Origin: Raillietiella orientalis
Lineage: Eukaryota
DNA length: 45,506 nt
Direction of reading: 5' to 3'
NCBI GenBank assembly: GCA_036172245.1
Contig: JAYWIR010000109.1
Location: 124,001-169,506 of the forward strand
In this document: positions 1 through 45,506 of the stretch, piece by piece
How the letters are laid out: every line of letters starts with the position of its first letter
How positions within the stretch are numbered: position 1 is the stretch's first letter
Program-made: the position numbers and the translations under genes
Notes under the pieces: generated by a model
Seen by the model: the letters and a program-made list of their open reading frames with translations, nothing else
The model's database searches: none
Told to the model about the DNA's origin: nothing

Positions 1-1025
1 CTCGCGGAGAGCGCAGCCGAGCAGCCTCCAACGCGTGGTAGCCGCTAGCAGACGCTCCTTTTTCATAATGGCCTTCGGTCATCATTTCACTTTCACGGCT
101 GCTCCTCCGGGTCACACAAGTGGACACGCTGGCAAGAAGAGCAAAAACCCTGCACGAAAATGCTTTCCAACCGGTCCATTCGCACGAGAGAGCGAGGGAA
201 AAAAAAAATGTTTACGGTCAGAGATGCAACACCAGGCAGTTGCGATGGCATTCCGACGGCACGCTTGCAGCATTCGAGTAACACGCGCTCGATCCGTACC
301 ACAAGCACCTTGTAATGAAGTCGAGGGCAGCGTGACTCAAACGGTCATTGTGCTGTTTTGTGTGGGGGTGCAAGCGGAGCATAAAGGGGTCAAGCAGTCG
401 ACCTGACTTCAGCTTTGCATTGGGGAGGGGGGGGGGGATTATTACCTCACCTCTTTCCGAGCTGCTGCCAATTCGGGAGGTTCAGAATCGTCAGAAAAAA
501 AGCTTTTATTCGTTCGAAGGCCGCATCGAAATGAAAGAAACAACAAAGTCGGTGCTGTCTGGAAAAGGAGAGAAAGAGACACAAAATTCTTCCACGTGTC
601 ACGTGATCGTTCCTCGACATGGATGTGAAAAGAATTCCAAATTGCGGGATTCCGCCGGCTCTGATCGTTAACCCCTGGTCGGTTATTTACTTTTGCACGG
701 AGGGAATATTGGAAGGACGAAACGACCCATCTTCGGTGTTGGTTCTCACTCGCATCCTGGTGAACGTTTCGTAACCATGGCAGGGGTGAGGCACTTCTTC
801 TCGTCTCCCTGAGCGTCTCCTTTGCCGTGTTTACTTTGCCGAACGAGCGCGCCATGTAAACAAAAACGTGCGTTCAGGAAAGTTCTGGTGCCGCAATCCG
901 GGACAAATCGGCATCGATTTCTCCCAGGCCACCAGGGGTCAACACCCTGAAAGCGTGTCCATTGCGGGGACGCGTCGTCACTTTCCGCGCCGTAGTCGCT
1001 AGAGGAAACCAAAACGCGTGCGCGC

Positions 1026-1045
1026 GCACGCACGCACGCACGCAC
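1026..1045. repeat. (GCAC)5 microsatellite
   Basis: gcac x5 read directly, within a CpG-rich stretch. Confidence 0.85.
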
Positions 1046-3439
1046 GCGCCTCGTGCTCCTCCTCCCTTTTTTCCGCTTCCGCAAGCTGGGGAACCCCACG
1101 GGAGGAAGAGGACCACGCACGCGAGCGCACGCGCGAGGCCTGCGCCCTGGTCCTCCTCCCCGCGGCGTGCGTGGGTCCGCGACCGTCAACCGCGTCGCTG
1201 CGCAGCGGTCCCGCGCACGCGCGTCTTCGGTCAGACCGCGCGCGCACCTTTGAGCGTCCACGCCCTCGCCTTGCAGAGGGGCGTTCGAGAGAGAGCGACA
1301 GAGAGCTGTTTGCGCGGAGCCATCGGAGCCACCCTGGCCGCCTTTTTTAAGGGCTCTTTTTTTTGGGAAAGGAAGGAGGGGGAGGGGAGGGGTGTCGGGT
1401 TCCCTGCGTTTGGTCGGCCGTCCCCTTACTGGGGACGTGCCTTCGGAGGGGTGGTCCCGCTGCGCTGCAAGGATTGTGGGAGGGAGGGAACCGCGGTGTT
1501 TCCGGGAAAGCGGAAACCCCCCCTCCCCCTTTCCCCTCCCCCTTTCCCCTCCCCCTTTCCCCTTGCCTCGCGCCCGGCGCTTGGCAACCCGTTGCTGCTG
1601 TGTTTCCCTCCGCGACGAGGGAAGCGCGGTGGATTCCTCTCTGTGTGAGGCCTCGCCTTGCGCCTTTCTGGTTGAGCGCTTCTTACGGGAAAAAGTCGAC
1701 GACCCTCGGCTATCCGAACGACAAACAACAAATGCCGGCAAAAGACGAGAATAAAAACGCGGTTTTTTTTTTAAAAAAAAAAATAAATAAGTAAATAGAA
1801 TGAAGAAAATGTTTTTGTTTTTCTTCTTTCAGTCGCTCCTTCCGTTTTTATAGTTTCCTTGTTTGTCCTTTTCCCTCTTTCCACCTTTTGTTTTCGACAG
1901 GTTTGGGGCCGAGGAAGGGGGAGAGGCGTTTCCCTAGGGAAGCAAGCGCAAAATTCCTGTTGTTTCGTTACGTCTGGTTGGTTGACCTTACGCGATTCCG
2001 CGTTCGCCCCTTCTGTTTTGTTTCTGCCTGTACCGCGGAAGGCATAGGAAGGGGGCGTGAAACTGGGAAGGGGGTGGTGGGGAAGCTATCGGGGGAGGAG
2101 GAGGAGGCAGAGATCGCTGTTTTTCTTTTCTTTTCTTTTTAAAGGCAAACAAACGGCAATAGCGAACCGCCTCCGAGGAACGCCGGAAAGGTGAACGCAC
2201 TTGGGTTTCGCGGTGCGTTCCCATGGCTACCCGACGGCGCGGTCATTTGTTGACGCGGGGGTGTCGTCTCGGAGAGCACGCCTCCCAGTGCCGCCGCCAC
2301 GCTCCCCTTTCTTTTTTTTTTTGTTTGTTTGCCGTTCTTTTCCTCCCTCCTGCTTCCCGGAAAAGGAGGAGAGCCGGCCGACGAGAGCAGTTCCGGTGCT
2401 TGAGGGAGGGAGGGAGGTGCCGTGGAGTCGACGGCCAGGAGGAGGAGGAAGAAGGAAGGGGAGGGAAAGGAAAGCTGCTCCTCCCCCCGTTGCCGTGGCG
2501 ACCGCGCTTGCTCCTGTCGTCTCCGCCGTTTCGACCGCTCCTCCCTGTCTTCTTCCCCTTTCTTCCCCCTTCCCGTCCCGTTTCGCGTCCCATCCAGGCC
2601 AGGGGGACGACGGCGTCGAGGGGACTCTGCGAAAGGCGAACTCCGTTCGGAAGTTCAGCGACCCCCGCCGCTTCTCGATGCGGAACGCAGGACTTTCCCC
2701 GAGGAGGAGGGGGAGGAGGCGAGCTCGCCGCAGACGGCGGCGGCGCGCGTGAGCGCTCACCGGGTCGTCGCAATCGACGGCGCATCCGTTATGCAACAGC
2801 GCAGCGGCGTGCAGCACCGTTCCTGCATCGTCCTCCGCCGACCCCGCCGCCGTCTCCGTCCTTCGGCACTTCCCTTCTTCGGCAGGGAGAAAGAGGAGGA
2901 GGGCAACGAGCCTCGCCGCCGTCATGCGCTACGCGCGTCCCCGTCGGTCCAGCCTTTGTGCTTTCCCCGCAGGAACGCACCGAGTGATCGGGGAGCGGAC
3001 GATGATGGTCGCCGCCCGTTCTCGAGCAGAAGCTGTCGGCGGAGCGGTGGCAGCGGTGGAACCAGTCTGGTAAGGGAAAAGAAACGTTCGCACGCCCGTC
3101 TCTCCCCGTCGCCCAGCGTGTGCGTAACAGGGAACAGCCCGTTCCGCTGCCCGACACGTCCCTCGGAAGCAATGCCCCTTCTCTTCCTCCCCTTCCCTCT
3201 TGTCCTCGTCTCGTCAAAAGTCCCGTCCCAGCTTGCGCAGTTCTCGGGAAACCGTCCGCTGATGTTTTCCTTATTGCTACCAGCGTTCAGCGGTCATGGC
3301 GCTGCCGCGTGTTGGGTCGTTCCTTTCTGTTCCCAATGTGTCGGGTGTTAAAGCGGGTGGGACTTTCTCCGCTTCCCGAAGCGCGAGCCCCAAGCATTTC
3401 GGGGGTGCCCCAGCAAAGTGACCGGAGAGCGGTACCCCC

Positions 3440-3837
3440 TCGCGATGCTCGGGGGGGGGGGGGGATGCTATCAGGGCGCATGCTGCGCTGTTGTCGCCGT
3501 CGGACCGCAGCACATCGTGGTAGACAACTCCCCCCCTCCCTGCCTCCTGCCTTCTTCGGGACGAATTTTCCATGTCACCGAGCTCCAGGAGGCTGCCGTC
3601 GATTTGGAGATGGGCGAAGAATGCCGGCAGCGCCACGTGGGGTCGACTCGGCGACGAGATTGCGTGGATCCTCCTCAGTCGCAGCGCCTGTTGTTGCACG
3701 TTTTTGGTACCCATGACTGCGAATGGCTGGACGGGCAGCACATATCTCGCATCGTAAATCTTATAGAAAAGTGGGCACAGAGGGACCCCAACCCATTTCG
3801 AAGGCCGTTCCAGAAGAATGTAAGCTGCCCATGGCAA
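3440..3837 (-). other. Possible coding exon or relic, product unknown
   Basis: The minus-strand ORF 3277-3837 has a non-low-complexity core (PLFYKIYDARYVLPVQPFAV...HVALPAFFAHLQIDGSLLELGD) with mostly G/C-ending codons, unlike neighbouring ORFs. No family recognised. Confidence 0.25.
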
Positions 3838-5530
3838 CAGCCTCGGGAAATTCGAAAGTCACTCTCCGGCGTCTGTCTCCCTGGGCCGGAGAGCATGACC
3901 CCGTTGTCGGCGTCGCCTTTCGGAGGAGATTCAGGGCGCGATGTCTTCTCCCGGTTGCCGTGAACGTGGTTTCGTCGGGGAGGAGGCGGCAGAGGCAAGA
4001 GGGGGAGGAGGAGGAGAGAAAAGAACCCCGGGAAAGAGAACGAAGGGGAACCCCGCAGAGCACCTCAGGGATGGCCTGTCGGCGAACGTTCGCCGTCCAC
4101 ACGAGCTGTCCTTTCGGCTGCCTGGCGACCCATTTTCCCTCGTCGCGCTTCCGCGGGGAGGTCCTTTTCCATGGACGCTGTCCATCCCGAGGAACGTTAG
4201 TACTATCGCTGACCACGCGCCTTCCGGTGACCCTGTGGCAAGTGGTCCCGTTCGGTCCTGCTTCAGACGCTGGACGAGCGGGCGCTTCGCTTCCGCCTTC
4301 CCTCGGCGCGCGCTTTCCTCTCCGCTCCATGGAAATTCGGGGCAGCGGCGCCGCCCATCTTTAGGGAGCGAATCTCCGAGGGCTACAAGCCGCGGTCCTT
4401 CCTGTCATTCGCGTTGGAGCTTTCCCGCCCACGCCTGGACCTGCAGCGGAAAGGAAAAGCGCTTGTGTGCGCCTCTGATCTTCCGCCTCCGCCACGGACG
4501 AGGCTGACCCGTCCCGCCCGTCCGCCCTCCAGGGTTGGCTTCCGCTGCACGACGCCCCCGCGCCTCGTCTGCAAGGGCAGCCCCGGCTGGTTACAGCGTC
4601 ACCTTTCCACCCCTGGCGCTCTTGATCGCCGTGACGCCAGGAGGCTGTTGCTCCAGCGCTCCTTCCGCGCTGCTTGGCGTTCGCCTCAACTTTCATCTGT
4701 CCCACTCCCCGTAGGAGCGGCGCCGCGCCCCACACGCCCGAGCAGAGTCGGTCTGCCGTCGTCAGGGGGAGTCCGAGCACGTGTCGGGCGCATCCCGTGG
4801 GAGCGAGCGGCGCGTCGACCCGCTCACCGGGGCGAGCAGCCTGGCGCAGGGCGCACCTGTTGCCCCACCTCTCACTCTTACACTGTGCTCTCAGGGTTAT
4901 TCATTGCCGCAAAGGAGCAGGCGCTCCCGCCTCCCCTCCGGGAACGCCGAGGGGGAAGAGGACTTTCCGACAGCGGCGGCGGCGACGGAGGCAGGGGAGG
5001 AGCTGGCGCTGCATGAAGAGCTCGGGAAGAGGCCGGTACGGCCGCATAGGAAGAACAGCAGCAGCGCCGGAGGCAGTCTTCTCCATCTGGAGGCCCCCCA
5101 GCGGTCCCCTCCGTGACCTGCTCCAGCGCCCGCGGACCACGCGAGCGCCGGGAGGAGGATGAAGGTCTCTTCGCCCGCGGCCGCAGCGGGAGCTGTGGTC
5201 GTCCCTCCCCTCACCATTCCCGGCGTCCCATACCGGTGGTTGCGAGTTCCAGAGTGCCCGGGGGGCTCCAACAAGCACGGATGAAGAGACCCCGGTGAGC
5301 TGTTGTTGTAGGAAGTGAGTCCTCGTGCCCTCCCGGCTTGCCGGCGGGCGATGATAGGGAAGCGACCCTCTCCCTTCCCTTCCCAACCCCTCTCCCCCTC
5401 CCCTTGCCAACCTCCTCTCCGCGGGAGTGCCTCCCTCGAGGCGGCCCGACCTTCTGGCGGTGTCTGGAAGCCGGCGTTTCTCTTCATGAGGCGCGAAGAA
5501 GAGCGAGGAAGAGTCGGCAGGAGGAAAAGC

Positions 5531-5551
5531 GACGACGACGACGACGACGAC
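5531..5551. repeat. (GAC)7 trinucleotide repeat
   Basis: gac x7 read directly. Confidence 0.85.
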
Positions 5552-8500
5552 AGGACAGCGACTGGAAGATCTACTCCGCCTCCGACAGCAGCGGCAGCGA
5601 TTGTAGCAGTAGCAGCATTCAAGAGTGACCATGGCGGCTGGAAGATCGCCGCCTTTAGCAACGCCACCGTCGCGACCTCCAGCAACCAAAACAGGAAGGG
5701 CGACGACCGCTCTTCTCCCTTCCTGGGTGCCCTCTGCAGCTCGATAAGGGACGTCCCCGTTCGTCGTGGACGACTCCAGCGACAGCCTCGCGCACTCACC
5801 GGGGCTCTCCATCTTCCTGCGAGGTCGGCGTACGCGTGATTCCTGCCAGCGGGAGGGGAGGGAGAGTGAGTGACCTTCGCCCCGTCGTCCTCCTCCCCTG
5901 GCTGCAGCCCTTTTCCCTACGCTCCGCTCCTCCTGCCTTCCAGCGGGGCCGAGGAATTCCCAGCGGTGGCGTCCGTCTTCGCCTCCCTCCGATCTCGTCT
6001 CTTCTGTTTTCTTCCCCCCTTCTCCCCTGACCCGTCCCTTTGGTACTCGGTCCTCGCCTACCCCGGCGGGCGGGCGAGGAAGCCCCGAGCGAACGCACCC
6101 CTCCTCGGTCGGCACTCCCCTGTTCATGTAAATAAAAAGCCGAAGGAGGAGCATATGGCGTCGTCCCGCGCGCTCGCATGTGCGTGGCCGGAGGACAACG
6201 GGATGTGGGTCACTGCCACATTCTTCTTGGGGTTCTGGAAAAGGGAGGGAATAGCCAGCGCCTTCAGCGGGCCTGCTGAATCCGTCCCCCTTAGCCTCCT
6301 CGCGCCGGATTCCTTTCCCAGAGGCGCTGTCTCCGGTCGCAGAAGGGGAAAGCGGGAAGCGACCGTCCCAGTGCTCACGGTGGTCATCTTCCGTTTCGGG
6401 GCGCCCCCAGAGCAGCCGCGGCGACCTCCCTCACTTTCGCCTCGCCTGCCCTCCGGTGGAACGGCTCGTGCTCGCACAACCGGGAAGAGGCGACGAGCGC
6501 CGTCGCGGCTGCTGGCGACGCCGCCGAGAGGGCGGGAGGGACGGGAAGAAGGCGGCTGCGGCTGCAGCAGAGGGAACGCCCAAGACGAGGGTGACGAGCG
6601 AAACCCTGCGGGACCGCAACGAAGGCTGATAACGGAAACGGCTGCGACCGAAGGGAAAAACGCGGCCGCAGGGGCAGCTGAAGCAGCCGCAACAATCGCG
6701 ACGCGAGTGATCGTCACGGCAACAGCAGGGGATTCCGGCGCAGCGTCGCGAATCAGCAGCGGAAACAGCAACAATGGCGGGACGAAGACCCCTTTCCACA
6801 CCCCATTTGCAGCACACCAGCCCATCGGAGCGATCCGAGGGTCGCCGTCTCGGCGGCGGAAAATCCTTCGGAAGTGCCGCTGCCTGTCACCTGTGGATTC
6901 CGCGGCAAATCGGGGCCGCTCCGGCCTTCTTTCCTCAGGCCATTGGTGCACCTCTCCTTCCGGCTAACCCCGGTCGTGTCCTGCCTTCGCCGACCCTTCC
7001 CTTAGAGCCACTGGTGCTACGCATTGACGCCGGGGGAGGTCGAGTTTGCGCTGGCTGCCCGGGACGAAGCTCCTCCAGAGACAGGGAACCTCTCCGACCT
7101 CTCGCGCACTTCGTTGGCGACCCCGGCCATGTCCCTCTAGCTTAGCTGACGCTTCTCCGGCATCCTCGCCGCGGCGCGCTCGGCATGAACGCGACATTTC
7201 GCCTCCTTCCTGGTGAGAAGGGTCGCGCCGTGTCCTTTCCTCCACCTAAGGACAGGTGGAGCGTCCCTCGGCTTGTTGCTCACCTGCGGCAGGGTGGTCT
7301 GGCGCGTCCAGACTGGGAGGCCGCTGGTTCGCGGAGGGAGGGAATACCGGACTGCCGCTCATCTGGAGAGACGCCCTTGGATTTCCTCCCAAGGTCTCCA
7401 GCTCCCAAGGTGCCGTCCTTGCCGCTGCTGCTGCTTGCCCGGAGGTGGCTGGTCGGTCCGCCATGCCTCAGGCGTCCCGGAATCTTGAGGAGGACGTGGG
7501 AGGGAGGAGCCCACACGGCACGAGGGGAAGGGTTGAGGGTGGTCAGTTCTCCTCTTTCGGACGGAAGGAGCACCCCTAAGAGATGTCGCTACTGAGGGTG
7601 GACACCGCAGCAGTCCCTGCGGAGGGGATCCCCCGGCCGCGATCCCGAAGAGACAGGAGAATCCCTGGAGCATCCGGAGGGAGTCACCCTCAGGCGACCC
7701 GTTTGCCCGATGCTAACAGTGGGGGGCAGCAGTCAATGTCAGGAACCCTTGAAGGGAACGGCGGGGATGGCGGGAAGTCAAAGGGGTCCCAGCGTCTGCC
7801 CTGGCAGCGACCACAACAGGAAGAGGAATCACAGCGGCTGGACTGCAGGGCAGACACTAAGAGCAGAGACGACCACCAAATCAAAGGGGAAGGGGGTCCA
7901 TGGCAACGGGGGAGGGAGGGTCGCCACGGGTCAGAAGTGTCGGTCGCAGCAGGGCTGATTGCGGGGCTCGCCCCGGTCGCGGCAGCAACGCCATCCGTTG
8001 CCGACAGTGCCGACGACAACAGCAGTCCGCAGGAGTCGCTCCGGCAACGGCAACTGTGACCAGGGAGGATGACTATCTCACGGGGATGCAGCAGCGATCT
8101 CCGTGACAACATCATCGGAAGTCACGATGCACGGGTCGCGAGGAGGCGAGCAGCAATAACAGATGAGGCGGAAGCAGCAGAGGGGCGAACCACGGCGCTG
8201 GGATCAGTCGCGGCACCTGCGCGGAAGCGGAAGGTGCTGCGGATGACCGACGGTCCCTTTGTCTCCGTATTCTTTCCAAACCGGAGAGAGACCAGGTGGA
8301 GGGCGTCCGGGCTGGAAGCCGCCGGGGGCACCGGGCAGACGGGGAGCTTCCCGGCTGTCCGCTGCTTCGGGGTGAGGGTTCCTGGCGCCGCCTGCACGCC
8401 CCGCGCGGCGAGTCCTACGGCCAGAGGGTGCTTCTGAGTAGCTGCCAAAAGCCCTCCTCGCCTAGAGGAGGGGCAGAGAACCCTTCGCCCCTTGGGCACC

Positions 8501-9873
8501 CCTTCCGTCTCGAAAGCATAGCTCCGCAGGAAGCAGGAGGCGATTCGCAGGGAGGGTGCGCGCGGAATGCGAAGGAAGAGCGAAGGTATCCGAGGATAAG
8601 GGTAGAGGCGGAGTCGAGGAGTCAGTAGGGGTGCCGTAATGGGGAACAGAGGAACGCGGGGAACGGCGAGGAGTCTCCATTGAGGTTTCCGGAGGAGAGG
8701 GGTTTCCGAGATGCGACGCCAAATCCGTATCCATGGCAGCGGCTCTCGGGCGGAGGCAGGGAAGGCAGAAAGGCGCTCCGCAAGTAAGGGAGAGGGTCGG
8801 GTGAGCCTTCCTCGCTCAACTCACGGGGCGGGTTCCCCTCTCCTCCGGCAAGCCCCTCGGGATCGGTCGCAGTGTCTCTCTAGACCAATTGCGACCCTCG
8901 CGGGAAGACGTTGCTGGGGGAGCTCTGAAGCAGGTCTGCAAGACTCCGCACGGCCGGAGGGTCCGATCGTCACAGCGGCTTCCTCCACTCCTCTCCCCTC
9001 ATTCCTGGAGAGGGCACCCCGGAAACCCATGTAGTGAGTGGAGAGAGTTTCCTGCTGTCCCTGCCTGCGGGAGCTTCGAGGCCCTCGAGCGGACGGGGGT
9101 CAGGAAAGAATGGAAGCTGCCCTTCCCGACTCCGCGACTCGCGCATCACGAAGAGATGTCGCCTCTACCTTCTAGGGATGGGAAGAGAGGAAGGCGAGGG
9201 CCGACTGTCGTCTCCTGCCCACACACACATCTGAGAGAAGCAAGGGCGTCGCAAGGATTCACCTCCTTCTCTTCCACCCCCCCTTTCCCTCCTCTTCCTG
9301 CTCTCCTCTCACTACTGCGGACCTTCCCCACGTGAGCCTCCGCCCCAGAAAGATAGGAGTCCCAGACGAGGGAAGATGGGAGCGTCGCTTGCGGATGCGT
9401 CGTGCGTTCTCCCTTACGTTCACCGTGAAGGCGGGCCGTTGCCGAGCAACCGAAAACTACGTCCCCCCCCTCCCCTTTCGCTTCCGCCCGCGTCTGTCCT
9501 CAGCTGAACGAGTACCGACCTCGACAGAGGGAGTTCCCGACGATCGCCTCGTAGCTGGAGCAGCCGACCCTGCCAGTTCCTTGCTCGGGACCCCCTTCAT
9601 TCCCTCCCTCGCAGCATCCGGAAGACGAAGGAGCACATGGGGGCGGTCGCCGCCGCCTCCCTCGCAGTTTTCATGCTCACCTCCATGCCCGGAGCGGTTC
9701 GCGGGCAGATGCGGCTCAACCCCAGTGAGTTCCCTCCCTTCCGGCTTCTTCCTTGCCCGTTAGCCTGCCTATCAGGTGGCGTCCCTCGATAGGCGCCGGA
9801 GGAGGGAATGTCGTTGTGCCGACGGGGACGCCTCTGGGAGGGCGGGGTGGGGGACCGAGCCCTCTGTCCGCAG

Positions 9874-11092
9874 CAAGGAGGCATGTCTTCCAGACTGCCG
9901 GGAGACCCCCGAGGGATGGGAGTACATCGGCACCATCGCCATAACGAAGAACGGCATCGAATGCCAGCGCTGGATCGATGACAAGCCCCACTACCACTAC
10001 TCGTGGGCCGACTACGCGTTTCCTGATGGCAAGGCGGAGTTCGCCGAGAACTACTGCAGGTAGGGGGAGAGCAAGGGTGCTCATCTGCCTTCTTCCTTCG
10101 ACCCCCACCCCCCGTTCACCTCCGGTCCACTGCCCCTGTCCCGAACGGGAGGGCGGATCGAGACGAAAGGAGGCCGGAGCGGTCCCACTTCCCTCGAAAG
10201 CGACGGGGACCGCGAGGGGGACGACCCTTCCTGCTCTCCGGGAAGAGGGGAGGGTTCCTTCCTGCTGCCCATTACTCCATTTTCCCCTGACTCTCGCCAG
10301 GAACCCCTATGGACTGGAGGAGCAGCCATGGTGCTACACAACAAACCCTAAGGTCCGCTGGGAGGTCTGCAGCATCCCTCTCTGTTCCGAGTGGCTCTTC
10401 GAAGGTAAAGGACTCCCGCTCTGCGAGTCCAGGAGGGTGGGTTTTAGAGAAAGAGAAAGAAAGAGGAAGAAGGGAAGAGGGGAGAAGGAGGAGAAAGAAG
10501 GGAACACGGGGAGAAGAGAATGGAAGGAGGAGGAAGAGGAAGAGAGGAGGAGGAAGAGAAGGAAGAAGAGAGGACAAAGAGAGAGGAGACAAAGAAAAGA
10601 GGAAGAAGGAACGGGGAAGAGGTGGAAGAGGGAGAAGAATCGGAGGAAGGGAGGAAGTTCCATTGGGTTGGTAGTGGTGTCCTCCCGTGACTCATTGGCG
10701 GTGCCCTTCCAGGAGGGGAGGAGGAGGAGGTAGAGGAGGTGGAGATCGAAGGGGTGGTGGTTAAGCAGAAGAAGAAATCGCTCGTCACCAGATGGTCGGA
10801 CAAGATAGCCACCATCATCTATTCCATCCCTGTGGTCGGAAAAATAATCCAGATCTCCTTTCGCATCTTCCGCAACTACAAGATGGTCTTCTTCTTCTTT
10901 ATCCTGCCCCTGTGCATCCTCATGATCTGGATGCTGCCCGTCTTCGCCCTGTATATCATGGCTTACGTGGGAGGCGGCCGCCCCGAGAAGCGGTTTGACA
11001 TCAACGTGCCTACCATGGAGGATGAGGACAAGAACAGGATCGTGGGCGGACCCCTGGTGGAGGACCACTACGTAGGTGAGGACCTCATGTGA
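9874..11092 (+). CDS. Kringle-domain membrane protein, last three exons (9874 or 9894-10059, 10301-10404, 10713-11092); 5' exons not located
   Basis: Spliced translation [26 protein letters not shown]...[33 protein letters not shown] has the six-Cys kringle pattern. GT-AG introns at 10060-10300 (phase 2, in YCR|NP, with branch-like ccctgac) and 10405-10712 (phase 1) keep the frame into an acidic linker and a hydrophobic segment ([29 protein letters not shown]). Stop at 11090-11092. Confidence 0.85.
10447..10656. repeat. Intronic polypurine (G/A) low-complexity tract
   Basis: About 200 nt almost free of C/T on the + strand, inside intron 10405-10712. Confidence 0.8.
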
Positions 11093-11609
11093 GGATGGAG
11101 GACGCGCTACGTCCAGATCCCACTCCACGCCCACTCCGCCCGCCCGGAAGTGCGGGCGGGAGCAAAGGCGGCGAAGAGACCAACCAAAAGAGTTTTTTTT
11201 TCTCCCATTTTGGGGGTGTATGGGGGATGGGAGGGTAGGGTAGACGTAGGGGTAGGCAAAGTGGGACAAACAGCTGGGCGGCAAGCTCCACAGTCTTCGG
11301 GACGAGGGAGAGCATAATCCCAGAGTTGTCCACCAACGGGAAGCACCAACTACCACTTGGCCTGACCACCTTCCCCACTCCCGCTGACCCCACATGAAAC
11401 AAGGCGGATCCGAGCAGCGCTATCTCCGACCCGGCTGGAGGGCTGCTGGTTTCCTCCATTCCCCCGCCTCGCACCGCGCCTGACTCCATCCCCGGAGGGA
11501 TACTCCCTTAGGCCACGCGCTCCAGGAGTCGCCGCTCGTGGAGCGGGCTGAAAACCGGCCTTTGCGACGCCGACTCAGGGTGTGCCCAGGAGCAGTGATT
11601 GCGCTGTAG

Positions 11610-11743
11610 TAATTGCACTATATTTTTCTTCTCCCACGTGTACTGTAGGTCGACACTCCGTGCTGGAAGTGAGCTAAAGAAAGAAGGAAAGGTAGATCTA
11701 AAGCATGAAATGAGGGAGAAGGGATTTCACCTGATGTACAAGT
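11610..11743 (+). repeat. Dispersed repeat, copy 1 (inverted partner at 17336-17480)
   Basis: gtgagctaaagaaagaagg...agatctaaagc.tgaaatgagg...gagaagggatttca.ctgatgtacaagt recurs reverse-complemented at 17.3-17.5 kb. Confidence 0.85.
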
Positions 11744-11762
11744 ACGGCGATCCAGAAGGAGC

Positions 11763-11878
11763 GTTCACGGTACCCGGGGTTCCCAGGCGGTCGCCCATCC
11801 AAGTACTGACCGGGCCCGACGCTGCTTAACTTCGCCGATCGAACGAGACGGTGCTTTCAGCGTGGTGGGACCGTAAAC
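11763..11878 (-). rRNA. 5S rRNA gene, single variant or pseudogene copy
   Basis: Minus strand reads GTTTACGGTCCCACCACGCTGAAAGCACCG...GAAGTTAAGCAGCGTCGGGCCCGGTCAGTACTTGGATGGGCGACCGCCTGGGAAC...CCGTGAAC, with eukaryotic 5S box A and box C. The 5' and 3' ends pair as helix I. It is 116 nt and no oligo-T terminator follows. Confidence 0.9.
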
Positions 11879-14800
11879 GTCCTGTGATCTCTTAATGACT
11901 CTTTTGAGTCGCCTCCGAAAAGATGCGCGCCTCCTCCGAGCCTTTCCCTTGTCCCCTACGCGCGACGGATCATGCCCGCACGTTCCCGCGTTTCCCTTTG
12001 CTGCTCTTCCTATCCCGCCCTCGCGCCTATTAGTCGTCCTGCGTTTCAGGAGGGCGACGCATCCTAGAAAGTTCCTGGCCCCTACCGGAGTCGGAGGTGT
12101 CTTCCAGGAGGTGCAGCCAGCAGGTTTGCTGCAGAGCAGTGCAGATCGGCCGACGGAGTCCAGGACGCATAGGACCATCAACCCTCCTGCCCGCCGCCTT
12201 TTCCTTGTGTGCAGGGTGACTGCTTCCGTTAGCTCGGCAGCTGATTGGCCGTTCTCACCGAGTGACCGAAGCGTCCACCGCGGTCCAGGGGAACGCGAAC
12301 GACCGCAAACCCTCTCTGCCTCGGGGAAGTCACCACGGTGTCCTTCAAAGACATCCTGAGGTGCCTCGTGACCGAGGATGCGCCCCCGGGGTTCAGATTT
12401 GTCCGACACGTCCCTCCAGATGTCCTTCCAGATTCCCGTCCGCCATCGTGTCACGCCTACCTCAACCTTTCCGGATGGCCTCTACGGACCGCCTGCTCCG
12501 CCCTTCCTGCGACTGCCCCCCTCCCAGACGCACGTCTTCGGCGTGACCAGTCGGACGACGGGCTGCAGGGCGATCCCATGTGGCGAACGAGATATGCCCA
12601 GGACGTATGGCGGGCGGTCGTTCCATGGTCGCTGCCGTGTCACGGAGGGTCATCGCTGGCGACGGCAGCTGCAGGAGAGCGCGAGCTCCGCCGCTTCCGG
12701 ATGCGCTGCCGCTTGACGAACGCGTCGTCTTGCGATGGCGCAAACTCCGGGATTCCGACGCGCTGGACTCCGCCCCTGTCCAGGAAAGGGCGATCGCTGC
12801 GTTCCCCCTTGGCAGGCTCCCCCCAGCGCGGCCACCGTCCTGCTGCCCGTGGCGGAGAGGACTTGCGCGCGGTCGGAGTCACGGCGCGGCGCGGCCCCAC
12901 GTTCGGTTCTGACGGCAGGTTGCCACATGGGTCCGGCGGTCCGGGCGTGCGCGCCCGCAGGCCGGTCGGATGTGCGCGGATTTCCCTTCTGAGCAGGCGG
13001 GGTCACTTCGGTCCCGGCGCCATTACCTCTTCTCTTGGAGGGGTGAGGCTGCCGTTTTGTCTCGACAGGCGCGTCCGCGATACCACGGCAGACGTCCCCT
13101 AGGGAACCCGCAGCTGGTCGCCTCGGTTGGTCCTTCGTCATCATGCCCTTCCGCCTACGAGCCATTTCGGGGTCGGGACGGTGGCGGATGGCAACGAGAG
13201 TTGTGGGGCTGCTGGGCATCTTCGGATCCTTCCGGTCCTATGCCTTGGGGTGGTGCTCCCGGTTGGATGGTGGTGGCCGAGCTTGCCGTTTTCATTTTCC
13301 GCGGCTGCTGGCGCTGAGGACTCCCACCGGCCGGAGGCGGAGGACGCTGGGCGTGGCAGTGGGGAAGGGCGGCCGTCTGGATGCGCTGCGGACTGTGGGA
13401 CTGTCCGGTGGGGCCGTCGCCCGGCGGCGGTGACGCCGACGCTCTGCCCCACTGCCATGAGGACTTCTGGGCCGTGCGGAGGCGGGGATGGACCTGTGGC
13501 GACCCTCGCGCGGTTTTCGTCTCCTGTGGGGTCGCCTTCTGGGCTCGCCGCCGGTATGCCTGGCTCACTGAACACATCCGCGGCATTCCTTCCGAGGTAT
13601 TCGTCGGCGGAAGGGGAGGGAGGGCGGAGGGCCCAATAGCCGGTTTCGGAAGATGTACCGTCCTTCGAAGGAGGCTTTCAGAAGGAGGTCGCCCAAACGT
13701 GCCTGCACCCCGTGGGGTGTGCAGAAGGCATCACACCGGCATGTGGCACTCTTCTGAAACGTCCGACGGTACCTCCTGGCGTCCGCAGATCTTCTCCCAG
13801 TAGAGGAGACATCGGCCGAGGCGCCGTCCCACCCAGCCGATGCTCCTCTGATACGGCTGCTGAACGGAGGCCACCTTGCGTGGTGCGGCCTGCGGCCCCA
13901 AAGGGAGCTTCTCGGACCGTCGCAGCCCACCTGACTGGCCAACAGAAGAGAGGCCGCTTATTTGAACGGGCGTCCCCGAGGTCCCACTCCTTTCCAGAAG
14001 AGCCCCTTCGCCGTCGATTCCGAATCCCGAACGGGAAGCTAAAATTAAATACGTATGTTCGATTGTATGTGTACGCGCGTACACTGATATGTAAGTTCGC
14101 ATGAATATGAAGAAAGGCATTTCGTTGAACGAAACATTTTTTTGCGGTCATCGAGAATGTGTGCTGATGCGTGTGCCATCAAAACTGATTCAAATGAGTG
14201 CATATGCTTATTCAAATGTACATTTTTTATACGTATGATGAGCATACGTTACATGGATGCAACAGTTTGGAATTTGGAAGACTAAGAAAGAATCGTGACG
14301 ATTGAAAACGGTGCGAAAACACAAAAGAAGCAAAGGAATGAGAAAAAACGAAAAAGAAATCTGGCATCTCTGTTTGCCGTCGTTTGCAGCACCCGGCAAC
14401 GGGGACCACATCAGGAAACGATGTCTTCCATTTCCGGCATCTTGCCCGGGCGGCAGATAAGCCCTTGCAATTGGATGCTCACGTGCGCGTTTATTACCTA
14501 TTCCTCATGGCGATCGTGCGATGTCAATGTGTAGCATAAACACATGTGTGTATGCGTTTCTCATAATCTTCACTGCATGCATATTGATTCTGTAGATGGA
14601 TAAATATGCATTTGGAAATACTGCTGCGTATGAATCTCTTTATGCACACTTGTATTAGTATGCATAAATGGCATACGTACATATATACATTTGATAATCC
14701 CGAGATTCTATCTCTGGGTGTTAATTTGCGCAGGAAGAAACACGTTAACGTACATAATAAACATGCGTATGAGATTTTTATGGCTTTGCTAATATATATT

Positions 14801-17335
14801 TTCTCTAAATGTATGGATATGTATGGAAAACATATTGGTAATTATGTTGACATCCACCCATAAAAGTGTATATATAATATTTTGTAGATAGCAGGCAGTT
14901 ATCTAGATATGAATTCACAAATCCAGGTATATGTTATTATATAGATGCAACTTGTGTGTTTCCTTTTTTATAATCTTTATACTACATAGCACTCTGTGTA
15001 CTGGTATACGTATTGATATACGTAAGAAACTCATCATTCACGATATGATAATATACGGTGAACACGTGTATTTATCGTTTATAATCTCTATGTGAATCTG
15101 CGTAGAAATATAGAAAGCATCTGTAGAGACTCTATCAACAAGTGTGTCGATACTGTGTACATTGCTAACTATTGATCCACTGCGTATGCGAAAATAAGTT
15201 CCTGCATTAATCTTTATGGAAATACACGTATGAATGTACAGCATAAGCACACCTGTTTACTAGTGACCATCTCTGTAAACTGTGGTGCTATAGCATTAAA
15301 AATTAATGTCTGCATCTACAGAATGGGCTTGGGTGTGTTTATGTTGAACGTCCTTCGGGATTCTGACGGTCCAGGACTTCGGTCTGCACGCACCTCCGTC
15401 GCCGTCTTTCGAGAATCCGCACGTGGATCTTCCGCTTCCTGTTGTAGGGACGCGTGGGCGAGGAGGAAACGACAGCGCGCAGTCCCCGGCGGCGTGTTGG
15501 CGCCTCTTCTCGAGCGGGTCCAAGTGGAGTTGGAGATGGCGGGCTTGCTGGTGGGCGCCTCGTGCGTTCACCTCCGAGACCTGCCCTCCGCCCTCTTACG
15601 GGTTGTGCTCCGTGTCGCGTTTGGGAACCAGGAAGATCACTGTGTTTCGGGGAAGATGAGCGTATGTCGCGGAAGTGTGTCTTCCGGGGAATTGTGGGAA
15701 ACCTTGGATGGAGTATGGGCTGCAGCATCTGCGAAGGCAGCGTGGGGACGTTGCCAACCTGAAGATGGCGCCCCGGTGGTACTGCCTGGAGGAGCGTCGG
15801 CCCATCCGGGCTTGTCAGTTGCCACGTCGCGATGGATCCTTTGTAGAGTGCCTATTTCAGCCTCATTTTTTACAAGGCCTATGCAAACCCTACAGAGTCA
15901 CGAGCGACATCGTGAGCTTTCCTTTTATTTTCTTGTGTTTCTCTGAGGGGATTGGGGAATTCTGGACTTTGCGAGTTGTAACGTCGCAATGTGAAAGGGA
16001 ACCGATTGCTGCAGTGTTTCTGCTGCTCAGCTAAGTAAACGGCCATCATTTGCCGTCGATTGGAAAACAATTTTAGGGACTCGGAGTCATGAGTGGGCTG
16101 CCATGTCCAAAATCGCTGCTTTTGTGATGAACGGGGAAGAATTGGTGGAAACACCAATAATCTCCAAAAGGCAATCTCCTTTCTCACCTGGTCGAGTGGG
16201 GGACGTTTCTTTCTTTAAAAACAGACACAAAAACTCTGGAGCCAAGTTCCCAAGGGAGACACAATATTGTGCATGCAAGGATCACCCACATGCAAGTAGG
16301 ACAAGCAGAGAGTCGGAAGCAAAAGGGACTAGAAAATAAATCATTAAGAAAGGATAGGAAGGGTGATGACCGGCCTTCTTGGTACGGACCGTTCCTGCAA
16401 TACAGTCTGTCAGATTTCATTAAGCCTCCTGGCGACCTTATATGGAGTTGGGTCCACCTCGCTGTATGCCACACGGATGCGGTTGCTGGGCGAACGACTT
16501 CTTGTTGCAAGCGTTGTTACAGGGTGTAGCGGGTCGTGAAGATGGAGCGCAACCAACCCAACCCAGCGAACACCGTAGCATCTCAGCAAGTCCATGGCTG
16601 ACTTTCCAATGCAGGAGACTTGAAGACAGCGTCCGGCGGAGTTCCTGGGTGGCGCTGCAATCCAACAGCTTCAGGAAGGATTGTCTCTTAAATGGAACAG
16701 TTCTGGAACGAATCTTTCCCGAGATGAGGTATAGACTGTCATTGCATTGGAGACTTCAGAGCAAAAAGAGCACGAGCACTAGAGCAGGAAAGATAATCTC
16801 CTTGCACGTGAAAAGGAACAAATTTGCAATTTTGAGCTTCCAATTTATGCTCAAGTGTATTGGAATCCTTCCGCAAAAGAAGCGTCATGACGATTGCTAC
16901 TACTTCATCAGGAGTTAATCGATTACTCATCGGCCAAATGGTAAGACTGCTTAGAGGTTAACGAGAGAAATTCTGCACTTGGTTTCAAATTCGCACTCGC
17001 TAAAAATGTGTTTTTCTTCTTCAATATAAGGTTCGAAAATCTTTTTTCTTCCGTGCACATTTAGATGAGATGGTTGAAAATGTGAATGAAACCACTCTGC
17101 TACGCTCTGCCGAACTCCGTATCGAGGAGAAAAAGACTTTGCTTACACGTTATGGCGAAACTGTCAAAAATGCGGACGAAAACACTTTTCTTTTTACTGC
17201 TGTTTATTGACCACGACGAATACAACTGCTGATTCTGCTCTCGAAGAAGAAGAAGAAAAAAAAAGAAACATAGTAGCTCTAGAAGAGTTTCGCTACAATA
17301 CATAACATCGACATTTTTATCTTCTTTCTTTGTTA

Positions 17336-17480
17336 ACTTGTACATCAGATGAAATCCCTTCTCGTTCATGATAAAGAGGATCCTCATTTCAGGCTTTAGA
17401 TCTGCCTTGCCTTCTTTCTTTAGCTCACCTCCAGCACTAATCTACAGTACACGCGAGAGAAGAAAAACATAGGGCACTTG
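17336..17480 (-). repeat. Dispersed repeat, copy 2 (inverted relative to 11610-11743)
   Basis: Reverse complement aligns to copy 1, with an extra ~18 nt (atcctctttatcatgaac). Confidence 0.85.
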
Positions 17481-17864
17481 TAAGTGCACTGTGCAATTAA
17501 ATACGAAGCGGACAGGTGCCAACGCCAAGCATGAACCATAGAGGTTTCTGTTAGGATAATTCCTCCGCTGTGTCCTGTTTCATTTCTCTGAAGAGCGAGC
17601 TGGTGGTCACACTTTGGACCCCAGTGGCTCCTCTGAGGGGACATCCATTCTAACGCATCGTTGAAGCGCAAGGATGAGTTATGCATGCTTTACATCACAG
17701 ACCGAAATCACTCGTCGGGATGCAAAGTGAGTGTAACCAACCGCCGGGATCGTTCACTGCCGCAGATCACTGCTCTGCAAACATTACACAGTGTGAATTT
17801 GCAACCATGATTTCTTAAAGTTTGTTTGTTTTGGAACAGAACCTCCACTTTTCAAGAAAAGTCT

Positions 17865-17933
17865 GCAATGAATAGGTGCATTCATTGCACTCGTTGTGTT
17901 AGGTTTTTGTCTGATGTTGCGGGCACAAACGAA
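17865..17933 (+). pseudogene. nuoG: Fragment of bacterial NADH-quinone oxidoreductase subunit G (Wolbachia/Rickettsiales-like nuclear transfer)
   Basis: Translates AMNRCIHCTRCVRFLSDVAGTNE, the conserved 4Fe-4S motif RCIxCTRCVRF of NuoG. Confidence 0.8.
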
Positions 17934-17992
17934 CGTTGCCAATTTAGTACTCAATGAAAAAGCTTCTTTTGCTACTGTGCAATTGAGGTTTT

Positions 17993-18290
17993 CTGCCTCA
18001 TCTATATATGAAACGATAGAGTGATCTATTTTTGAAATTTCATCGATGAATCGCTGCATATCTTCTTGATTGAGCTCTTGATATGACTTTTTTAGAGTTA
18101 TTTTTAGTTTTTTTAACCTATACCAAATTAAACTTATTCCAAATCCTAGACCTTGCTTCATTTCTGCTAGCATATGATCTGGGTGTTTTTTTACGTATTC
18201 TCTGAGTACTTTTGGATCTATCTTTCGAATAAAACTTCCATTTTTTCCTGCCTTTAGGCTTTCACCATTTGCTTTCTTTTTCAGCCATCT
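17993..18290 (-). mobile_element. IS630-family transposase fragment, Wolbachia-like
   Basis: [51 protein letters not shown]...WYRLKKLKITLKK...YIDEA covers the HTH region through the first catalytic Asp (IDE). AT-rich and truncated at both ends. Confidence 0.85.
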
Positions 18291-18371
18291 TGCCATACAG
18301 ATTTTATTGCAAGGTTTCAGCGCATGCTTGGGAAAGATGTTTTTTACCCAATTGGGTTTGATGATAATGGG
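18291..18371 (+). pseudogene. valS: Fragment of valyl-tRNA synthetase (Rickettsiales type)
   Basis: Translates [27 protein letters not shown], the segment just after the HIGH motif of ValRS. Confidence 0.85.
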
Positions 18372-18609
18372 TCAAGCATTATAGACCTGTTTATATTATA
18401 GAGTTTTTGTGTAATTTGAGTGATCAGCAGCGTCACTTAACTTAATTTGTAGCGCTATGAACCATATTTGATTATATAAATCTTCATATCCTGATCCGCT
18501 AGAAGAGTTTTTTCTTAACGTCAATGCTTCATTTGCTAAAGTAATTATTTCATCTAGTGCAACTATGACCTCTCTAATTGCCATCAGGCAGTGGCGAAGC
18601 AATTTGCTA

Positions 18610-18975
18610 AAGATGGATAAAGGTGGGTAAAGAAGAAAGGGATTATGAAAATTTTGAACTGAGTGAAAGTGAAGAAGAACTTCATTTATACCTAGTTGAT
18701 GACAACTTGAGTGATATTGCATCTGAATTATTGTGAAAGGGCGACGAAGAATCGGAATTATTGAGAGTGAAAACTCTTTCGGAGAAGATGGATGGGGGTC
18801 GATAGAACGGATAGCAAAAGAATTCCAAAAAGGATTAATTCTACAGTACCGCCCGGGGTCACTGGACCCCAGATTGCATCTAACATTGTATGGAACCAAT
18901 AGAAGGCTTCTGGTTATTTTTCACAGAAGAGCTTGTCAAGGGGATCATCGAAGCAAAAAGAATCATCGCAGCGAA
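18610..18975 (+). mobile_element. Degenerate piggyBac-like transposase N-terminal relic
   Basis: Acidic stretch (DYENFELSESEEE...DDNLSDIASE), then PGVTGPQ at 18852 and, after a frameshift, PIEGFWLFFTEELVKGIIEA near 18896. This resembles the piggyBac PxxxFxLFFTxExxxxIV motif. Stops and frameshifts present. Confidence 0.5.
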
Positions 18976-21900
18976 ACACCTGATAAATGAATACTTGTAA
19001 TTTTTTTCCTTCTCATCAAAGCAAAACCACTACTTTTAACCTTTTCGATTGGCAAAGTGTGCTTGAGTTGCCGGTCGGTCGTGCCAACGAACCTGAGCTT
19101 GGAGTGCAAAGGGTCACCACTTCGAAAGACCCCGCCCAGCAAACTGGAGCAAGTGGTAATTCTTGAGGTTTCGGGCAAGCACGTGGTTAGGATTGCGCCT
19201 TCCGGAAGGTGCAGCGAGCAGTTCCTTTGGGAGCCGGCGTGCAGATTTTTGTTTTCGATGGCCTCGTTACATAGAACAAGACAAAGGCTTTCCAACAGAT
19301 GACTGTGCCGCAGCATTTGCTCGAATCCGGAGGTGCGTGAAGAGGTTGTGTGTTTCTGAGCTCAGGCACGAGCTGTCTCGTTCAAACTTCTCCCATCTAC
19401 CGTGCTGCTGTTCTTCACAATCGGACAAATATGAGGTATATGCATGCATGTCGAGCCTGAGCTTTCGAATCCGAAATTCTGTTTTAATCTGAGATATCGG
19501 GTTGTATCGTTCAACGGAGTTCTGTGTGTTACTGTGTACTTTGCAGTCGGGTTGTACGTGAACTGTTGTTCAGCTGCGTGATCGCCTGTTCGGTGTTTCG
19601 GAACGGTCAGTTCGTTGAACTAATCACGTGTAAGGAAACCATCGGAGAGAATCGCTGTCCAAGGATAACTTCCTAGATGAGGAAAATGTGCGATCCGGAG
19701 ACGATCTTTTGGTTTCAGTTTGCGGTATTAGAATGAAAGATCTTCATGGGTCGATTCTTTTGAACGTGCGTGAAGGTGGACTACAGTCTCAGAGCTTGCA
19801 AATGGGTTGAGATGGTTCAGATGTGCCGTTATAGTGGAGTTGATGCTCCCAACAACCGCTTACGAGATCACAAAACTGAAGCGTAGCGTATATTAATTCA
19901 AATCATTCCAAAAGTTCAGGCCGCCTTATATCCCATATTGTTTGCGTATTATTTGCATTCTAATTGAGAAAGCACTTCTGTGTAGGCATAGGGTGCTAAA
20001 CAAGGTTTGGAGTTCCTGTTGAGCACATAAGTTTCACTCATTGGAAATACTCTTTGTGTCAAAGCAGATCCAAGCAGATGTTTTCATGAAACCAAATTTC
20101 AGCATTAGCCTATTCTTATGATATACAAGAGTTTTCAACTTAATATCGGGAAGGGAAAGGAATCTGAAAAATGTGCACCTGAATTCTGAGTTGAACTTCA
20201 TTTTTGAGGAAACAGCTCCATATTGCAACTGATGATCATTTTGTGGAAACAATTAGCCTGGAATCTGTCAACTAATGAATCTTTCTATTCACAATTGAAC
20301 TCCGACAGTATCCACATAAAATTGTTGGCAGTTGTACCCATCTTGCCGATTAGTAATGATCCCAATAAAATGGAGTGCAACTTTTTATTTATAAATCATC
20401 TTAAGTCTTTGAGTTTATCTAACAGGATATGTGCTCATCAGAGAAAATGGAAACGGAAACTGCAGTCTCATCAGAAACATTAAGTGTTTACGTTTGCTAA
20501 TGTGTGCTGACCAAATGTTAATGTTTTCAGTGATTTGCAAAGATGTTTTTATCATGAAATGTTGCCTTGATTCAAGATTTCATACAAACTTCAATTTTTT
20601 AAAAAAATTCTTTAAGGTTTCTATCAGATATTTCTGTATGCTTTTGTATCAGAATGGCATTTGTCTTGGACAATGTGTATCACGTTGCTAATCATTTCAA
20701 CATTGCATGTTTTTCTAATTTTTAATTCTGTTTGAAAACCTTGGCAAGTGTATTTGTGCCATCACCATAGTTGACCCCAAATCTTCCTTGCATGTACTCA
20801 TTTTATCATGCTTGATTTCTTATATGGTATTCAAAGACTGCCACTAAAGTTGCAATGAAAAGTTTATCTCCAAACTCAAAAGTGCTTTTCCATTTGGAGA
20901 AAGGAAGATGATGTGAGTAAATTATGAGTTTTCCAATGGGAAAGTTGTCATGGAAATGCAATTTGTTAATGTGATGCTTTGTGAACAGATCTGTTCTTAG
21001 GCCTTAGATCAGAGGTAGAATGAAAAAGTATTTTATGGCAAACAGTATGAGCTTGACAGCCAAATTCTTTGATCAGGAATCATAAAAAATGATCTTCCTC
21101 AGTATAGGGGACTCTTGCTGTGTGATAAATGTCAACAAATTTATGTTTGAAATGCATGTGAACTTTATTGAGTAACCTTGAAACGGATTCCATAACATAA
21201 TTTGCATACTCTGTAACCATAAGTCAACCAATGGAACACTAATTAGAGTTATGTTTAGGTCAGGGAAGGCACATGGAGAGTTGACTTGCAATCAGTGTAG
21301 TGAAAGACAGGAAAATAGGGGTACAATGATTGCACTACTTTTGTGAAACAGCTGTATTACTCAATTTTTTTTTCTTCTGAAGTGGATCGCCTTTTTTGTT
21401 AAGTACTTCAGCAAAGTGGTTGTTGTGCACTCTAGAAATCGCAGTTTTGCAAAAGATGCATAAAGTATGGTGGATGATGAGGACAGCAAAGCATTTCCGA
21501 ATGGAAAACAGCCTTTTTGGAAAGTAGCAATTCCTATCTTAACCACCATTGTGAACATTCAGCAACAATAGTGAGATCGTTATTTTAGATTCATGTTTGA
21601 AATCTAATTCAAAGTAATCAAGTCTTATAAATTATATACTCTTTATGTGATACACAAGGCAGTTTGAGAAATTCCCTGATCCCAAAATGCTTTTTGAGAG
21701 CCAAATCCTTTGATACTTGAGAGCATTGGAAAGTTTACAAACAGGTTCTTCAGAGTTGGTGAAATGATTAGCTTGAATGTAGTGTAGATGCAGTTGGGCA
21801 TGTTGAATGTTTTGCTGTTGAAGTGTTGTGCAAATATCAACTTTCAATTAATTAATGAAAGCAAAGAATGTAAACAAAAAATTTTGCAGAGGGGAACTGT

Positions 21901-24900
21901 TTGAGAGATGAATAGCAGTTGGAATGGTGGAACATGATAAAAAGCTGGTTGTTTCTGTGTAAGGTATCTAGCACTGTAGTTAGGTTTATAGACATAAAAT
22001 TCATGAAGGAGTACACAGCATTTATTGAAAAATGGATTGAAGTTTTTGATGAGAAGCATTAAGATATGAGACTGAAATCAGGCTCATGATTTGCAGCTCT
22101 TTGTGTCGGTAATTCAAGAAATGCTTTCGTAGGTATAATGATGGCCAGTGTTGGAAATCAATTCGTTTTAAGTGACTTCATTTCAAAAATTCATATGTAT
22201 GTCATTTGGGAACTTTATTCATGATAAGGTATGCACAGAAAGGAGGAAAATGTACAGTGAACATGGACATTTAGGGGGGGGGGGTTCCAGAACATCAGCA
22301 AGCATAGGGACTAATGTGTGCTGGAGATGGATTAATAATGTGTGGTTTATATGCTTGCATCTTTATGCAGTGTTTTCTACATATAACAATCTGTGGAGGA
22401 GGCAATCTTATTTGATTGTAATTTTGATTGTAATCATGTAACAAATCTGAACGAAGTTTTATCTCCCATTATTGCTTTGATTTCACTCAATCAGCAACAA
22501 GGATGCGTTCTTGAACACATGTATCTCATGTTGTTGATTTTGCTTCTCAATTTTTTTCAAGTTTTCACGCCTGGCACCATCCATAGGTTAGTTGAGAATC
22601 ACTCAATTTGGAGGTGTAATGATTGTTATCTGTTCCTTTGAAAACTGCATCAATGAACAACAGATGCTTTTTCTTAGGTCATACACAAGCCACACTCACA
22701 CTCAAGGAATCCGAAGTCTTTGGAATGTGGTCAATGAATGGTGTGTCAGTCACTTCTGTGTTTTGGTGACAAGTTTTCCTGCATGCCAGAATCATCTGGA
22801 AATGATTCTGTCATGCAGGCAGCCCCTCTGTATCCGTTTATTTCGTTCTAGATAGCAATGTATACTGTGTGAATGATAGCCAATTGAATGGATACTTTGT
22901 TACATACTATTCTCATAGGAAATTATGTAACAGTAGAATTCATCTGTAGTGGCAAACACAGCAATTCATGAATATTGTGTGGTTTGTTGCATCTTTGTGG
23001 TTGTCATTTGTGTCCTGAATATCTGGGAAAATAAGTTTCTGATCTCTAGTTCCTATTTCCATAGTCTGCTTGTTCCAGCAGGAAGCTTGCAAGGTTTCAA
23101 TCAAGCAAGAATTCTAGCCTTTTGGAGGTACAGTTTTCAAAGTATATCTCTTGACATACAAGAGATGGTGAAGATGCATTGTCCTCGTGAGTTGATTCTG
23201 CCAGTAAATTTTCCTTTCTATGGGCACTGTATGCCTAAATTGTTGGGCTGGACAGGGTGTACCAATTTATGCAAATAATGAATTGGACTGCGTTTTAAAT
23301 CCAGGTATAAGTGATTTTTGTGGCCTAGTCTTTTTGTTTTATTTCACAGGTTGCGTTTTTGGTTGTATGCTAACATTGTTTGTTTCATCTGTGCCTCGAT
23401 GCTCAGTATGCTTCAATGTGCAAAGATTAGTACATAAGAACAGTGCAGTCATTTTCAGAAGTGATGGGAAAGTATGTGGAGAGATGATCAACTAATATGC
23501 TTTTGAATTGATATGAACTGAACTGATATGCTGTTGAACTGATGTGCTTTTTAATTGGCATGCAGAATATGTTAATGAAGCATCACCTTCATTTGTTCGG
23601 TCGGTGAATTCTGGTTTAATGTGGTAGTTATTGTTTTTATTAGAAGGATATTCCGTTATTCCTCTTGCTACATGATCACGTGATGCCTTGTTTGAAGATA
23701 TTCTGTTACACATATGTGTGGTTAGCTCAACCTGAGGTTTGACGATACCATTATACGAAGGATGTGAAAATTTCATGCACCTATGGTATTTTGAACCAAA
23801 TAGCATTCCATCTTGAAGTTACTAAATGAATCCATCTTGCACTGTTTGCTAAATCAATGCCGTTTGTGGATTCCTATTTCTGTAAGTGCTCCGCTTCGCA
23901 TTTTTTGCAAGAAATTACGCAGTATGCACTTCAGCAGCCATGCAGAACCTAGTGTTTTGAGTGGTTCGTCTTGTTTGTTTCATCTTGAGTATGCCGTTAT
24001 TACCTTATGGTACTAATGTGGCATATGGTTATGTGTGAAGGGTTATTAGAATCTGATATTGCACAGATATCCCGATACAGGCCTTGCGTGATGCTGTGAA
24101 TGATCATCTCTTGGCTTGATGGGTAGATTGTGCGAAATGAGAGGGAGAGTCATCGTTTTGTGGATTGCGCGAAATGGACTGTGACTTTGGTGGGGTTCCT
24201 TTCAATAGTAATTCTAGGACGTTTTTGAAGTTCTCCATCTGTACGGCTCAGTTTGGACTTTTGTAGTCGGAATTCTGGAACACTAGGACGGTAGTCCACT
24301 GCGATATCTCGATGTGGAGGAAGAGAATAGAATTCACGGAAAGTTTACTAAACAGTCATATTGCATTGTGTTTAGCAGTTGCTCAAGGGGAACAATACTG
24401 AATAATTTCCTTGCTTATGTTCGTACAGTCAACAGTAATTATACTTGTTATGTAAAATTCAGATGCAGGAATTCAAGTAGACTTCCTTGGAAAAAAAGAA
24501 AAATTTGTAGAAAGAAGTCGCATACTAAGTATTGATACACCACAGGTTGCTGGCATTCGGATCTTCTTAATGGAACAGGCATATTTGCCCTTGCTTGAAG
24601 TACAGTTCGAGCATTGAGTTCAATTTGGTCTTGTAAAAGAAAAAGCCTGTTTTCACGCAATGCATGTTTTGCTTAAACTTTTGGTATCTACTTGAGTACT
24701 CAGATTATGTGGCTACATGCTTCATGATGCCCAGAAGTTTTGTTTCTTCTCATGATTGGATAAAGTCCTGCAATATTCCCTGGACCCAGAGTTGGAAACC
24801 CTGTTTTGTTCAATATAAGTTTTTGTCCGAATGTGATGCTCGCTATTTCAAATTTTATTACTTGTTTGCTTTCTTAGATAGGAAAGATTTTTATTTAAAC

Positions 24901-25489
24901 TCCTGTTCCTGCTGCTGGTGTCGAGCGTTTTGTTGATGACTGAGTAGTCGTTTCTTCCTAAAAATGTGTATGGCGTAGTATAGATTTGACTGAAATAGGT
25001 GCAGAGATTTTGGTCTCCGTACTTATTTGAAGACATTTTTGTGCTGGCACTGGTAGCAATTTTTGTCTTGTTTGTCCGCTTTAGAACTTGCTTCATCATA
25101 GGTGTCCATTTCACGATTGCAGCGTCATTAAACCTATTTTTGTTCCATTTGCTGCAGCGATGCCGGGGAATTCTGATTGAATCAGGATTCCTTGATGTAC
25201 GCACGGAGAATTTATCATCCTCATCAGTTGGGTTTCACACGCTGTTAGCGTGCATGATAAAAAGTAGAGGTTGGATGCCTCTTTTTTCGGGACATTGAAA
25301 GGTCGCTGCAGCATGGCAGCGAGCTCCACCGCTGCTCGCTCGTAAGCGAAGTCATCTCCGACGTACACCACCGCCTGGTTCGCCTGCGGTGCGTTGTCCA
25401 AGGGTGGCGTCCAGCGACAAGTTCAGCAGCGCTGCGCTGGTCGATCGTGGGAACGTGCTCCACAACAACGCTGCACGGGCGTGCCTTGC

Positions 25490-27206
25490 GTAGCTCCTCG
25501 AGCGCAATTCTTTTTTTTCGTCTTTGTGTGGTCTTGTGTACGTCCATTCGGATGTCCTTGGCCCTAACACAAGAGAGGATGGATTTGGAGACTGCAGCCT
25601 GCACTGGAGTTTCCACCCCGGATGCTCGGCCGCCTCTAATGATTCTGTCTCGCCACCCGAAAGAAGCTGCACCTCCGTCGTCAAGGCAGCAGCAGCAAAC
25701 AGGGCACCGCCTGACGAAGCCGAGTTACAGTCATATACAGCCCATGGCTACAAGCCTGCTCTCTGCTATCAGTGAGTGCTATCTCCGAGAGGGTCGGAGA
25801 AAATCTTTCGGATGAGCTCGAACACGTCGGGGACTGGCAGGACGTCTCTTGGCTGTCATGCCTGTGAAAATGCCTGGACACTATGAGGTGCACTGTAAAG
25901 AGGCAGTCCTAGTCCAACGCCTTAGCACCTCGCTGAACATACACGGGAACGGGGTCGTCCCGTCGGTCATGGACCAGTCGATCGTGGTCCGATTGTCCGC
26001 CTTCCAGATTGTCCGATCGCGTGCTCGTCGGTGCACTCAGTGCATTCGCCACGGTGCACGCGCTATGGAGAGCAGACAATCCAAGTAAAAGGATAGCATC
26101 TCCACAGCAGACTTGCCATGGAGCATGTCACCATAGTGGATCGGAGGCTAATGGTGGGCGATGCGATCGTCCACCTTAAGTTTGCCGGTCAACGACCGGC
26201 TTGCGGCATTTGCTGTGCAGAGGGCCACCGTCCATGGAAGTACCCTTCTCTCAAGTGCCGCTACTGCAAACTGCTCGGTCACTCCATTAAGTAGTGCACC
26301 GAGATGAAGCGAAAGCGTCAGGCGAGGAATCGCCACCAATTGTCCCCATCCACCCCGAAAACTTCCCCCGCTGTACCCCGGGAGAAATCGGGCGCGAATG
26401 ATGCGGCTTCATCGAGTGGCGGCCACGCAAAAAGGGCGTGGTTGCTCCAGGGAAGCCACCATCTCAGGCAGCCGCGCAAGCGGGGAAGATGCCACGTCGC
26501 TCTGGGGGCAAATCGTCCCTCTCGAAGCAGCCTAAGAGTGTACCCACGCACTCAACGGAGGCTGCTGGGCCATCTACGTCCGTTTCCGCGCCCAGCAGAA
26601 AACAGGAAACCGTGAGCGGACACCCTCGGAACTGCCCCTGGACGGACGTGCCCCCTAAGTCCGAGGAGAGCACGCCGTCCACGGCGAAAACACTGGCTGC
26701 GAAGGCTGCAGTAGCGCATCGCGCGACGGCGGCAATGAACGCCGTTTTGCCCGCACCAGCGAAGGAGCAGGTGCAGCGGGCAACGATGACGGAACCGTCT
26801 CGTCGCGAGCGCGAAATCTGAGCCGGCAGCTCCGGACAAACAGGCGAGGCAGGCGTCGGCCTCCCAGGATGGCGTTCCCGACGACGGCGACGCGGGCTGG
26901 ACTCGGGTAGCCAGGACACCCACAAAGGGGAAGAAGGTAGACCCTTCGCAATTCCCCATACTGAAGGTAAATGGAAGGAAGAAGCGAAACGCCGAAGAAG
27001 CTGCATATCCAGGTACGCACTACGGCTGCGTGCTCTGTTCTATCGCTTCCCGCGAGGGCGGCTGCAGAAGCCAAAGCGCCGGGGGCTGCGTTGGCGACTG
27101 CGGCGACCCCCGCGCGGGCAGGGCAAGCCTTCACCTGCCGGTACACCAAGAGACAGGCAAAACGCTAGTCTCGCACTTGGCATTCGGACTCCGAAGTAAA
27201 GTCCGA
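25490..27206 (+). mobile_element. Tx1-like LINE 5' portion (degenerate ORF1), + strand
   Basis: Frameshifted pieces match the ORF1 at 35.9-37.5 kb: QSYTAHGYKPALCY vs QAYVASGYIPALRY; VQRLSTSLNIHGNGVVPSVMD vs VQRLLRSPLTIGGKEVLPSVMD; SAFATVHALWR vs AKFATVHALWR; knuckles CGICCAEGH and CRYCKLLGH at ~26200-26295. Candidate ATG at 25552. Confidence 0.8.
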
Positions 27207-27656
27207 TTTTCACCCGAATTTCGCCGGGGCGTTTATTGAAAAATAAACTTTTACAAACACGTGCAGTGGCTGGACCAATGCTCCAGCCACGCACGAAGAA
27301 ACAGCCTGACGGGTATCCGGATCTCAGACCGGTACGGTCCACCACGGCAGCAGGGGGAAGGGGAAAAAACAAAACAAAAAAAAAGAAAAGAAGTGGGAGG
27401 GTACAGGAAGGGATCACTGTTGCTGCTGGGGCCGTTGCATCCTTTGCAGGATGCCGGCAAGCTCTTTCTGTATTCGAGGATCCCGGTGGGGCCATCTCGA
27501 CGTCCTCAGGAATTGGGCGGCGCCTAGGAAGGCACCCTTGTCGCGTGGTCCTCCCGTAGCGGTGCATCATGCGGCGAAGATCCCGCGAAGGCAGCACAAG
27601 GCTGCTATCGAGGCCGCTGGCCGAAGGGCGTCGGCAACGAAGAGGGCTTTTAGTTG
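27207..27656 (-). mobile_element. Tx1-like LINE copy A (ORF2 C-terminus and 3'UTR only)
   Basis: LFVADALRPAASIAALCCLRGI matches copy B LFVQDALRPAAALAALCCVRGI. T-rich tract and AATAAA terminal motif at 27207-27237. Confidence 0.85.
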
Positions 27657-30600
27657 CCACCCGGTCACGCCGGGGCGTTTATTAAAAATTCTCTATAATT
27701 GTGGTATATGGCCCCACTACGGCCAACACAACTGGACCTGCCGGGTTGCCGATACGCAGATCGGCGCGACTCACCTCGGCAGCGGAAGGGGGTGGGGGGA
27801 AAAACAAAAAGAAAAATAAAACATAAAAAACAAAAAGATTTTGGTGGGCGGGGAAGGAATCACGGTCCACTGCGAGGAGAATCCATCCTTTCCAGGATGC
27901 CCTCCAGGTCCGTCCGTATTCTTCCCAGATGGGGCCATCTGGTCGCAATCCGCAGGTAGCGGACTGCAAGTTCGACGGCATCCCTTTCGTGGCTCGGTCT
28001 TCCGACGTCACTCCAGCACGTCACAATCCCACGGACGCAGCAAAGTGCAGCCAGGGCAGCGGCTGGTCGCAGGGCATCCTGCACGAACAGAAGCCGAAAA
28101 ACGTCTCTGGGCTGGCTGCCCTCCTGGATGCGTAGGGAGGCACGAAGACGTTCCCACAGGGGCCGGAGGGCAGCACAATCAATAAGGAGGTGGGGGAGGG
28201 TTTCCCGCTCTCCGCACCTGATGCACTCGGGATTCACTCGACCCCTGGTCCAGTGGTGGCGGCGTGCGTTGCAGGGGAGGCCCCAATGCAACAACAGAAG
28301 TGCCGACTCCTGCCACTTCAGGGGGAGGATCCTCGATCCAATCAATACTGGGGGCCACTTCAGTTCATCCGTCTGGATGTCGAGCAGCTCGCCCCATCTC
28401 AGGAGTCCACGCGGAAGGACACTTCGGGTCGTGGCGTCAACCAGCTGCCCCGTGGTCCAGCCGCTCATTTGCTTCTCTTTGCCTGCGATACGGCAGGAGA
28501 CTTGCCACCTAGGCTTGCGGCTGCTGGAGAGCGCCCTCCTCAGGTAGGGCAACGCCGTAGCTAGGGGGGTTGTCTCCGCCCACATGCTTCTCGCGGGACA
28601 CTGGAGTATCTTCCGGAGAGTGCAGCGGGAATAGGCGCCGCGTCGCAGGCAGTTCCACATCTCTGAGTTCTGCTCTTTGATCTTCGCCCACGTGCCAGCG
28701 GTCTCCTCCAGCCATGCGGAGGAGTTGGCGGGGCTGCATTCCATCCAGCCGTTTTCCTTTGCCAGGGTTGCCATGCGTCCCAGGAGGAGTCCGCATCTCT
28801 TGATCTTCGAGCCGCGGCACAGAAGATGAGACGCGAGACCCTCCGTTCCGGATACACGGCTGGCAAGGAGTCGGGCCGGAACGCACCATGGGGTGCTCCA
28901 TAACTTCGCTGCGATGGCCAGGGTGCGCCATCGCAGCTGGATTTCTACTCTCTCCACCGTCAAGAGGCCCAGACCGCCATCCCGACGTGGAGCACACAAG
29001 TCCTTCAACTGGACTCGGGGCTCCCTCTTCCCCAAAGGGCAATCCTCAGGAGGTCCTTCGTCCTTTTTTTCATGTCTCTGGGGACGGGGCAAACAAAAAG
29101 CAGGGGGCGGAGGATGGGAGCCGCAAAGGAGTTCCACACCGCGGCCCGTTCCGGAAGCAGGAACTTGTCTTCCAAGAACGGGCCGATCGCCGTTTCCACT
29201 TTTTGGAGGCAGCCGGACCACGCATCCGAAGGGGAGTAATCCCCCAACGGCACACCGAGGTACTTCAAGCACCTCGCCGAGGTGATCCCCAAACGGACCC
29301 AGTCCTGCTGCCCAGCCCACGTCGCACCGACTGGCATCACGGACGACTTAGCCCTGTTCATCGTAAGTCCGGTTCCCCGATTCAGCAGGTCGAAGAACTT
29401 CTCGACCGCCGCAGCCGGGGTGGACATAGGGAGCAGCAGCAGAAGGACGTCCGCGTATGCTGAAACGGCCGGCGTACCGGCACATTCGTGCGGCAGGTGC
29501 GCCAGAGTTCCCCTGTACGCTCTCAGTACCAACTCGAAGGAGGTACTGAAGAGCAAGGGGCTCAGGCTGTCTCCCTGCCGTATCCCACGCCCCATCGTCA
29601 TGCCGTGCACGGTCTGCCCGCTGAAAGTATGAGAAATTAACGCGTCGCGCCAACTGGAGCGGAGATAGGCCAATAATGAGGCCGGGGAGCCCAAGCGTTC
29701 CAAAAGCTCCAGCAGGATATTCTGGTCGACGCTGTCGAGTGCTTTACGCAAGTCCACAGCGACCGCAAGTGCTCCCTCCCCCATCCGACCATCCGTCGCA
29801 TGACTGACGGACTCACCGGAATTCCCGGTGCGCATCAAGCCCCTTTCGTGTTGGAGCTCTAGCCAGGTGGAAGCGTGGAACAGGTTCGCCTCCATGCTTC
29901 GCCCCGGAACAGCATACGTCTGTTCCGGGCTGATGAAGGCGTTTGCAACCCGTACCAGGCTCTCAGCCCAAACCTTAGCTATCAACCTGGCATCCGCATT
30001 CTCTATTGTGACGGGACGCCAGTTCACGCTCCTCAGGTCTCCTCCCTTAGGGAGGAGCCGCACCTTTGCCGAGCGAAAGGAGGCGGTAACGCCACCTGTC
30101 TCGCGTATCAGCAAGATGAGTTGATGTACCAGGGGGGTAAGCTCAGCCGCGATAGTTTGATAAAACTCCGCATGCAGGCCGTCCTCCCCTGGAGCCTCGC
30201 GCATGTTGAGCTTTCCGATGGCCGTGGGGATCTCGTCCATCGTGAAAGGCTCGTCGAGGGACTTTCCTCCCGGATCGCTGGAGCGCCTTCCGGAAGCAGG
30301 AGTCGTGAGACATCCCGCTCGGGAGATCTTGCGTATAGGGAGGTGTAGAATCTCCGCAGCAGGCCGTGGATTTGGACGGGTGCCGAGTGCCCCTGGCCCT
30401 GATCATCCAGCAAGCTGGCCGATCCGAACTTCCAGGCTTGCCTCTCGGCTCCCGCTTTGTACTCCGGCAGCCCGCGGATGTCGGGGGTCCTGGCGTAACG
30501 TCTGGCGTGCAGGTAGGCTCGTTCTTTACGGATTCCGTTCCCAAATCCCGCAGGTAGGCGGTTGAAAGGGAACTGGTCGCAGAACTCCTGGTCCGACCGA

Positions 30601-30995
30601 TTGAAGCGGTCCCAGTCCTGGTGTGTCCGCAGCCTGAAGCTCCGTTTGAACGTGCTGTGATGTTCCGCCGCGTCCTGGAGCTTCAGCCCGTCCCCTGGGA
30701 GACGCAATGCTGACGAGGGGGGCCCTGACGGGCGGATGAACCTCGAGCAGGATAGGGCGATGGTCGGAGAGCTCGCACGGTAACTAGCCGCGCCTGCTCA
30801 CGCGAGGGCATAGGTGTTCGTTTAGGAACACGTGGTCGATGCTGTCCTGCACGCCTGGTTCACTGGCCAACAAATTACAGGTGTGCACCGCCGTGCACAC
30901 CTCGTTGATCAGGTCCCATTCGTGATTCGGCCCTCTGGCTTCAGGCGAACGTTAAAGTCGCCTGCAACCGAAGTGGAGTCCGAGTGCAAACCTAA
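27657..30995 (-). mobile_element. Tx1-like LINE copy B, 5'-truncated within the APE endonuclease; frameshifted ORF2
   Basis: AGDFN (~30960), IDHVF and LSDHR endonuclease motifs; APGEDGL, NWRPVT, GIRQGDSLSPLLF, YADV (mutated YADD) and KYLG RT motifs; CIRCGERETLPHLLIDC zinc motif; terminal motif at 27658-27683. Confidence 0.92.
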
Positions 30996-31182
30996 AGAGC
31001 GCGTATCCCGAGGTAGCCCTGGAGCGCGACGGGCTACAGCGCAAGTACGAGTCTGTTGGCGGAAGCGATTCCGGCCCCTGCTCGGAGCCCGAAGCGATGA
31101 TTTTCGGCTCGAAGGACTCAGCTGGGTGCGATGCGACGGTGATCGATAGCTAGTCCGCTTCCCAATCCGCAGTGCTGCCAGT

Positions 31183-31425
31183 TTACTGCTCGCCGGACGC
31201 GTTTGTACATATTTCCCTTAGCTGATTCAAACTAGAGTGGACACCCTCGGATATGTTCTCCATATGTTCGTCTGTTGGTTTGTATTGGGTGATTAGAGCA
31301 TCTAGATTGGCCTTATGCTTTGGGGTCGTTATCCATCCCTTATAGTCGTTTATACTGTTAAAGGCTGGTCCCCATATAATCTCAGATATTCCTTTCCTAC
31401 AGGTGGCACAGTTTTGTACAGTTTT
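31183..31425 (-). other. Non-LINE insert carrying an 80-codon open frame (C-terminal fragment of an unknown protein)
   Basis: Manual translation KTVQNCATCRKGISEIIWGPAFNSINDYKGWITTPKHKANLDALITQYKPTDEHMENISEGVHSSLNQLREICTNASGEQ*. More AT-rich than the flanking LINEs and absent from other copies. Confidence 0.45.
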
Positions 31426-34020
31426 TCACCCGGGTGAGGCAGGGCTTTTATTATTAAAACTTTTTACAAGAAAAAATTCCATACTAAAGTCCTTTTTCTT
31501 TTCACTGTTTTGAATGTTTTTTTCAGCAGTAACACGTTCCGCTGTCTTGGGGCACTTGTCATTACCGACCCGTAGACCGATAAGGTCTTCCACATTGGCG
31601 CAGGGGCGGGAAAAAAAAGAAAAAAAAAAAAAAGAAAAACGCCTTGGGGGGGGGGGCAGTTTTATGGGAGGGGGGCAAGGGTGGGGATAACGGTACGCCG
31701 TGAGGAGGCCTCTGCACCCTGCTTCGGATGCGAACAAGTGCCGGTAAATGTTATCGAAGTCGGCGCCAACGGCATGGCTTCTCCAAAGAGATGGCTACCC
31801 AGTGAATGGCATTCCGACTGGTCCGGCCTCTCCGTGACTCGGTCCACTTGTCCAGGATTCCGCGTATGCAACAGAGCACTGCTACACACCCGGAGGCTAG
31901 CAAGGTGTCCCGCATCAGGAGTCGAAAAATGTTCTTGGGTACGCCCTCCGGAATGTTGAGGATCGACGAGTGTCGGTCCCACATATCGCGGAGGGCAACA
32001 CACTTTGGAATCAAGTGGGGGAAGGTCTGCCTTTCCCCTCACTCTGTGCAGTTGGCATCCACATTCTCCGATGTCCAGTGAGACAGGCGTGCTCTGCTTA
32101 AAAGTCCCCAATGGAACAGAAGCAACGCCGTCTCCTGCCACTGCAGGGGAAGGGTGCCGTTGTCCCAAGACGCTGGGGGCCACTTCACCTCCTCCGGAGC
32201 TACGTTGAGCAGCGCGCCCCAGCGTACAAGTCCACTCGGCGAGACAGTCGGGGTACTAGCGTCCGCTAGTTCCCGGGATGTCCACGCCTTCATCCGTTTT
32301 TTCCTGCCTCCGATGAGGCAGGACACTTCCCACGATGCCTCCTGTTGACTGTTCCTGGCTTCTATGAGGGAGGGCAGCACGGGGGCAAGGGGGGTGAAGG
32401 AAGCCCACAGAAGTTCCCGTGGGTTGGAAACGATCTCCTGCAGTGGCTGGCCAGCGCACGTGCCTCGACGGAGGCAGAAGTCCACATCGCTGGAACCGTT
32501 GACTTTTGCCCACGGGGAAACGGACTCCTGTAGCCAGGTAGTCCAGTCCGCGGGGTTGCAGGAGATCCACGGATTCTCCCTCTCCAGGGCAACCAGATCG
32601 GTAAATGGTTAAGACTAAGGTCGTTGGCTACCAGGATTGGGGTCAATCCGTAGCAGCCGGTTGCCCTGTGGGCGAGGAGTCTTGCGGGAGCACACTAAGG
32701 TGCTGGCCAATTCTTTGCCACAAGGGCAAGTTTTCGAAATTGCAGCTGTCGCACCATGTGCTCCAACGTGAGGAGACCAAGTCCACCGTCCCTGCTTAGA
32801 GCGCACAAGTCTTTAAGCCGGACGCGGAACCTCCCCTTTCCCCAAAGGGCGATGCGCAGGAGGTCCTTTGTGTTTTTTTCTATTCCCATGGGGATGGGGC
32901 AAACAAAAAGTAGGAGGCGAAGGATGGGAGCCGCAAACGCGTTCCATACCGCGGCCCGTTCCGGCAAGAGGAACTTGCCCTCCAGGAACGGGACGATCAC
33001 CAACTGCACTTTCTGGAGACGGCCTGACCAGGCTTCTGACGGGCAGAAGTTTCCCAGCGGAACGCCAAGGTACTTCAGATATGCGCCCGTCGGGATCCCC
33101 AGGCGGATCCAGTCAGGCCGTCCTTCCCACGTCGCTCCAACTGCCACCATCGACGATTTTGCCCTTTTGACTCGTAGCCCTGTCCCACGGCTTAGCAGGT
33201 CGAAGAAATATTCGACTGCCGTTGCCGGGGCGGACATTGGGAGCAGGAGCAGCAGATCGTCGGTATATGCGGACACGGCAGGCGTGCCGGGGCACGAGCT
33301 TGGCAAGGCAGCCAAAGTCATCCTGTAAGCTCTCAGCACCAACTCGAAGTAAGTACTGAAGAGCAAAGGACTGAGGCTATCTCCCTGTCGAATCCCGTGG
33401 CGCACCGGGAGGCCGTACACGTGTTGTCCTCTGAAAAAGATGTTCGTCAGCACGGCGCGCCAGCAGGAGCACAAGTACGCCGTTAAGGTCGATGGGAAGT
33501 CCATGCGATGCAGAAGCTCCAGAAGCTCCTGGTCCACGCAGTCGAACGCTTTATGGAGATCGACTGCGATCGCTAGGGCACTATTGCCCGCCCGGCTGTC
33601 CCCACCCTGACCAGCGGTCACCCTTAAATTGGGGTTGCAGGGATCCCTTACGTTCTTTAACTTCGCCTTGCACATAAAACCATGTGCTGGCGAAGAACAG
33701 GTTAGCCTCCATACTTCGCCCGGGAACAGCATAAGTCTGCTCCTGGCTAATTACGGATTCGGCTACCTGTCCGAGCCGCGCGGCCCACAGTTTCGCTACC
33801 AACTTGAGTCCGTGTTCACGACCGTGACCCGACGCCACTTCAACTCACTCCTTCCTAAGGAAGGTCTCCTCCCTTAGGAAGGAGCCTCATCCTTGCTGAC
33901 CGGAACGAGGCGGGAACATCGCCTTCTTCCCGGATCAAATGTATCAACCTATGCATCAAGGGGGTGATCTCTGCCGCGAAGCATTGAAAAAACTCCGCGG
34001 GCATCCCTTCCCAGGCTTCC
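31422..34020 (-). mobile_element. Tx1-like LINE copy C (RT through 3' end), degenerate
   Basis: GMPAEFF, LLPKGGDL, AVDLHKAFD, GIRQGDSLSPLLF, AYTDDL and KYLG motifs; C-terminal CTE*GERQTFPHL; terminal motif at 31422-31452. Confidence 0.92.
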
Positions 34021-34087
34021 AAATGACAAGTGTTTTTACTTTTTCTTTTTTTTTTTCTTTTTGTTTTTCCCCCAACCCTATCCGTTG

Positions 34088-35059
34088 ATCGTTGTCCATG
34101 GTCCAAGGACATAGCCTGGAAGCATCGTAATTGGAGATATCACGTACATTCCATCTATCTTGCGACATCTTGTCATAGTTTGGCTCCCAGTTGGAAAATA
34201 CAAGGATGTGGGGCGGGTCAAAATACTTGATGCTTCCTCGGTATTTGGAAGCGAAAATGATACCATTTTTCAAGGTTTCTATAAATCCATACTGGACTAT
34301 TTCCTGGTTATCTCTTGTAAGATCAATGACAATGATTCGTTCACCGTTGTATATGTGGGCTGCATCAGCTTTTTTGCAGCTGTGCATGTATATGCCGTTC
34401 CTTTTAAGGTAAAGAAACTTGGCGAAGGTGGTTTTGCCGTTTACTCCTATTGGGTCGAAATACCAGTATATTTTTCGGTCGTCTGGTGGTGAGCGTATCA
34501 ATTTTAGTATGTCCATTTGCCAGCTGCGTAATTGCAAGTTGGCCATGGGGTTAGGATGTTTTCTGCTTCGTGTTAAACGGAAGCATTCTTTTACGAAGTT
34601 AATGTTCTTGCTATAGAATTTAGTGTGGTTTCTCAATATGTCGAGTTCTGATGCTCCGTTTTCAATTAGTTGGAGTATCTAGGTTGAAATAAAGAGATTG
34701 GTCATTTGAAGTTTGCTTACCATGTCTTGGTAGTCGTTTGTTTCTTTTTCTTGTTGTATCATGCCAAATGTCCAGGCTTCGTGGTCCTCTTTTGTGCAGA
34801 ACCGTAGGTTGCTCTGTGGCGAACCGCGTGCTTTTTCTAGGTGGCACTTCTGGAAGGTTGTGTGCTTTAAAGCAGGAAATGTGCGTGGTTCCTTGAGTTG
34901 CACATATCCCTGAAGGTGCGGTGTTCCAGTGCTTGCTTTCTCTTTGCCAATGATTGCGAAGGTGCAATTTCTTCTGCACCAGTCCTTTATTTGTTGAAGT
35001 TCTTCATCGAGGTAGTTGCACAACGTGAAGCACCAGTATAAGAAGTGGCCGTATGGCAT
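34088..35059 (-). CDS. rep: Endogenous CRESS-DNA virus Rep (HUH endonuclease plus SF3 helicase), with putative 42-nt intron at 34679-34720
   Basis: Motif I CFTLCNY, motif II PHLQG, motif III FCTKE (Tyr replaced by Phe), Walker A GVNGKTT, Walker B IVIDLTR, motif C VFSN, Arg finger SQDRW. The two listed ORFs are in the same frame, separated by one TAG. Confidence 0.95.
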
Positions 35060-35116
35060 GTTGGTGATTGGTAATTCTGTCGAGGTGAGACTGGTTTATG
35101 CCTCATGCTGTGGTGG

Positions 35117-35124
35117 TTTATATA
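35117..35124 (-). promoter_or_regulatory. Putative TATA box for rep
   Basis: TATATAAA on the minus strand about 60 nt upstream of the rep ATG (35059), between the origin and the gene. Confidence 0.55.
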
Positions 35125-35141
35125 CTGGCAAACTGCGCAGT

Positions 35142-35177
35142 ATTTGCAATCTGGTTAGTATTACCCAGATTGCAAAT
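35142..35177 (+). promoter_or_regulatory. Rolling-circle replication origin stem-loop with nonanucleotide TAGTATTAC
   Basis: ATTTGCAATCTGG-tTAGTATTAC-CCAGATTGCAAAT: perfect 13-bp stem, nonamer at 35156-35164 on the strand opposite the rep coding strand. Confidence 0.95.
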
Positions 35178-35375
35178 GTCTTCGTCGGCAAAACCTTGGA
35201 AATTCTGTCGAGGTGAGACTGGTTTATGCCTCATGCTGTGGTGGTGTGGGGTGTCAAGTCGGTCTGCGCACCGACCACCTGACAGTTCCATAGAATTATT
35301 GGCTGCAGCAGGTCCTTGTACCGCAAACACTGTAAGTTTCTTTTAAATAAACGCCCCGGCTTGAACGGTTGAAAA

Positions 35376-37623
35376 CGTACGAGGAAAGCGACACCGCACG
35401 TACGTGCGACGCCGCACCTATAATGTAGCGTTCCGCCCGCGCGCCGTTCGATTTCGGCAGCCTGCTCGTCGGAGATGCTGTGAATCTCCTGCAGAAGCGT
35501 CAAGTCTAAGGCGCGCAGAGCGTTAGCCACTAGTCGCCTCTTCTCGTCGAGCTGGAGCCCTTTGACGTTCCAGCACCCTTTGACGTTGCCACACGACGAG
35601 AAGACGCGATTGCCCTCATCACGGCTGGGAAAGCGAGGCCGTGGTGGTCGTCTAAGCCGGCGAGCGGGCAGTAACCAGTACGACGGGCTGGAGGGCGCGG
35701 TCGCCACTGGCCTGCACCGTGCTGGCGTAATCGAGTGCTCCTCCCCGGGTGCAAAACCTGTGGGTTCCGGGGTGAGCACTCGCCGTTCCGCGGCGAGTGT
35801 GTCACGCCTCAGGGCTTCAGCCCTGCGGGCGTTCGCTCCGGCGCGAGTAACTCGTCGTTCAGCGGCGTTATCGGACTCCTTTACGGAGTCTGATGCTCGC
35901 GCGATCGACGTGCGTTTGCATCCGTCCGATCGCACCGGAATCGTCTTCTCGGCGGTCACAGAGGCGTACTTGCAATTGTTGACGGCGCTGGCTTTTTCCT
36001 GGGCAGAAGAACCCTCCGCGCGTGTTCGTATTCTCGTGACTGGTTTTTGCTTTGGAAGAGCTCAGGGATGAAGGCTGCGAAGTTTTTTTTGGAGATTTTT
36101 CTTTCCTCCTCTCCACAAACTTCCATTCGCCTTCACGATTTTCGGAGGCTTCCGCGTCAGAAGTTACGGAAACCTCCGGGATTTTCGCTGCGGTATCTGG
36201 AGGCGTTGCTTTCGCTACGCCTTTAAAAGGCGCCAACGGAGTCACCTTGGCAGTCGAGAGATTGCTCCCCTCCTGCCGAGTCGGCGATGGGGCGACGGCA
36301 TGCAGCGTGCTCTTCCGCTGCTTTTTACGCTTTCGTAGCCATCGCAGAGGGCCCTGCGTTGCATTGGGCCTCTGGGAAACTCGGAAGAGACATCGGAATG
36401 GCACAGGAAGTGCTCGTACTGTTGCGATCTTCCTGCTTTCCTACTTTGTGTCCAGGGGTTTTGGGATATTTCCTGGTTGCTGGCTCGGAAAGGTCCCGGC
36501 GAGTTCGGCAGCCAGGGCGGGCTCGGCACGCTTCGAGCCCTCGCATCCCTTTTTAATTTCCTTCCCCGCCGTGATTTCTCCCTTTCGAGGCGTTGCGGGC
36601 GGGGACGCCTGTTGTTTAGCCGCGTATTACTTGGCTCTTTTGCCAAGACTCCGCAGACACTGTTGTTTCTTGGGGGCAGCGGCCTTTCTTGCGTTGGTCT
36701 CTTGAACGCGACGAACTTACGCTGCTGCCCTTTTTTTTGCAAGTACCGGGCACTTTTTTATTTCGTGCCCGGTTTCTTTGCAGTAGCGGCATTTCGGGGT
36801 GGGACATTCCTTCATTCGGTGTCCCTCCTTGCCGCACTGCTCGCATGCGCGAGTGTGGCCTATGAACCACAGGTGAACGACCGTGCCGTTCACCTGCAGC
36901 TGCTCAGGCTCAACACGCCTGTTCGCGACGGTGATCTGCACGGAGACTTGTCCGATGTGGACAGAGGGGAAATCCTTTAGAGGATTTGGTCTCCTCCACA
37001 GAGCGTGCACGGTGGCGAACTTCGCTAGCACGCTGACGACATCGCTGTCGGAGATTTCCGGCTCGATGTCGCACAATTGAACAACAAAAGAGGCGTCCAT
37101 CACGGAGGGCAGGACTTCCTTGCCACCGATGGTCAGCGGACTACGGAGAAGGCGCTGCACAAATGCCGCGTTCTTGCACCGTATCTTCGTGTATTCCATC
37201 CTGCCTGCAGGCATGATGGCAAGTTCCTTCGAACGCCGATCCGGACGAGCTCATCGTTGAGCTCATGCGCGGTCCTCCCGTTAAGGGGACAACTGACCTT
37301 ATAACGGAGTGCGGGAATGTAGCCGGATGCCACATAGGCCTGCGACTCCGCATCGCAGGGTCCTGCTCCCTGGGAGGTGACGGCGGCGTAGCTCCTCACC
37401 GAAGGCGAGGAAACCGTCACGGAGGATGCGGCCGCTTCCATTCCAATTGAATTGGATTCAACGGCTTGCTCCTCCACACCATTCTCAGAACTGGACATGC
37501 TGCACAACGCTGCTTGGTTGACTTGGCAGAAACACACAAGTGCGAGCGAAAACGCAGGCACAAATATGCTCAATCGCGGACGGGGTGAGAAGGGAAAACA
37601 CGTCTGTACTGTGGGAGCGCAGA
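35376..37623 (-). mobile_element. Tx1-like LINE 5' portion: 5'UTR, frameshifted ORF1 (ATG 37498) and start of the ORF2 endonuclease (ATG 35619)
   Basis: ORF1 has RSYAAV and two CCHC knuckles (CEQCGKEGHRMKEC, CRYCKETGHEIKKC). ORF2 begins with APE motifs WNVKGL, LLQEIH and GVAFL, then breaks at 35376. Confidence 0.9.
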
Positions 37624-39757
37624 TTTCTCACCCGGTCACGCAGGGGCGTTTATTTCATATAACATAAACAAAAACAATTATATAAAATAATCCAGTTGGG
37701 AACCCTGCTCCCAACCGACGACTGAACAAGGATCAAGAGTAGATTGCTGGCACTGAGGCCAGAATAACACAGAACGGTGTGGGGAACTGGGAACACAAAC
37801 AAACAAATACAAAAGAAAAAGAAATCAATGGGGACGCCATGACAAGGGACTTTGGGATTGCTCTGGTTCGCACTGGGATAAAAGTAATCCCACCGGCAGT
37901 TTAGCAGAGCGAGCGGGGAAGAGGTATGGGTGGGCTACAGTTCAGAGTGATCACCGGATTACGCCGTTCTTGAAAGTCTGTAAACCGGCGATGGATGCCG
38001 GTGATGTCCTCTTTGACCTCTTCACGAAGATGAGGCCACATAGCAGCCTTTTCCATGGATTCTGCTGCAAACCGGTGAGCCTCCCTTCGCTGCGCCGACA
38101 ACTCAAGGGCGTAGCGGGCCTTCACGATGTAGCGAATGCAGCACATGGTTGCGACAATCGCGCCTACCGAAAGTCCATTCCTGCTGAAGAATCGTCGCAG
38201 CACATCAATGGCAGTGCCACCCTGCGGCAGGATGGCTGAAATCAACCTTCGCCACAGTTCACGGAGGTCACCAGCAAGAGGTGCGTAAAAGACTCGATCT
38301 CTCCGCACCTCAAACAGTTTGGCAGAGCAGCTCCCCCGGAAACGATGCTTCGTTGCCTATTACAGTGGAAGCCCCAGTGTAAAAAGAGTAGCACATCTTG
38401 TTTCCACTTTAAGGGGAACACTGAGCTGTCCAAACAAACGGGGGGAACCACCAGCTCTTCGGGGGTTACACTTAAATGTTCACTCCATCGAAGCAGGCCC
38501 TTCGCCCGATTACGAGGAGTGGCAGTTTCCACCAGCTCCTTTGTCGTCCAGCCGCCGAGGAGCATACAGACTCCCGCTATTGTGCAGAACTCCCATTTCG
38601 CCGGTAGGCAACTGTCGTCGCTTGCCCTGAGGGCAGACAGCGCTGCGGCGAGTGGTGTGGCGGCCAGACGATCCGTCTTCTTGTCCTGCATGACTTCGTC
38701 CATTGGATGACTGAGGAGAAGTCGCAGGCGTCGAAGATCTTCCGGGCGCGTTCCTTCGGAAGCTGCCCACGATGAAAAAAATTCCTGCCGCCATGCATTA
38801 ATGTTCATGGGCGGCAGGAGATCCAACATTGGGCTTCCAGCAGTGAGGACAGCTGCCTCAGCGGGAAGCCAAACCCCATTCTGGTGTGCGGAAAGTGGGG
38901 CAGCAACGAAAGCAGTCCCTCGCTTCCTGTGCAGCGCCTTAGTATAAGGCGTGTGGGTAAGCACCACGGCGTACACCACAGCCTGGCACAGAGCCGCAGC
39001 ATTCGAAACTGCACCTGCAGCTCGACGCTGTTTAAGTCGAGGATGCCCGAGCCTGCATCCTGACGCGGCGCCACTAAGTCTTTAAGTCTTTCGCGAGATC
39101 TTGCAGCGCCCCACAACGTTTTGCGTAGGGGGCGCTGCGCCCAGACTTTGAATTCCTGGTGGGGTGGCCAAACAGAAAACAGGGGGCGGAGGAGGGGGGC
39201 AACGAAGGTGTTCCAGATGATGGCCGGTTCCGGCAAGACGAATTCGCCTCCTGAGAACGGGCCAAGTGCACGCTCTGCCTTCCGAAGACAGCCCGACCAC
39301 GCTTCTGAGATGCAGAAGTCTCCCAACGGCACGCCAAGGTACCTCAGGTACCTGTTCGTGGGGATCCCCAGGCGGATCCTGTCGGACTGCCCCTCCGACA
39401 TCGCTCCCACCGCAACAACCATGCACTTGCTCCTGTTGACGCTCACGCCCGCACCGCGGCGGATCAACTCAAAGAAATTTTCAAGCGACGCCGCCGGGGT
39501 GGACATGGACAATAGGAGAAGCAGGTCGTCGGCATGGGCTGCCAAGGCCGGCGTACCTGGACAGGAGCTCGGCAGGTTGGCTAGCGTCAGCCTGTAAGCC
39601 TCCAGCACCAATTCGAAATAGCTGCTAAAGAGCGGCGGGCTTAAGCTATTGTCCTGCCTAATTCCTCGCCGTACCGGCACGCCGTATACGCGACAGCCAC
39701 AAAACAATGGATGTAATCGCGTGGCGCCAGTAGGAGCGCAAGTACGGCAACAGGGAT
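37624..39757 (-). mobile_element. Tx1-like LINE copy D (divergent subfamily; RT C-terminal half through 3' end)
   Basis: GIRQDNSLSPPLF, AHADDL, RYLG and CLRCGEIESFTHLLL motifs; terminal motif at 37624-37654. Confidence 0.9.
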
Positions 39758-39779
39758 GCCGTACTTGCGCTTGCCGTAC

Positions 39780-40745
39780 GAGGGTATTACACATTTTAGT
39801 GCATTATTCATTGGGAATTTTACATGGAGGTAATTATCTTGTGGGTAGAGAGAGGAAGACTAGTCATAGGAGGTGTACCATTGCGGGGGAGAGCTTTTTC
39901 TGTAGCAGACAACGGATTCTGTTTTGTTGAATTAATCATATGCAGGGGGTTACAAGTTATTAGGGGAGTTATTCTAGGGAGATTGACGGTGTTTGCGGGA
40001 AGCTGGACTTGGCCTGGGGCAGAAATCATTTGGGATGGGGAAACTGAGCTTGAACGAGAACGAAAACTGGAAATCTTCGCATTATGCAAGGGGATCTCTG
40101 AAGATGATCTTTTGGGATATAATGGTATTCCAGCAGGAGAGGTGTTTTTCAGGAAAACACATTCCCTTGTTGCAAGCTCTGCAAACGAGGAAGTGTTTTC
40201 GAAAGGATAAATTATGGCAGGAAAGAAAATGGTGTTTCAATTTTTCAATAGGATTCTCCTGAATGCTCGTATTAGTTAAGAATGAGCAAGTCGGGATTAA
40301 GCATTTAAAGCTAGAAGCAATGGGAAATTTAACCAGCAATAACTGATTTGTAGTTAATGCGAGGTCATCATTGCATATGGGTCGCAACTTTACAAAACTT
40401 AGAGGGGGTGTGGTCGATTGTGGACGAAGTGGTGAGGACGAATGAGACTTCGGAGCATGAAATGCAGATTTTGAGTAAGCATCACAAGATCGCAGGGAAC
40501 ATTGCCACAAATTTTGCTAATTGGGCTGGAAAACCTGACCTGTTTGACAGAACTAATTAAAGGTTTAGAACTAATTAAAGTAACATGCAAATCTTTGGAA
40601 TTTGGTACAAGTGAAGAATTGTCAGAGAGACCAGAGGGCGAACAAGATTGCAATATGTTCTCAGGAATGATTGCAGGAGGCGAATCCATAGGCGGATTAA
40701 TAGCAATGTCCGACATAGGCATAGGTGAGGAATCCCAACACATCC
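39780..40745 (-). mobile_element. AT-rich fragment resembling the N-terminal zinc-finger region of a NeSL/Utopia-type (RLE) retrotransposon
   Basis: LLVKFPIASSFKCLIPTC...LKHHFLSCH...CRACNKGMCFPEKHLSC gives FP-Cx4C...Hx4H...Cx2C...HxxC, flanked by Ser/Pro-rich sequence. Contains a frameshift and stops. Confidence 0.55.
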
Positions 40746-42768
40746 GTTAGCTCCCGAGTCGTACACGTCTTTAAAGGTTTTCTCCTGCCTCGCATGAGGC
40801 AGGACACTTCCCACGATGCCCGCTCGTTGCTGCTCCTAATGTTTTTCAGGGAGGACAGAACGGGGGCAAGGGGGGTGATAGAAGCCCACAGAAACTTCCG
40901 GGGCGTGTTGACAATCTCCTGCAGCGGCTGTCGAGCGTACGGTCCTCGACGTAGGCAGTTGTATTCCGGCTCGCTCGTGCCGTTGATCTTAGCCCACGCG
41001 GAGACTGACTCCTAAAGCCAGGCAGTGCAGTTCGCGGGGAGGCAGGAGATCCAGGTATTCTCTCTCATCAGGGCGACCATCTGGCGCAGATGGAAGCCCC
41101 AGGTGGTACTGAGGCTGCGCTGGTAGGTCACGAGGATCGAGGACAATCCTTCGCAGCCGGTCGCTTTTCTGGCGAGGACCCGTGCCGGATCGCACCATGG
41201 CGTCATCCATAAGCTAGCCGCGAGGGCTAGCTTTCGAAATGAAATTTGGTGTTGCATGCGCTCCATCGCAAGGAGGCCCAAACCACCGTCCCTGCGTGGA
41301 GCGCACAAGTCTTTCAATCGGACTCGCGACCTCGCTGTGCCCCAAAGGGCAGTCCTCTAGAGGGCTTTGGTCCATCTCTGTATGATGGGAGGGGCGGGGC
41401 AAACAAAAAGTAAGGGGCGAAGGAGGGAGGCCGCAAACGCGCTCCACGCCGCGGCCCGTTCATGCAGGAAGAACCTGCCGTCCTGGAACGGGCCGATCGC
41501 CGCCTGAGCCTTCTGAAGGCAGCCGGACCACGCTTCCGCAGATGAGTAATCCCCCAACGGCACACCAAGGTACTTGAACTACCTCACCGTGGGGATCCCC
41601 AAACGGACCCAGTCCTGCTGCCCTGCCCAAGCCGCTCCGACTGGCATTACGGACGACTTCGCCCTGTTCACCGTCAGTCCTGTTCCCCGACTCAGCAGGT
41701 CGAAGAAGTCCTCGACCGCCGAGGCCGGGGTGGACATAGGCAGCAGCAGCAGAAGGTCGTCCGCGTACGCCGAAACCGCTGGCGTACCGGGACAATCGCA
41801 CGGCAGGTGCGCCAGAGTCTCCCTGTACGCTCTCAGCACCAATTAGAAATGGGCGCTGAAGAGCAAGGGGCTGAGACTGTCTCCCTGCCGTATGCCGCGT
41901 CGCACCGGTACGCCGTACACGGTGGATCCACTGAAAAAGACATTAATAAGCGATTCGCGCCAGCTGGAGCGCAGGTAGGCCAGCAAAGAGGCCGGGAAGC
42001 CCAAGCGTTCCAGAAGCTATAAAAGGAGATTCTGGTCGACGCAATCGAACGCTTTACGCAGATCGACTGCGACCGCAAGGGCACCGGGCGCGGCTCTTCC
42101 ATGAAGGGCGTCCCCTCCCTGGTCAGAGGAGAATCCAGGATTCTCTTGACCTCCCTGGTCTTCGCTTTGTTGCAACTGCCACCATGTACTGGCGAGGAAC
42201 AGGTTGGCCTCCATGCTTCGTCCGGGAACAGCGTATGTCTGCTCCGGACTCACCACGGATTCCGCCACCCGTCCCAGTCGCTCAGCCCAAAGCTTGGCAA
42301 GCAACTTCGCATCCGCATTCACTACTCTGATGGGACGCCAGTTGCCTACGTTGCGATTGTCTCCTCCTTTCGGCAGGAGACGTATTCTAGCTGACCGGAA
42401 CGATTTGGGGACGTCCCCTTGTTCTCGGATCAGCATGCAAAGCCCATGCACCAGGGGGGCCAGCTCCGCCACGAAGCCTTGGTAGAACTCCGCGGGCAGA
42501 CCGTCTTCCCCTGGTACTTTCCTCTTTCTGAGCTTTCCGATGGCGGAGACGATCTCCGTCATCGAGAAAGGTTCCTCGAGTTGATGTGTCTGCTCCTCCT
42601 GTAGCGCGGGGGCGCCTTGCGGCAGCAAGCGCTGCGCCACGGCGCGCTCTGTTGTTCTACGCGCGTACAAGAAGGAGGAATAGTCAGGCAGGATGCGGTT
42701 TCTTTTCGCCGGAGCTGAGCATTCCTGGCCTTGGGCATCCAGCAAGCTGGCCGACCCGGATTGCCAGG
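40746..42768 (-). mobile_element. Tx1-like LINE internal ORF2 fragment (copy D2; lacks both ends)
   Basis: VPGEDGLPAEFY, NWRPI, AVDLRKAFDCVD and AYADDL motifs. Breaks off after WEVSCLM and has no terminal motif. Confidence 0.9.
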
Positions 42769-45230
42769 TTTTTCACCCGGGTAAGCCGGGGCTTTTATTA
42801 TTAAAATTTTTTGAGATTACAAAAAATTCCATAACAGAGTCTGAATTTTTTCACCAAAAATCTCATTTTCTGTTCAGGATGTCTAGAAGTTCATAAACGT
42901 TTAGTGGCACTTGTCCTTACCGACCCGGAGGCCGATAAGGTCCTTCACTGGCGCCGGGACGGGAAAAATAAAAGAAAACAAAAACAAAAAAAAGAAAAAC
43001 GTCTGGAGGGCAATGTTTTTGGGGAGGGAGGGAGGGGATCACGGTGCGCCGTGAGCAGGCCTTTGCATCCGGTTTCGGATGCGAACAAGTGCCGGCAAAT
43101 GTTTTTGAAGTCGGCGCCAACGGCACGCTTTCTCCAAGGAGATCGCTGCCCAGTGGATGGCATTCCGGCTGCTCCTTCCTCTCCTAGACGCGGTCCACTT
43201 CTCCAGGATACCGCGTATGCAGCAGAGCACTGATACGCTCCCGGAGGCTGGCAAGCCGTCTTGCGTCAGGAGGCGTCTGAATAAATTTTTCGGGTCACCC
43301 CCCGGAATGTTGAGGATCGACGAGAGTCTGTCCCACATTTCGCGGAGGGCAACACACTCCAGAATCAAGTGGGGGAAGGTCTCCCTTTCCCCGCACTCTG
43401 CACAACTAGCATCCACATTCTCCGATGTCCAGTGAGACAGGCGTGCTCTGCTTAAAAGTCCCCAATGGAACAGAAGCAACGCCGTCTCCTGCCACTGCAG
43501 GGGAAGGGTGCCGTTGTCCCAAGACGCTGGGGGCCACTTCATCTCCTCCGGAGCTACGTTGAGCAGCGCGCCCCAGCGTACAAGTCCACTCGGCGGGACA
43601 CTCGGGGTACTAGCGTCCGCTAGTTCCCTCGGCGTCCACGCCTTCATCCGTTTTTTCCTGCCTCCGATGAGGCAGGACACTTCCCACGATGCCTGTTGGT
43701 GGCTGTCCCGAACTTCCCTGAGGGAGGGCAGCACTGGGGCAAGGGGGGTGAAGGAAGCCCACAGAAGTTTCCGTGGGTTGGAAACGATCTCCTGGAGTGG
43801 CTGACCAGCGTGCCTCCCTCTGCGGAGGCAGGAGAAGTCCTCCTCGCTGGTGCCATTGATCTTCGCCCATGCGGAAACAGACTCCTGAAGCCAGGTAGTC
43901 CAGTCCGCTGGGATGCAGGAGATCCAAGGGTTGTCTCTCATCAGGGCAACCAAGTCCCGCAGCTGATAACCACAATGGTTCAGGCTGCGTTCGTTGGCTA
44001 CCAGGATTGAAGTCAATCCGAAGCAGCCGGTTGCCCTGTGAGCGGGCCGATCGCCAGCTCCACTTTTTGTAGATGGTCGGACCAGGCTTCTGCAGAGCAG
44101 AAGTCCCCCAACGGAACGCCAAGGTGCTTGACGTACCTGCCCGTGGGGATCTCCAAGCGGATCCAGTCCGACCGTCCGGCCCTCGTCGAGTCGGTGAGAA
44201 GCAACGACGACTTCGTCCTGTTTACCTGGAGGCCTGTCCCACGGTATAGCAACTCGAAGAAATCCTCGAGCGCCGATGCCGGGGTGGACCCGGGAAGCAG
44301 GAGCAGAAGATCGTCTGCATAGGCCGACACGGCAGGCGTGCCGGGACACGAGCTCGGCAGAGTTGCCAAAGTCTCCCTGTATGCTCTCAGCACCAACTCA
44401 AAGTAGATGCTGAAGAGCAGGGGGCTGAGACTGTCACCCTGCCGGATGCCACGACGAACCGGCACGCCGAACACGTGCCGGCCGCTGAAATTAATATTGA
44501 TGAACGCGAAGCGCCAGCAGGAGCGTAGGTAGGCCAGGAAGACGGCCGGAAATCCCAAGCGTTCGAGGAGCTCCAGAAGGAGCTCCTGGTCGCCGCAGTC
44601 GAAAGCTTTACGCAAATCGACTGCGACCGCAAGGGCTCCAGGCGCCGCTTCTTCTTCCCGGGTTCCCTCCCCCCTGTCAATGGAGAGTCCAGGACTTTCC
44701 CGACGTAGCTGCGCCTCGCGTTGTTGCAACTGCCAGAAGGTGCTGGCGAGGAACAGGTTGGCCTCCATGCTTCGTCCGGCATACGTAGTTTTAGCACCAG
44801 GGGGCCAGCTCTGCCGCGAAGCCTTGGTAGAACTCCGCGGGCAGACCGTCTTCCCCTGGTGCTTTCCTCTTTCTGAGCTTTCCGATGGCGGAGACGATCT
44901 CCGCCATCGAGAAAGGCTCCTCGAGTTGATGTGTCTGCTGCTCCTTTAGCGCGGGCGCGCCTTGCGGCAGCAAGCGCTGCGCCACGGCGCGCTCTGTTGT
45001 TCTACGCGCGTACAAGGAGGAGTAATAATCCCGCAGGATGCGGTTTCTTTTCGCCGGAGCTGAGCATTCCTGGCCTTGGGCGTCCAGCAAGCTGGCCGAC
45101 CCGGATTGCCAGGTCTGTCGCTCAGCCCCAGCTTTATACTCCGCCAGGCGTCGAACGTCGGGAGTCCTAGAGTAAAGACGGGCGTGGTGGTATGCCCGGT
45201 CGTTCCTCAGCCTTTCGCGGAAACCTGGAC
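42769..45230 (-). mobile_element. Tx1-like LINE copy E (5'-truncated; internal deletions near 44040 and 44790)
   Basis: APGEDGLPAEFY, GIRQGDSLSPLLF, AYADDL and CAECGERETFPHLILEC motifs; terminal motif at 42769-42799. Confidence 0.92.
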
Positions 45231-45506
45231 GGGAGTCCACTGCGGAACTGGTCTTGCGGGATTGAGAGAGGCACGAATCATGCCTACTGATATTCCGATG
45301 GCTGGAATTTCTTCATATAGATTGTGATTATTGACATCTATGATGCCATATAGACCGGGGGTGCCGTCTACAACCTGAGTTGGTAGAGGCGGGAAGGATG
45401 GGTACAAATGTTGCCCATTCTTGGTTGTCGTCGCGCCTAATCCAGTTAGATATAGGCGGATGGGTTCGACAAGGTTGAAGGACTGAACTCCCGCCTGCTG
45501 AACAGT
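45231..45506 (-). other. Endogenous partiti-like (dsRNA) virus capsid fragment, running off the window edge
   Basis: Frame is open from the window end: TVQQAGVQSFNLVEPIRLYLTGLGATTTKNGQHLYPSFPPLPTQVVDGTPGLYGIIDVNNHNLYEEIPAIGIS. PIxLYLxxxG, GQHLYP and HNLYEEIP are recalled from arthropod partiti-like capsids. Confidence 0.7.

What the first reader, a model, noticed from the sequence alone, without database searches (positions are those of the whole stretch)
27207..45506. Tx1-like LINE array interleaved with captured virus and transposon fragments: candidate retrotransposon-built immune archive
Seen: seven minus-strand Tx1-like pieces from several subfamilies are packed over 18 kb with no recognisable host DNA between them. 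Four of the five minus-strand copies with a 3' terminus have a different foreign segment at their 5' break: unknown ORF (B), CRESS rep plus origin (C), zinc-finger fragment (D) and partiti-like capsid (E). All four code on the minus strand, including rep, whose carrier UTR is inverted. Known: LINE reverse transcriptases jump templates, and arthropod piRNA clusters collect antisense transposon and viral fragments. Inference: this family repeatedly inserts here and writes invader sequence into a repeat/cargo array, and a + strand transcript would yield antisense guides. Four of four co-oriented is only modest statistical support.
Basis: partly seen in the sequence, partly recalled or inferred. 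Interest (0 to 1): 0.9.

Follow-up and report, generated by a model that had tools for sequence, protein, structure and literature searches.

The report
LINE pile-up holding one viral fossil
An 18-kb pile of broken LINE retrotransposon copies holds one genuine fossil of a small circular DNA virus, lodged inside a LINE tail, but the proposed archive of several captured invaders is not borne out.

Summary
The region 27207-45506 is about 86% L1-superfamily LINE sequence. It holds seven minus-strand pieces, five of them with a conserved 3' terminus, plus one short plus-strand tail.

Of the four claimed foreign cargos, only one holds up.
- C is a real CRESS-DNA virus rep gene with an intact origin hairpin (nonamer TAGTATTAC).
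- D, the zinc finger, is most likely the ORF1 of a LINE 5' portion and not cargo.
- Most of B is the endonuclease domain of the adjacent LINE. Only about 230 bp stay unassigned.
- E, the 'partiti-like capsid', has no detectable homologue. Neither strand looks protein-like.

Rep does not sit at a 5' break. It lies antisense inside the 3'UTR of the plus-strand LINE tail, with both UTR halves kept and no poly(A).

Three of the five minus-strand 3' termini abut the 5' end of the next same-strand LINE piece, as in nested or tail-directed LINE clusters.

Counting LINE pieces over 25.2-45.5 kb, orientation is 7 minus to 2 plus (p about 0.18).

The small-RNA and genome-wide tests could not be run: no genome is held, and the one public run found is not recorded as RNA.

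Verdict: an ordinary LINE nest containing one virus fossil embedded in a LINE. The immune-archive reading is unsupported.

The parts
25250..27206 (+). L+: degraded 5' portion of a LINE on the plus strand, with an ORF1-like stretch at 25686-26324. It forms the left flank of the array and lies outside the finding's coordinates.
   Evidence: tblastn and tblastx against the P3 ORF1: 43-55% amino-acid identity, summed E 9e-29. The frame 25849-26324 holds 4 stop codons.
27207..27656 (-). P0: 450-bp 5'-truncated LINE tail with a 3' terminus. Its 5' break abuts the 3' terminus of P1.
   Evidence: Exact terminus motif; C-terminal residues 417-485 matched; sequence read.
27657..31190 (-). P1: LINE running from the second half of the endonuclease through RT to zf-RVT and the 3' terminus. 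It is frameshifted. Its 5' boundary is good to about +/-40 bp.
   Evidence: RVT_1 E 1.1e-15 and zf-RVT E 1.1e-3. GDFN, IDHVF and SDH pieces are collinear with the EN profile. Terminus.
31191..31421 (.). B: about 230 bp, unassigned, 43% GC, with an 80-aa open frame on the minus strand.
   Evidence: Pfam found nothing meaningful at E<=5. Its EN-profile score of 1.2 bits falls within the range of shuffles. No in-window similarity.
31422..34018 (-). P2: 5'-truncated LINE, from about RT residue 74 to the 3' terminus.
   Evidence: The 5' break was mapped by alignment A1.
34027..34088 (+). P+ left half: the T-rich plus CCCCCAACCC tract of a LINE 3'UTR, in plus orientation. Its 5' break lies within 10 nt of the P2 5' break, head to head.
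   Evidence: blastn to the reverse complement of the P1 UTR tract: 87% over 47 nt, E 6e-11. It also matches the P0, P2 and P6 tracts (alignment A3).
34089..35245 (-). CRESS-virus fragment. It comprises the rep ORF (35059 down to about 34105, with no stop codon of its own), a putative unspliced 42-nt GT..AG intron (34720-34679) that holds the only in-frame stop, a TATA-like box, the origin hairpin (35142-35177, nonamer at 35156-35164 on the plus strand), and 50-nt direct repeats (35068-35117 and 35196-35245). Boundaries are good to about +/-10 nt.
   Evidence: The repeat is 49 of 50 identical.
35246..35375 (+). P+ right half: the last 130 nt of a LINE 3'UTR with its 3' terminus, in plus orientation. 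Its insertion cuts the P3 endonuclease after the motif GVAFLV.
   Evidence: Exact terminus motif on the plus strand. It matches 4 of the 5 minus-strand termini in reverse orientation, E 1e-5 to 4e-4. Alignment A3; sequence.
35376..37623 (-). P3: LINE 5' portion. It is 3'-truncated by P+, and its 5' end abuts the P4 terminus.
   Evidence: zf-CCHC E 3.5e-7 and Exo_endo_phos E 1e-5. Translations. Contigs of run X1 cover 36760-37564 and 35741-36155 at about 88-90% identity.
37624..39757 (-). P4: divergent 5'-truncated LINE, from about RT residue 250 to the 3' terminus. About 30 nt of GC-rich filler (39758-39786) precede it.
   Evidence: The 5' break was mapped in alignment A4.
39787..40742 (.). 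E: about 950 bp, unassigned, 41.5% GC.
   Evidence: No homologue in any search. Its trinucleotide profile correlates 0.83 with the AT-rich block at 14.2-25.2 kb.
40743..42768 (-). P5: LINE piece truncated at both ends, with no 3' terminus. Its 5' break abuts the P6 terminus.
42769..45225 (-). P6: 5'-truncated LINE with a 3' terminus. Upstream of it, 45226-45506 is unassigned (50% GC) and runs off the window.

Best explanation
This is a local pile-up of L1-superfamily LINE copies, built by repeated insertion of new copies into or next to older ones.

New copies are usually 5'-truncated. Several landed at the short A-run that ends an older copy, or were joined to it by end-to-end template jumping. 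Either route gives head-to-tail, same-strand junctions with no spacer. That explains both the shared orientation and the scarcity of other DNA.

The stretches between LINE pieces that are not LINE (B, E, 45226-45506) are most simply leftovers of the DNA the LINEs inserted into, or unrecognisable old repeats. B and E are AT-rich.

Separately, a 1.16-kb piece of a small circular Rep-encoding ssDNA virus became joined into the 3'UTR of a plus-strand LINE tail. The piece carries rep, its promoter region and the replication origin, but no capsid gene. I think the join was made at the DNA level by end joining at short microhomologies.

Shown: the LINE map, the rep gene and origin, and their position inside the UTR.
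Inferred: the insertion mechanisms, the order of events, and that B and E are target remnants.

Whether the virus piece entered this very copy, or rode in with the LINE tail as a passenger, cannot be told from one locus.
For: LINE map
- Seven minus-strand pieces plus one plus-strand tail make about 15.7 of 18.3 kb.
- The RT's best solved relative is human LINE-1 ORF2p, E 1.5e-25, against 6.5e-12 for the best R2-type entry.
- Three of the five minus-strand 3' termini abut the 5' end of the next same-strand LINE piece with 0 bp between: P1|P0, P4|P3, P6|P5. Of all 6 termini, 5 are followed by LINE sequence.

Rep inside a LINE 3'UTR
- The left flank matches the UTR T/C tract of 4 other copies in reverse orientation; the best match is 87% over 47 nt, E 6e-11.
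- The right flank carries the exact terminus motif and matches 4 of 5 termini.
- With the virus piece removed, the distance from the C-tract to the terminus is about 136-152 nt. It is 131 nt in P1 and 146 nt in P0 (read).
- There is no poly(A) and no loss of UTR sequence. A shared string GCTGTGGTGG sits at the right junction.

The other cargos
- D lies in a contiguous 2.25-kb GC-rich unit that ends in an endonuclease N-terminus. It has a paralogue at 25.7-26.3 kb and is repeated in run X1.
- B and E have the base composition of the neighbouring AT-rich block: 0.43 and 0.415 against 0.40 GC, with LINEs at 0.56-0.60.
Against: - The 5' breaks of P2 and P+ lie head to head within about 10 nt. Independent insertions do not predict this. 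It hints at a single two-primer event.
- The 50-nt direct repeat around the origin is unexplained.
- B, E and 45226-45506 could still be foreign but unrecognisable. Only one E frame had the exhaustive search.
- No target-site duplications could be found to order the events. The only non-terminus match between junctions is a 9-mer, expected by chance about 1 time in 6 (my arithmetic).
- A 7-to-2 strand bias is in the direction that a one-strand small-RNA source locus would show.
- D's identity as a LINE ORF1 rests on position only. Searches with it found either no relatives or only generic CCHC knuckles.
Confidence: 0.65

Rival explanations
1. The LINE is the vehicle. In one version, the virus piece was copied in by the LINE reverse transcriptase, which switched from LINE RNA to the packaged viral ssDNA strand and back during insertion. 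In the other version, the virus integrated into the 3'UTR of an active LINE elsewhere, and a 5'-truncated copy carrying it was retrotransposed here. Sense LINE transcripts would then contain antisense rep.
For: - P+ has a proper 3' terminus and a 5' truncation about 60 nt beyond the insert. It looks like one retrotransposed unit.
- Microhomology sits at the right junction, and a second CCAA overlap sits at the end of the 50-nt repeat. Both fit copy-choice.
- The nonamer strand is the window's plus strand, so the packaged strand would have the polarity needed as template. Among 79 related viral contigs, this arrangement occurred in 23 and the opposite in 23; none was found in 33.
- There is a precedent. 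Circovirus rep fossils embedded in LINE-1 were amplified in carnivores (PMC6372831, passages read).
- P5 has a 322-bp stretch 95% identical to P6 inside a 76%-identical body. That fits template switching or gene conversion.
Against: - A polymerase returning to almost the same point of the first template, with no UTR loss, is not what template switching usually gives. A DNA-level insertion gives that naturally.
- Only one copy is visible.
- The single related run covers rep thinly: depth 0.9-3.8 against 8-34 on most LINE parts. That run is not the source organism.
- Dead LINE copies far outnumber active ones as integration targets (general knowledge).
Confidence: 0.17
2. The locus is a one-strand small-RNA source, of the piRNA-cluster type. 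Its plus-strand transcript yields antisense guides against the LINEs and the virus. Fragments are retained because they confer silencing.
For: - It is a dense nest of TE fragments, 7 of 9 LINE pieces on one strand, with a viral fragment on that same strand.
- This is the general look of the unidirectional EVE-bearing cluster described in Aedes (PMC7161354; search listing and start of abstract only).
- A Kringle exon and a 5S rRNA that I judge from memory to look metazoan suggest an animal-like host.
Against: - Nothing specific supports it. The orientation bias is not significant, and head-to-tail LINE joining explains it.
- Only one viral fragment is verified.
- No promoter, small-RNA or expression data could be obtained.
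- The host lineage, and whether it has a PIWI pathway, are unknown.
Confidence: 0.1
3. Part of the structure is an assembly artefact of a repeat-rich region. The suspect parts are the permuted or abutting LINE pieces and the head-to-head P2/P+ junction.
For: - The copies share 66-95% identity.
- P3 and P5 are 3'-truncated, which LINE insertion alone does not produce.
- No independent read set covers the locus.
Against: - Copies differ by 17% or more, apart from one 322-bp stretch. That is too much for collapse with long reads.
- Junctions fall exactly at natural LINE termini.
- Both halves of the UTR around rep fit together to the expected length.
Confidence: 0.06

Closest known systems
Zepp / Zepp-like L1 LINE clusters of green algae
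   Same: L1-type LINEs that insert into existing copies. They build local arrays made mostly of 5'-truncated 3' ends with little other DNA (PMC8226300, passages read). Here 3 of 5 minus-strand termini abut the next copy, and the region is about 86% LINE.
   Different: - The terminus here is a hairpin plus a short A-run, not a long poly(A).
- Several subfamilies take part, and two pieces lie on the other strand.
- The host looks animal-like, not algal.
- Whether clustering is genome-wide or centromeric cannot be tested.
- No phylogeny links this family to Zepp.
Endogenous circovirus rep elements embedded in LINE-1 in carnivores
   Same: A rep-derived fossil of a small circular ssDNA virus, physically fused with LINE sequence (PMC6372831, passages read).
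   Different: - Here the origin hairpin and promoter region are kept as well.
- The fragment lies antisense inside the 3'UTR.
- Only one copy is known, so amplification is not shown.
- Rep is only 32-40% identical to its best database relatives. These are unclassified environmental sequences, not known circoviruses.
Unidirectional piRNA clusters holding viral fragments (Aedes, flamenco-like)
   Same: A TE graveyard with a mostly shared orientation and a viral fragment. Sources seen as search listing and abstract starts only: PMC7161354, PMC5497376, 10.1101/127498.
   Different: - Those clusters are defined by small RNAs. None could be examined here.
- By my recollection, their viral fragments are mostly from RNA viruses and associate with LTR elements, not LINEs.
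- Only one viral fragment is present here.
L1 chimeric insertions by template switching, and twin priming
   Same: Head-to-tail LINE-LINE junctions with no spacer, and a head-to-head pair of 5' breaks (P2/P+). Both resemble products of RT template jumping or of priming from both nicked strands. This comparison is recalled knowledge; no paper was read for it.
   Different: - In classical twin priming the inverted part comes from the same RNA, upstream of the sense part. Here both parts carry their own 3' terminus.
- No target-site duplications could be identified.

Membership tests
   Exo_endo_phos E 1e-5 (25.8 bits, cut-off 24.5) at the P3 ORF2 start. GDFN, IDHVF and SDH pieces are collinear in P1.
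   PDB: LINE-1 ORF2p E 1.5e-25 against the best R2-type entry at 6.5e-12. The database relatives are L1-like ORF2s of plants and Mucor, at 26-32% identity.
   Two CCHC knuckles lie 1.1 kb upstream of the endonuclease start, on the same strand. No homologue ties them to LINE ORF1 proteins.
Tx1 clade specifically | Phylogenetic placement with Tx1 reference elements | not tested
   No reference Tx1 or Repbase sequences are available in the tools.
Tx1 clade specifically | Insertion into one specific target sequence | tested here: not met
   The six downstream flanks share no common sequence. Five of the six are LINE sequence, but at different positions.
CRESS-DNA virus Rep (Cressdnaviricota) | HUH endonuclease motifs I and II | tested here: met
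   CFTLCNY and HLQGY align with the invariant columns of 8 relatives. Viral_Rep E 4.7e-15.
CRESS-DNA virus Rep (Cressdnaviricota) | Motif III catalytic tyrosine (YxxK) | tested here: not met
   The window reads RFCTKE where all 8 relatives have Y. This copy would not nick DNA. That fits a fossil.
CRESS-DNA virus Rep (Cressdnaviricota) | Superfamily-3 helicase with Walker A and B and motif C | tested here: met
   GVNGKT, IVIDL and VFSN align with the relatives. Pfam RNA_helicase is only weak, E 2.1e-3.
CRESS-DNA virus genome | Origin hairpin with a conserved nonamer next to rep | tested here: met
   13-bp stem, loop TTAGTATTAC, -12.9 kcal/mol, z -6.19, lying 83 nt upstream of the rep ATG.
CRESS-DNA virus genome | Capsid gene | tested here: not met
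   Nothing capsid-like adjoins rep. tblastx of B, E and 45226-45506 against 79 related viral contigs gave a best E of 0.024.
   0 hits at E<=1e-3 for the 144-aa frame among 1.84 billion representatives. Pfam, PDB and IMG/VR gave nothing for the other frames. Very divergent capsids could still escape.
piRNA cluster | Strand-biased 24-31 nt small RNAs with 1U bias | not testable with these tools
   No run recorded as RNA was found. The one run is contigs, which cannot hold small RNAs.
Nested (Zepp-like) LINE cluster | New copies inserted into or onto existing copies, giving arrays of 5'-truncated 3' ends | tested here: met
   Five of the seven minus-strand pieces are 5'-truncated copies with a 3' terminus. 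Three termini abut the next copy.

The most novel reading that the evidence does not exclude
A LINE lineage in this organism carries an antisense rep-plus-origin cassette of a circular ssDNA virus in its 3'UTR and spreads it by retrotransposition. Every sense LINE transcript then supplies antisense viral RNA. In effect, the retrotransposon would act as the carrier of a heritable RNA-silencing trigger against a DNA virus. The capture could have occurred when the LINE reverse transcriptase copied the packaged viral ssDNA strand.
Probability: 0.08. Interest if true: 0.75.

Novelty: new member of a known kind. Interest (0 to 1): 0.3.

Why it matters
As it stands this is a useful negative. An attractive 'retrotransposon-written immune archive' reduces to an ordinary LINE nest plus one viral fossil.

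The fossil itself has some value.
- It keeps rep, a likely unspliced mini-intron, the promoter region and an intact origin hairpin. It therefore records a CRESS-virus lineage, at most 40% identical to anything in the databases, that once met this host. That is direct host evidence, which most CRESS viruses lack.
- Its position inside a LINE 3'UTR adds a second example, outside mammals, of the LINE-circovirus fusions seen in carnivores.

If further copies with the same junctions exist, it would show LINE-mediated spread of DNA-virus sequence.

Tried and rejected
READINGS I ABANDONED
- My first reading of the A-rich tract between rep and P2 was a poly(A) tail, implying an mRNA retrocopy or template-switch chimera. 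I rejected it. The tract, with its adjoining GGGTTGGGGG, is the reverse complement of the LINE 3'UTR T/C tract.
- P3 and P1 as two halves of one LINE split by an insertion. Rejected: both contain the same endonuclease motif region, with different sequence.
- B as an endonuclease fragment, or as the continuation of P3. By eye it looked possible, but the profile score of 1.2 bits lies within the shuffles (196 of 300 shuffles scored; the top was 2.0). The alignment was incoherent.
- Classical twin priming for P2/P+. The geometry does not fit, because both parts have their own 3' terminus.
- Rep-mediated integration at the nonamer. The origin is intact and the junctions lie elsewhere.

SEARCHES THAT FOUND NOTHING
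- E as the capsid gene of the same CRESS virus. tblastx against 79 related contigs gave a best E of 0.024.
- E in Pfam, the Atlas, the PDB, the exhaustive phmmer search and IMG/VR.
- ORF1 homologues: 0 of 34 candidates. The PDB gave only generic CCHC hits.
- Target-site duplications between 13 junctions. Only a 9-mer turned up, CGTACGAGG at P+|P3 and P4|E. About 0.17 such matches are expected by chance, by my estimate. The shuffled-position control is inflated by LINE paralogy.
- The exact origin hairpin in viral and metagenome contigs, and a degenerate LINE-terminus pattern in metagenome contigs: 0 matches each.
- Earlier findings of this scan: nothing.

WEAK OR UNUSABLE RESULTS
- A second rep fossil at 23759-23912. 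tblastn gave E(2) 2e-4, but neither the rep profile nor 48 relatives support it.
- No RNA holder is listed. The one run listed (X1, share of words 0.08) holds related LINE contigs at 85-95% identity but not this locus, so it validates no junction.
- No genome is held for the window.


Full report
WHAT IS THERE

I scanned all stop-to-stop frames of 80 residues or more in 27.0-45.5 kb against Pfam.
- The 69 minus-strand frames gave RVT_1 in five, zf-RVT in two, Exo_endo_phos in one, Viral_Rep plus a weak RNA_helicase, and zf-CCHC.
- Of the 68 plus-strand frames, none reached a curated cut-off.

tblastn with the frames of the longest copy, together with self-blastn, resolved seven minus-strand LINE pieces. 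They share 66-83% nucleotide identity, so several subfamilies are present.

Five pieces end in a conserved terminus, AATAAA[CA]GCCC...CGGGTG followed by a short A-run. The termini end at 27207, 27657, 31422, 37624 and 42769. One more terminus lies on the plus strand and ends at 35375.

The RT's best solved relative is human LINE-1 ORF2p (E 1.5e-25), ahead of the best R2-type entry (6.5e-12). The nearest database proteins are L1-like ORF2s of plants and a Mucor, at only 26-32% identity. 'L1 superfamily' is therefore supported. 'Tx1-like' could not be tested. The six downstream flanks share no specific target.

By my sums, LINE sequence makes about 15.7 of the 18.3 kb, the virus piece about 1.16 kb, and unassigned DNA about 1.46 kb.

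THE FOUR CARGOS

C is real.
- The frame from 35059 to about 34105 is a CRESS-virus Rep. 172 of 525 candidates scored E<=1e-5. The best was 6.8e-47 at 32% identity over 94% of the query. The best hits lie on contigs of about 1.5-2.3 kb, with a few shorter or longer ones further down the list.
- Aligned with 8 relatives, it keeps motifs I and II and the helicase motifs.
- It has F in place of the catalytic tyrosine of motif III.
- It has a private 14-residue insertion that contains the only stop. At the DNA level this insertion is a 42-nt GTAAGC...CCTAG stretch, so it is probably an unspliced mini-intron.
- 83 nt upstream of the ATG lies a 13-bp hairpin with TAGTATTAC in its loop, on the plus strand (z -6.19; 0 of 200 shuffles fold as well).
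- Among 79 related viral contigs, the nonamer hairpin was on the rep strand in 23, on the other strand in 23, and not found in 33. The arrangement is therefore a natural one.

It belongs to an open frame with a start codon. That frame sits in a contiguous 2.25-kb GC-rich unit running from the P4 terminus to an endonuclease N-terminus (CWNVKGL...GVAFLV). A 43-55% identical paralogue lies on the plus strand at 25.7-26.3 kb. Contigs of the one related run cover parts of the unit at about 88-90% identity. I read it as the ORF1 of a LINE 5' portion, not as cargo. This rests on position, because no homologues were found.

B is mostly LINE. The interval 30730-30970 carries the GDFN, IDHVF and SDH endonuclease motifs of P1, in the right order and spacing. 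That leaves about 230 bp unassigned.

E has no homologue anywhere I could look.
- Pfam found nothing on either strand.
- The exhaustive phmmer search of the 144-residue frame against 1.84 billion representatives gave 0 hits.
- The PDB, IMG/VR and related CRESS genomes gave nothing.
- The protein-language-model recognition scores of the best frame on each strand, 1758 and 1178, are below the level reached by 91% of real proteins.
- The plus strand is the purine-rich one, so even the claimed coding strand is doubtful.
- B and E are 43% and 41.5% GC, like the 40% GC block at 14.2-25.2 kb and unlike the LINEs at 56-60%.

WHERE REP REALLY SITS

I first took the A-rich tract between rep and P2 for a poly(A) tail. 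It is not one. Together with the adjoining G-run, it is the reverse complement of the T-rich plus C-rich tract that opens the 3'UTR of these LINEs. The match is 87% over 47 nt to P1 (E 6e-11), with matches to P0, P2 and P6 as well.

On the other side of the virus piece lies the rest of a plus-strand 3'UTR, with an exact terminus motif. It matches 4 of the 5 minus-strand termini in reverse orientation.

With the virus piece removed, the distance from the C-tract to the terminus is about 136-152 nt. It is 131 nt in P1 and 146 nt in P0. So rep plus origin lies antisense inside the 3'UTR of a short plus-strand LINE tail, and no UTR sequence is lost.

The right junction shares GCTGTGGTGG between virus and UTR. 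A DNA-level end-joining insertion explains the retained flanks most simply. Copying by the LINE RT onto the packaged viral strand, or arrival as a passenger of a retrotransposed LINE, remain possible. They are the more interesting readings.

Circovirus rep fossils fused to LINE-1 and amplified with it are already described in carnivores (PMC6372831, passages read).

HOW THE ARRAY AROSE

Three of the five minus-strand termini abut the 5' end of the next same-strand LINE piece with no spacer (P1|P0, P4|P3, P6|P5). Five of all six termini are followed by LINE sequence. This is what insertion into the tail of an older copy would give, and so would end-to-end template jumping. It is also how Zepp-type L1 clusters are thought to form (PMC8226300, passages read). 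It yields co-orientation without any selection.

Counting the two plus-strand pieces, orientation is 7 to 2 (two-sided binomial p about 0.18, my arithmetic), and three of the seven are not independent.

WHAT REMAINS UNEXPLAINED
- The 5' breaks of P2 and of the plus-strand tail lie head to head within about 10 nt.
- 50-nt direct repeats (49 of 50 identical) flank the origin.
- P3 and P5 are 3'-truncated.
- A 322-bp stretch is 95% identical between P5 and P6, which are otherwise 76% alike.
- No target-site duplications could be found.

WHAT COULD NOT BE TESTED

No genome is held. The only public run found shares 8% of the sampled words, is not recorded as RNA, and holds related LINE copies rather than this locus. 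Small RNAs, genome-wide enrichment, polymorphism and junction validation therefore all stay open. Exact-match scans for the origin hairpin and for a degenerate LINE-terminus pattern in the contig collections found nothing.

VERDICT

The immune-archive idea has no support from what could be tested.

Noticed in passing
window 11762-11878 (-): A full-length 5S rRNA gene (90 bits, E 3.6e-18). A 133-bp stretch beside it (11611-11743) recurs inverted at 17336-17479 at 75% identity.
   Followed up: no
window ~10290-10385 (+) and ~10817-10978 (+): A probable exon encoding the end of a Kringle domain ([19 protein letters not shown]; Pfam E 2.5e-7, just under the cut-off), and a weak choline-transporter-like stretch. 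They suggest an animal-like host with about 65% GC in its gene-bearing DNA.
   Followed up: partly
window 17787-18371 (-): A remnant of an IS630/Tc1-type transposase (HTH_Tnp_IS630, E 3.5e-11) inside the AT-rich block 14.2-25.2 kb.
   Followed up: no
window 23759-23912 (-): A possible second, badly decayed rep-helicase fragment (two collinear pieces with a frameshift and stops; tblastn E(2) 2e-4). Neither the rep profile nor 48 database relatives support it.
   Followed up: partly
window 42448-42769 vs 44794-45114: A 322-bp stretch is 95% identical between the neighbouring LINE pieces P5 and P6, whose remaining overlap is 76% identical. This could be gene conversion or a mosaic (template-switched) element.
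   Followed up: no
window 35068-35117 and 35196-35245: 50-nt direct repeats (49 of 50 identical) of the rep leader flank the origin hairpin. The outer copy starts exactly at the junction with the LINE UTR. Their origin is unknown: native to the virus, a defective rearranged genome, or a backward template jump.
   Followed up: partly
window 34679-34720 (-) and motif III at ~34800 (-): Rep carries a 42-nt GT..AG insertion absent from 8 relatives, likely an unspliced mini-intron. It also has Phe in place of the catalytic Tyr. Otherwise the 318-codon frame has no frameshift, so the fossil looks young.
   Followed up: partly
window 35376-35384 and 39775-39783: The same 9-mer (CGTACGAGG on the plus strand) lies at the P+|P3 junction and at the P4|E junction. 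About 0.17 such matches are expected by chance among 13 junctions, so it is probably coincidence.
   Followed up: yes
window ~16170-16211 (-): A degenerate match to the LINE 3' terminus motif (2 mismatches, followed by ..CCAGGTGAGAAA). It suggests an older LINE tail inside the AT-rich block.
   Followed up: no

Follow-up and report, generated by a model that had tools for sequence, protein, structure and literature searches.

A selected 3' UTR hairpin and a near-invariant, poly(A)-free end in L1-clade LINE copies of Raillietiella orientalis

The window studied here is a 45,506-nucleotide stretch of the Raillietiella orientalis genome (assembly GCA_036172245.1, contig JAYWIR010000109.1, positions 124,001 to 169,506 of the forward strand). 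It contains six 3' UTRs, which are the tails of nested and broken copies of L1-clade LINEs, named A to E and the inverted copy. Their features are given below, with positions in the window and strand.

27207..27237, minus: copy A terminal motif (AATAAA and a small GC stem) with the last four bases; element 3' end
27261..27294, minus: copy A hairpin 2, long stem and 7-nt loop
27316..27333, minus: copy A hairpin 1, 3' arm decayed relative to the subfamily majority
27654..27683, minus: copy B terminal motif and 3' end
27701..27725, minus: copy B hairpin 2 as first read (27709-27725) and crossing stem (27714-27717 with 27701-27704), a candidate H-type pseudoknot
27748..27765, minus: hairpin 1 of copy B, with six pairs, a CUGCGU loop and a change from G-C to A-U in its sub-lineage
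27799..27838, minus: copy B T-tract past the ORF2 stop
27860..30402, minus: copy B ORF2, frameshifted (RT, zf-RVT)
31423..31452, minus: copy C terminal motif and 3' end
31560..31585, minus: hairpin 1 of copy C, with an extended stem and a cUACGg loop
34003..34087, plus: start of the inverted copy's 3' UTR, with T-tract
34095..35235, minus: CRESS-virus Rep-like endogenous insert with broken frames, interrupting the UTR of the inverted copy
35258..35275, plus: inverted copy hairpin 1, CUGCGC loop
35346..35375, plus: inverted copy terminal motif and 3' end; the copy is inserted antisense in an endonuclease domain
37625..37654, minus: copy D terminal motif and 3' end
37695..37715, minus: copy D hairpin 2
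37746..37763, minus: hairpin 1 of copy D, whose loop has decayed from CUGCGU
42770..42799, minus: copy E terminal motif and 3' end
42915..42940, minus: hairpin 1 of copy E, with an extended stem and a cUCCGg loop

The copies have the L1-clade layout, with an ORF2 comprising an APE endonuclease, a reverse transcriptase (RT) and a C-terminal zinc motif, and an ORF1 upstream. In a domain search, Exo_endo_phos and RVT_1 scored over the cut-off at one genome locus, where zf-RVT and zf-CCHC were weak, while zf-CCHC was over the cut-off in the ORF1 of the window. Against solved structures, ORF2 scored 157 bits with human L1 ORF2p and at most 45 bits with R2. The RT shares about 25-38% identity with database proteins outside the family; homologs that carry a name are RT-domain proteins from plants, fungi and animals, at about 22-36%, and homology searches with the family RT returned no named Tx1 reference. 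About 39 diverged subfamilies occur in this one genome, some with young, long-ORF copies, and their ORF2 DNA differs by 25-60% between subfamilies. Rfam gave no family match to the UTRs and, elsewhere in the window, only 5S rRNA and two weak miRNA matches; other copies of the 5S gene share nothing with that of the window beyond 5S itself. No SINE sharing the family tail was seen among 30 loci picked by terminal motif. A search of mainly open-access literature yielded no specific description of an L1/Tx1 family that is poly(A)-free and has a tail of this kind.

Many copies lie antisense within the ORF2 of their own family, at a preferred site that differs by subfamily: around residue 505 for B (29 of 42 copies), 590 for A (16 of 43) and 75 for D (19 of 29), and around residues 1070 and 85 for two further subfamilies (24 of 41 and 8 of 12 copies). 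The best explanation for the source of the window tails would be an undescribed, self-targeting L1-clade (Tx1-like) LINE family.

Every subfamily ends in the same terminal motif. The last letters of integrated copies are ...GGGTG-NN-AA, and a short target duplication comes next. The motif is near-invariant and was found at 310 of 328 ends (4 of 328 in a reversed control), including 222 of 234 loci selected by ORF2 protein only; exact matches number 485 in the genome and none in the control. Past the motif, A occupies position 3 in 97% and position 4 in 94% of cases, and no A-run longer than 5 is present within 40 nt at 300 of 302 ends. Target duplications of 11-17 nt were detected at 44 of these 302 ends (1 of 302 in the control), and in 29 of the 44 they start exactly 4 nt past the motif, with TCGA, CTAA, AGCA and the like, not with an A-run. 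Target-like letters past NNAA could be RNA- or target-derived, and seven mismatched duplications point both ways. One copy carries A15 at its junction, with an 11-nt duplication, and this could be a post-insertion expansion. Like other L1-clade elements, the family shows target duplication and 5' truncation, although the loci examined have room for short insertions only. The ends do not follow the relaxed mammalian-type L1 pattern of a poly(A) end and a T/A-rich nick. The terminal motif is the strongest feature of the tails, and it is absent from an earlier, sequence-only reading of this DNA.

That reading had centred on hairpins upstream, and all nine hairpin strings it quoted were found where it had placed them. 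In its general form, hairpin 1 has a 6-bp stem and a six-base loop, CUGCG(N), and lies 94-137 nt from the element end (subfamily medians). The two compensatory differences reported between copy B and the inverted copy are real, although the A-U pair of B is derived in its own sub-lineage, the subfamily majority being G-C. Two other window forms are decayed: the 4-bp, 8-nt-loop hairpin of copy A, whose subfamily majority has a 6-bp stem and a CUGCGA loop, and the CUCAGU loop of copy D, for which the majority loop is CUGCGU. The cUNCGg tetraloop applies to the C/E clade, in which 31 of 48 copies have a C-G-closed UNCG-type loop, but to only 2 of 233 others; the general feature of hairpin 1 is the hexaloop. 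Nor does hairpin 1 follow the T-tract in all six UTRs, since in the inverted copy a Viral_Rep-bearing insert of about 1.15 kb separates the two. The idea that CRESS inserts generally carry this tail was rejected: at 14 other loci none lies inside a 3' UTR. Hairpin 1 is missing in one three-copy subfamily, another subfamily, of 22 copies, has a loop of five bases that differs from the usual one, and UGCG is relaxed in several successful subfamilies (kept in 2 of 28, 1 of 12 and 5 of 13 copies). A covariance model run on the window finds five of the six copies and misses D.

Taken alone, such hairpins are weak evidence, because they are common in shuffled sequence: among five window segments of about 52 nt, shuffling gave a 5-bp hairpin in 11-24% of cases with Watson-Crick pairs only and in 56-80% with G-U allowed. 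The support comes from positional homology and from covariation among genome copies. The hairpin-1 stem is 90.8% paired, with double changes at all six pairs, while slid registers are 18-48% paired, and it is the sole helix found by RNAalifold. Double-change cells across subfamilies number 52 against 12.4 in shuffles (0 of 500), and tree-aware compensatory cells 31 against 10.1 expected (0 of 3000), or 14 against 4.0 when only multi-copy subfamilies are considered (2 of 3000). The closing pair occurs in three Watson-Crick states (C-G in 117, U-A in 110 and G-C in 23 copies). Moreover, variants shared by inheritance still pair in 18 of 25 cases, versus 9 of 49 single-copy variants, and among shared variants G-U outnumbers A.C by 11 to 1. 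With near-duplicates collapsed, pairing is kept in 16 of 23 shared and 10 of 50 single variants, and the G-U to A.C counts are 9 to 1 for shared variants and 9 to 11 for singletons. This bias for G-U over A.C indicates that the selected form is the sense-strand RNA. The shuffle and tree-aware tests thus give an excess of double changes, but a strict R-scape-like scan of all pairs in 33 subfamily rows gave no pair at E<0.05, the best hairpin-1 pair ranking 2 of 3327 (E 0.77), the other five 192-885, and the top pair being non-helical. Together, the covariation, the shared-versus-single contrast and the G-U asymmetry bear out for hairpin 1 the earlier proposal of a selected RNA structure: it is real, and kept by selection as sense-strand RNA.

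The other helices fare differently. Hairpin 2, described in A, B and D, is stable in A (region z of -4.5) and in D (-3.3) and unstable in B (0.2), and the case for its selection is weak, with 11 of 22 shared and 11 of 45 single variants still pairing (p=0.053); its loops were said to start with G, but the 7-nt loops of other subfamilies often start with C. In B, only the window copy has the fifth pair, and the 4-bp stem is invariant in B-clade majorities. This register was rejected as a selected stem, showing no covariation and pairing in 1 of 4 shared and 2 of 11 single variants. A stem crossing it does covary, being paired in 85 of 88 copies with a crossing pair that is U-A in 62 and C-G in 23, and possibly forms an H-type pseudoknot in the B clade. 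An outer stem around hairpin 1, present in many subfamilies, was also rejected: it lacks covariation (score 0.142 versus 0.136 shuffled, 179 of 500), and 3 of 16 shared variants still pair. The terminal 5-bp stem is invariant in majorities, and its pairing is unproven because of this invariance; the count of 4 of 12 shared and 9 of 26 single variants still pairing, covering 5 of 11 subfamilies, is uninformative.

We consider it fairly probable that the tail is a stringent-type 3' recognition signal, a candidate binding site for the family's own ORF2p with a fixed start of reverse transcription. The transcript would be cleaved and polyadenylated about 22-24 nt past AAUAAA; ORF2p would hold its own RNA by a structured tail comprising hairpin 1, probably read via the CUGCG loop, and the terminal motif; and reverse transcription would always begin at the same point, two or three bases inside the poly(A) tail, at target sites that have no T-tract for poly(A) pairing. 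The suggestion that recognition is more L2/R2-like than L1 poly(A)-like is plausible on these grounds, its best evidence being the fixed terminal motif and the lack of copied poly(A), not the hairpins. A hairpin alone cannot separate the two modes, because a stem-loop in the template is held by human ORF2p as well (PMC10830416).

Hairpin 1 could instead be selected for a host-facing role (3' processing, stability, export, translation or ORF1p loading), with the terminal motif alone setting the start. This is possible, if rather doubtful. It fits the distance of hairpin 1 from the end, the fact that the hairpin may be absent or its loop relaxed while the terminal motif never is, and the presence of TTTATT within 45 nt before AATAAA in 20 of 39 majority strings, which suggests a role for structure around the poly(A) signal. 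Against it, the stem varies over diverged subfamilies while the loop stays largely fixed, as expected of a hairpin that a protein reads, ZfL2 being an example; this does not tell which protein it is.

A more elaborate version of tail recognition seems unlikely: the tail would fold into one tertiary ruler, the UGCG of the hairpin-1 loop kissing the terminal loop CG-Y-R and the B clade adding its H-type pseudoknot, so that the L1-clade RT would begin at one set base, just within the poly(A) tail, without primer-template pairing. Six large subfamilies with a terminal loop able to pair with UGCG keep it in 130 of 152 copies, versus 40 of 124 in six where the loop cannot pair. Complementarity between the loops is 109 versus 102 in shuffles (67 of 2000). 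On the other side, the rows are not independent, no compensatory loop-loop changes were found, and several single-copy subfamilies keep CUGCG despite a non-matching terminal loop.

We regard as very unlikely a relaxed L1 mechanism in which ORF2p binds poly(A) and a nearby generic stem positions it, the short tail reflecting this positioning. Such positioning is shown for human ORF2p on Alu RNA: the template stem lies in a basic surface, and its unpairing gives heterogeneous product lengths (PMC10830416); AAUAAA is conserved here, and one copy has A15. Against this, human ORF2p needs about 20 A, of which about 5 are paired to the primer (PMC10830416), whereas the targets here have no T-tracts, nearly all ends lack an A-run, and the terminal motif is conserved in sequence and not in shape only. 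That the hairpins are chance features of a GC-rich, CCGG-rich sequence from one ancestor is scarcely credible: both arms are near-palindromic CCGG words of the kind frequent in shuffles, and the all-pairs scan was not significant, but the three closing-pair states, the tree-aware excess and the two asymmetries all speak against it.

A stringent tail signal is an already known type, and its function here is a proposed one. Stringency has been proposed as ancestral to L1-clade LINEs, on the thin support of three SINE/L1 pairs (PMC3472496). The family is well suited to studying the way in which an L1-type RT picks its RNA and its start point, because it combines about 39 subfamilies, young and long-ORF copies, natural hairpin mutants, a junction that is fixed and poly(A)-free, and targets that differ by subfamily.

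One close likeness is with the monocot L1-clade LINE1-1_ZM group and its partners ZmSINE2/3, which have a conserved 3' hairpin with compensatory stem changes and conserved loop letters, from which stringent recognition was read without a direct assay; there, the region spans the last 45-50 nt or so, and SINEs share it (PMC3472496). In the present family some 100 nt lie between hairpin 1 and the end, which is marked by a separate invariant motif, and no SINE partner was seen. In PMC3472496, L1 families without a 3' repeat account for 9 of 233 in flowering plants and 5 of 15 in green algae. In the stringent L2-clade tails of zebrafish ZfL2-1 and ZfL2-2 (PMC4176376) and eel UnaL2 (PMC1636434), the stem is variable and the loop is read specifically by the cognate ORF2p. 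The present stem likewise tolerates change and the family loop is a candidate for reading by ORF2p, but the clade is L1, and binding was shown for those elements whereas here it is a proposal. L2 tails end in short tandem repeats, which the family ends lack. Tx1-Mar and Keno encode a CCHC ORF1 and an APE-RT ORF2 and prefer sites inside another transposon, including in the opposite orientation (PMC4494074); the present family resembles this group in all these features, but its target is its own ORF2, at a site differing per subfamily. Finally, in human L1/Alu, too, the ORF2p of an L1-clade element contacts a stem of its template close to the 3' end (PMC5135761, PMC10830416). A long poly(A), however, is required and copied in human L1, where it pairs with T-rich nicks, and the copies of this family do not show this.

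The 210-Mb eukaryotic genome assembly containing the window harbours non-LTR retrotransposons, a nest of whose broken copies, predominantly on the minus strand, occupies the window from ~26.5 kb onward. A long-ORF relative at another genome locus carries a CCHC ORF1 and an ORF2 with APE, RT and a zinc motif. This ORF2 scores 157 bits against human L1 ORF2p and at most 45 against R2 proteins, while RT database relatives reach at most 38% identity, except for two unnamed matches at 72-73%. On these scores and identities the family is probably L1-clade, with no close named relative; no paper describing it was found in the literature searched, of which coverage was partial. The window also contains the following features:

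~10290-10390, plus strand, Kringle-domain exon
11762-11878, minus strand, solitary 5S rRNA gene
17787-18371, minus strand, IS630/Tc1-type transposase fragment
34095-35235, CRESS-virus Rep-like insert inside a LINE 3' UTR, between its T-tract and hairpin 1 (Viral_Rep, E 4.7e-15)

A sequence-only reading had proposed that the six LINE 3' UTRs of the window (copies A to E and an inverted copy) share a hairpin (hairpin 1), accompanied in A, B and D by a second one (hairpin 2), and that these form a selected RNA structure on the sense strand. Its nine quoted strings are all found in the window as quoted. When the five window segments tested were shuffled, 5-bp hairpins appeared by chance in 11-24% of cases on Watson-Crick pairing and in 56-80% once G-U was allowed. 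Taken alone the window strings prove little, and loci were therefore collected genome-wide: 343 were gathered, with UTR DNA, the terminal pattern, the ORF2 protein and the viral insert serving as queries, a sampling that over-represents their close relatives. Anchoring 3' ends via the ORF2 C-terminus gave 379 anchors, which reduced to 328 separate places having 220 nt or more of downstream sequence, 310 of them bearing the terminal motif. These formed 39 ORF2 clusters, 16 with at least two copies, at between-cluster DNA distances of ~0.22-0.64 in an earlier subset of loci.

Hairpin 1 aligned almost gap-free by sequence only. Pairs were counted in 281 of 310 copies, the 29 omitted belonging to two clusters with five-base loops, one without the hairpin, two with deletions and one unalignable. 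Canonical cells at the six pairs were 258/278, 269/279, 267/278, 240/279, 264/280 and 215/281; the closing pair was C-G in 117, U-A in 110 and G-C in 23, and the commonest loops were CUGCGU (133), CUGCGA (36), CUCCGG (17) and CUGCGC (12). Among 49 real copies representing the commonest haplotypes of 35 of the 39 clusters, a set leaning toward intact copies, 90.8% of cells were paired against 79.3% when shuffled, 52 cells changed on both sides against 12.4 (0/500), and slid registers paired at 18-48%. RNAalifold predicted hairpin 1 as the sole helix. When substitutions were re-dealt over the ORF2 tree, 33 clusters gave 31 compensatory cells against 10.1 +/- 4.5 (0/3000), and 14 multi-copy clusters gave 14 against 4.0 (2/3000); slid controls gave 2-9, one of them reaching 12/500. 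We rely on this compensatory count because the canonical-cell count of the same test is inflated by plain conservation. A covarying outer stem around hairpin 1 was rejected, showing no covariation.

Selection acts on hairpin 1. Within subfamilies the pair was kept by 18 of 25 variants present in at least two copies against 9 of 49 singletons (p ~1e-5), and shared transitions produced G-U 11 times and A.C once. Collapsing near-duplicates, which left 298 of 310 copies, gave 16/23 shared against 10/50 singleton variants, with G-U and A.C at 9 vs 1 when shared and 9 vs 11 among singletons. Selection on sense-strand RNA predicts these asymmetries, which with the compensatory excess support the proposed sense-strand structure for hairpin 1. 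What counts against it is the larger-alignment check that the proposal itself named as a refutation: in its strict form, an all-pairs G-test with a tree null, it returned no pair at E<0.05. Since its 33 rows give low power, we take the outcome to be short of significance so far, not a refutation. Of 3327 pairs a non-helical one came first and the closing pair second (E 0.77, or ~0.0014 by arithmetic counting only the six proposed pairs), and the remaining hairpin 1 pairs ranked 192-885.

Hairpin 1 is real, and the reading partly wrong in detail. The forms quoted for copies A and D are decayed versions of the common one. The cUNCGg loops of C and E hold for their clade (UNCG closure in 31/48 copies) but not elsewhere (2/233). 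Hairpin 1 does not directly follow the T-tract in the inverted copy, a member of a 13-copy subfamily, where the Viral_Rep-bearing insert splits the UTR. The insert also has a weak RNA_helicase match and a 50-nt internal duplication (35068/35196); ~36 related genome matches (66-82% identity) include several amid LINE fragments, and none of 14 loci examined had another CRESS insert in a 3' UTR.

For hairpin 2 the support was weak. The stretch from hairpin 1 to AATAAA folds better than shuffles (z <= -3) in 8 of 16 multi-copy clusters, A and D included, but not in B, its five relatives or C/E. Pair retention in five clusters was 11/22 for shared and 11/45 for single variants (p=0.053). In the B clade the proposed stem is invariant and has four pairs, and a second 4-bp stem begins within its loop (window 27701-27725 and B-clade loci). 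Among 88 copies, one pair of this crossing stem reads U-A 62 times and C-G 23 times, the other three being exceptions, and one subfamily shows both states. The two stems could coexist as a candidate H-type pseudoknot, or the second may form alone.

The elements end at a fixed point, AATAAA-N-GCCCCGGC-N4/5-CCGGGTG or a near variant, in 6/6 window copies and 39/39 clusters, the latter being defined on motif-bearing ends; among loci picked by protein alone the motif occurred in 222/234 ends. A stricter pattern gave 485 exact genome matches against 0 in the control. TTTATT lies within 45 nt before AATAAA in 20/39 cluster majorities, a raw count; it could base-pair with the poly(A) signal or itself serve as an antisense one.

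No tail is copied: in 300 of 302 ends no A-run exceeds 5 within the next 40 nt, and the third and fourth bases after the motif are A in 97% and 94%. Offset and length (11-17 nt) were plausible for 44 of 50 candidate duplications, and 29 of the 44 start exactly 4 nt past the motif; the duplications open with subfamily-typical words, not A-runs. The sole long A tail among the 302, an A15 at a normal 3' junction in locus L259 (position 2133 onward, 11-nt duplication), suggests a polyadenylated template, or could be a later expansion. At locus L050 (~1490-1530, minus strand) ~34 nt plus four bases, the terminal motif alone, were inserted with an 11-nt duplication.

Targets are likewise preferred. 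Many subfamilies insert antisense into own-family ORF2, each at its own site (~aa 75, 85, 315, 505, 590 or 1070, e.g. loci L004, L014-L019 and L234-L253); such self-insertions build the nests and would yield antisense transcripts. Copy E (window 42770-45114) lies within another element's ORF2, and its flank is duplicated over ~320 nt at 95% (42448-42769 vs 44794-45114), far exceeding a usual target duplication.

We infer that the transcript would be polyadenylated ~22-24 nt past AAUAAA, the usual spacing, that ORF2p may recognise the structured tail, and that reverse transcription would begin at a fixed point. According to PMC10830416, human ORF2p cradles a template stem, narrowing product lengths, which keeps a generic stem-anchor model alive; it also requires ~20 A, ~5 of them primer-paired, whereas the targets here have no T-tract, which argues against the same route. 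Hairpin 1 could instead serve RNA processing, as it sits 94-137 nt upstream of the end and some subfamilies have relaxed or lost it.

Recognition of a structured tail by ORF2p may be set beside ZfL2, a zebrafish L2-clade LINE whose binding is loop-specific (PMC4176376); the eel L2-clade LINE UnaL2 (PMC1636434) and the human L1/Alu 3' stem-loop (PMC5135761) are further comparisons, and the literature considered also covered PMC3747384 and PMC5203782. The antisense preference for sites in own ORF2 resembles Tx1-group targeting (PMC4494074). Finally, Ohshima 2012, on monocot LINE1-1_ZM, lists L1 families without 3' repeats and had already described (PMC3472496) a lineage of the L1 clade whose 3' hairpin carries compensatory changes, a feature which that lineage has in common with the present family.

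Follow-up and report, generated by a model that had tools for sequence, protein, structure and literature searches.

A CRESS-DNA virus Rep gene and origin

The window, the whole stretch of DNA that was analysed, comprises 45,506 nt of Raillietiella orientalis sequence (contig JAYWIR010000109.1, positions 124,001 to 169,506). A 1158-nt fragment of a CRESS-DNA virus occupies positions 34088..35245 on its minus strand and carries a Rep gene, an origin and a duplicated 50-nt stretch, without a capsid gene. The fragment has a GC content of 0.42, compared with ~0.57 in both flanks, and in a self-comparison of the window it matched only its own 50-nt repeat. When 79 related viral contigs were compared with the window by tblastx, 362 of the 452 HSPs fell inside 34000-35199 and the remainder were isolated and weak; in particular, no viral homology that could correspond to a capsid gene was detected beyond this interval. 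Rather than a closed circular unit, the fragment is linear and has LINE UTR at both ends. It is an endogenous viral element, the viral sequence being contiguous with host LINE UTR on both sides in this one assembled window.

Rep is encoded in two exons. Exon 1 (34721..35059, minus strand, 113 codons) specifies an HUH endonuclease domain (Pfam Viral_Rep, E 4.7e-15) and matched Rep endonuclease domains in the PDB with E-values of 4.7e-16 to 4e-13. The match to 7kii had an E-value of 4.7e-16, five further Rep chains, which we take to be of the circovirus type, gave ~1e-13, and another set, presumably of the nanovirus type, gave 4e-5, values that are only a hint as to the virus family. HUH motif I reads CFTLCNY and motif II reads HLQGY (PHLQGY), and residues T12, N15, H48, L49 and Q50 are invariant in an alignment with 12 homologues. 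Motif III is RFCTKE, with a Phe at codon 87 (34801-34799) in the position of the catalytic Tyr; all 12 aligned homologues have Tyr in this column, and the YxxK signature is missing from the window Rep. Judged by these motifs, the protein belongs by descent to the Rep family of CRESS-DNA viruses (Cressdnaviricota) but lacks the nicking residue.

A 42-nt intron (34679..34720, minus strand, GTAAGC...CCTAG), in frame and containing a TAG, separates the two exons. The 14 residues and the stop that it encodes are absent from each of the 12 aligned homologues, which have a gap there, and the residues flanking the exon join are contiguous in two relatives, L003 and L004. Exon 2 (34088..34678, minus strand, 197 codons) has the Walker A (GVNGKT), Walker B (IVIDL) and motif C (FSN) sequences of an SF3 helicase, with G205, G208, K209, D246 and N290 all falling in invariant columns of the alignment; Pfam RNA_helicase matched at E 0.0021, which is under its cut-off. 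The Rep frame is open across 310 codons. Its natural stop codon was lost at the left junction, which the frame crosses without a stop to reach 33956 (ORF 33956..34678), adding 44 LINE-derived codons. Because Phe stands in the catalytic Tyr position and the natural stop is gone, Rep is predicted to be no longer able to start rolling-circle replication. A TATA-like TATATAA at 35118..35124 (minus strand), read from the sequence ~60 nt upstream of the Rep ATG, may be a promoter element of the gene. Rep has 173 homologues at E<=1e-3 (best 7.3e-47), with local identities of 25-51%; the best of them are 30-40% identical across the full length and lie on contigs of 1-3 kb, and no near-identical Rep was present among the 173.

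The origin is a stem-loop at 35142..35177 (plus strand), with a 13-bp stem (ATTTGCAATCTGG/CCAGATTGCAAAT) and the loop TTAGTATTAC, and with the nonanucleotide TAGTATTAC at 35156-35164. MFE and centroid folding both gave the hairpin, which was also recovered as an inverted repeat. It lies 83 nt from the Rep ATG, on the strand opposite Rep, the stem-loop-beside-Rep arrangement of CRESS viruses. Two 50-nt direct repeats bracket the origin: R1 (35068..35117, plus strand), which contains CTGTCGAGGTGAG, lies between the Rep start and the origin, and R2 (35196..35245, plus strand) abuts the right virus/UTR junction. The two copies are 98% identical and 128 nt apart. Repeats around the origin in the relatives are at most 14 nt long (median 8) once contig-end redundancy is set aside, and the only long direct repeats found there are such redundancy. 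A full Rep-only replicon with terminal redundancy was considered and rejected, as the 128 nt between R1 and R2 is not unit length. Exact scans of IMG/VR gave no matches to the origin hairpin and none to the core of the 50-nt repeat.

The interrupted UTR and the nested LINEs

The viral fragment separates two halves of a LINE 3'UTR, here called element X. The left half (34026..34087, plus strand) consists of a T-tract and CCCCCAACCCTATCCGTTG, ends in ...CCCTATCCGTTG and aligns to the T-tract part of five other UTRs in the window. The right half (35246..35376, plus strand) contains hairpin 1 (35258-35275), AATAAA at 35346 and a terminal hairpin, and ends in ...GGTTGAAAAC; it aligns to the other UTRs from GGTG...CGGTCTGCG (hairpin 1) through the terminal motif. 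The original prediction held that a piece comprising Rep and the origin sits inside a LINE 3'UTR with little loss, a claim that hinged on the flanks aligning formally to the family UTR. They do align: with 34088-35245 removed by script, X could be aligned end to end with UTR copy B (141 of 182 positions identical) with a score of 149, whereas shuffled controls (n=200) had a mean of 9.3 and a maximum of 31. The observation is thereby confirmed as real, in the viral identity and anatomy of the fragment as well as in the continuity of the UTR around it. By eye, the T-tract and AATAAA are ~1270 nt apart in X compared with ~100-165 nt in the other five UTRs, and hairpin 1 and the terminal motif still lie downstream of the viral piece, both as predicted.

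At the insertion point, the loss of target sequence amounts to 2 nt ('CC' at the joint), and both joints have microhomology, with CGTTG repeated on the left and GTGG on the right. R2, at the right joint, may have been copied from a template and inserted in the course of end joining. The 50-nt repeat has a 12/13 match to the UTR sequence across the insertion point in copy B, which hints at a process more specific than random end joining.

X has the T-tract, hairpin 1 with its CGGTCTGCG core and the terminal AATAAACGCCCCGGC...GGTGAAAAC of the LINE family 3'UTR. With up to one mismatch allowed, the terminal motif AATAAACGCCCCGGC has six occurrences in the window, where 0.05 would be expected; five of them are on the minus strand, and the sole plus-strand one is that at 35346. 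In the consensus structure of the UTR, hairpin 1 has 6 bp and the terminal hairpin 5 bp. Hairpin 1 is retained in X, together with three of the five terminal pairs, the other two being broken in the alignment as read by eye. Since zf-RVT-bearing ORFs lie immediately before the UTRs in copies B and D, the UTR family is tied to LINE ORF2. The terminal motif was also found at three metagenomic loci, none similar to the window by blastn or tblastx, and these were taken as chance matches. X itself is a tail-only, 5'-truncated, plus-strand LINE copy that begins at the T-tract, without LINE promoter or ORFs.

All RT-bearing LINEs nearby are on the minus strand, as was every HSP obtained by tblastn with nine L1-like proteins. 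The UTR setting originally proposed is therefore upheld in that a LINE 3'UTR is interrupted, but this is not the UTR of the adjoining LINE ORFs, which lie on the opposite strand. LINE C (31421..34018, minus strand) is 5'-truncated and consists of RT (RVT_1, E 2.9e-12) followed by its own 3'UTR, with the terminal motif at 31438-31452. Its homology to two other copies stops at ~34012-34018, ~10 nt from the start of X, such that the 5' ends of LINE C and X abut head to head. ORF2 of LINE C is broken into at least five stop-to-stop frames.

On the other side of X, LINE Y (35381..37620, minus strand) has ORF1 with a CCHC knuckle (36717-37250; zf-CCHC, 3.5e-7) and the N-terminal third of APE (Exo_endo_phos, 1e-5). 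The APE part runs from 35572 down to ~35380, where it is cut off by X, and matches positions 8-53 of a 10-sequence APE profile (E 1.5e-5). LINE B (27655..31208, minus strand) carries the remaining APE domain, RT (RVT_1, 1.1e-15), zf-RVT and UTR copy B. Its matches to the APE profile are weak (E 0.23 to 15) but collinear, at positions 144-161, 204-222 and 228-242. Tblastn with the nine L1-like proteins gave RT and no APE in LINE B, and a Pfam search of the short minus-strand frames of 30526-31425 gave nothing useful for this APE half. LINE Y ends near APE profile position 73 and LINE B begins near 66, with a GTA codon in the same phase on both sides. LINE B is probably the continuation of LINE Y, that is, one LINE that has been interrupted; in a one-LINE model the uninterrupted site would read ...CTCGTACAAACGCG....

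The tetranucleotide GTAC (35377..35380) adjoins the 3' end of X, and the same bases are found just after the 3' end of LINE C (31419-31416) and again at 31208-31205. GTAC is a candidate 4-bp target-site duplication, although a weak one on its own. Between GTACAAAAC and GTACAAAC lies an AT-rich piece of ~200 nt (31209..31410), which has no other copy in the window and no Pfam match at or above the curated cut-off. A head-to-head X/C pair, bracketed by GTAC and lying inside the endonuclease domain of LINE Y/B, looks like a product of target-primed reverse transcription. This pair, with its flanking GTAC, shows that reverse transcription delivered the tail, and is silent on whether the virus was already inside it. 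The strands and the nesting of the LINEs are as firmly established as the viral anatomy. Between the C/X joint and the viral part, inverted matches of 10 nt were at about chance level for 1.5 kb and were dropped.

Order of events and alternative explanations

We think it probable that the tail came first and that the virus entered it later as double-stranded DNA, by microhomology end joining. A tail-only, 5'-truncated copy of an L1-like LINE would have been laid down by target-primed reverse transcription, in inverted orientation within the endonuclease domain of one LINE and fused head to head with another that is also 5'-truncated. The entering DNA would have been a subgenomic double-stranded fragment of a small ambisense CRESS-DNA virus, in which Rep, including its short intron, was accompanied by its leader and the origin, the capsid half being absent. 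Microhomology-assisted end joining would have placed it in a UTR break between the T-tract and hairpin 1, with two bases lost. We infer the end-joining mechanism, the 4-bp duplication and this order of events from the arrangement of the sequences. Rep is antisense to the LINE and both the intron and the origin are retained, which is at odds with a copy of a spliced mRNA and with Rep-mediated joining at the nonanucleotide. The basis for placing the tail first is that Rep is open over 310 codons as opposed to the five or more frames of LINE C ORF2; breaks in LINE C that predate its insertion may exist and would weaken this age argument. With the tail first, an order that we regard as probable, X with the virus would be a fossil that cannot move, as opposed to a functional retro-cassette.

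Alternatively, the virus might have inserted into the 3'UTR of a source LINE that was transcribed at another locus. X would then be a 1.35-kb daughter whose synthesis ended at the T-tract and which was fused to LINE C cDNA. Such a cassette copied via RNA would look alike, because Rep is antisense and the intron would survive in a LINE transcript; intron retention is in fact what this explanation expects. It also agrees with the family 3' terminus of X directly abutting the target GTAC, with hairpin 1 and the terminal hairpin lying 3' of the insert, and with the 5'-truncated head-to-head X/C pair, which, flanked by GTAC and inside a third LINE, has the form to be expected had both nicked strands primed cDNA. 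Considering the hallmarks of a retro-copy, X has the 3' terminus and the 5' truncation, but the only duplication is the 4-bp GTAC that it shares with LINE C, and an empty tail hit later would show these features too. The carnivore circovirus fossils, as far as their source describes them (bioRxiv 10.1101/207399), offer a precedent. However, a single copy is known, with no near-identical Rep among the homologues, and dead tails are expected to far outnumber active source elements as targets. On this alternative Rep and LINE C would also be of the same age, yet there are no frame breaks in the 310 codons of Rep and at least four in LINE C, and two of the five terminal hairpin pairs of X are broken as read by eye. 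Copying from a transcribed source LINE is accordingly unlikely in our judgement, if worth keeping in view. Slightly more doubtful still is the wider proposal that a LINE lineage acquired a module of Rep and origin within its 3'UTR, ahead of the RNA signals used by the RT, and has since spread it via RNA, X being a 5'-truncated daughter of two-template priming.

CRESS viruses are common contaminants, and reads of an exogenous virus could have been misjoined into this LINE-rich region during assembly. The locus is known from one copy in one assembly, and an index of sequence runs listed a single DNA run, which contained 0.17 of the sampled words, but none of RNA. When this public DNA run was compared with 33400-36000 at 85% likeness, 52 contigs were placed, and the two that were >=99% alike were both 151 nt long and both inside Rep. 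The contigs of the run are sparse, with none across 34009-34182 or 35053-35313 and hence none spanning either junction; together with the sharp difference in GC from the flanks, this is compatible with a chimera. A false join would nevertheless neither restore the UTR with 2 nt missing nor produce microhomology at the two joints; the piece is also less than a full circle, is without a capsid gene and has a Rep frame that continues into the UTR, all of which makes an assembly artefact highly improbable. LINE template switching is known to make chimeric retrocopies, and the insert lies in a reverse-transcribed LINE tail, raising the possibility that the LINE reverse transcriptase jumped to viral nucleic acid and back during reverse transcription. 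Two switches would be needed, however, with a return within 2 nt of the departure point, and the piece is antisense to the Rep mRNA and contains a non-transcribed origin and an unspliced intron; we give this route hardly any credence. Finally, and compatible with either order of events, a catalytically disabled Rep could be transcribed from a TATA-like promoter of its own, undergo splicing and act for the host against related viruses, as a dominant negative or in some other way. The long open frame in 42%-GC DNA, the intact GT..AG ends of the intron and the retained helicase motifs with Phe at the catalytic Tyr position would be in keeping with such domestication, and there is a parallel in the Reps captured by avipoxviruses, as far as these are described in PMC10193959. 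A recent insertion accounts for the open frame just as well, though, while the natural stop has been lost with 44 LINE-derived codons appended and the location is a LINE graveyard, so that we regard domestication as improbable.

Related viruses and precedents

The relatives (79 viral contigs) are mostly contigs of 2.0-2.3 kb with the origin just upstream of Rep. Free ambisense CRESS-DNA viruses of ~2 kb among them (IMG/VR L003, L004 and L010) likewise encode a Rep with HUH and SF3 helicase domains. In 39 of the 79 the nonanucleotide is antisense to Rep, with the TAGTATTAC stem-loop tens of bases upstream of Rep on the opposite strand as in the window; it is in the sense orientation in 27 and was not found in 13. 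Compared to these free relatives, the window fragment has no capsid gene and forms no circle, has a 50-nt direct repeat and Phe for Tyr, and lacks a stop of its own.

LINE insertions with an inverted or head-to-head structure arise by twin priming, and LINEs can carry foreign sequence by 3' transduction. The X/C pair resembles a twin-priming product in having two 5'-truncated LINE parts in opposite orientation at one site, with a short duplication. X and C are, however, of different UTR subtypes, each with its own 3' terminus, and therefore two RNAs are needed and not one as in twin priming. As with foreign sequence carried by LINEs, the foreign DNA lies ahead of the 3' recognition end of the element, but in the window it is inside the UTR and not downstream of it.

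Viral fossils of this kind are already known, and the present one is an example in unusual detail. In the literature on CRESS viruses and non-LTR retrotransposons, we found no precedent closer than the circovirus fossils of carnivores (CVe group 4), which have flanks homologous to non-LTR retrotransposons, are present in 10-20 copies and multiplied 'apparently via retrotransposon-mediated duplication' (Dennis et al., bioRxiv 10.1101/207399). As far as that source describes them, they too are Rep-derived fossils of a small circular ssDNA virus, in or beside a LINE, for which copying by a retroelement has been proposed. They differ in that their 10-20 copies are linked to the LINE through flanking homology, whereas one copy is known from the window, and the place where it entered the 3'UTR is fixed to the nucleotide. 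Unlike the carnivore fossils as described there, the window fossil has kept the origin stem-loop and the intron, and its Rep is only 25-51% locally identical to anything found. If more copies were found to share its junctions, this would be a LINE that carries and multiplies DNA-virus sequence, which in that source is proposed from flanking homology.

According to the parts of PMC10193959 that concern captured and fossil Reps, cressdnavirus Rep genes were captured by avipoxviruses, and draupnirvirus fossils occur in saurians, insects, Chromera velia and Polymyxa betae, that is, in animal and protist genomes. As described there, the avipoxvirus Reps are likewise horizontal captures with an inactivated catalytic motif and an otherwise intact frame, the recipient being a poxvirus in that case and a cellular LINE tail in the window. 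By this parallel, as far as that account goes, the disabled but open Rep is a candidate virus-derived interference gene.

With its junctions resolved at base level, the locus is a worked example of viral DNA entry, in which two bases went missing, each joint has microhomology and 50 nt may have been inserted from a template. Such fossils also reveal which hosts are infected by small circular DNA viruses, most of which are orphans. Because the Rep frame, the 42-nt intron and the origin have been kept, this fossil suggests that a Rep lineage otherwise known only from metagenomes has a eukaryote with short introns as its host. Two of the 75 relatives compared (L035 and L052) appear by eye to have a short intron in the same linker.

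A viral fragment within a LINE 3'UTR

The stretch at 34088-35245 (1158 nt) has a GC content of 0.42, compared with ~0.57 in its surroundings, and in a self-comparison of the window it matched only its own internal 50-nt repeat. The terminal motif AATAAACGCCCCGGC of the UTR family flanking it is present in six copies in the window (0.05 expected), five of them on the minus strand and one on the plus strand, at 35346. Since the UTR lies directly after ORF2 in two minus-strand LINE copies, B and D, and to judge by position in C as well, the family is the 3'UTR of the LINE. Aligned with MAFFT, the left flank of the insert matches the T-tract and the CCCC...CCGCTG block of the other UTRs, and the right flank matches them from the GGTG...CGGTCTGCG hairpin through the end. 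When the insert was removed by script and the joined flanks were aligned to the UTR of copy B, with 200 shuffles as a control, 141 of 182 positions were identical end to end (score 149; shuffles, mean 9.3 and maximum 31) and just 'CC' was absent at the joint. This formal alignment had been set beforehand as a test of the original prediction that a viral rep and origin lie cleanly inside a LINE 3'UTR; it confirms that observation, clean insertion included. The feature is real, and insertion of a viral piece, recognized by its Pfam Viral_Rep domain and stem-loop origin, into the LINE 3'UTR is supported.

RNA signals had also been expected to persist 3' of the insert. The consensus fold of six UTRs comprises hairpin 1 (6 bp, compensatory changes in five pairs) and a terminal hairpin of 5 bp. 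X, the plus-strand tail-only LINE copy that holds the insert, retains hairpin 1 and, in an alignment read by eye, three of the five terminal-hairpin pairs. The LINE family has no poly(A) tail and its terminus reads ...GGTGAAAA(A/T)C.

The Rep gene, its intron and the origin

The gene on the minus strand of the insert is a Rep of the CRESS-DNA virus type. Its first 113 codons (35059-34721, minus strand) match Pfam Viral_Rep (E 4.7e-15), and the second part (34678-34088, minus strand) carries the SF3 helicase motifs in alignment. When the gene was read through, with X at its single in-frame stop, and searched against a 5.8-billion-cluster protein set, 173 of 529 candidates matched at E<=1e-3 (best 7.3e-47), all on contigs of ~1-3.6 kb. 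Identity to 12 aligned homologues is 31-40%, and motif I (CFTLCNY), motif II (HLQGY), Walker A (GVNGKT), Walker B (IVIDL) and motif C (FSN) fall in invariant or nearly invariant columns. At codon 87, in motif III, the window Rep has Phe (RFCTKE) whereas all 12 homologues have the catalytic Tyr. Lacking its own stop, the frame continues 44 codons past the left junction, to 33956. A PDB sequence search placed the endonuclease domain nearer to chains that we take to be circovirus Rep (E ~1e-13 to 5e-16) than to chains that are presumably nanovirus Rep (4e-5), a hint of its family.

A predicted 42-nt intron occupies 34720-34679, a stretch that would encode 14 residues and a stop, is a gap in all 12 homologues, and starts with GTAAGC and ends with CCTAG; in two related IMG/VR contigs (L003 and L004), the residues on both sides of it are directly contiguous. 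By eye, an in-frame stop was seen in the Rep linker between GTATGT...AG in two of 75 relatives compared, L035 (560-740) and L052 (850-1000), which suggests free relatives with short (~60-75 nt) Rep introns a few codons upstream of the window intron position. On this basis, short Rep introns probably occur in this group of relatives. A stricter pattern search for such linker introns found none among the relatives compared.

The origin (35142-35177), upstream of Rep, folds as a 13-bp stem that closes the loop TTAGTATTAC, in the centroid structure as well as the MFE structure, and its nonanucleotide is on the strand opposite Rep. Among 79 related IMG/VR contigs, the nonanucleotide is antisense to Rep in 39 and sense in 27; none was found in 13. 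Since most of these contigs are 2.0-2.3 kb, the parent was probably a ~2-kb ambisense Rep-plus-capsid virus. Using tblastx with the 79 contigs, 362 of 452 HSPs fell inside 34000-35199, the remainder being isolated and weak, and no capsid-like or other viral similarity was detected elsewhere in the window. This makes the insert roughly half of a viral genome.

Joints of the insert and the surrounding LINEs

Running antisense to the LINE, the insert keeps the unspliced intron and the non-coding origin, and ends in the Rep C-terminal tail and ~70 nt past the stem-loop, neither end being at the nonanucleotide; we therefore argue for its entry as DNA. The same features speak against a copy of Rep mRNA, Rep-mediated joining and template switching alike; the last would have had to return within 2 nt of its departure point. 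Short repeats at the left joint (CGTTG|ATCGTTG) and the right joint (GTGGTGGT|GTGGGGTG), together with a 2-nt loss at the target, are consistent with microhomology-assisted end joining, the donor being a linear double-stranded viral fragment.

A 50-nt direct repeat flanks the origin (R1, 35068-35117; R2, 35196-35245; 49/50 identical), whereas repeats in the relatives are at most 14 nt (median 8), contig-end redundancy set aside. Because both copies start after TTGG and R2 ends exactly at the joint, we propose, by analogy with polymerase-theta-type joining, that R2 may be a templated insertion made during repair. The repeat carries CTGTCGAGGTGAG (35077-35089 and 35205-35217), a 12/13 match to the copy B UTR at 27770-27782, which spans the point equivalent to the viral insertion; the match could reflect chance, homology-guided joining or shared function. 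With up to one mismatch, the 13-mer has no further occurrence in the window. It resembles a 5' splice-site consensus.

Every tblastn HSP of nine L1-like ORF2 proteins lies on the minus strand of the window. Pfam placed RT to the left of the insert (32695-33750, upstream part 33855-34139) and, to its right, an APE endonuclease N-terminus (~35572-35380) and a CCHC ORF1 (36717-37250), all on the minus strand. Since the UTR of X is on the plus strand, it belongs to neither neighbouring LINE. The sole plus-strand LINE coding remnant seen is ORF1-like (25686-26324), with tblastx similarity to the minus-strand ORF1 at 36723-37384. Homology of C, the left neighbour, to two other copies stops at ~34012-34018, and X starts at its own T-tract at ~34026; C and X are therefore two 5'-truncated pieces meeting head to head, at most ~10 nt apart, with their own 3' termini pointing outward (C at 31421, X at 35376). 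Outside this pair, a profile of ten L1-like APE domains matched the right neighbour Y at positions 8-53 (E 1.5e-5) and copy B, left of C, at 144-161, 204-222 and 228-242, matches that are weak (E 0.23, 15 and 4.5) and collinear. By extrapolation of the profile, Y ends at ~position 73 and B begins at ~66, and a GTA codon at the break has identical phase on both sides; Y and B would fit a single older LINE.

GTAC stands immediately beyond both outward 3' ends (35377-35380 and 31419-31416). Two-strand priming is a general model from the L1 twin-priming literature, and by analogy we infer that a staggered break at GTAC may have let both strands prime reverse transcription on two LINE RNAs, the cDNAs then being joined, which would explain the C/X pair. 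Between C and B lies a ~200-nt AT-rich piece (31209-31410), with GTACAAAAC and GTACAAAC on either side, that is single in the window and shows neither a family match nor a LINE-like 3' end; its presence implies that the pair's target site saw a second event. The LINEs of 27200-45506 are arrayed nested or in tandem on the same strand, with X and C within Y/B. Directly beyond the point where copy D reaches its 3' terminus (42775), another copy, 5'-truncated, begins (42772 downward), and copy A, truncated to 450 nt, comes after the end of copy B (27655). Members of the family seem to land in or next to one another.

Order of events, known parallels and other features

The tail of X certainly arrived by reverse transcription, and we lean towards the tail having come first and the virus later. 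That the virus already lay inside a LINE UTR when the tail was reverse-transcribed, making X a retro-copied cassette, we regard as rather unlikely. X does have a retrocopy structure with a proper 3' terminus and RNA signals downstream of the insert, and with an antisense Rep gene a retained intron is expected. However, inactive tails ought to be much commoner as targets than active source elements, and Rep is open over 310 codons whereas LINE C, which would be as old if both members of the pair arose in one event, has its ORF2 broken into at least five frames; no second copy is known, a single copy having been examined. In its present form X, without LINE promoter or ORFs, could be moved only by read-through transcription.

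Animal and protist genomes are well known to carry Rep fossils of small circular DNA viruses (PMC2987831, PMC10193959), and the idea of circovirus fossils embedded in non-LTR retrotransposons is already in print, in a preprint that describes 10-20 copies arising 'apparently via retrotransposon-mediated duplication' (bioRxiv 10.1101/207399). A narrow literature search found no published description of such a locus. What this locus adds is a base-level map of a virus insertion in a LINE 3'UTR, an origin and an intron that were both retained, a head-to-head LINE setting and a divergent Rep lineage. Avipoxviruses have kept captured Reps despite inactivated catalytic motifs (PMC10193959); the window Rep resembles these in its open frame and Phe at the catalytic position, and they offer a testable parallel.

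Elsewhere, an AT-rich island at 14000-25000 (GC 0.34-0.47) lies between GC-rich blocks of 0.57-0.67 and contains, on the minus strand, an ORF (17784-18371) in which Pfam finds an IS630/Tc1-type transposase HTH domain (E 3.5e-11). A GC-rich stop-to-stop frame at 9945-10733 (plus strand) has a partial Kringle match, below cut-off, at residues 117-147 (Pfam E 2.5e-07) and is possibly a host gene exon.

Follow-up and report, generated by a model that had tools for sequence, protein, structure and literature searches.

A fragment of a partiti-like capsid gene directly joined to a 5'-truncated LINE in a genomic contig of Raillietiella orientalis

Partiti-Like Capsid Gene Fragment at the Window Edge

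The analyzed window comprises 45,506 nucleotides of contig JAYWIR010000109.1 of Raillietiella orientalis. At its end, a fragment of a partiti-like capsid gene is located on the minus strand (45231–45506); it corresponds to approximately residues 160–250 of a protein of about 447 residues, is open, and runs off the end of the window. The minus-strand open reading frame that contains it has 99 codons between the window edge (45506) and the TGA at 45207–45209; of these, codons 2–92 (45231–45503) matched the capsid proteins of partiti-like viruses. The initial annotation, which had placed a stop-free partiti-like capsid frame of about 90 codons at the window edge, was thus borne out.

Comparison of the peptide with viral proteins, the check that the initial annotation had proposed, revealed a capsid match with identities of 71–80%. 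In the search of the protein collection, five of the 119 candidates reached E ≤ 0.01. The best match, P0002, bore the source label “putative capsid protein [Wuhan cricket virus 2]” (E 6.6e-38) and was the sole named protein among the five; the other four carried no name. Along residues 160–250 of the 447-residue Wuhan cricket virus 2 capsid, 65 of 91 positions were identical (71%, E 1e-47), and the comparison with residues 172–255 of P0004 (453 residues) showed 67 identical positions of 84 (80%). A profile built from the five capsids matched the fragment with an E value of 4.9e-51, while the runner-up piece in the whole window had an E value of 1.3. No Pfam family matched the capsid peptide, and a tblastn search with it against the phage collection returned no match.

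The capsid of Wuhan cricket virus 2 is encoded on the 1510-nt contig L001, which has a single ORF (98–1438). In addition, an RNA contig from a bat-metagenome run (X2) matched positions 45345–45425 at 89% identity over 81 nt and then continued as viral sequence and not as the window. The continuation of the X2 contig as virus and the single-ORF L001 contig suggest that the relatives of the fragment are real RNA viruses. Judging from these homologies, the peptide encoded at 45231–45506 is of viral origin and is related to capsids of partiti-like RNA viruses. The partiti-like grouping is based on a capsid tree: in the text of Flynn and Moreau (2019; PMC6540820), the capsid of Wuhan cricket virus 2 is placed in the Partiti-Picobirna capsid tree, where an endogenous viral element (EVE) of ants is its sister. 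The NCBI entry for this virus gives unclassified Riboviria only.

Over 273 bases aligned to segment L001 of Wuhan cricket virus 2, the nucleotide identity was 67%. The differences were distributed as 21, 16, and 53 among codon positions 1, 2, and 3, respectively, and the codon changes comprised 33 synonymous and 26 non-synonymous ones. This excess of third-position and synonymous changes indicates that most of the divergence arose under selection, while the sequence was still a virus. The open frame, together with divergence mostly at third positions, suggests that the fragment has decayed little since it was integrated. The parent virus of the fragment is a species other than Wuhan cricket virus 2, and the fragment is dead as a gene. 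The viral copy breaks off mid-gene, at codon 250 of 447, without poly(A), and the 3' 44% of the viral segment is absent from it; towards the 5' side, the viral part is visible for 276 bases, up to the window end. No further capsid piece was found in the 45.5 kb: of the 46 tblastn rows, the five significant ones all belonged to this locus, and the other 41 had E values of at least 0.015. A candidate second piece near 40337–40481 (E 8–9) was rejected as noise, since the tblastn and profile searches listed more than 100 rows like it.

Structure of the Virus–LINE Joint

The position of the joint can be read directly from the sequence. Viral homology ends at 45231 and LINE-protein homology starts at 45225 (both by tblastn), which leaves a joint zone on the minus strand (45226–45230) that BLAST assigns to neither. 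By eye, a LINE proline codon is recognizable at 45228–45226, and just 45229–45230 remain in the zone; the alignment to LINE copy B also puts the start of LINE homology at 45228. Thus, 2–5 bases are left between the virus and the LINE. Both parts lie on the minus strand, sense-to-sense, and are joined directly. The earlier statement that the capsid meets LINE ORF2 near 45230 on the same strand and with no spacer is therefore a fair description.

The last capsid codons in the viral frame read PQWTP, and the five viral capsids read PQWxP followed by P-[IL]-x-P. In the 12 bases past 45231, three matched the viral nucleotide sequence. On the other side of the joint, the LINE frame at 44791–45312 reads PGFRERLRNDRAY and aligns with PAGFGNGIRKERAY of copy B. 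In the same frame, the peptide PGFRERLRNDRAYHHARLY aligns with the copy B peptide PAGFGNGIRKERAYLHARRY, in agreement with the homology to copy B that had been noted for the LINE peptide at the joint. Copy B runs on upstream into its endonuclease region; the LINE at the joint is 5'-truncated between the endonuclease and the reverse transcriptase (RT).

The two frames are one base apart, with codons starting at 45233 and 45230 in the viral frame and at 45231 and 45228 in the LINE frame. Past the joint, the capsid frame reads seven unrelated codons (VQVSAKG) from LINE DNA and is then closed by the minus-strand TGA at 45207–45209, seven codons into the LINE. Since the viral and ORF2 frames differ, no capsid–ORF2 fusion protein is encoded. 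The initial annotation had described the capsid frame as running into ORF2; the abutment was confirmed, but the single shared frame was not.

No A run was present at 45200–45231, and no adapter-like or low-complexity filler was found at the change from virus to LINE. The GC content rises to 62% in the LINE piece, compared with 50% in the viral part. No D-family copy in the window spans the bases just upstream of the joint.

An identity of 10 bases between the viral part (45244–45253, minus strand) and LINE copy B (30578–30569) was observed at a near-equal distance from the joint. A match as long was reached anywhere in 311 of 5000 shuffles. This identity was rejected as a guide for a template switch: it did not fit a copy-choice geometry, being located upstream of the last viral base by 13 bases, with viral sequence (PQWTP) in between. 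For a fixed band of 11 offsets, the figure was 19 of 5000 shuffles, which is a chance estimate for any such band and not for the exact register.

Two public sequencing runs shared words with the analyzed stretch, in small shares; neither crosses the joint, and they are neutral with respect to it. Run X1 contained LINE DNA only, with one of 43 contigs at 99% identity or higher. Run X2 provided one viral RNA contig, the one at 45345–45425 described above.

Composite Organization of the LINE Pieces

Self-comparison and a four-copy alignment were used to determine the block structure of the LINE next to the virus. By this comparison, the element designated “LINE E” is a composite, and just 45228–44794 contacts the virus. 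This virus-touching piece, seg1 (44794–45228, minus strand, 435 bp), is 5'-truncated and corresponds to ORF2 between the endonuclease and the RT; its bases 45114–44794 are 95.3% identical to positions 42769–42448 of copy D (blastn, 322 nt).

The second piece, E proper (42772–44793, minus strand), is a 5'-truncated LINE that includes the RT core (RVT_1, E 2.8e-14), the C-terminal part, the 3' UTR, and a true LINE 3' end with a hairpin and a short A run, both conserved at the ends of copies C, B, A, and G. Positions 44787–44040 are approximately 76% like D, C, or B, and positions 44039–42772 are 83% like copy C overall, with values of 83–100% in the C-terminal part and the 3' UTR. Across two 100-column bins, E and C are 97–100% identical; this tract is likely the result of gene conversion. 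LINE sequence is skipped twice within “LINE E,” by about 215 bases at 44793/44787 and about 285 bases at 44040, with a few filler bases.

The start of copy D (42448–42771, minus strand) directly adjoins the tail of E proper and represents the second of two direct repeats, each of about 321 bp, on either side of E proper. The repeats are unusually long and have diverged by 4.7%. E proper is probably a 5'-truncated LINE that was inserted later into an element of the D family. The rest of copy D (40743–42447, minus strand) covers the RT and part of the C-terminal region and is 3'-truncated at about 40743. In the simplest account of this arrangement, the capsid-fused element would consist of seg1 and D (45228–44794 and 42447–40743), that is, about 2.1 kb of colinear ORF2. 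The LINE element that touches the virus has no 3' end of its own: D stops at about 40743 and is followed by 940 nt and then by LINE G.

The Same-Strand Array

All recognizable LINE and viral pieces between 27.2 kb and the window end lie on the minus strand. All 40 LINE-protein HSPs in 27447–45225 are on this strand, and the three plus-strand LINE HSPs among the total of 43 are located at 25849–26324, outside the array. Nine orientable pieces all point one way, for which we estimate a probability of 2^-8 if they are independent.

A near-complete Rep of a CRESS virus was also found on the minus strand (Viral_Rep, E 4.7e-15; the helicase match was weak), directly upstream of the 5'-truncated LINE copy C. 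LINE G is 5'-truncated and ends in a LINE tail, which abuts the apparent start of the 5' UTR of copy F with no spacer. The truncated copies differ in where they start: B starts within the endonuclease, seg1 ahead of the RT, C at the start of the RT, G within the RT, and A close to the C-terminus. Copies F and B were also considered as one LINE split by the block of Rep and C; this was rejected, as their endonuclease ends overlap by about 12–15 residues of unlike sequence. In copy F, matches to Exo_endo_phos (E 1e-5) and zf-CCHC (E 3.5e-7) were detected. A zf-RVT match of 22.9 bits in the window lay below the cut-off. With RT, APE endonuclease, and ORF1 domains predicted, the family is classified as an endonuclease-type (APE) non-LTR retrotransposon.

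On one side of the capsid fragment, the window carries host-type sequence. Besides the LINEs, it includes an IS630/Tc1-type transposase and a match to a kringle domain (E 2.5e-7) that scored 31.4 bits, the Pfam gathering score being 34.3. All seven frames of the interval U1 (40743–39803) gave nothing meaningful in Pfam, and one U1 frame had no usable match in the Atlas. A frame of the interval U3 (31420–31200) likewise gave nothing meaningful in Pfam, and its 80-residue frame found no match among 15 protein candidates. A full-library match, P0007 (E 1e-5), was treated as spurious, being a 56-residue tandem-repeat protein with seven matches at 32% over 25 residues.

Possible Origin of the Joint

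The presence of an RNA-virus capsid gene in DNA means that a host reverse transcriptase was needed. The initial annotation had argued the same, and its argument holds, as the peptide is viral and its relatives are RNA-virus capsids. The best reading of the joint, which we hold with moderate confidence, is template switching of the reverse transcriptase from LINE RNA onto viral plus-strand RNA. The LINE RT would have copied LINE RNA towards its 5' end and left this template at the ORF2 codons before PGF. Synthesis would then have continued on a partiti-like capsid segment (plus strand), beginning inside it near codon 250 of 447 (about nucleotide 847 of roughly 1.5 kb) and proceeding towards the viral 5' end. 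The expected product is a sense virus sequence followed by a sense 5'-truncated LINE, without poly(A) or spacer. Because the LINE that touches the virus lacks its own 3' end, we infer that the switch was part of a multi-part product. On the template-switch reading, either the product arose by several jumps with priming on a different LINE (G), or the element has lost its tail since then. The initial annotation had proposed a jump of the LINE RT to the viral plus strand. The sense abutment, the 5'-truncation, and the missing spacer speak for it, but a single jump from the element's own RNA is too simple for a composite “LINE E” and an element with no 3' end.

Features of LINE template-switch chimeras have been listed by Gogvadze et al. 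(2007; PMC2104539). Among those given in the text of that source, a 3' part represented by a 5'-truncated LINE, direct joining in the same orientation, and scattered LINE truncation points were all found here. The feature of a 5' part that is a full-length RNA copy was not found at the viral 3' side, where the copy breaks off at codon 250. The same list includes short direct repeats around the entire chimera, the 5' end of which lies off the window here.

Several observations count against a switch. Classical chimeras begin at the 3' end of the acceptor, and the viral copy begins internally. The LINE piece at the joint, having no 3' end, could not have primed alone. In addition, the joint lies 276 bases from the window end, possibly the contig end, with no independent reads across it, and its upstream continuation is off the window, where LINE ORF2 might resume. 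Finally, the two skips in “LINE E” and the tract of 97–100% identity between E and C make joining at the DNA level credible.

Such DNA-level joining is the strongest competitor, although we regard it as unlikely. An older capsid insert and LINE debris would have been brought together in a repeat island by deletion, end joining, or ectopic recombination. The two internal skips with filler bases (44793/44787 and 44040) are compatible with this history, as are the likely gene-conversion tract shared by E and C and the 3'-truncation of copy D, beyond which lie the 940 nt of interval U1. However, patching of this kind is expected to give random orientation, yet the nine pieces lie on one strand. 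A separate reverse-transcription event would still be required for the capsid DNA, and no second capsid piece is left in the window. The uniform orientation argues against random patching and leaves room for the other alternatives.

A second alternative, for which we see little room, is that a 5'-truncated LINE was inserted by target-primed reverse transcription into an older capsid insert, so that the joint is simply a LINE 5' junction. E proper itself, with its flanking repeat of about 321 bp, looks like an insertion of this type. However, the downstream half of the capsid would then be expected past the LINE 3' end, and none was found in the 45.5 kb, an argument that is weakened by the loss of that 3' end. 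Moreover, hitting a target of about 1.5 kb is improbable unless the site was favoured.

Misassembly, in which the last 276 bases would have been wrongly joined to the LINE, is slightly less probable still. The joint is near the window end, possibly the contig end, in highly repetitive DNA, and neither of the matching public runs spans it; yet a DNA assembly is not expected to contain an RNA virus that has no DNA copy, and the change from virus to LINE is clean within 2–5 bases. The least probable account is an insertion into a longer LINE, either of the viral fragment by itself or of another chimeric element, on either strand, of which it forms the end; the upstream ORF2 half of that LINE could then lie past the window end. 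Against this account, the viral piece ends mid-gene at 45231 with no A run or LINE tail, and so with no recognizable priming end, and nothing else of the array is on the other strand.

A broader scenario can be put forward as a speculation that we consider doubtful. The RT of one LINE family would have written the whole 18-kb array (27.2–45.5 kb) by repeated template jumps, landing both on the ends of foreign RNAs and inside them, and would thereby have archived the partiti-like capsid and the CRESS Rep. Such jumps might be the main route by which heritable viral inserts arise in this invertebrate, and the array might serve as a one-strand small-RNA memory locus.

Comparison With Known Systems

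Several components of the arrangement are already known from the published reports considered here: partiti-like capsid EVEs of arthropods (PMC6540820; PMC6580184), LINE chimeras with cellular RNAs, a proposal of switching between LTR elements and RNA viruses, and an enrichment of non-LTR elements near tick inserts. In invertebrates, the conversion of an RNA virus to heritable DNA has mostly been inferred from nearby transposons. In the openly accessible article texts considered here, we found no LINE/RNA-virus joint described at base level.

Known LINE template-switch chimeras include U6/L1 in mammals, the WEIRD-MGL “MINE” elements, and a tripartite chimera of Magnaporthe (PMC2104539; bioRxiv 10.1101/2025.02.02.635956). 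As described in the text of these sources, they resemble the present case in that a 5'-truncated LINE has a foreign RNA copy directly attached to its 5' side and oriented the same way, and multi-part products are known among them. They differ in that the partner is a cellular RNA, whereas here it is a segment of an RNA virus, and in that their copy begins at the 3' end of the acceptor, whereas here it begins inside it, at codon 250 of 447. In the accessible text of the LINE-1 recombination preprint (bioRxiv 10.1101/2025.02.02.635956), neither “virus” nor “viral” occurs.

The bornavirus- and filovirus-like elements of mammals are a second system. According to the text of Katzourakis and Gifford (2010; PMC2987831), they have poly-A tails and target-site duplications and are LINE-mediated, and no such hallmarks were apparent for insect inserts. 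As in these retrocopies, a gene of a non-retroviral RNA virus would have been copied to the germ line by a host non-LTR enzyme. Unlike them, the present copy has no poly(A), is not a complete transcript, shows no visible duplication, and is continued by a LINE body.

Copy-choice recombinants between LTR retrotransposons and RNA viruses have been discussed for the EVEs of Aedes by Whitfield et al. (bioRxiv 10.1101/127498), who cite Geuking et al. (2009). Template switching is proposed in both cases, and the virus and the retroelement lie on one strand. In the text of that preprint, the retroelement is of the LTR type and the association statistical, whereas in our case an endonuclease-type LINE is involved and the evidence is one joint at base level.

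A further comparison is offered by the published partiti-like EVEs of arthropods, which share with the present insert the virus group, the gene, an invertebrate host, and nearby non-LTR retrotransposons. The base-level virus–LINE joint sets it apart from them, since none was found in the text of those reports. The present case is one half-visible example, with one side of the joint in view. If the template-switch reading is true, a virus–LINE joint known to within a few bases would give direct evidence of the ability of a non-LTR RT to capture viral RNA by switching, including at an internal site. It would also fit the two-fold enrichment of non-LTR elements near tick inserts reported in the text of a 2019 paper (PMC6580184).

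Apparently Nested and Joined LINE Copies

LINE copy E proper, a 2.0-kb 5'-truncated element with a true LINE tail, lay between two direct repeats of approximately 321 bp (45114-44794 and 42769-42448, minus strand) that were 95.3% identical. The arrangement resembles that of a LINE inserted into another in the same orientation, although the target duplication would be unusually long. A comparison of LINE E (43426-43626) with LINE C (32072-32272), located 11 kb apart, revealed 97% and 100% identity in two consecutive 100-column bins, whereas the flanking bins were 86-90% identical. The high-identity tract is likely the result of gene conversion between the copies.

At 37600-37660 (minus strand), the tail of LINE G, consisting of a hairpin and a short A run, was directly followed by the apparent 5' UTR start of LINE F, the ORF1 ATG of which was located near position 37497; the junction would represent two LINEs joined end to end. 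Stretches at 39803-40743 and 31200-31420 were located directly upstream of the 5'-truncated LINEs G and B, respectively, and the latter contained an 80-codon open frame on the strand of the array, with a stop just before LINE B. Pfam and protein searches of the frames found no relatives for either stretch.

Outside the minus-strand array, positions 10290-10390 on the plus strand matched the second half of a kringle domain (E 2.5e-7; 31.4 bits, below the Pfam gathering score of 34.3 bits), which suggests an exon of a host gene. An IS630/Tc1-type transposase HTH (17784-18371, minus strand, E 3.5e-11) and, just beyond the array, a LINE ORF1 fragment (25849-26324, plus strand) were also identified.

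Virus-Derived Sequences

A 602 nt RNA contig from a bat-metagenome run matched positions 45345-45425 of the partiti-like capsid fragment at 89%, and its flanks resembled the Wuhan cricket virus 2 capsid; judging by these similarities, a close exogenous relative is apparently circulating.

A near-complete CRESS-DNA-virus Rep, with the endonuclease domain (PF02407, E 4.7e-15) followed by a helicase part, was located in the region 33956-35245 on the minus strand; it was preceded by an origin-like stem-loop and followed by about 40 A-rich bases and then by the 5'-truncated LINE C from about 34020. The stem-loop carried what we take to be the usual nonanucleotide in reverse-complement form and had a 46-nt direct repeat on both sides (35243-35197 and 35112-35068). 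The layout was the same as that of the capsid fragment joined to a 5'-truncated LINE; however, the origin-like stem-loop suggests a DNA-level or read-through template for the Rep insert.
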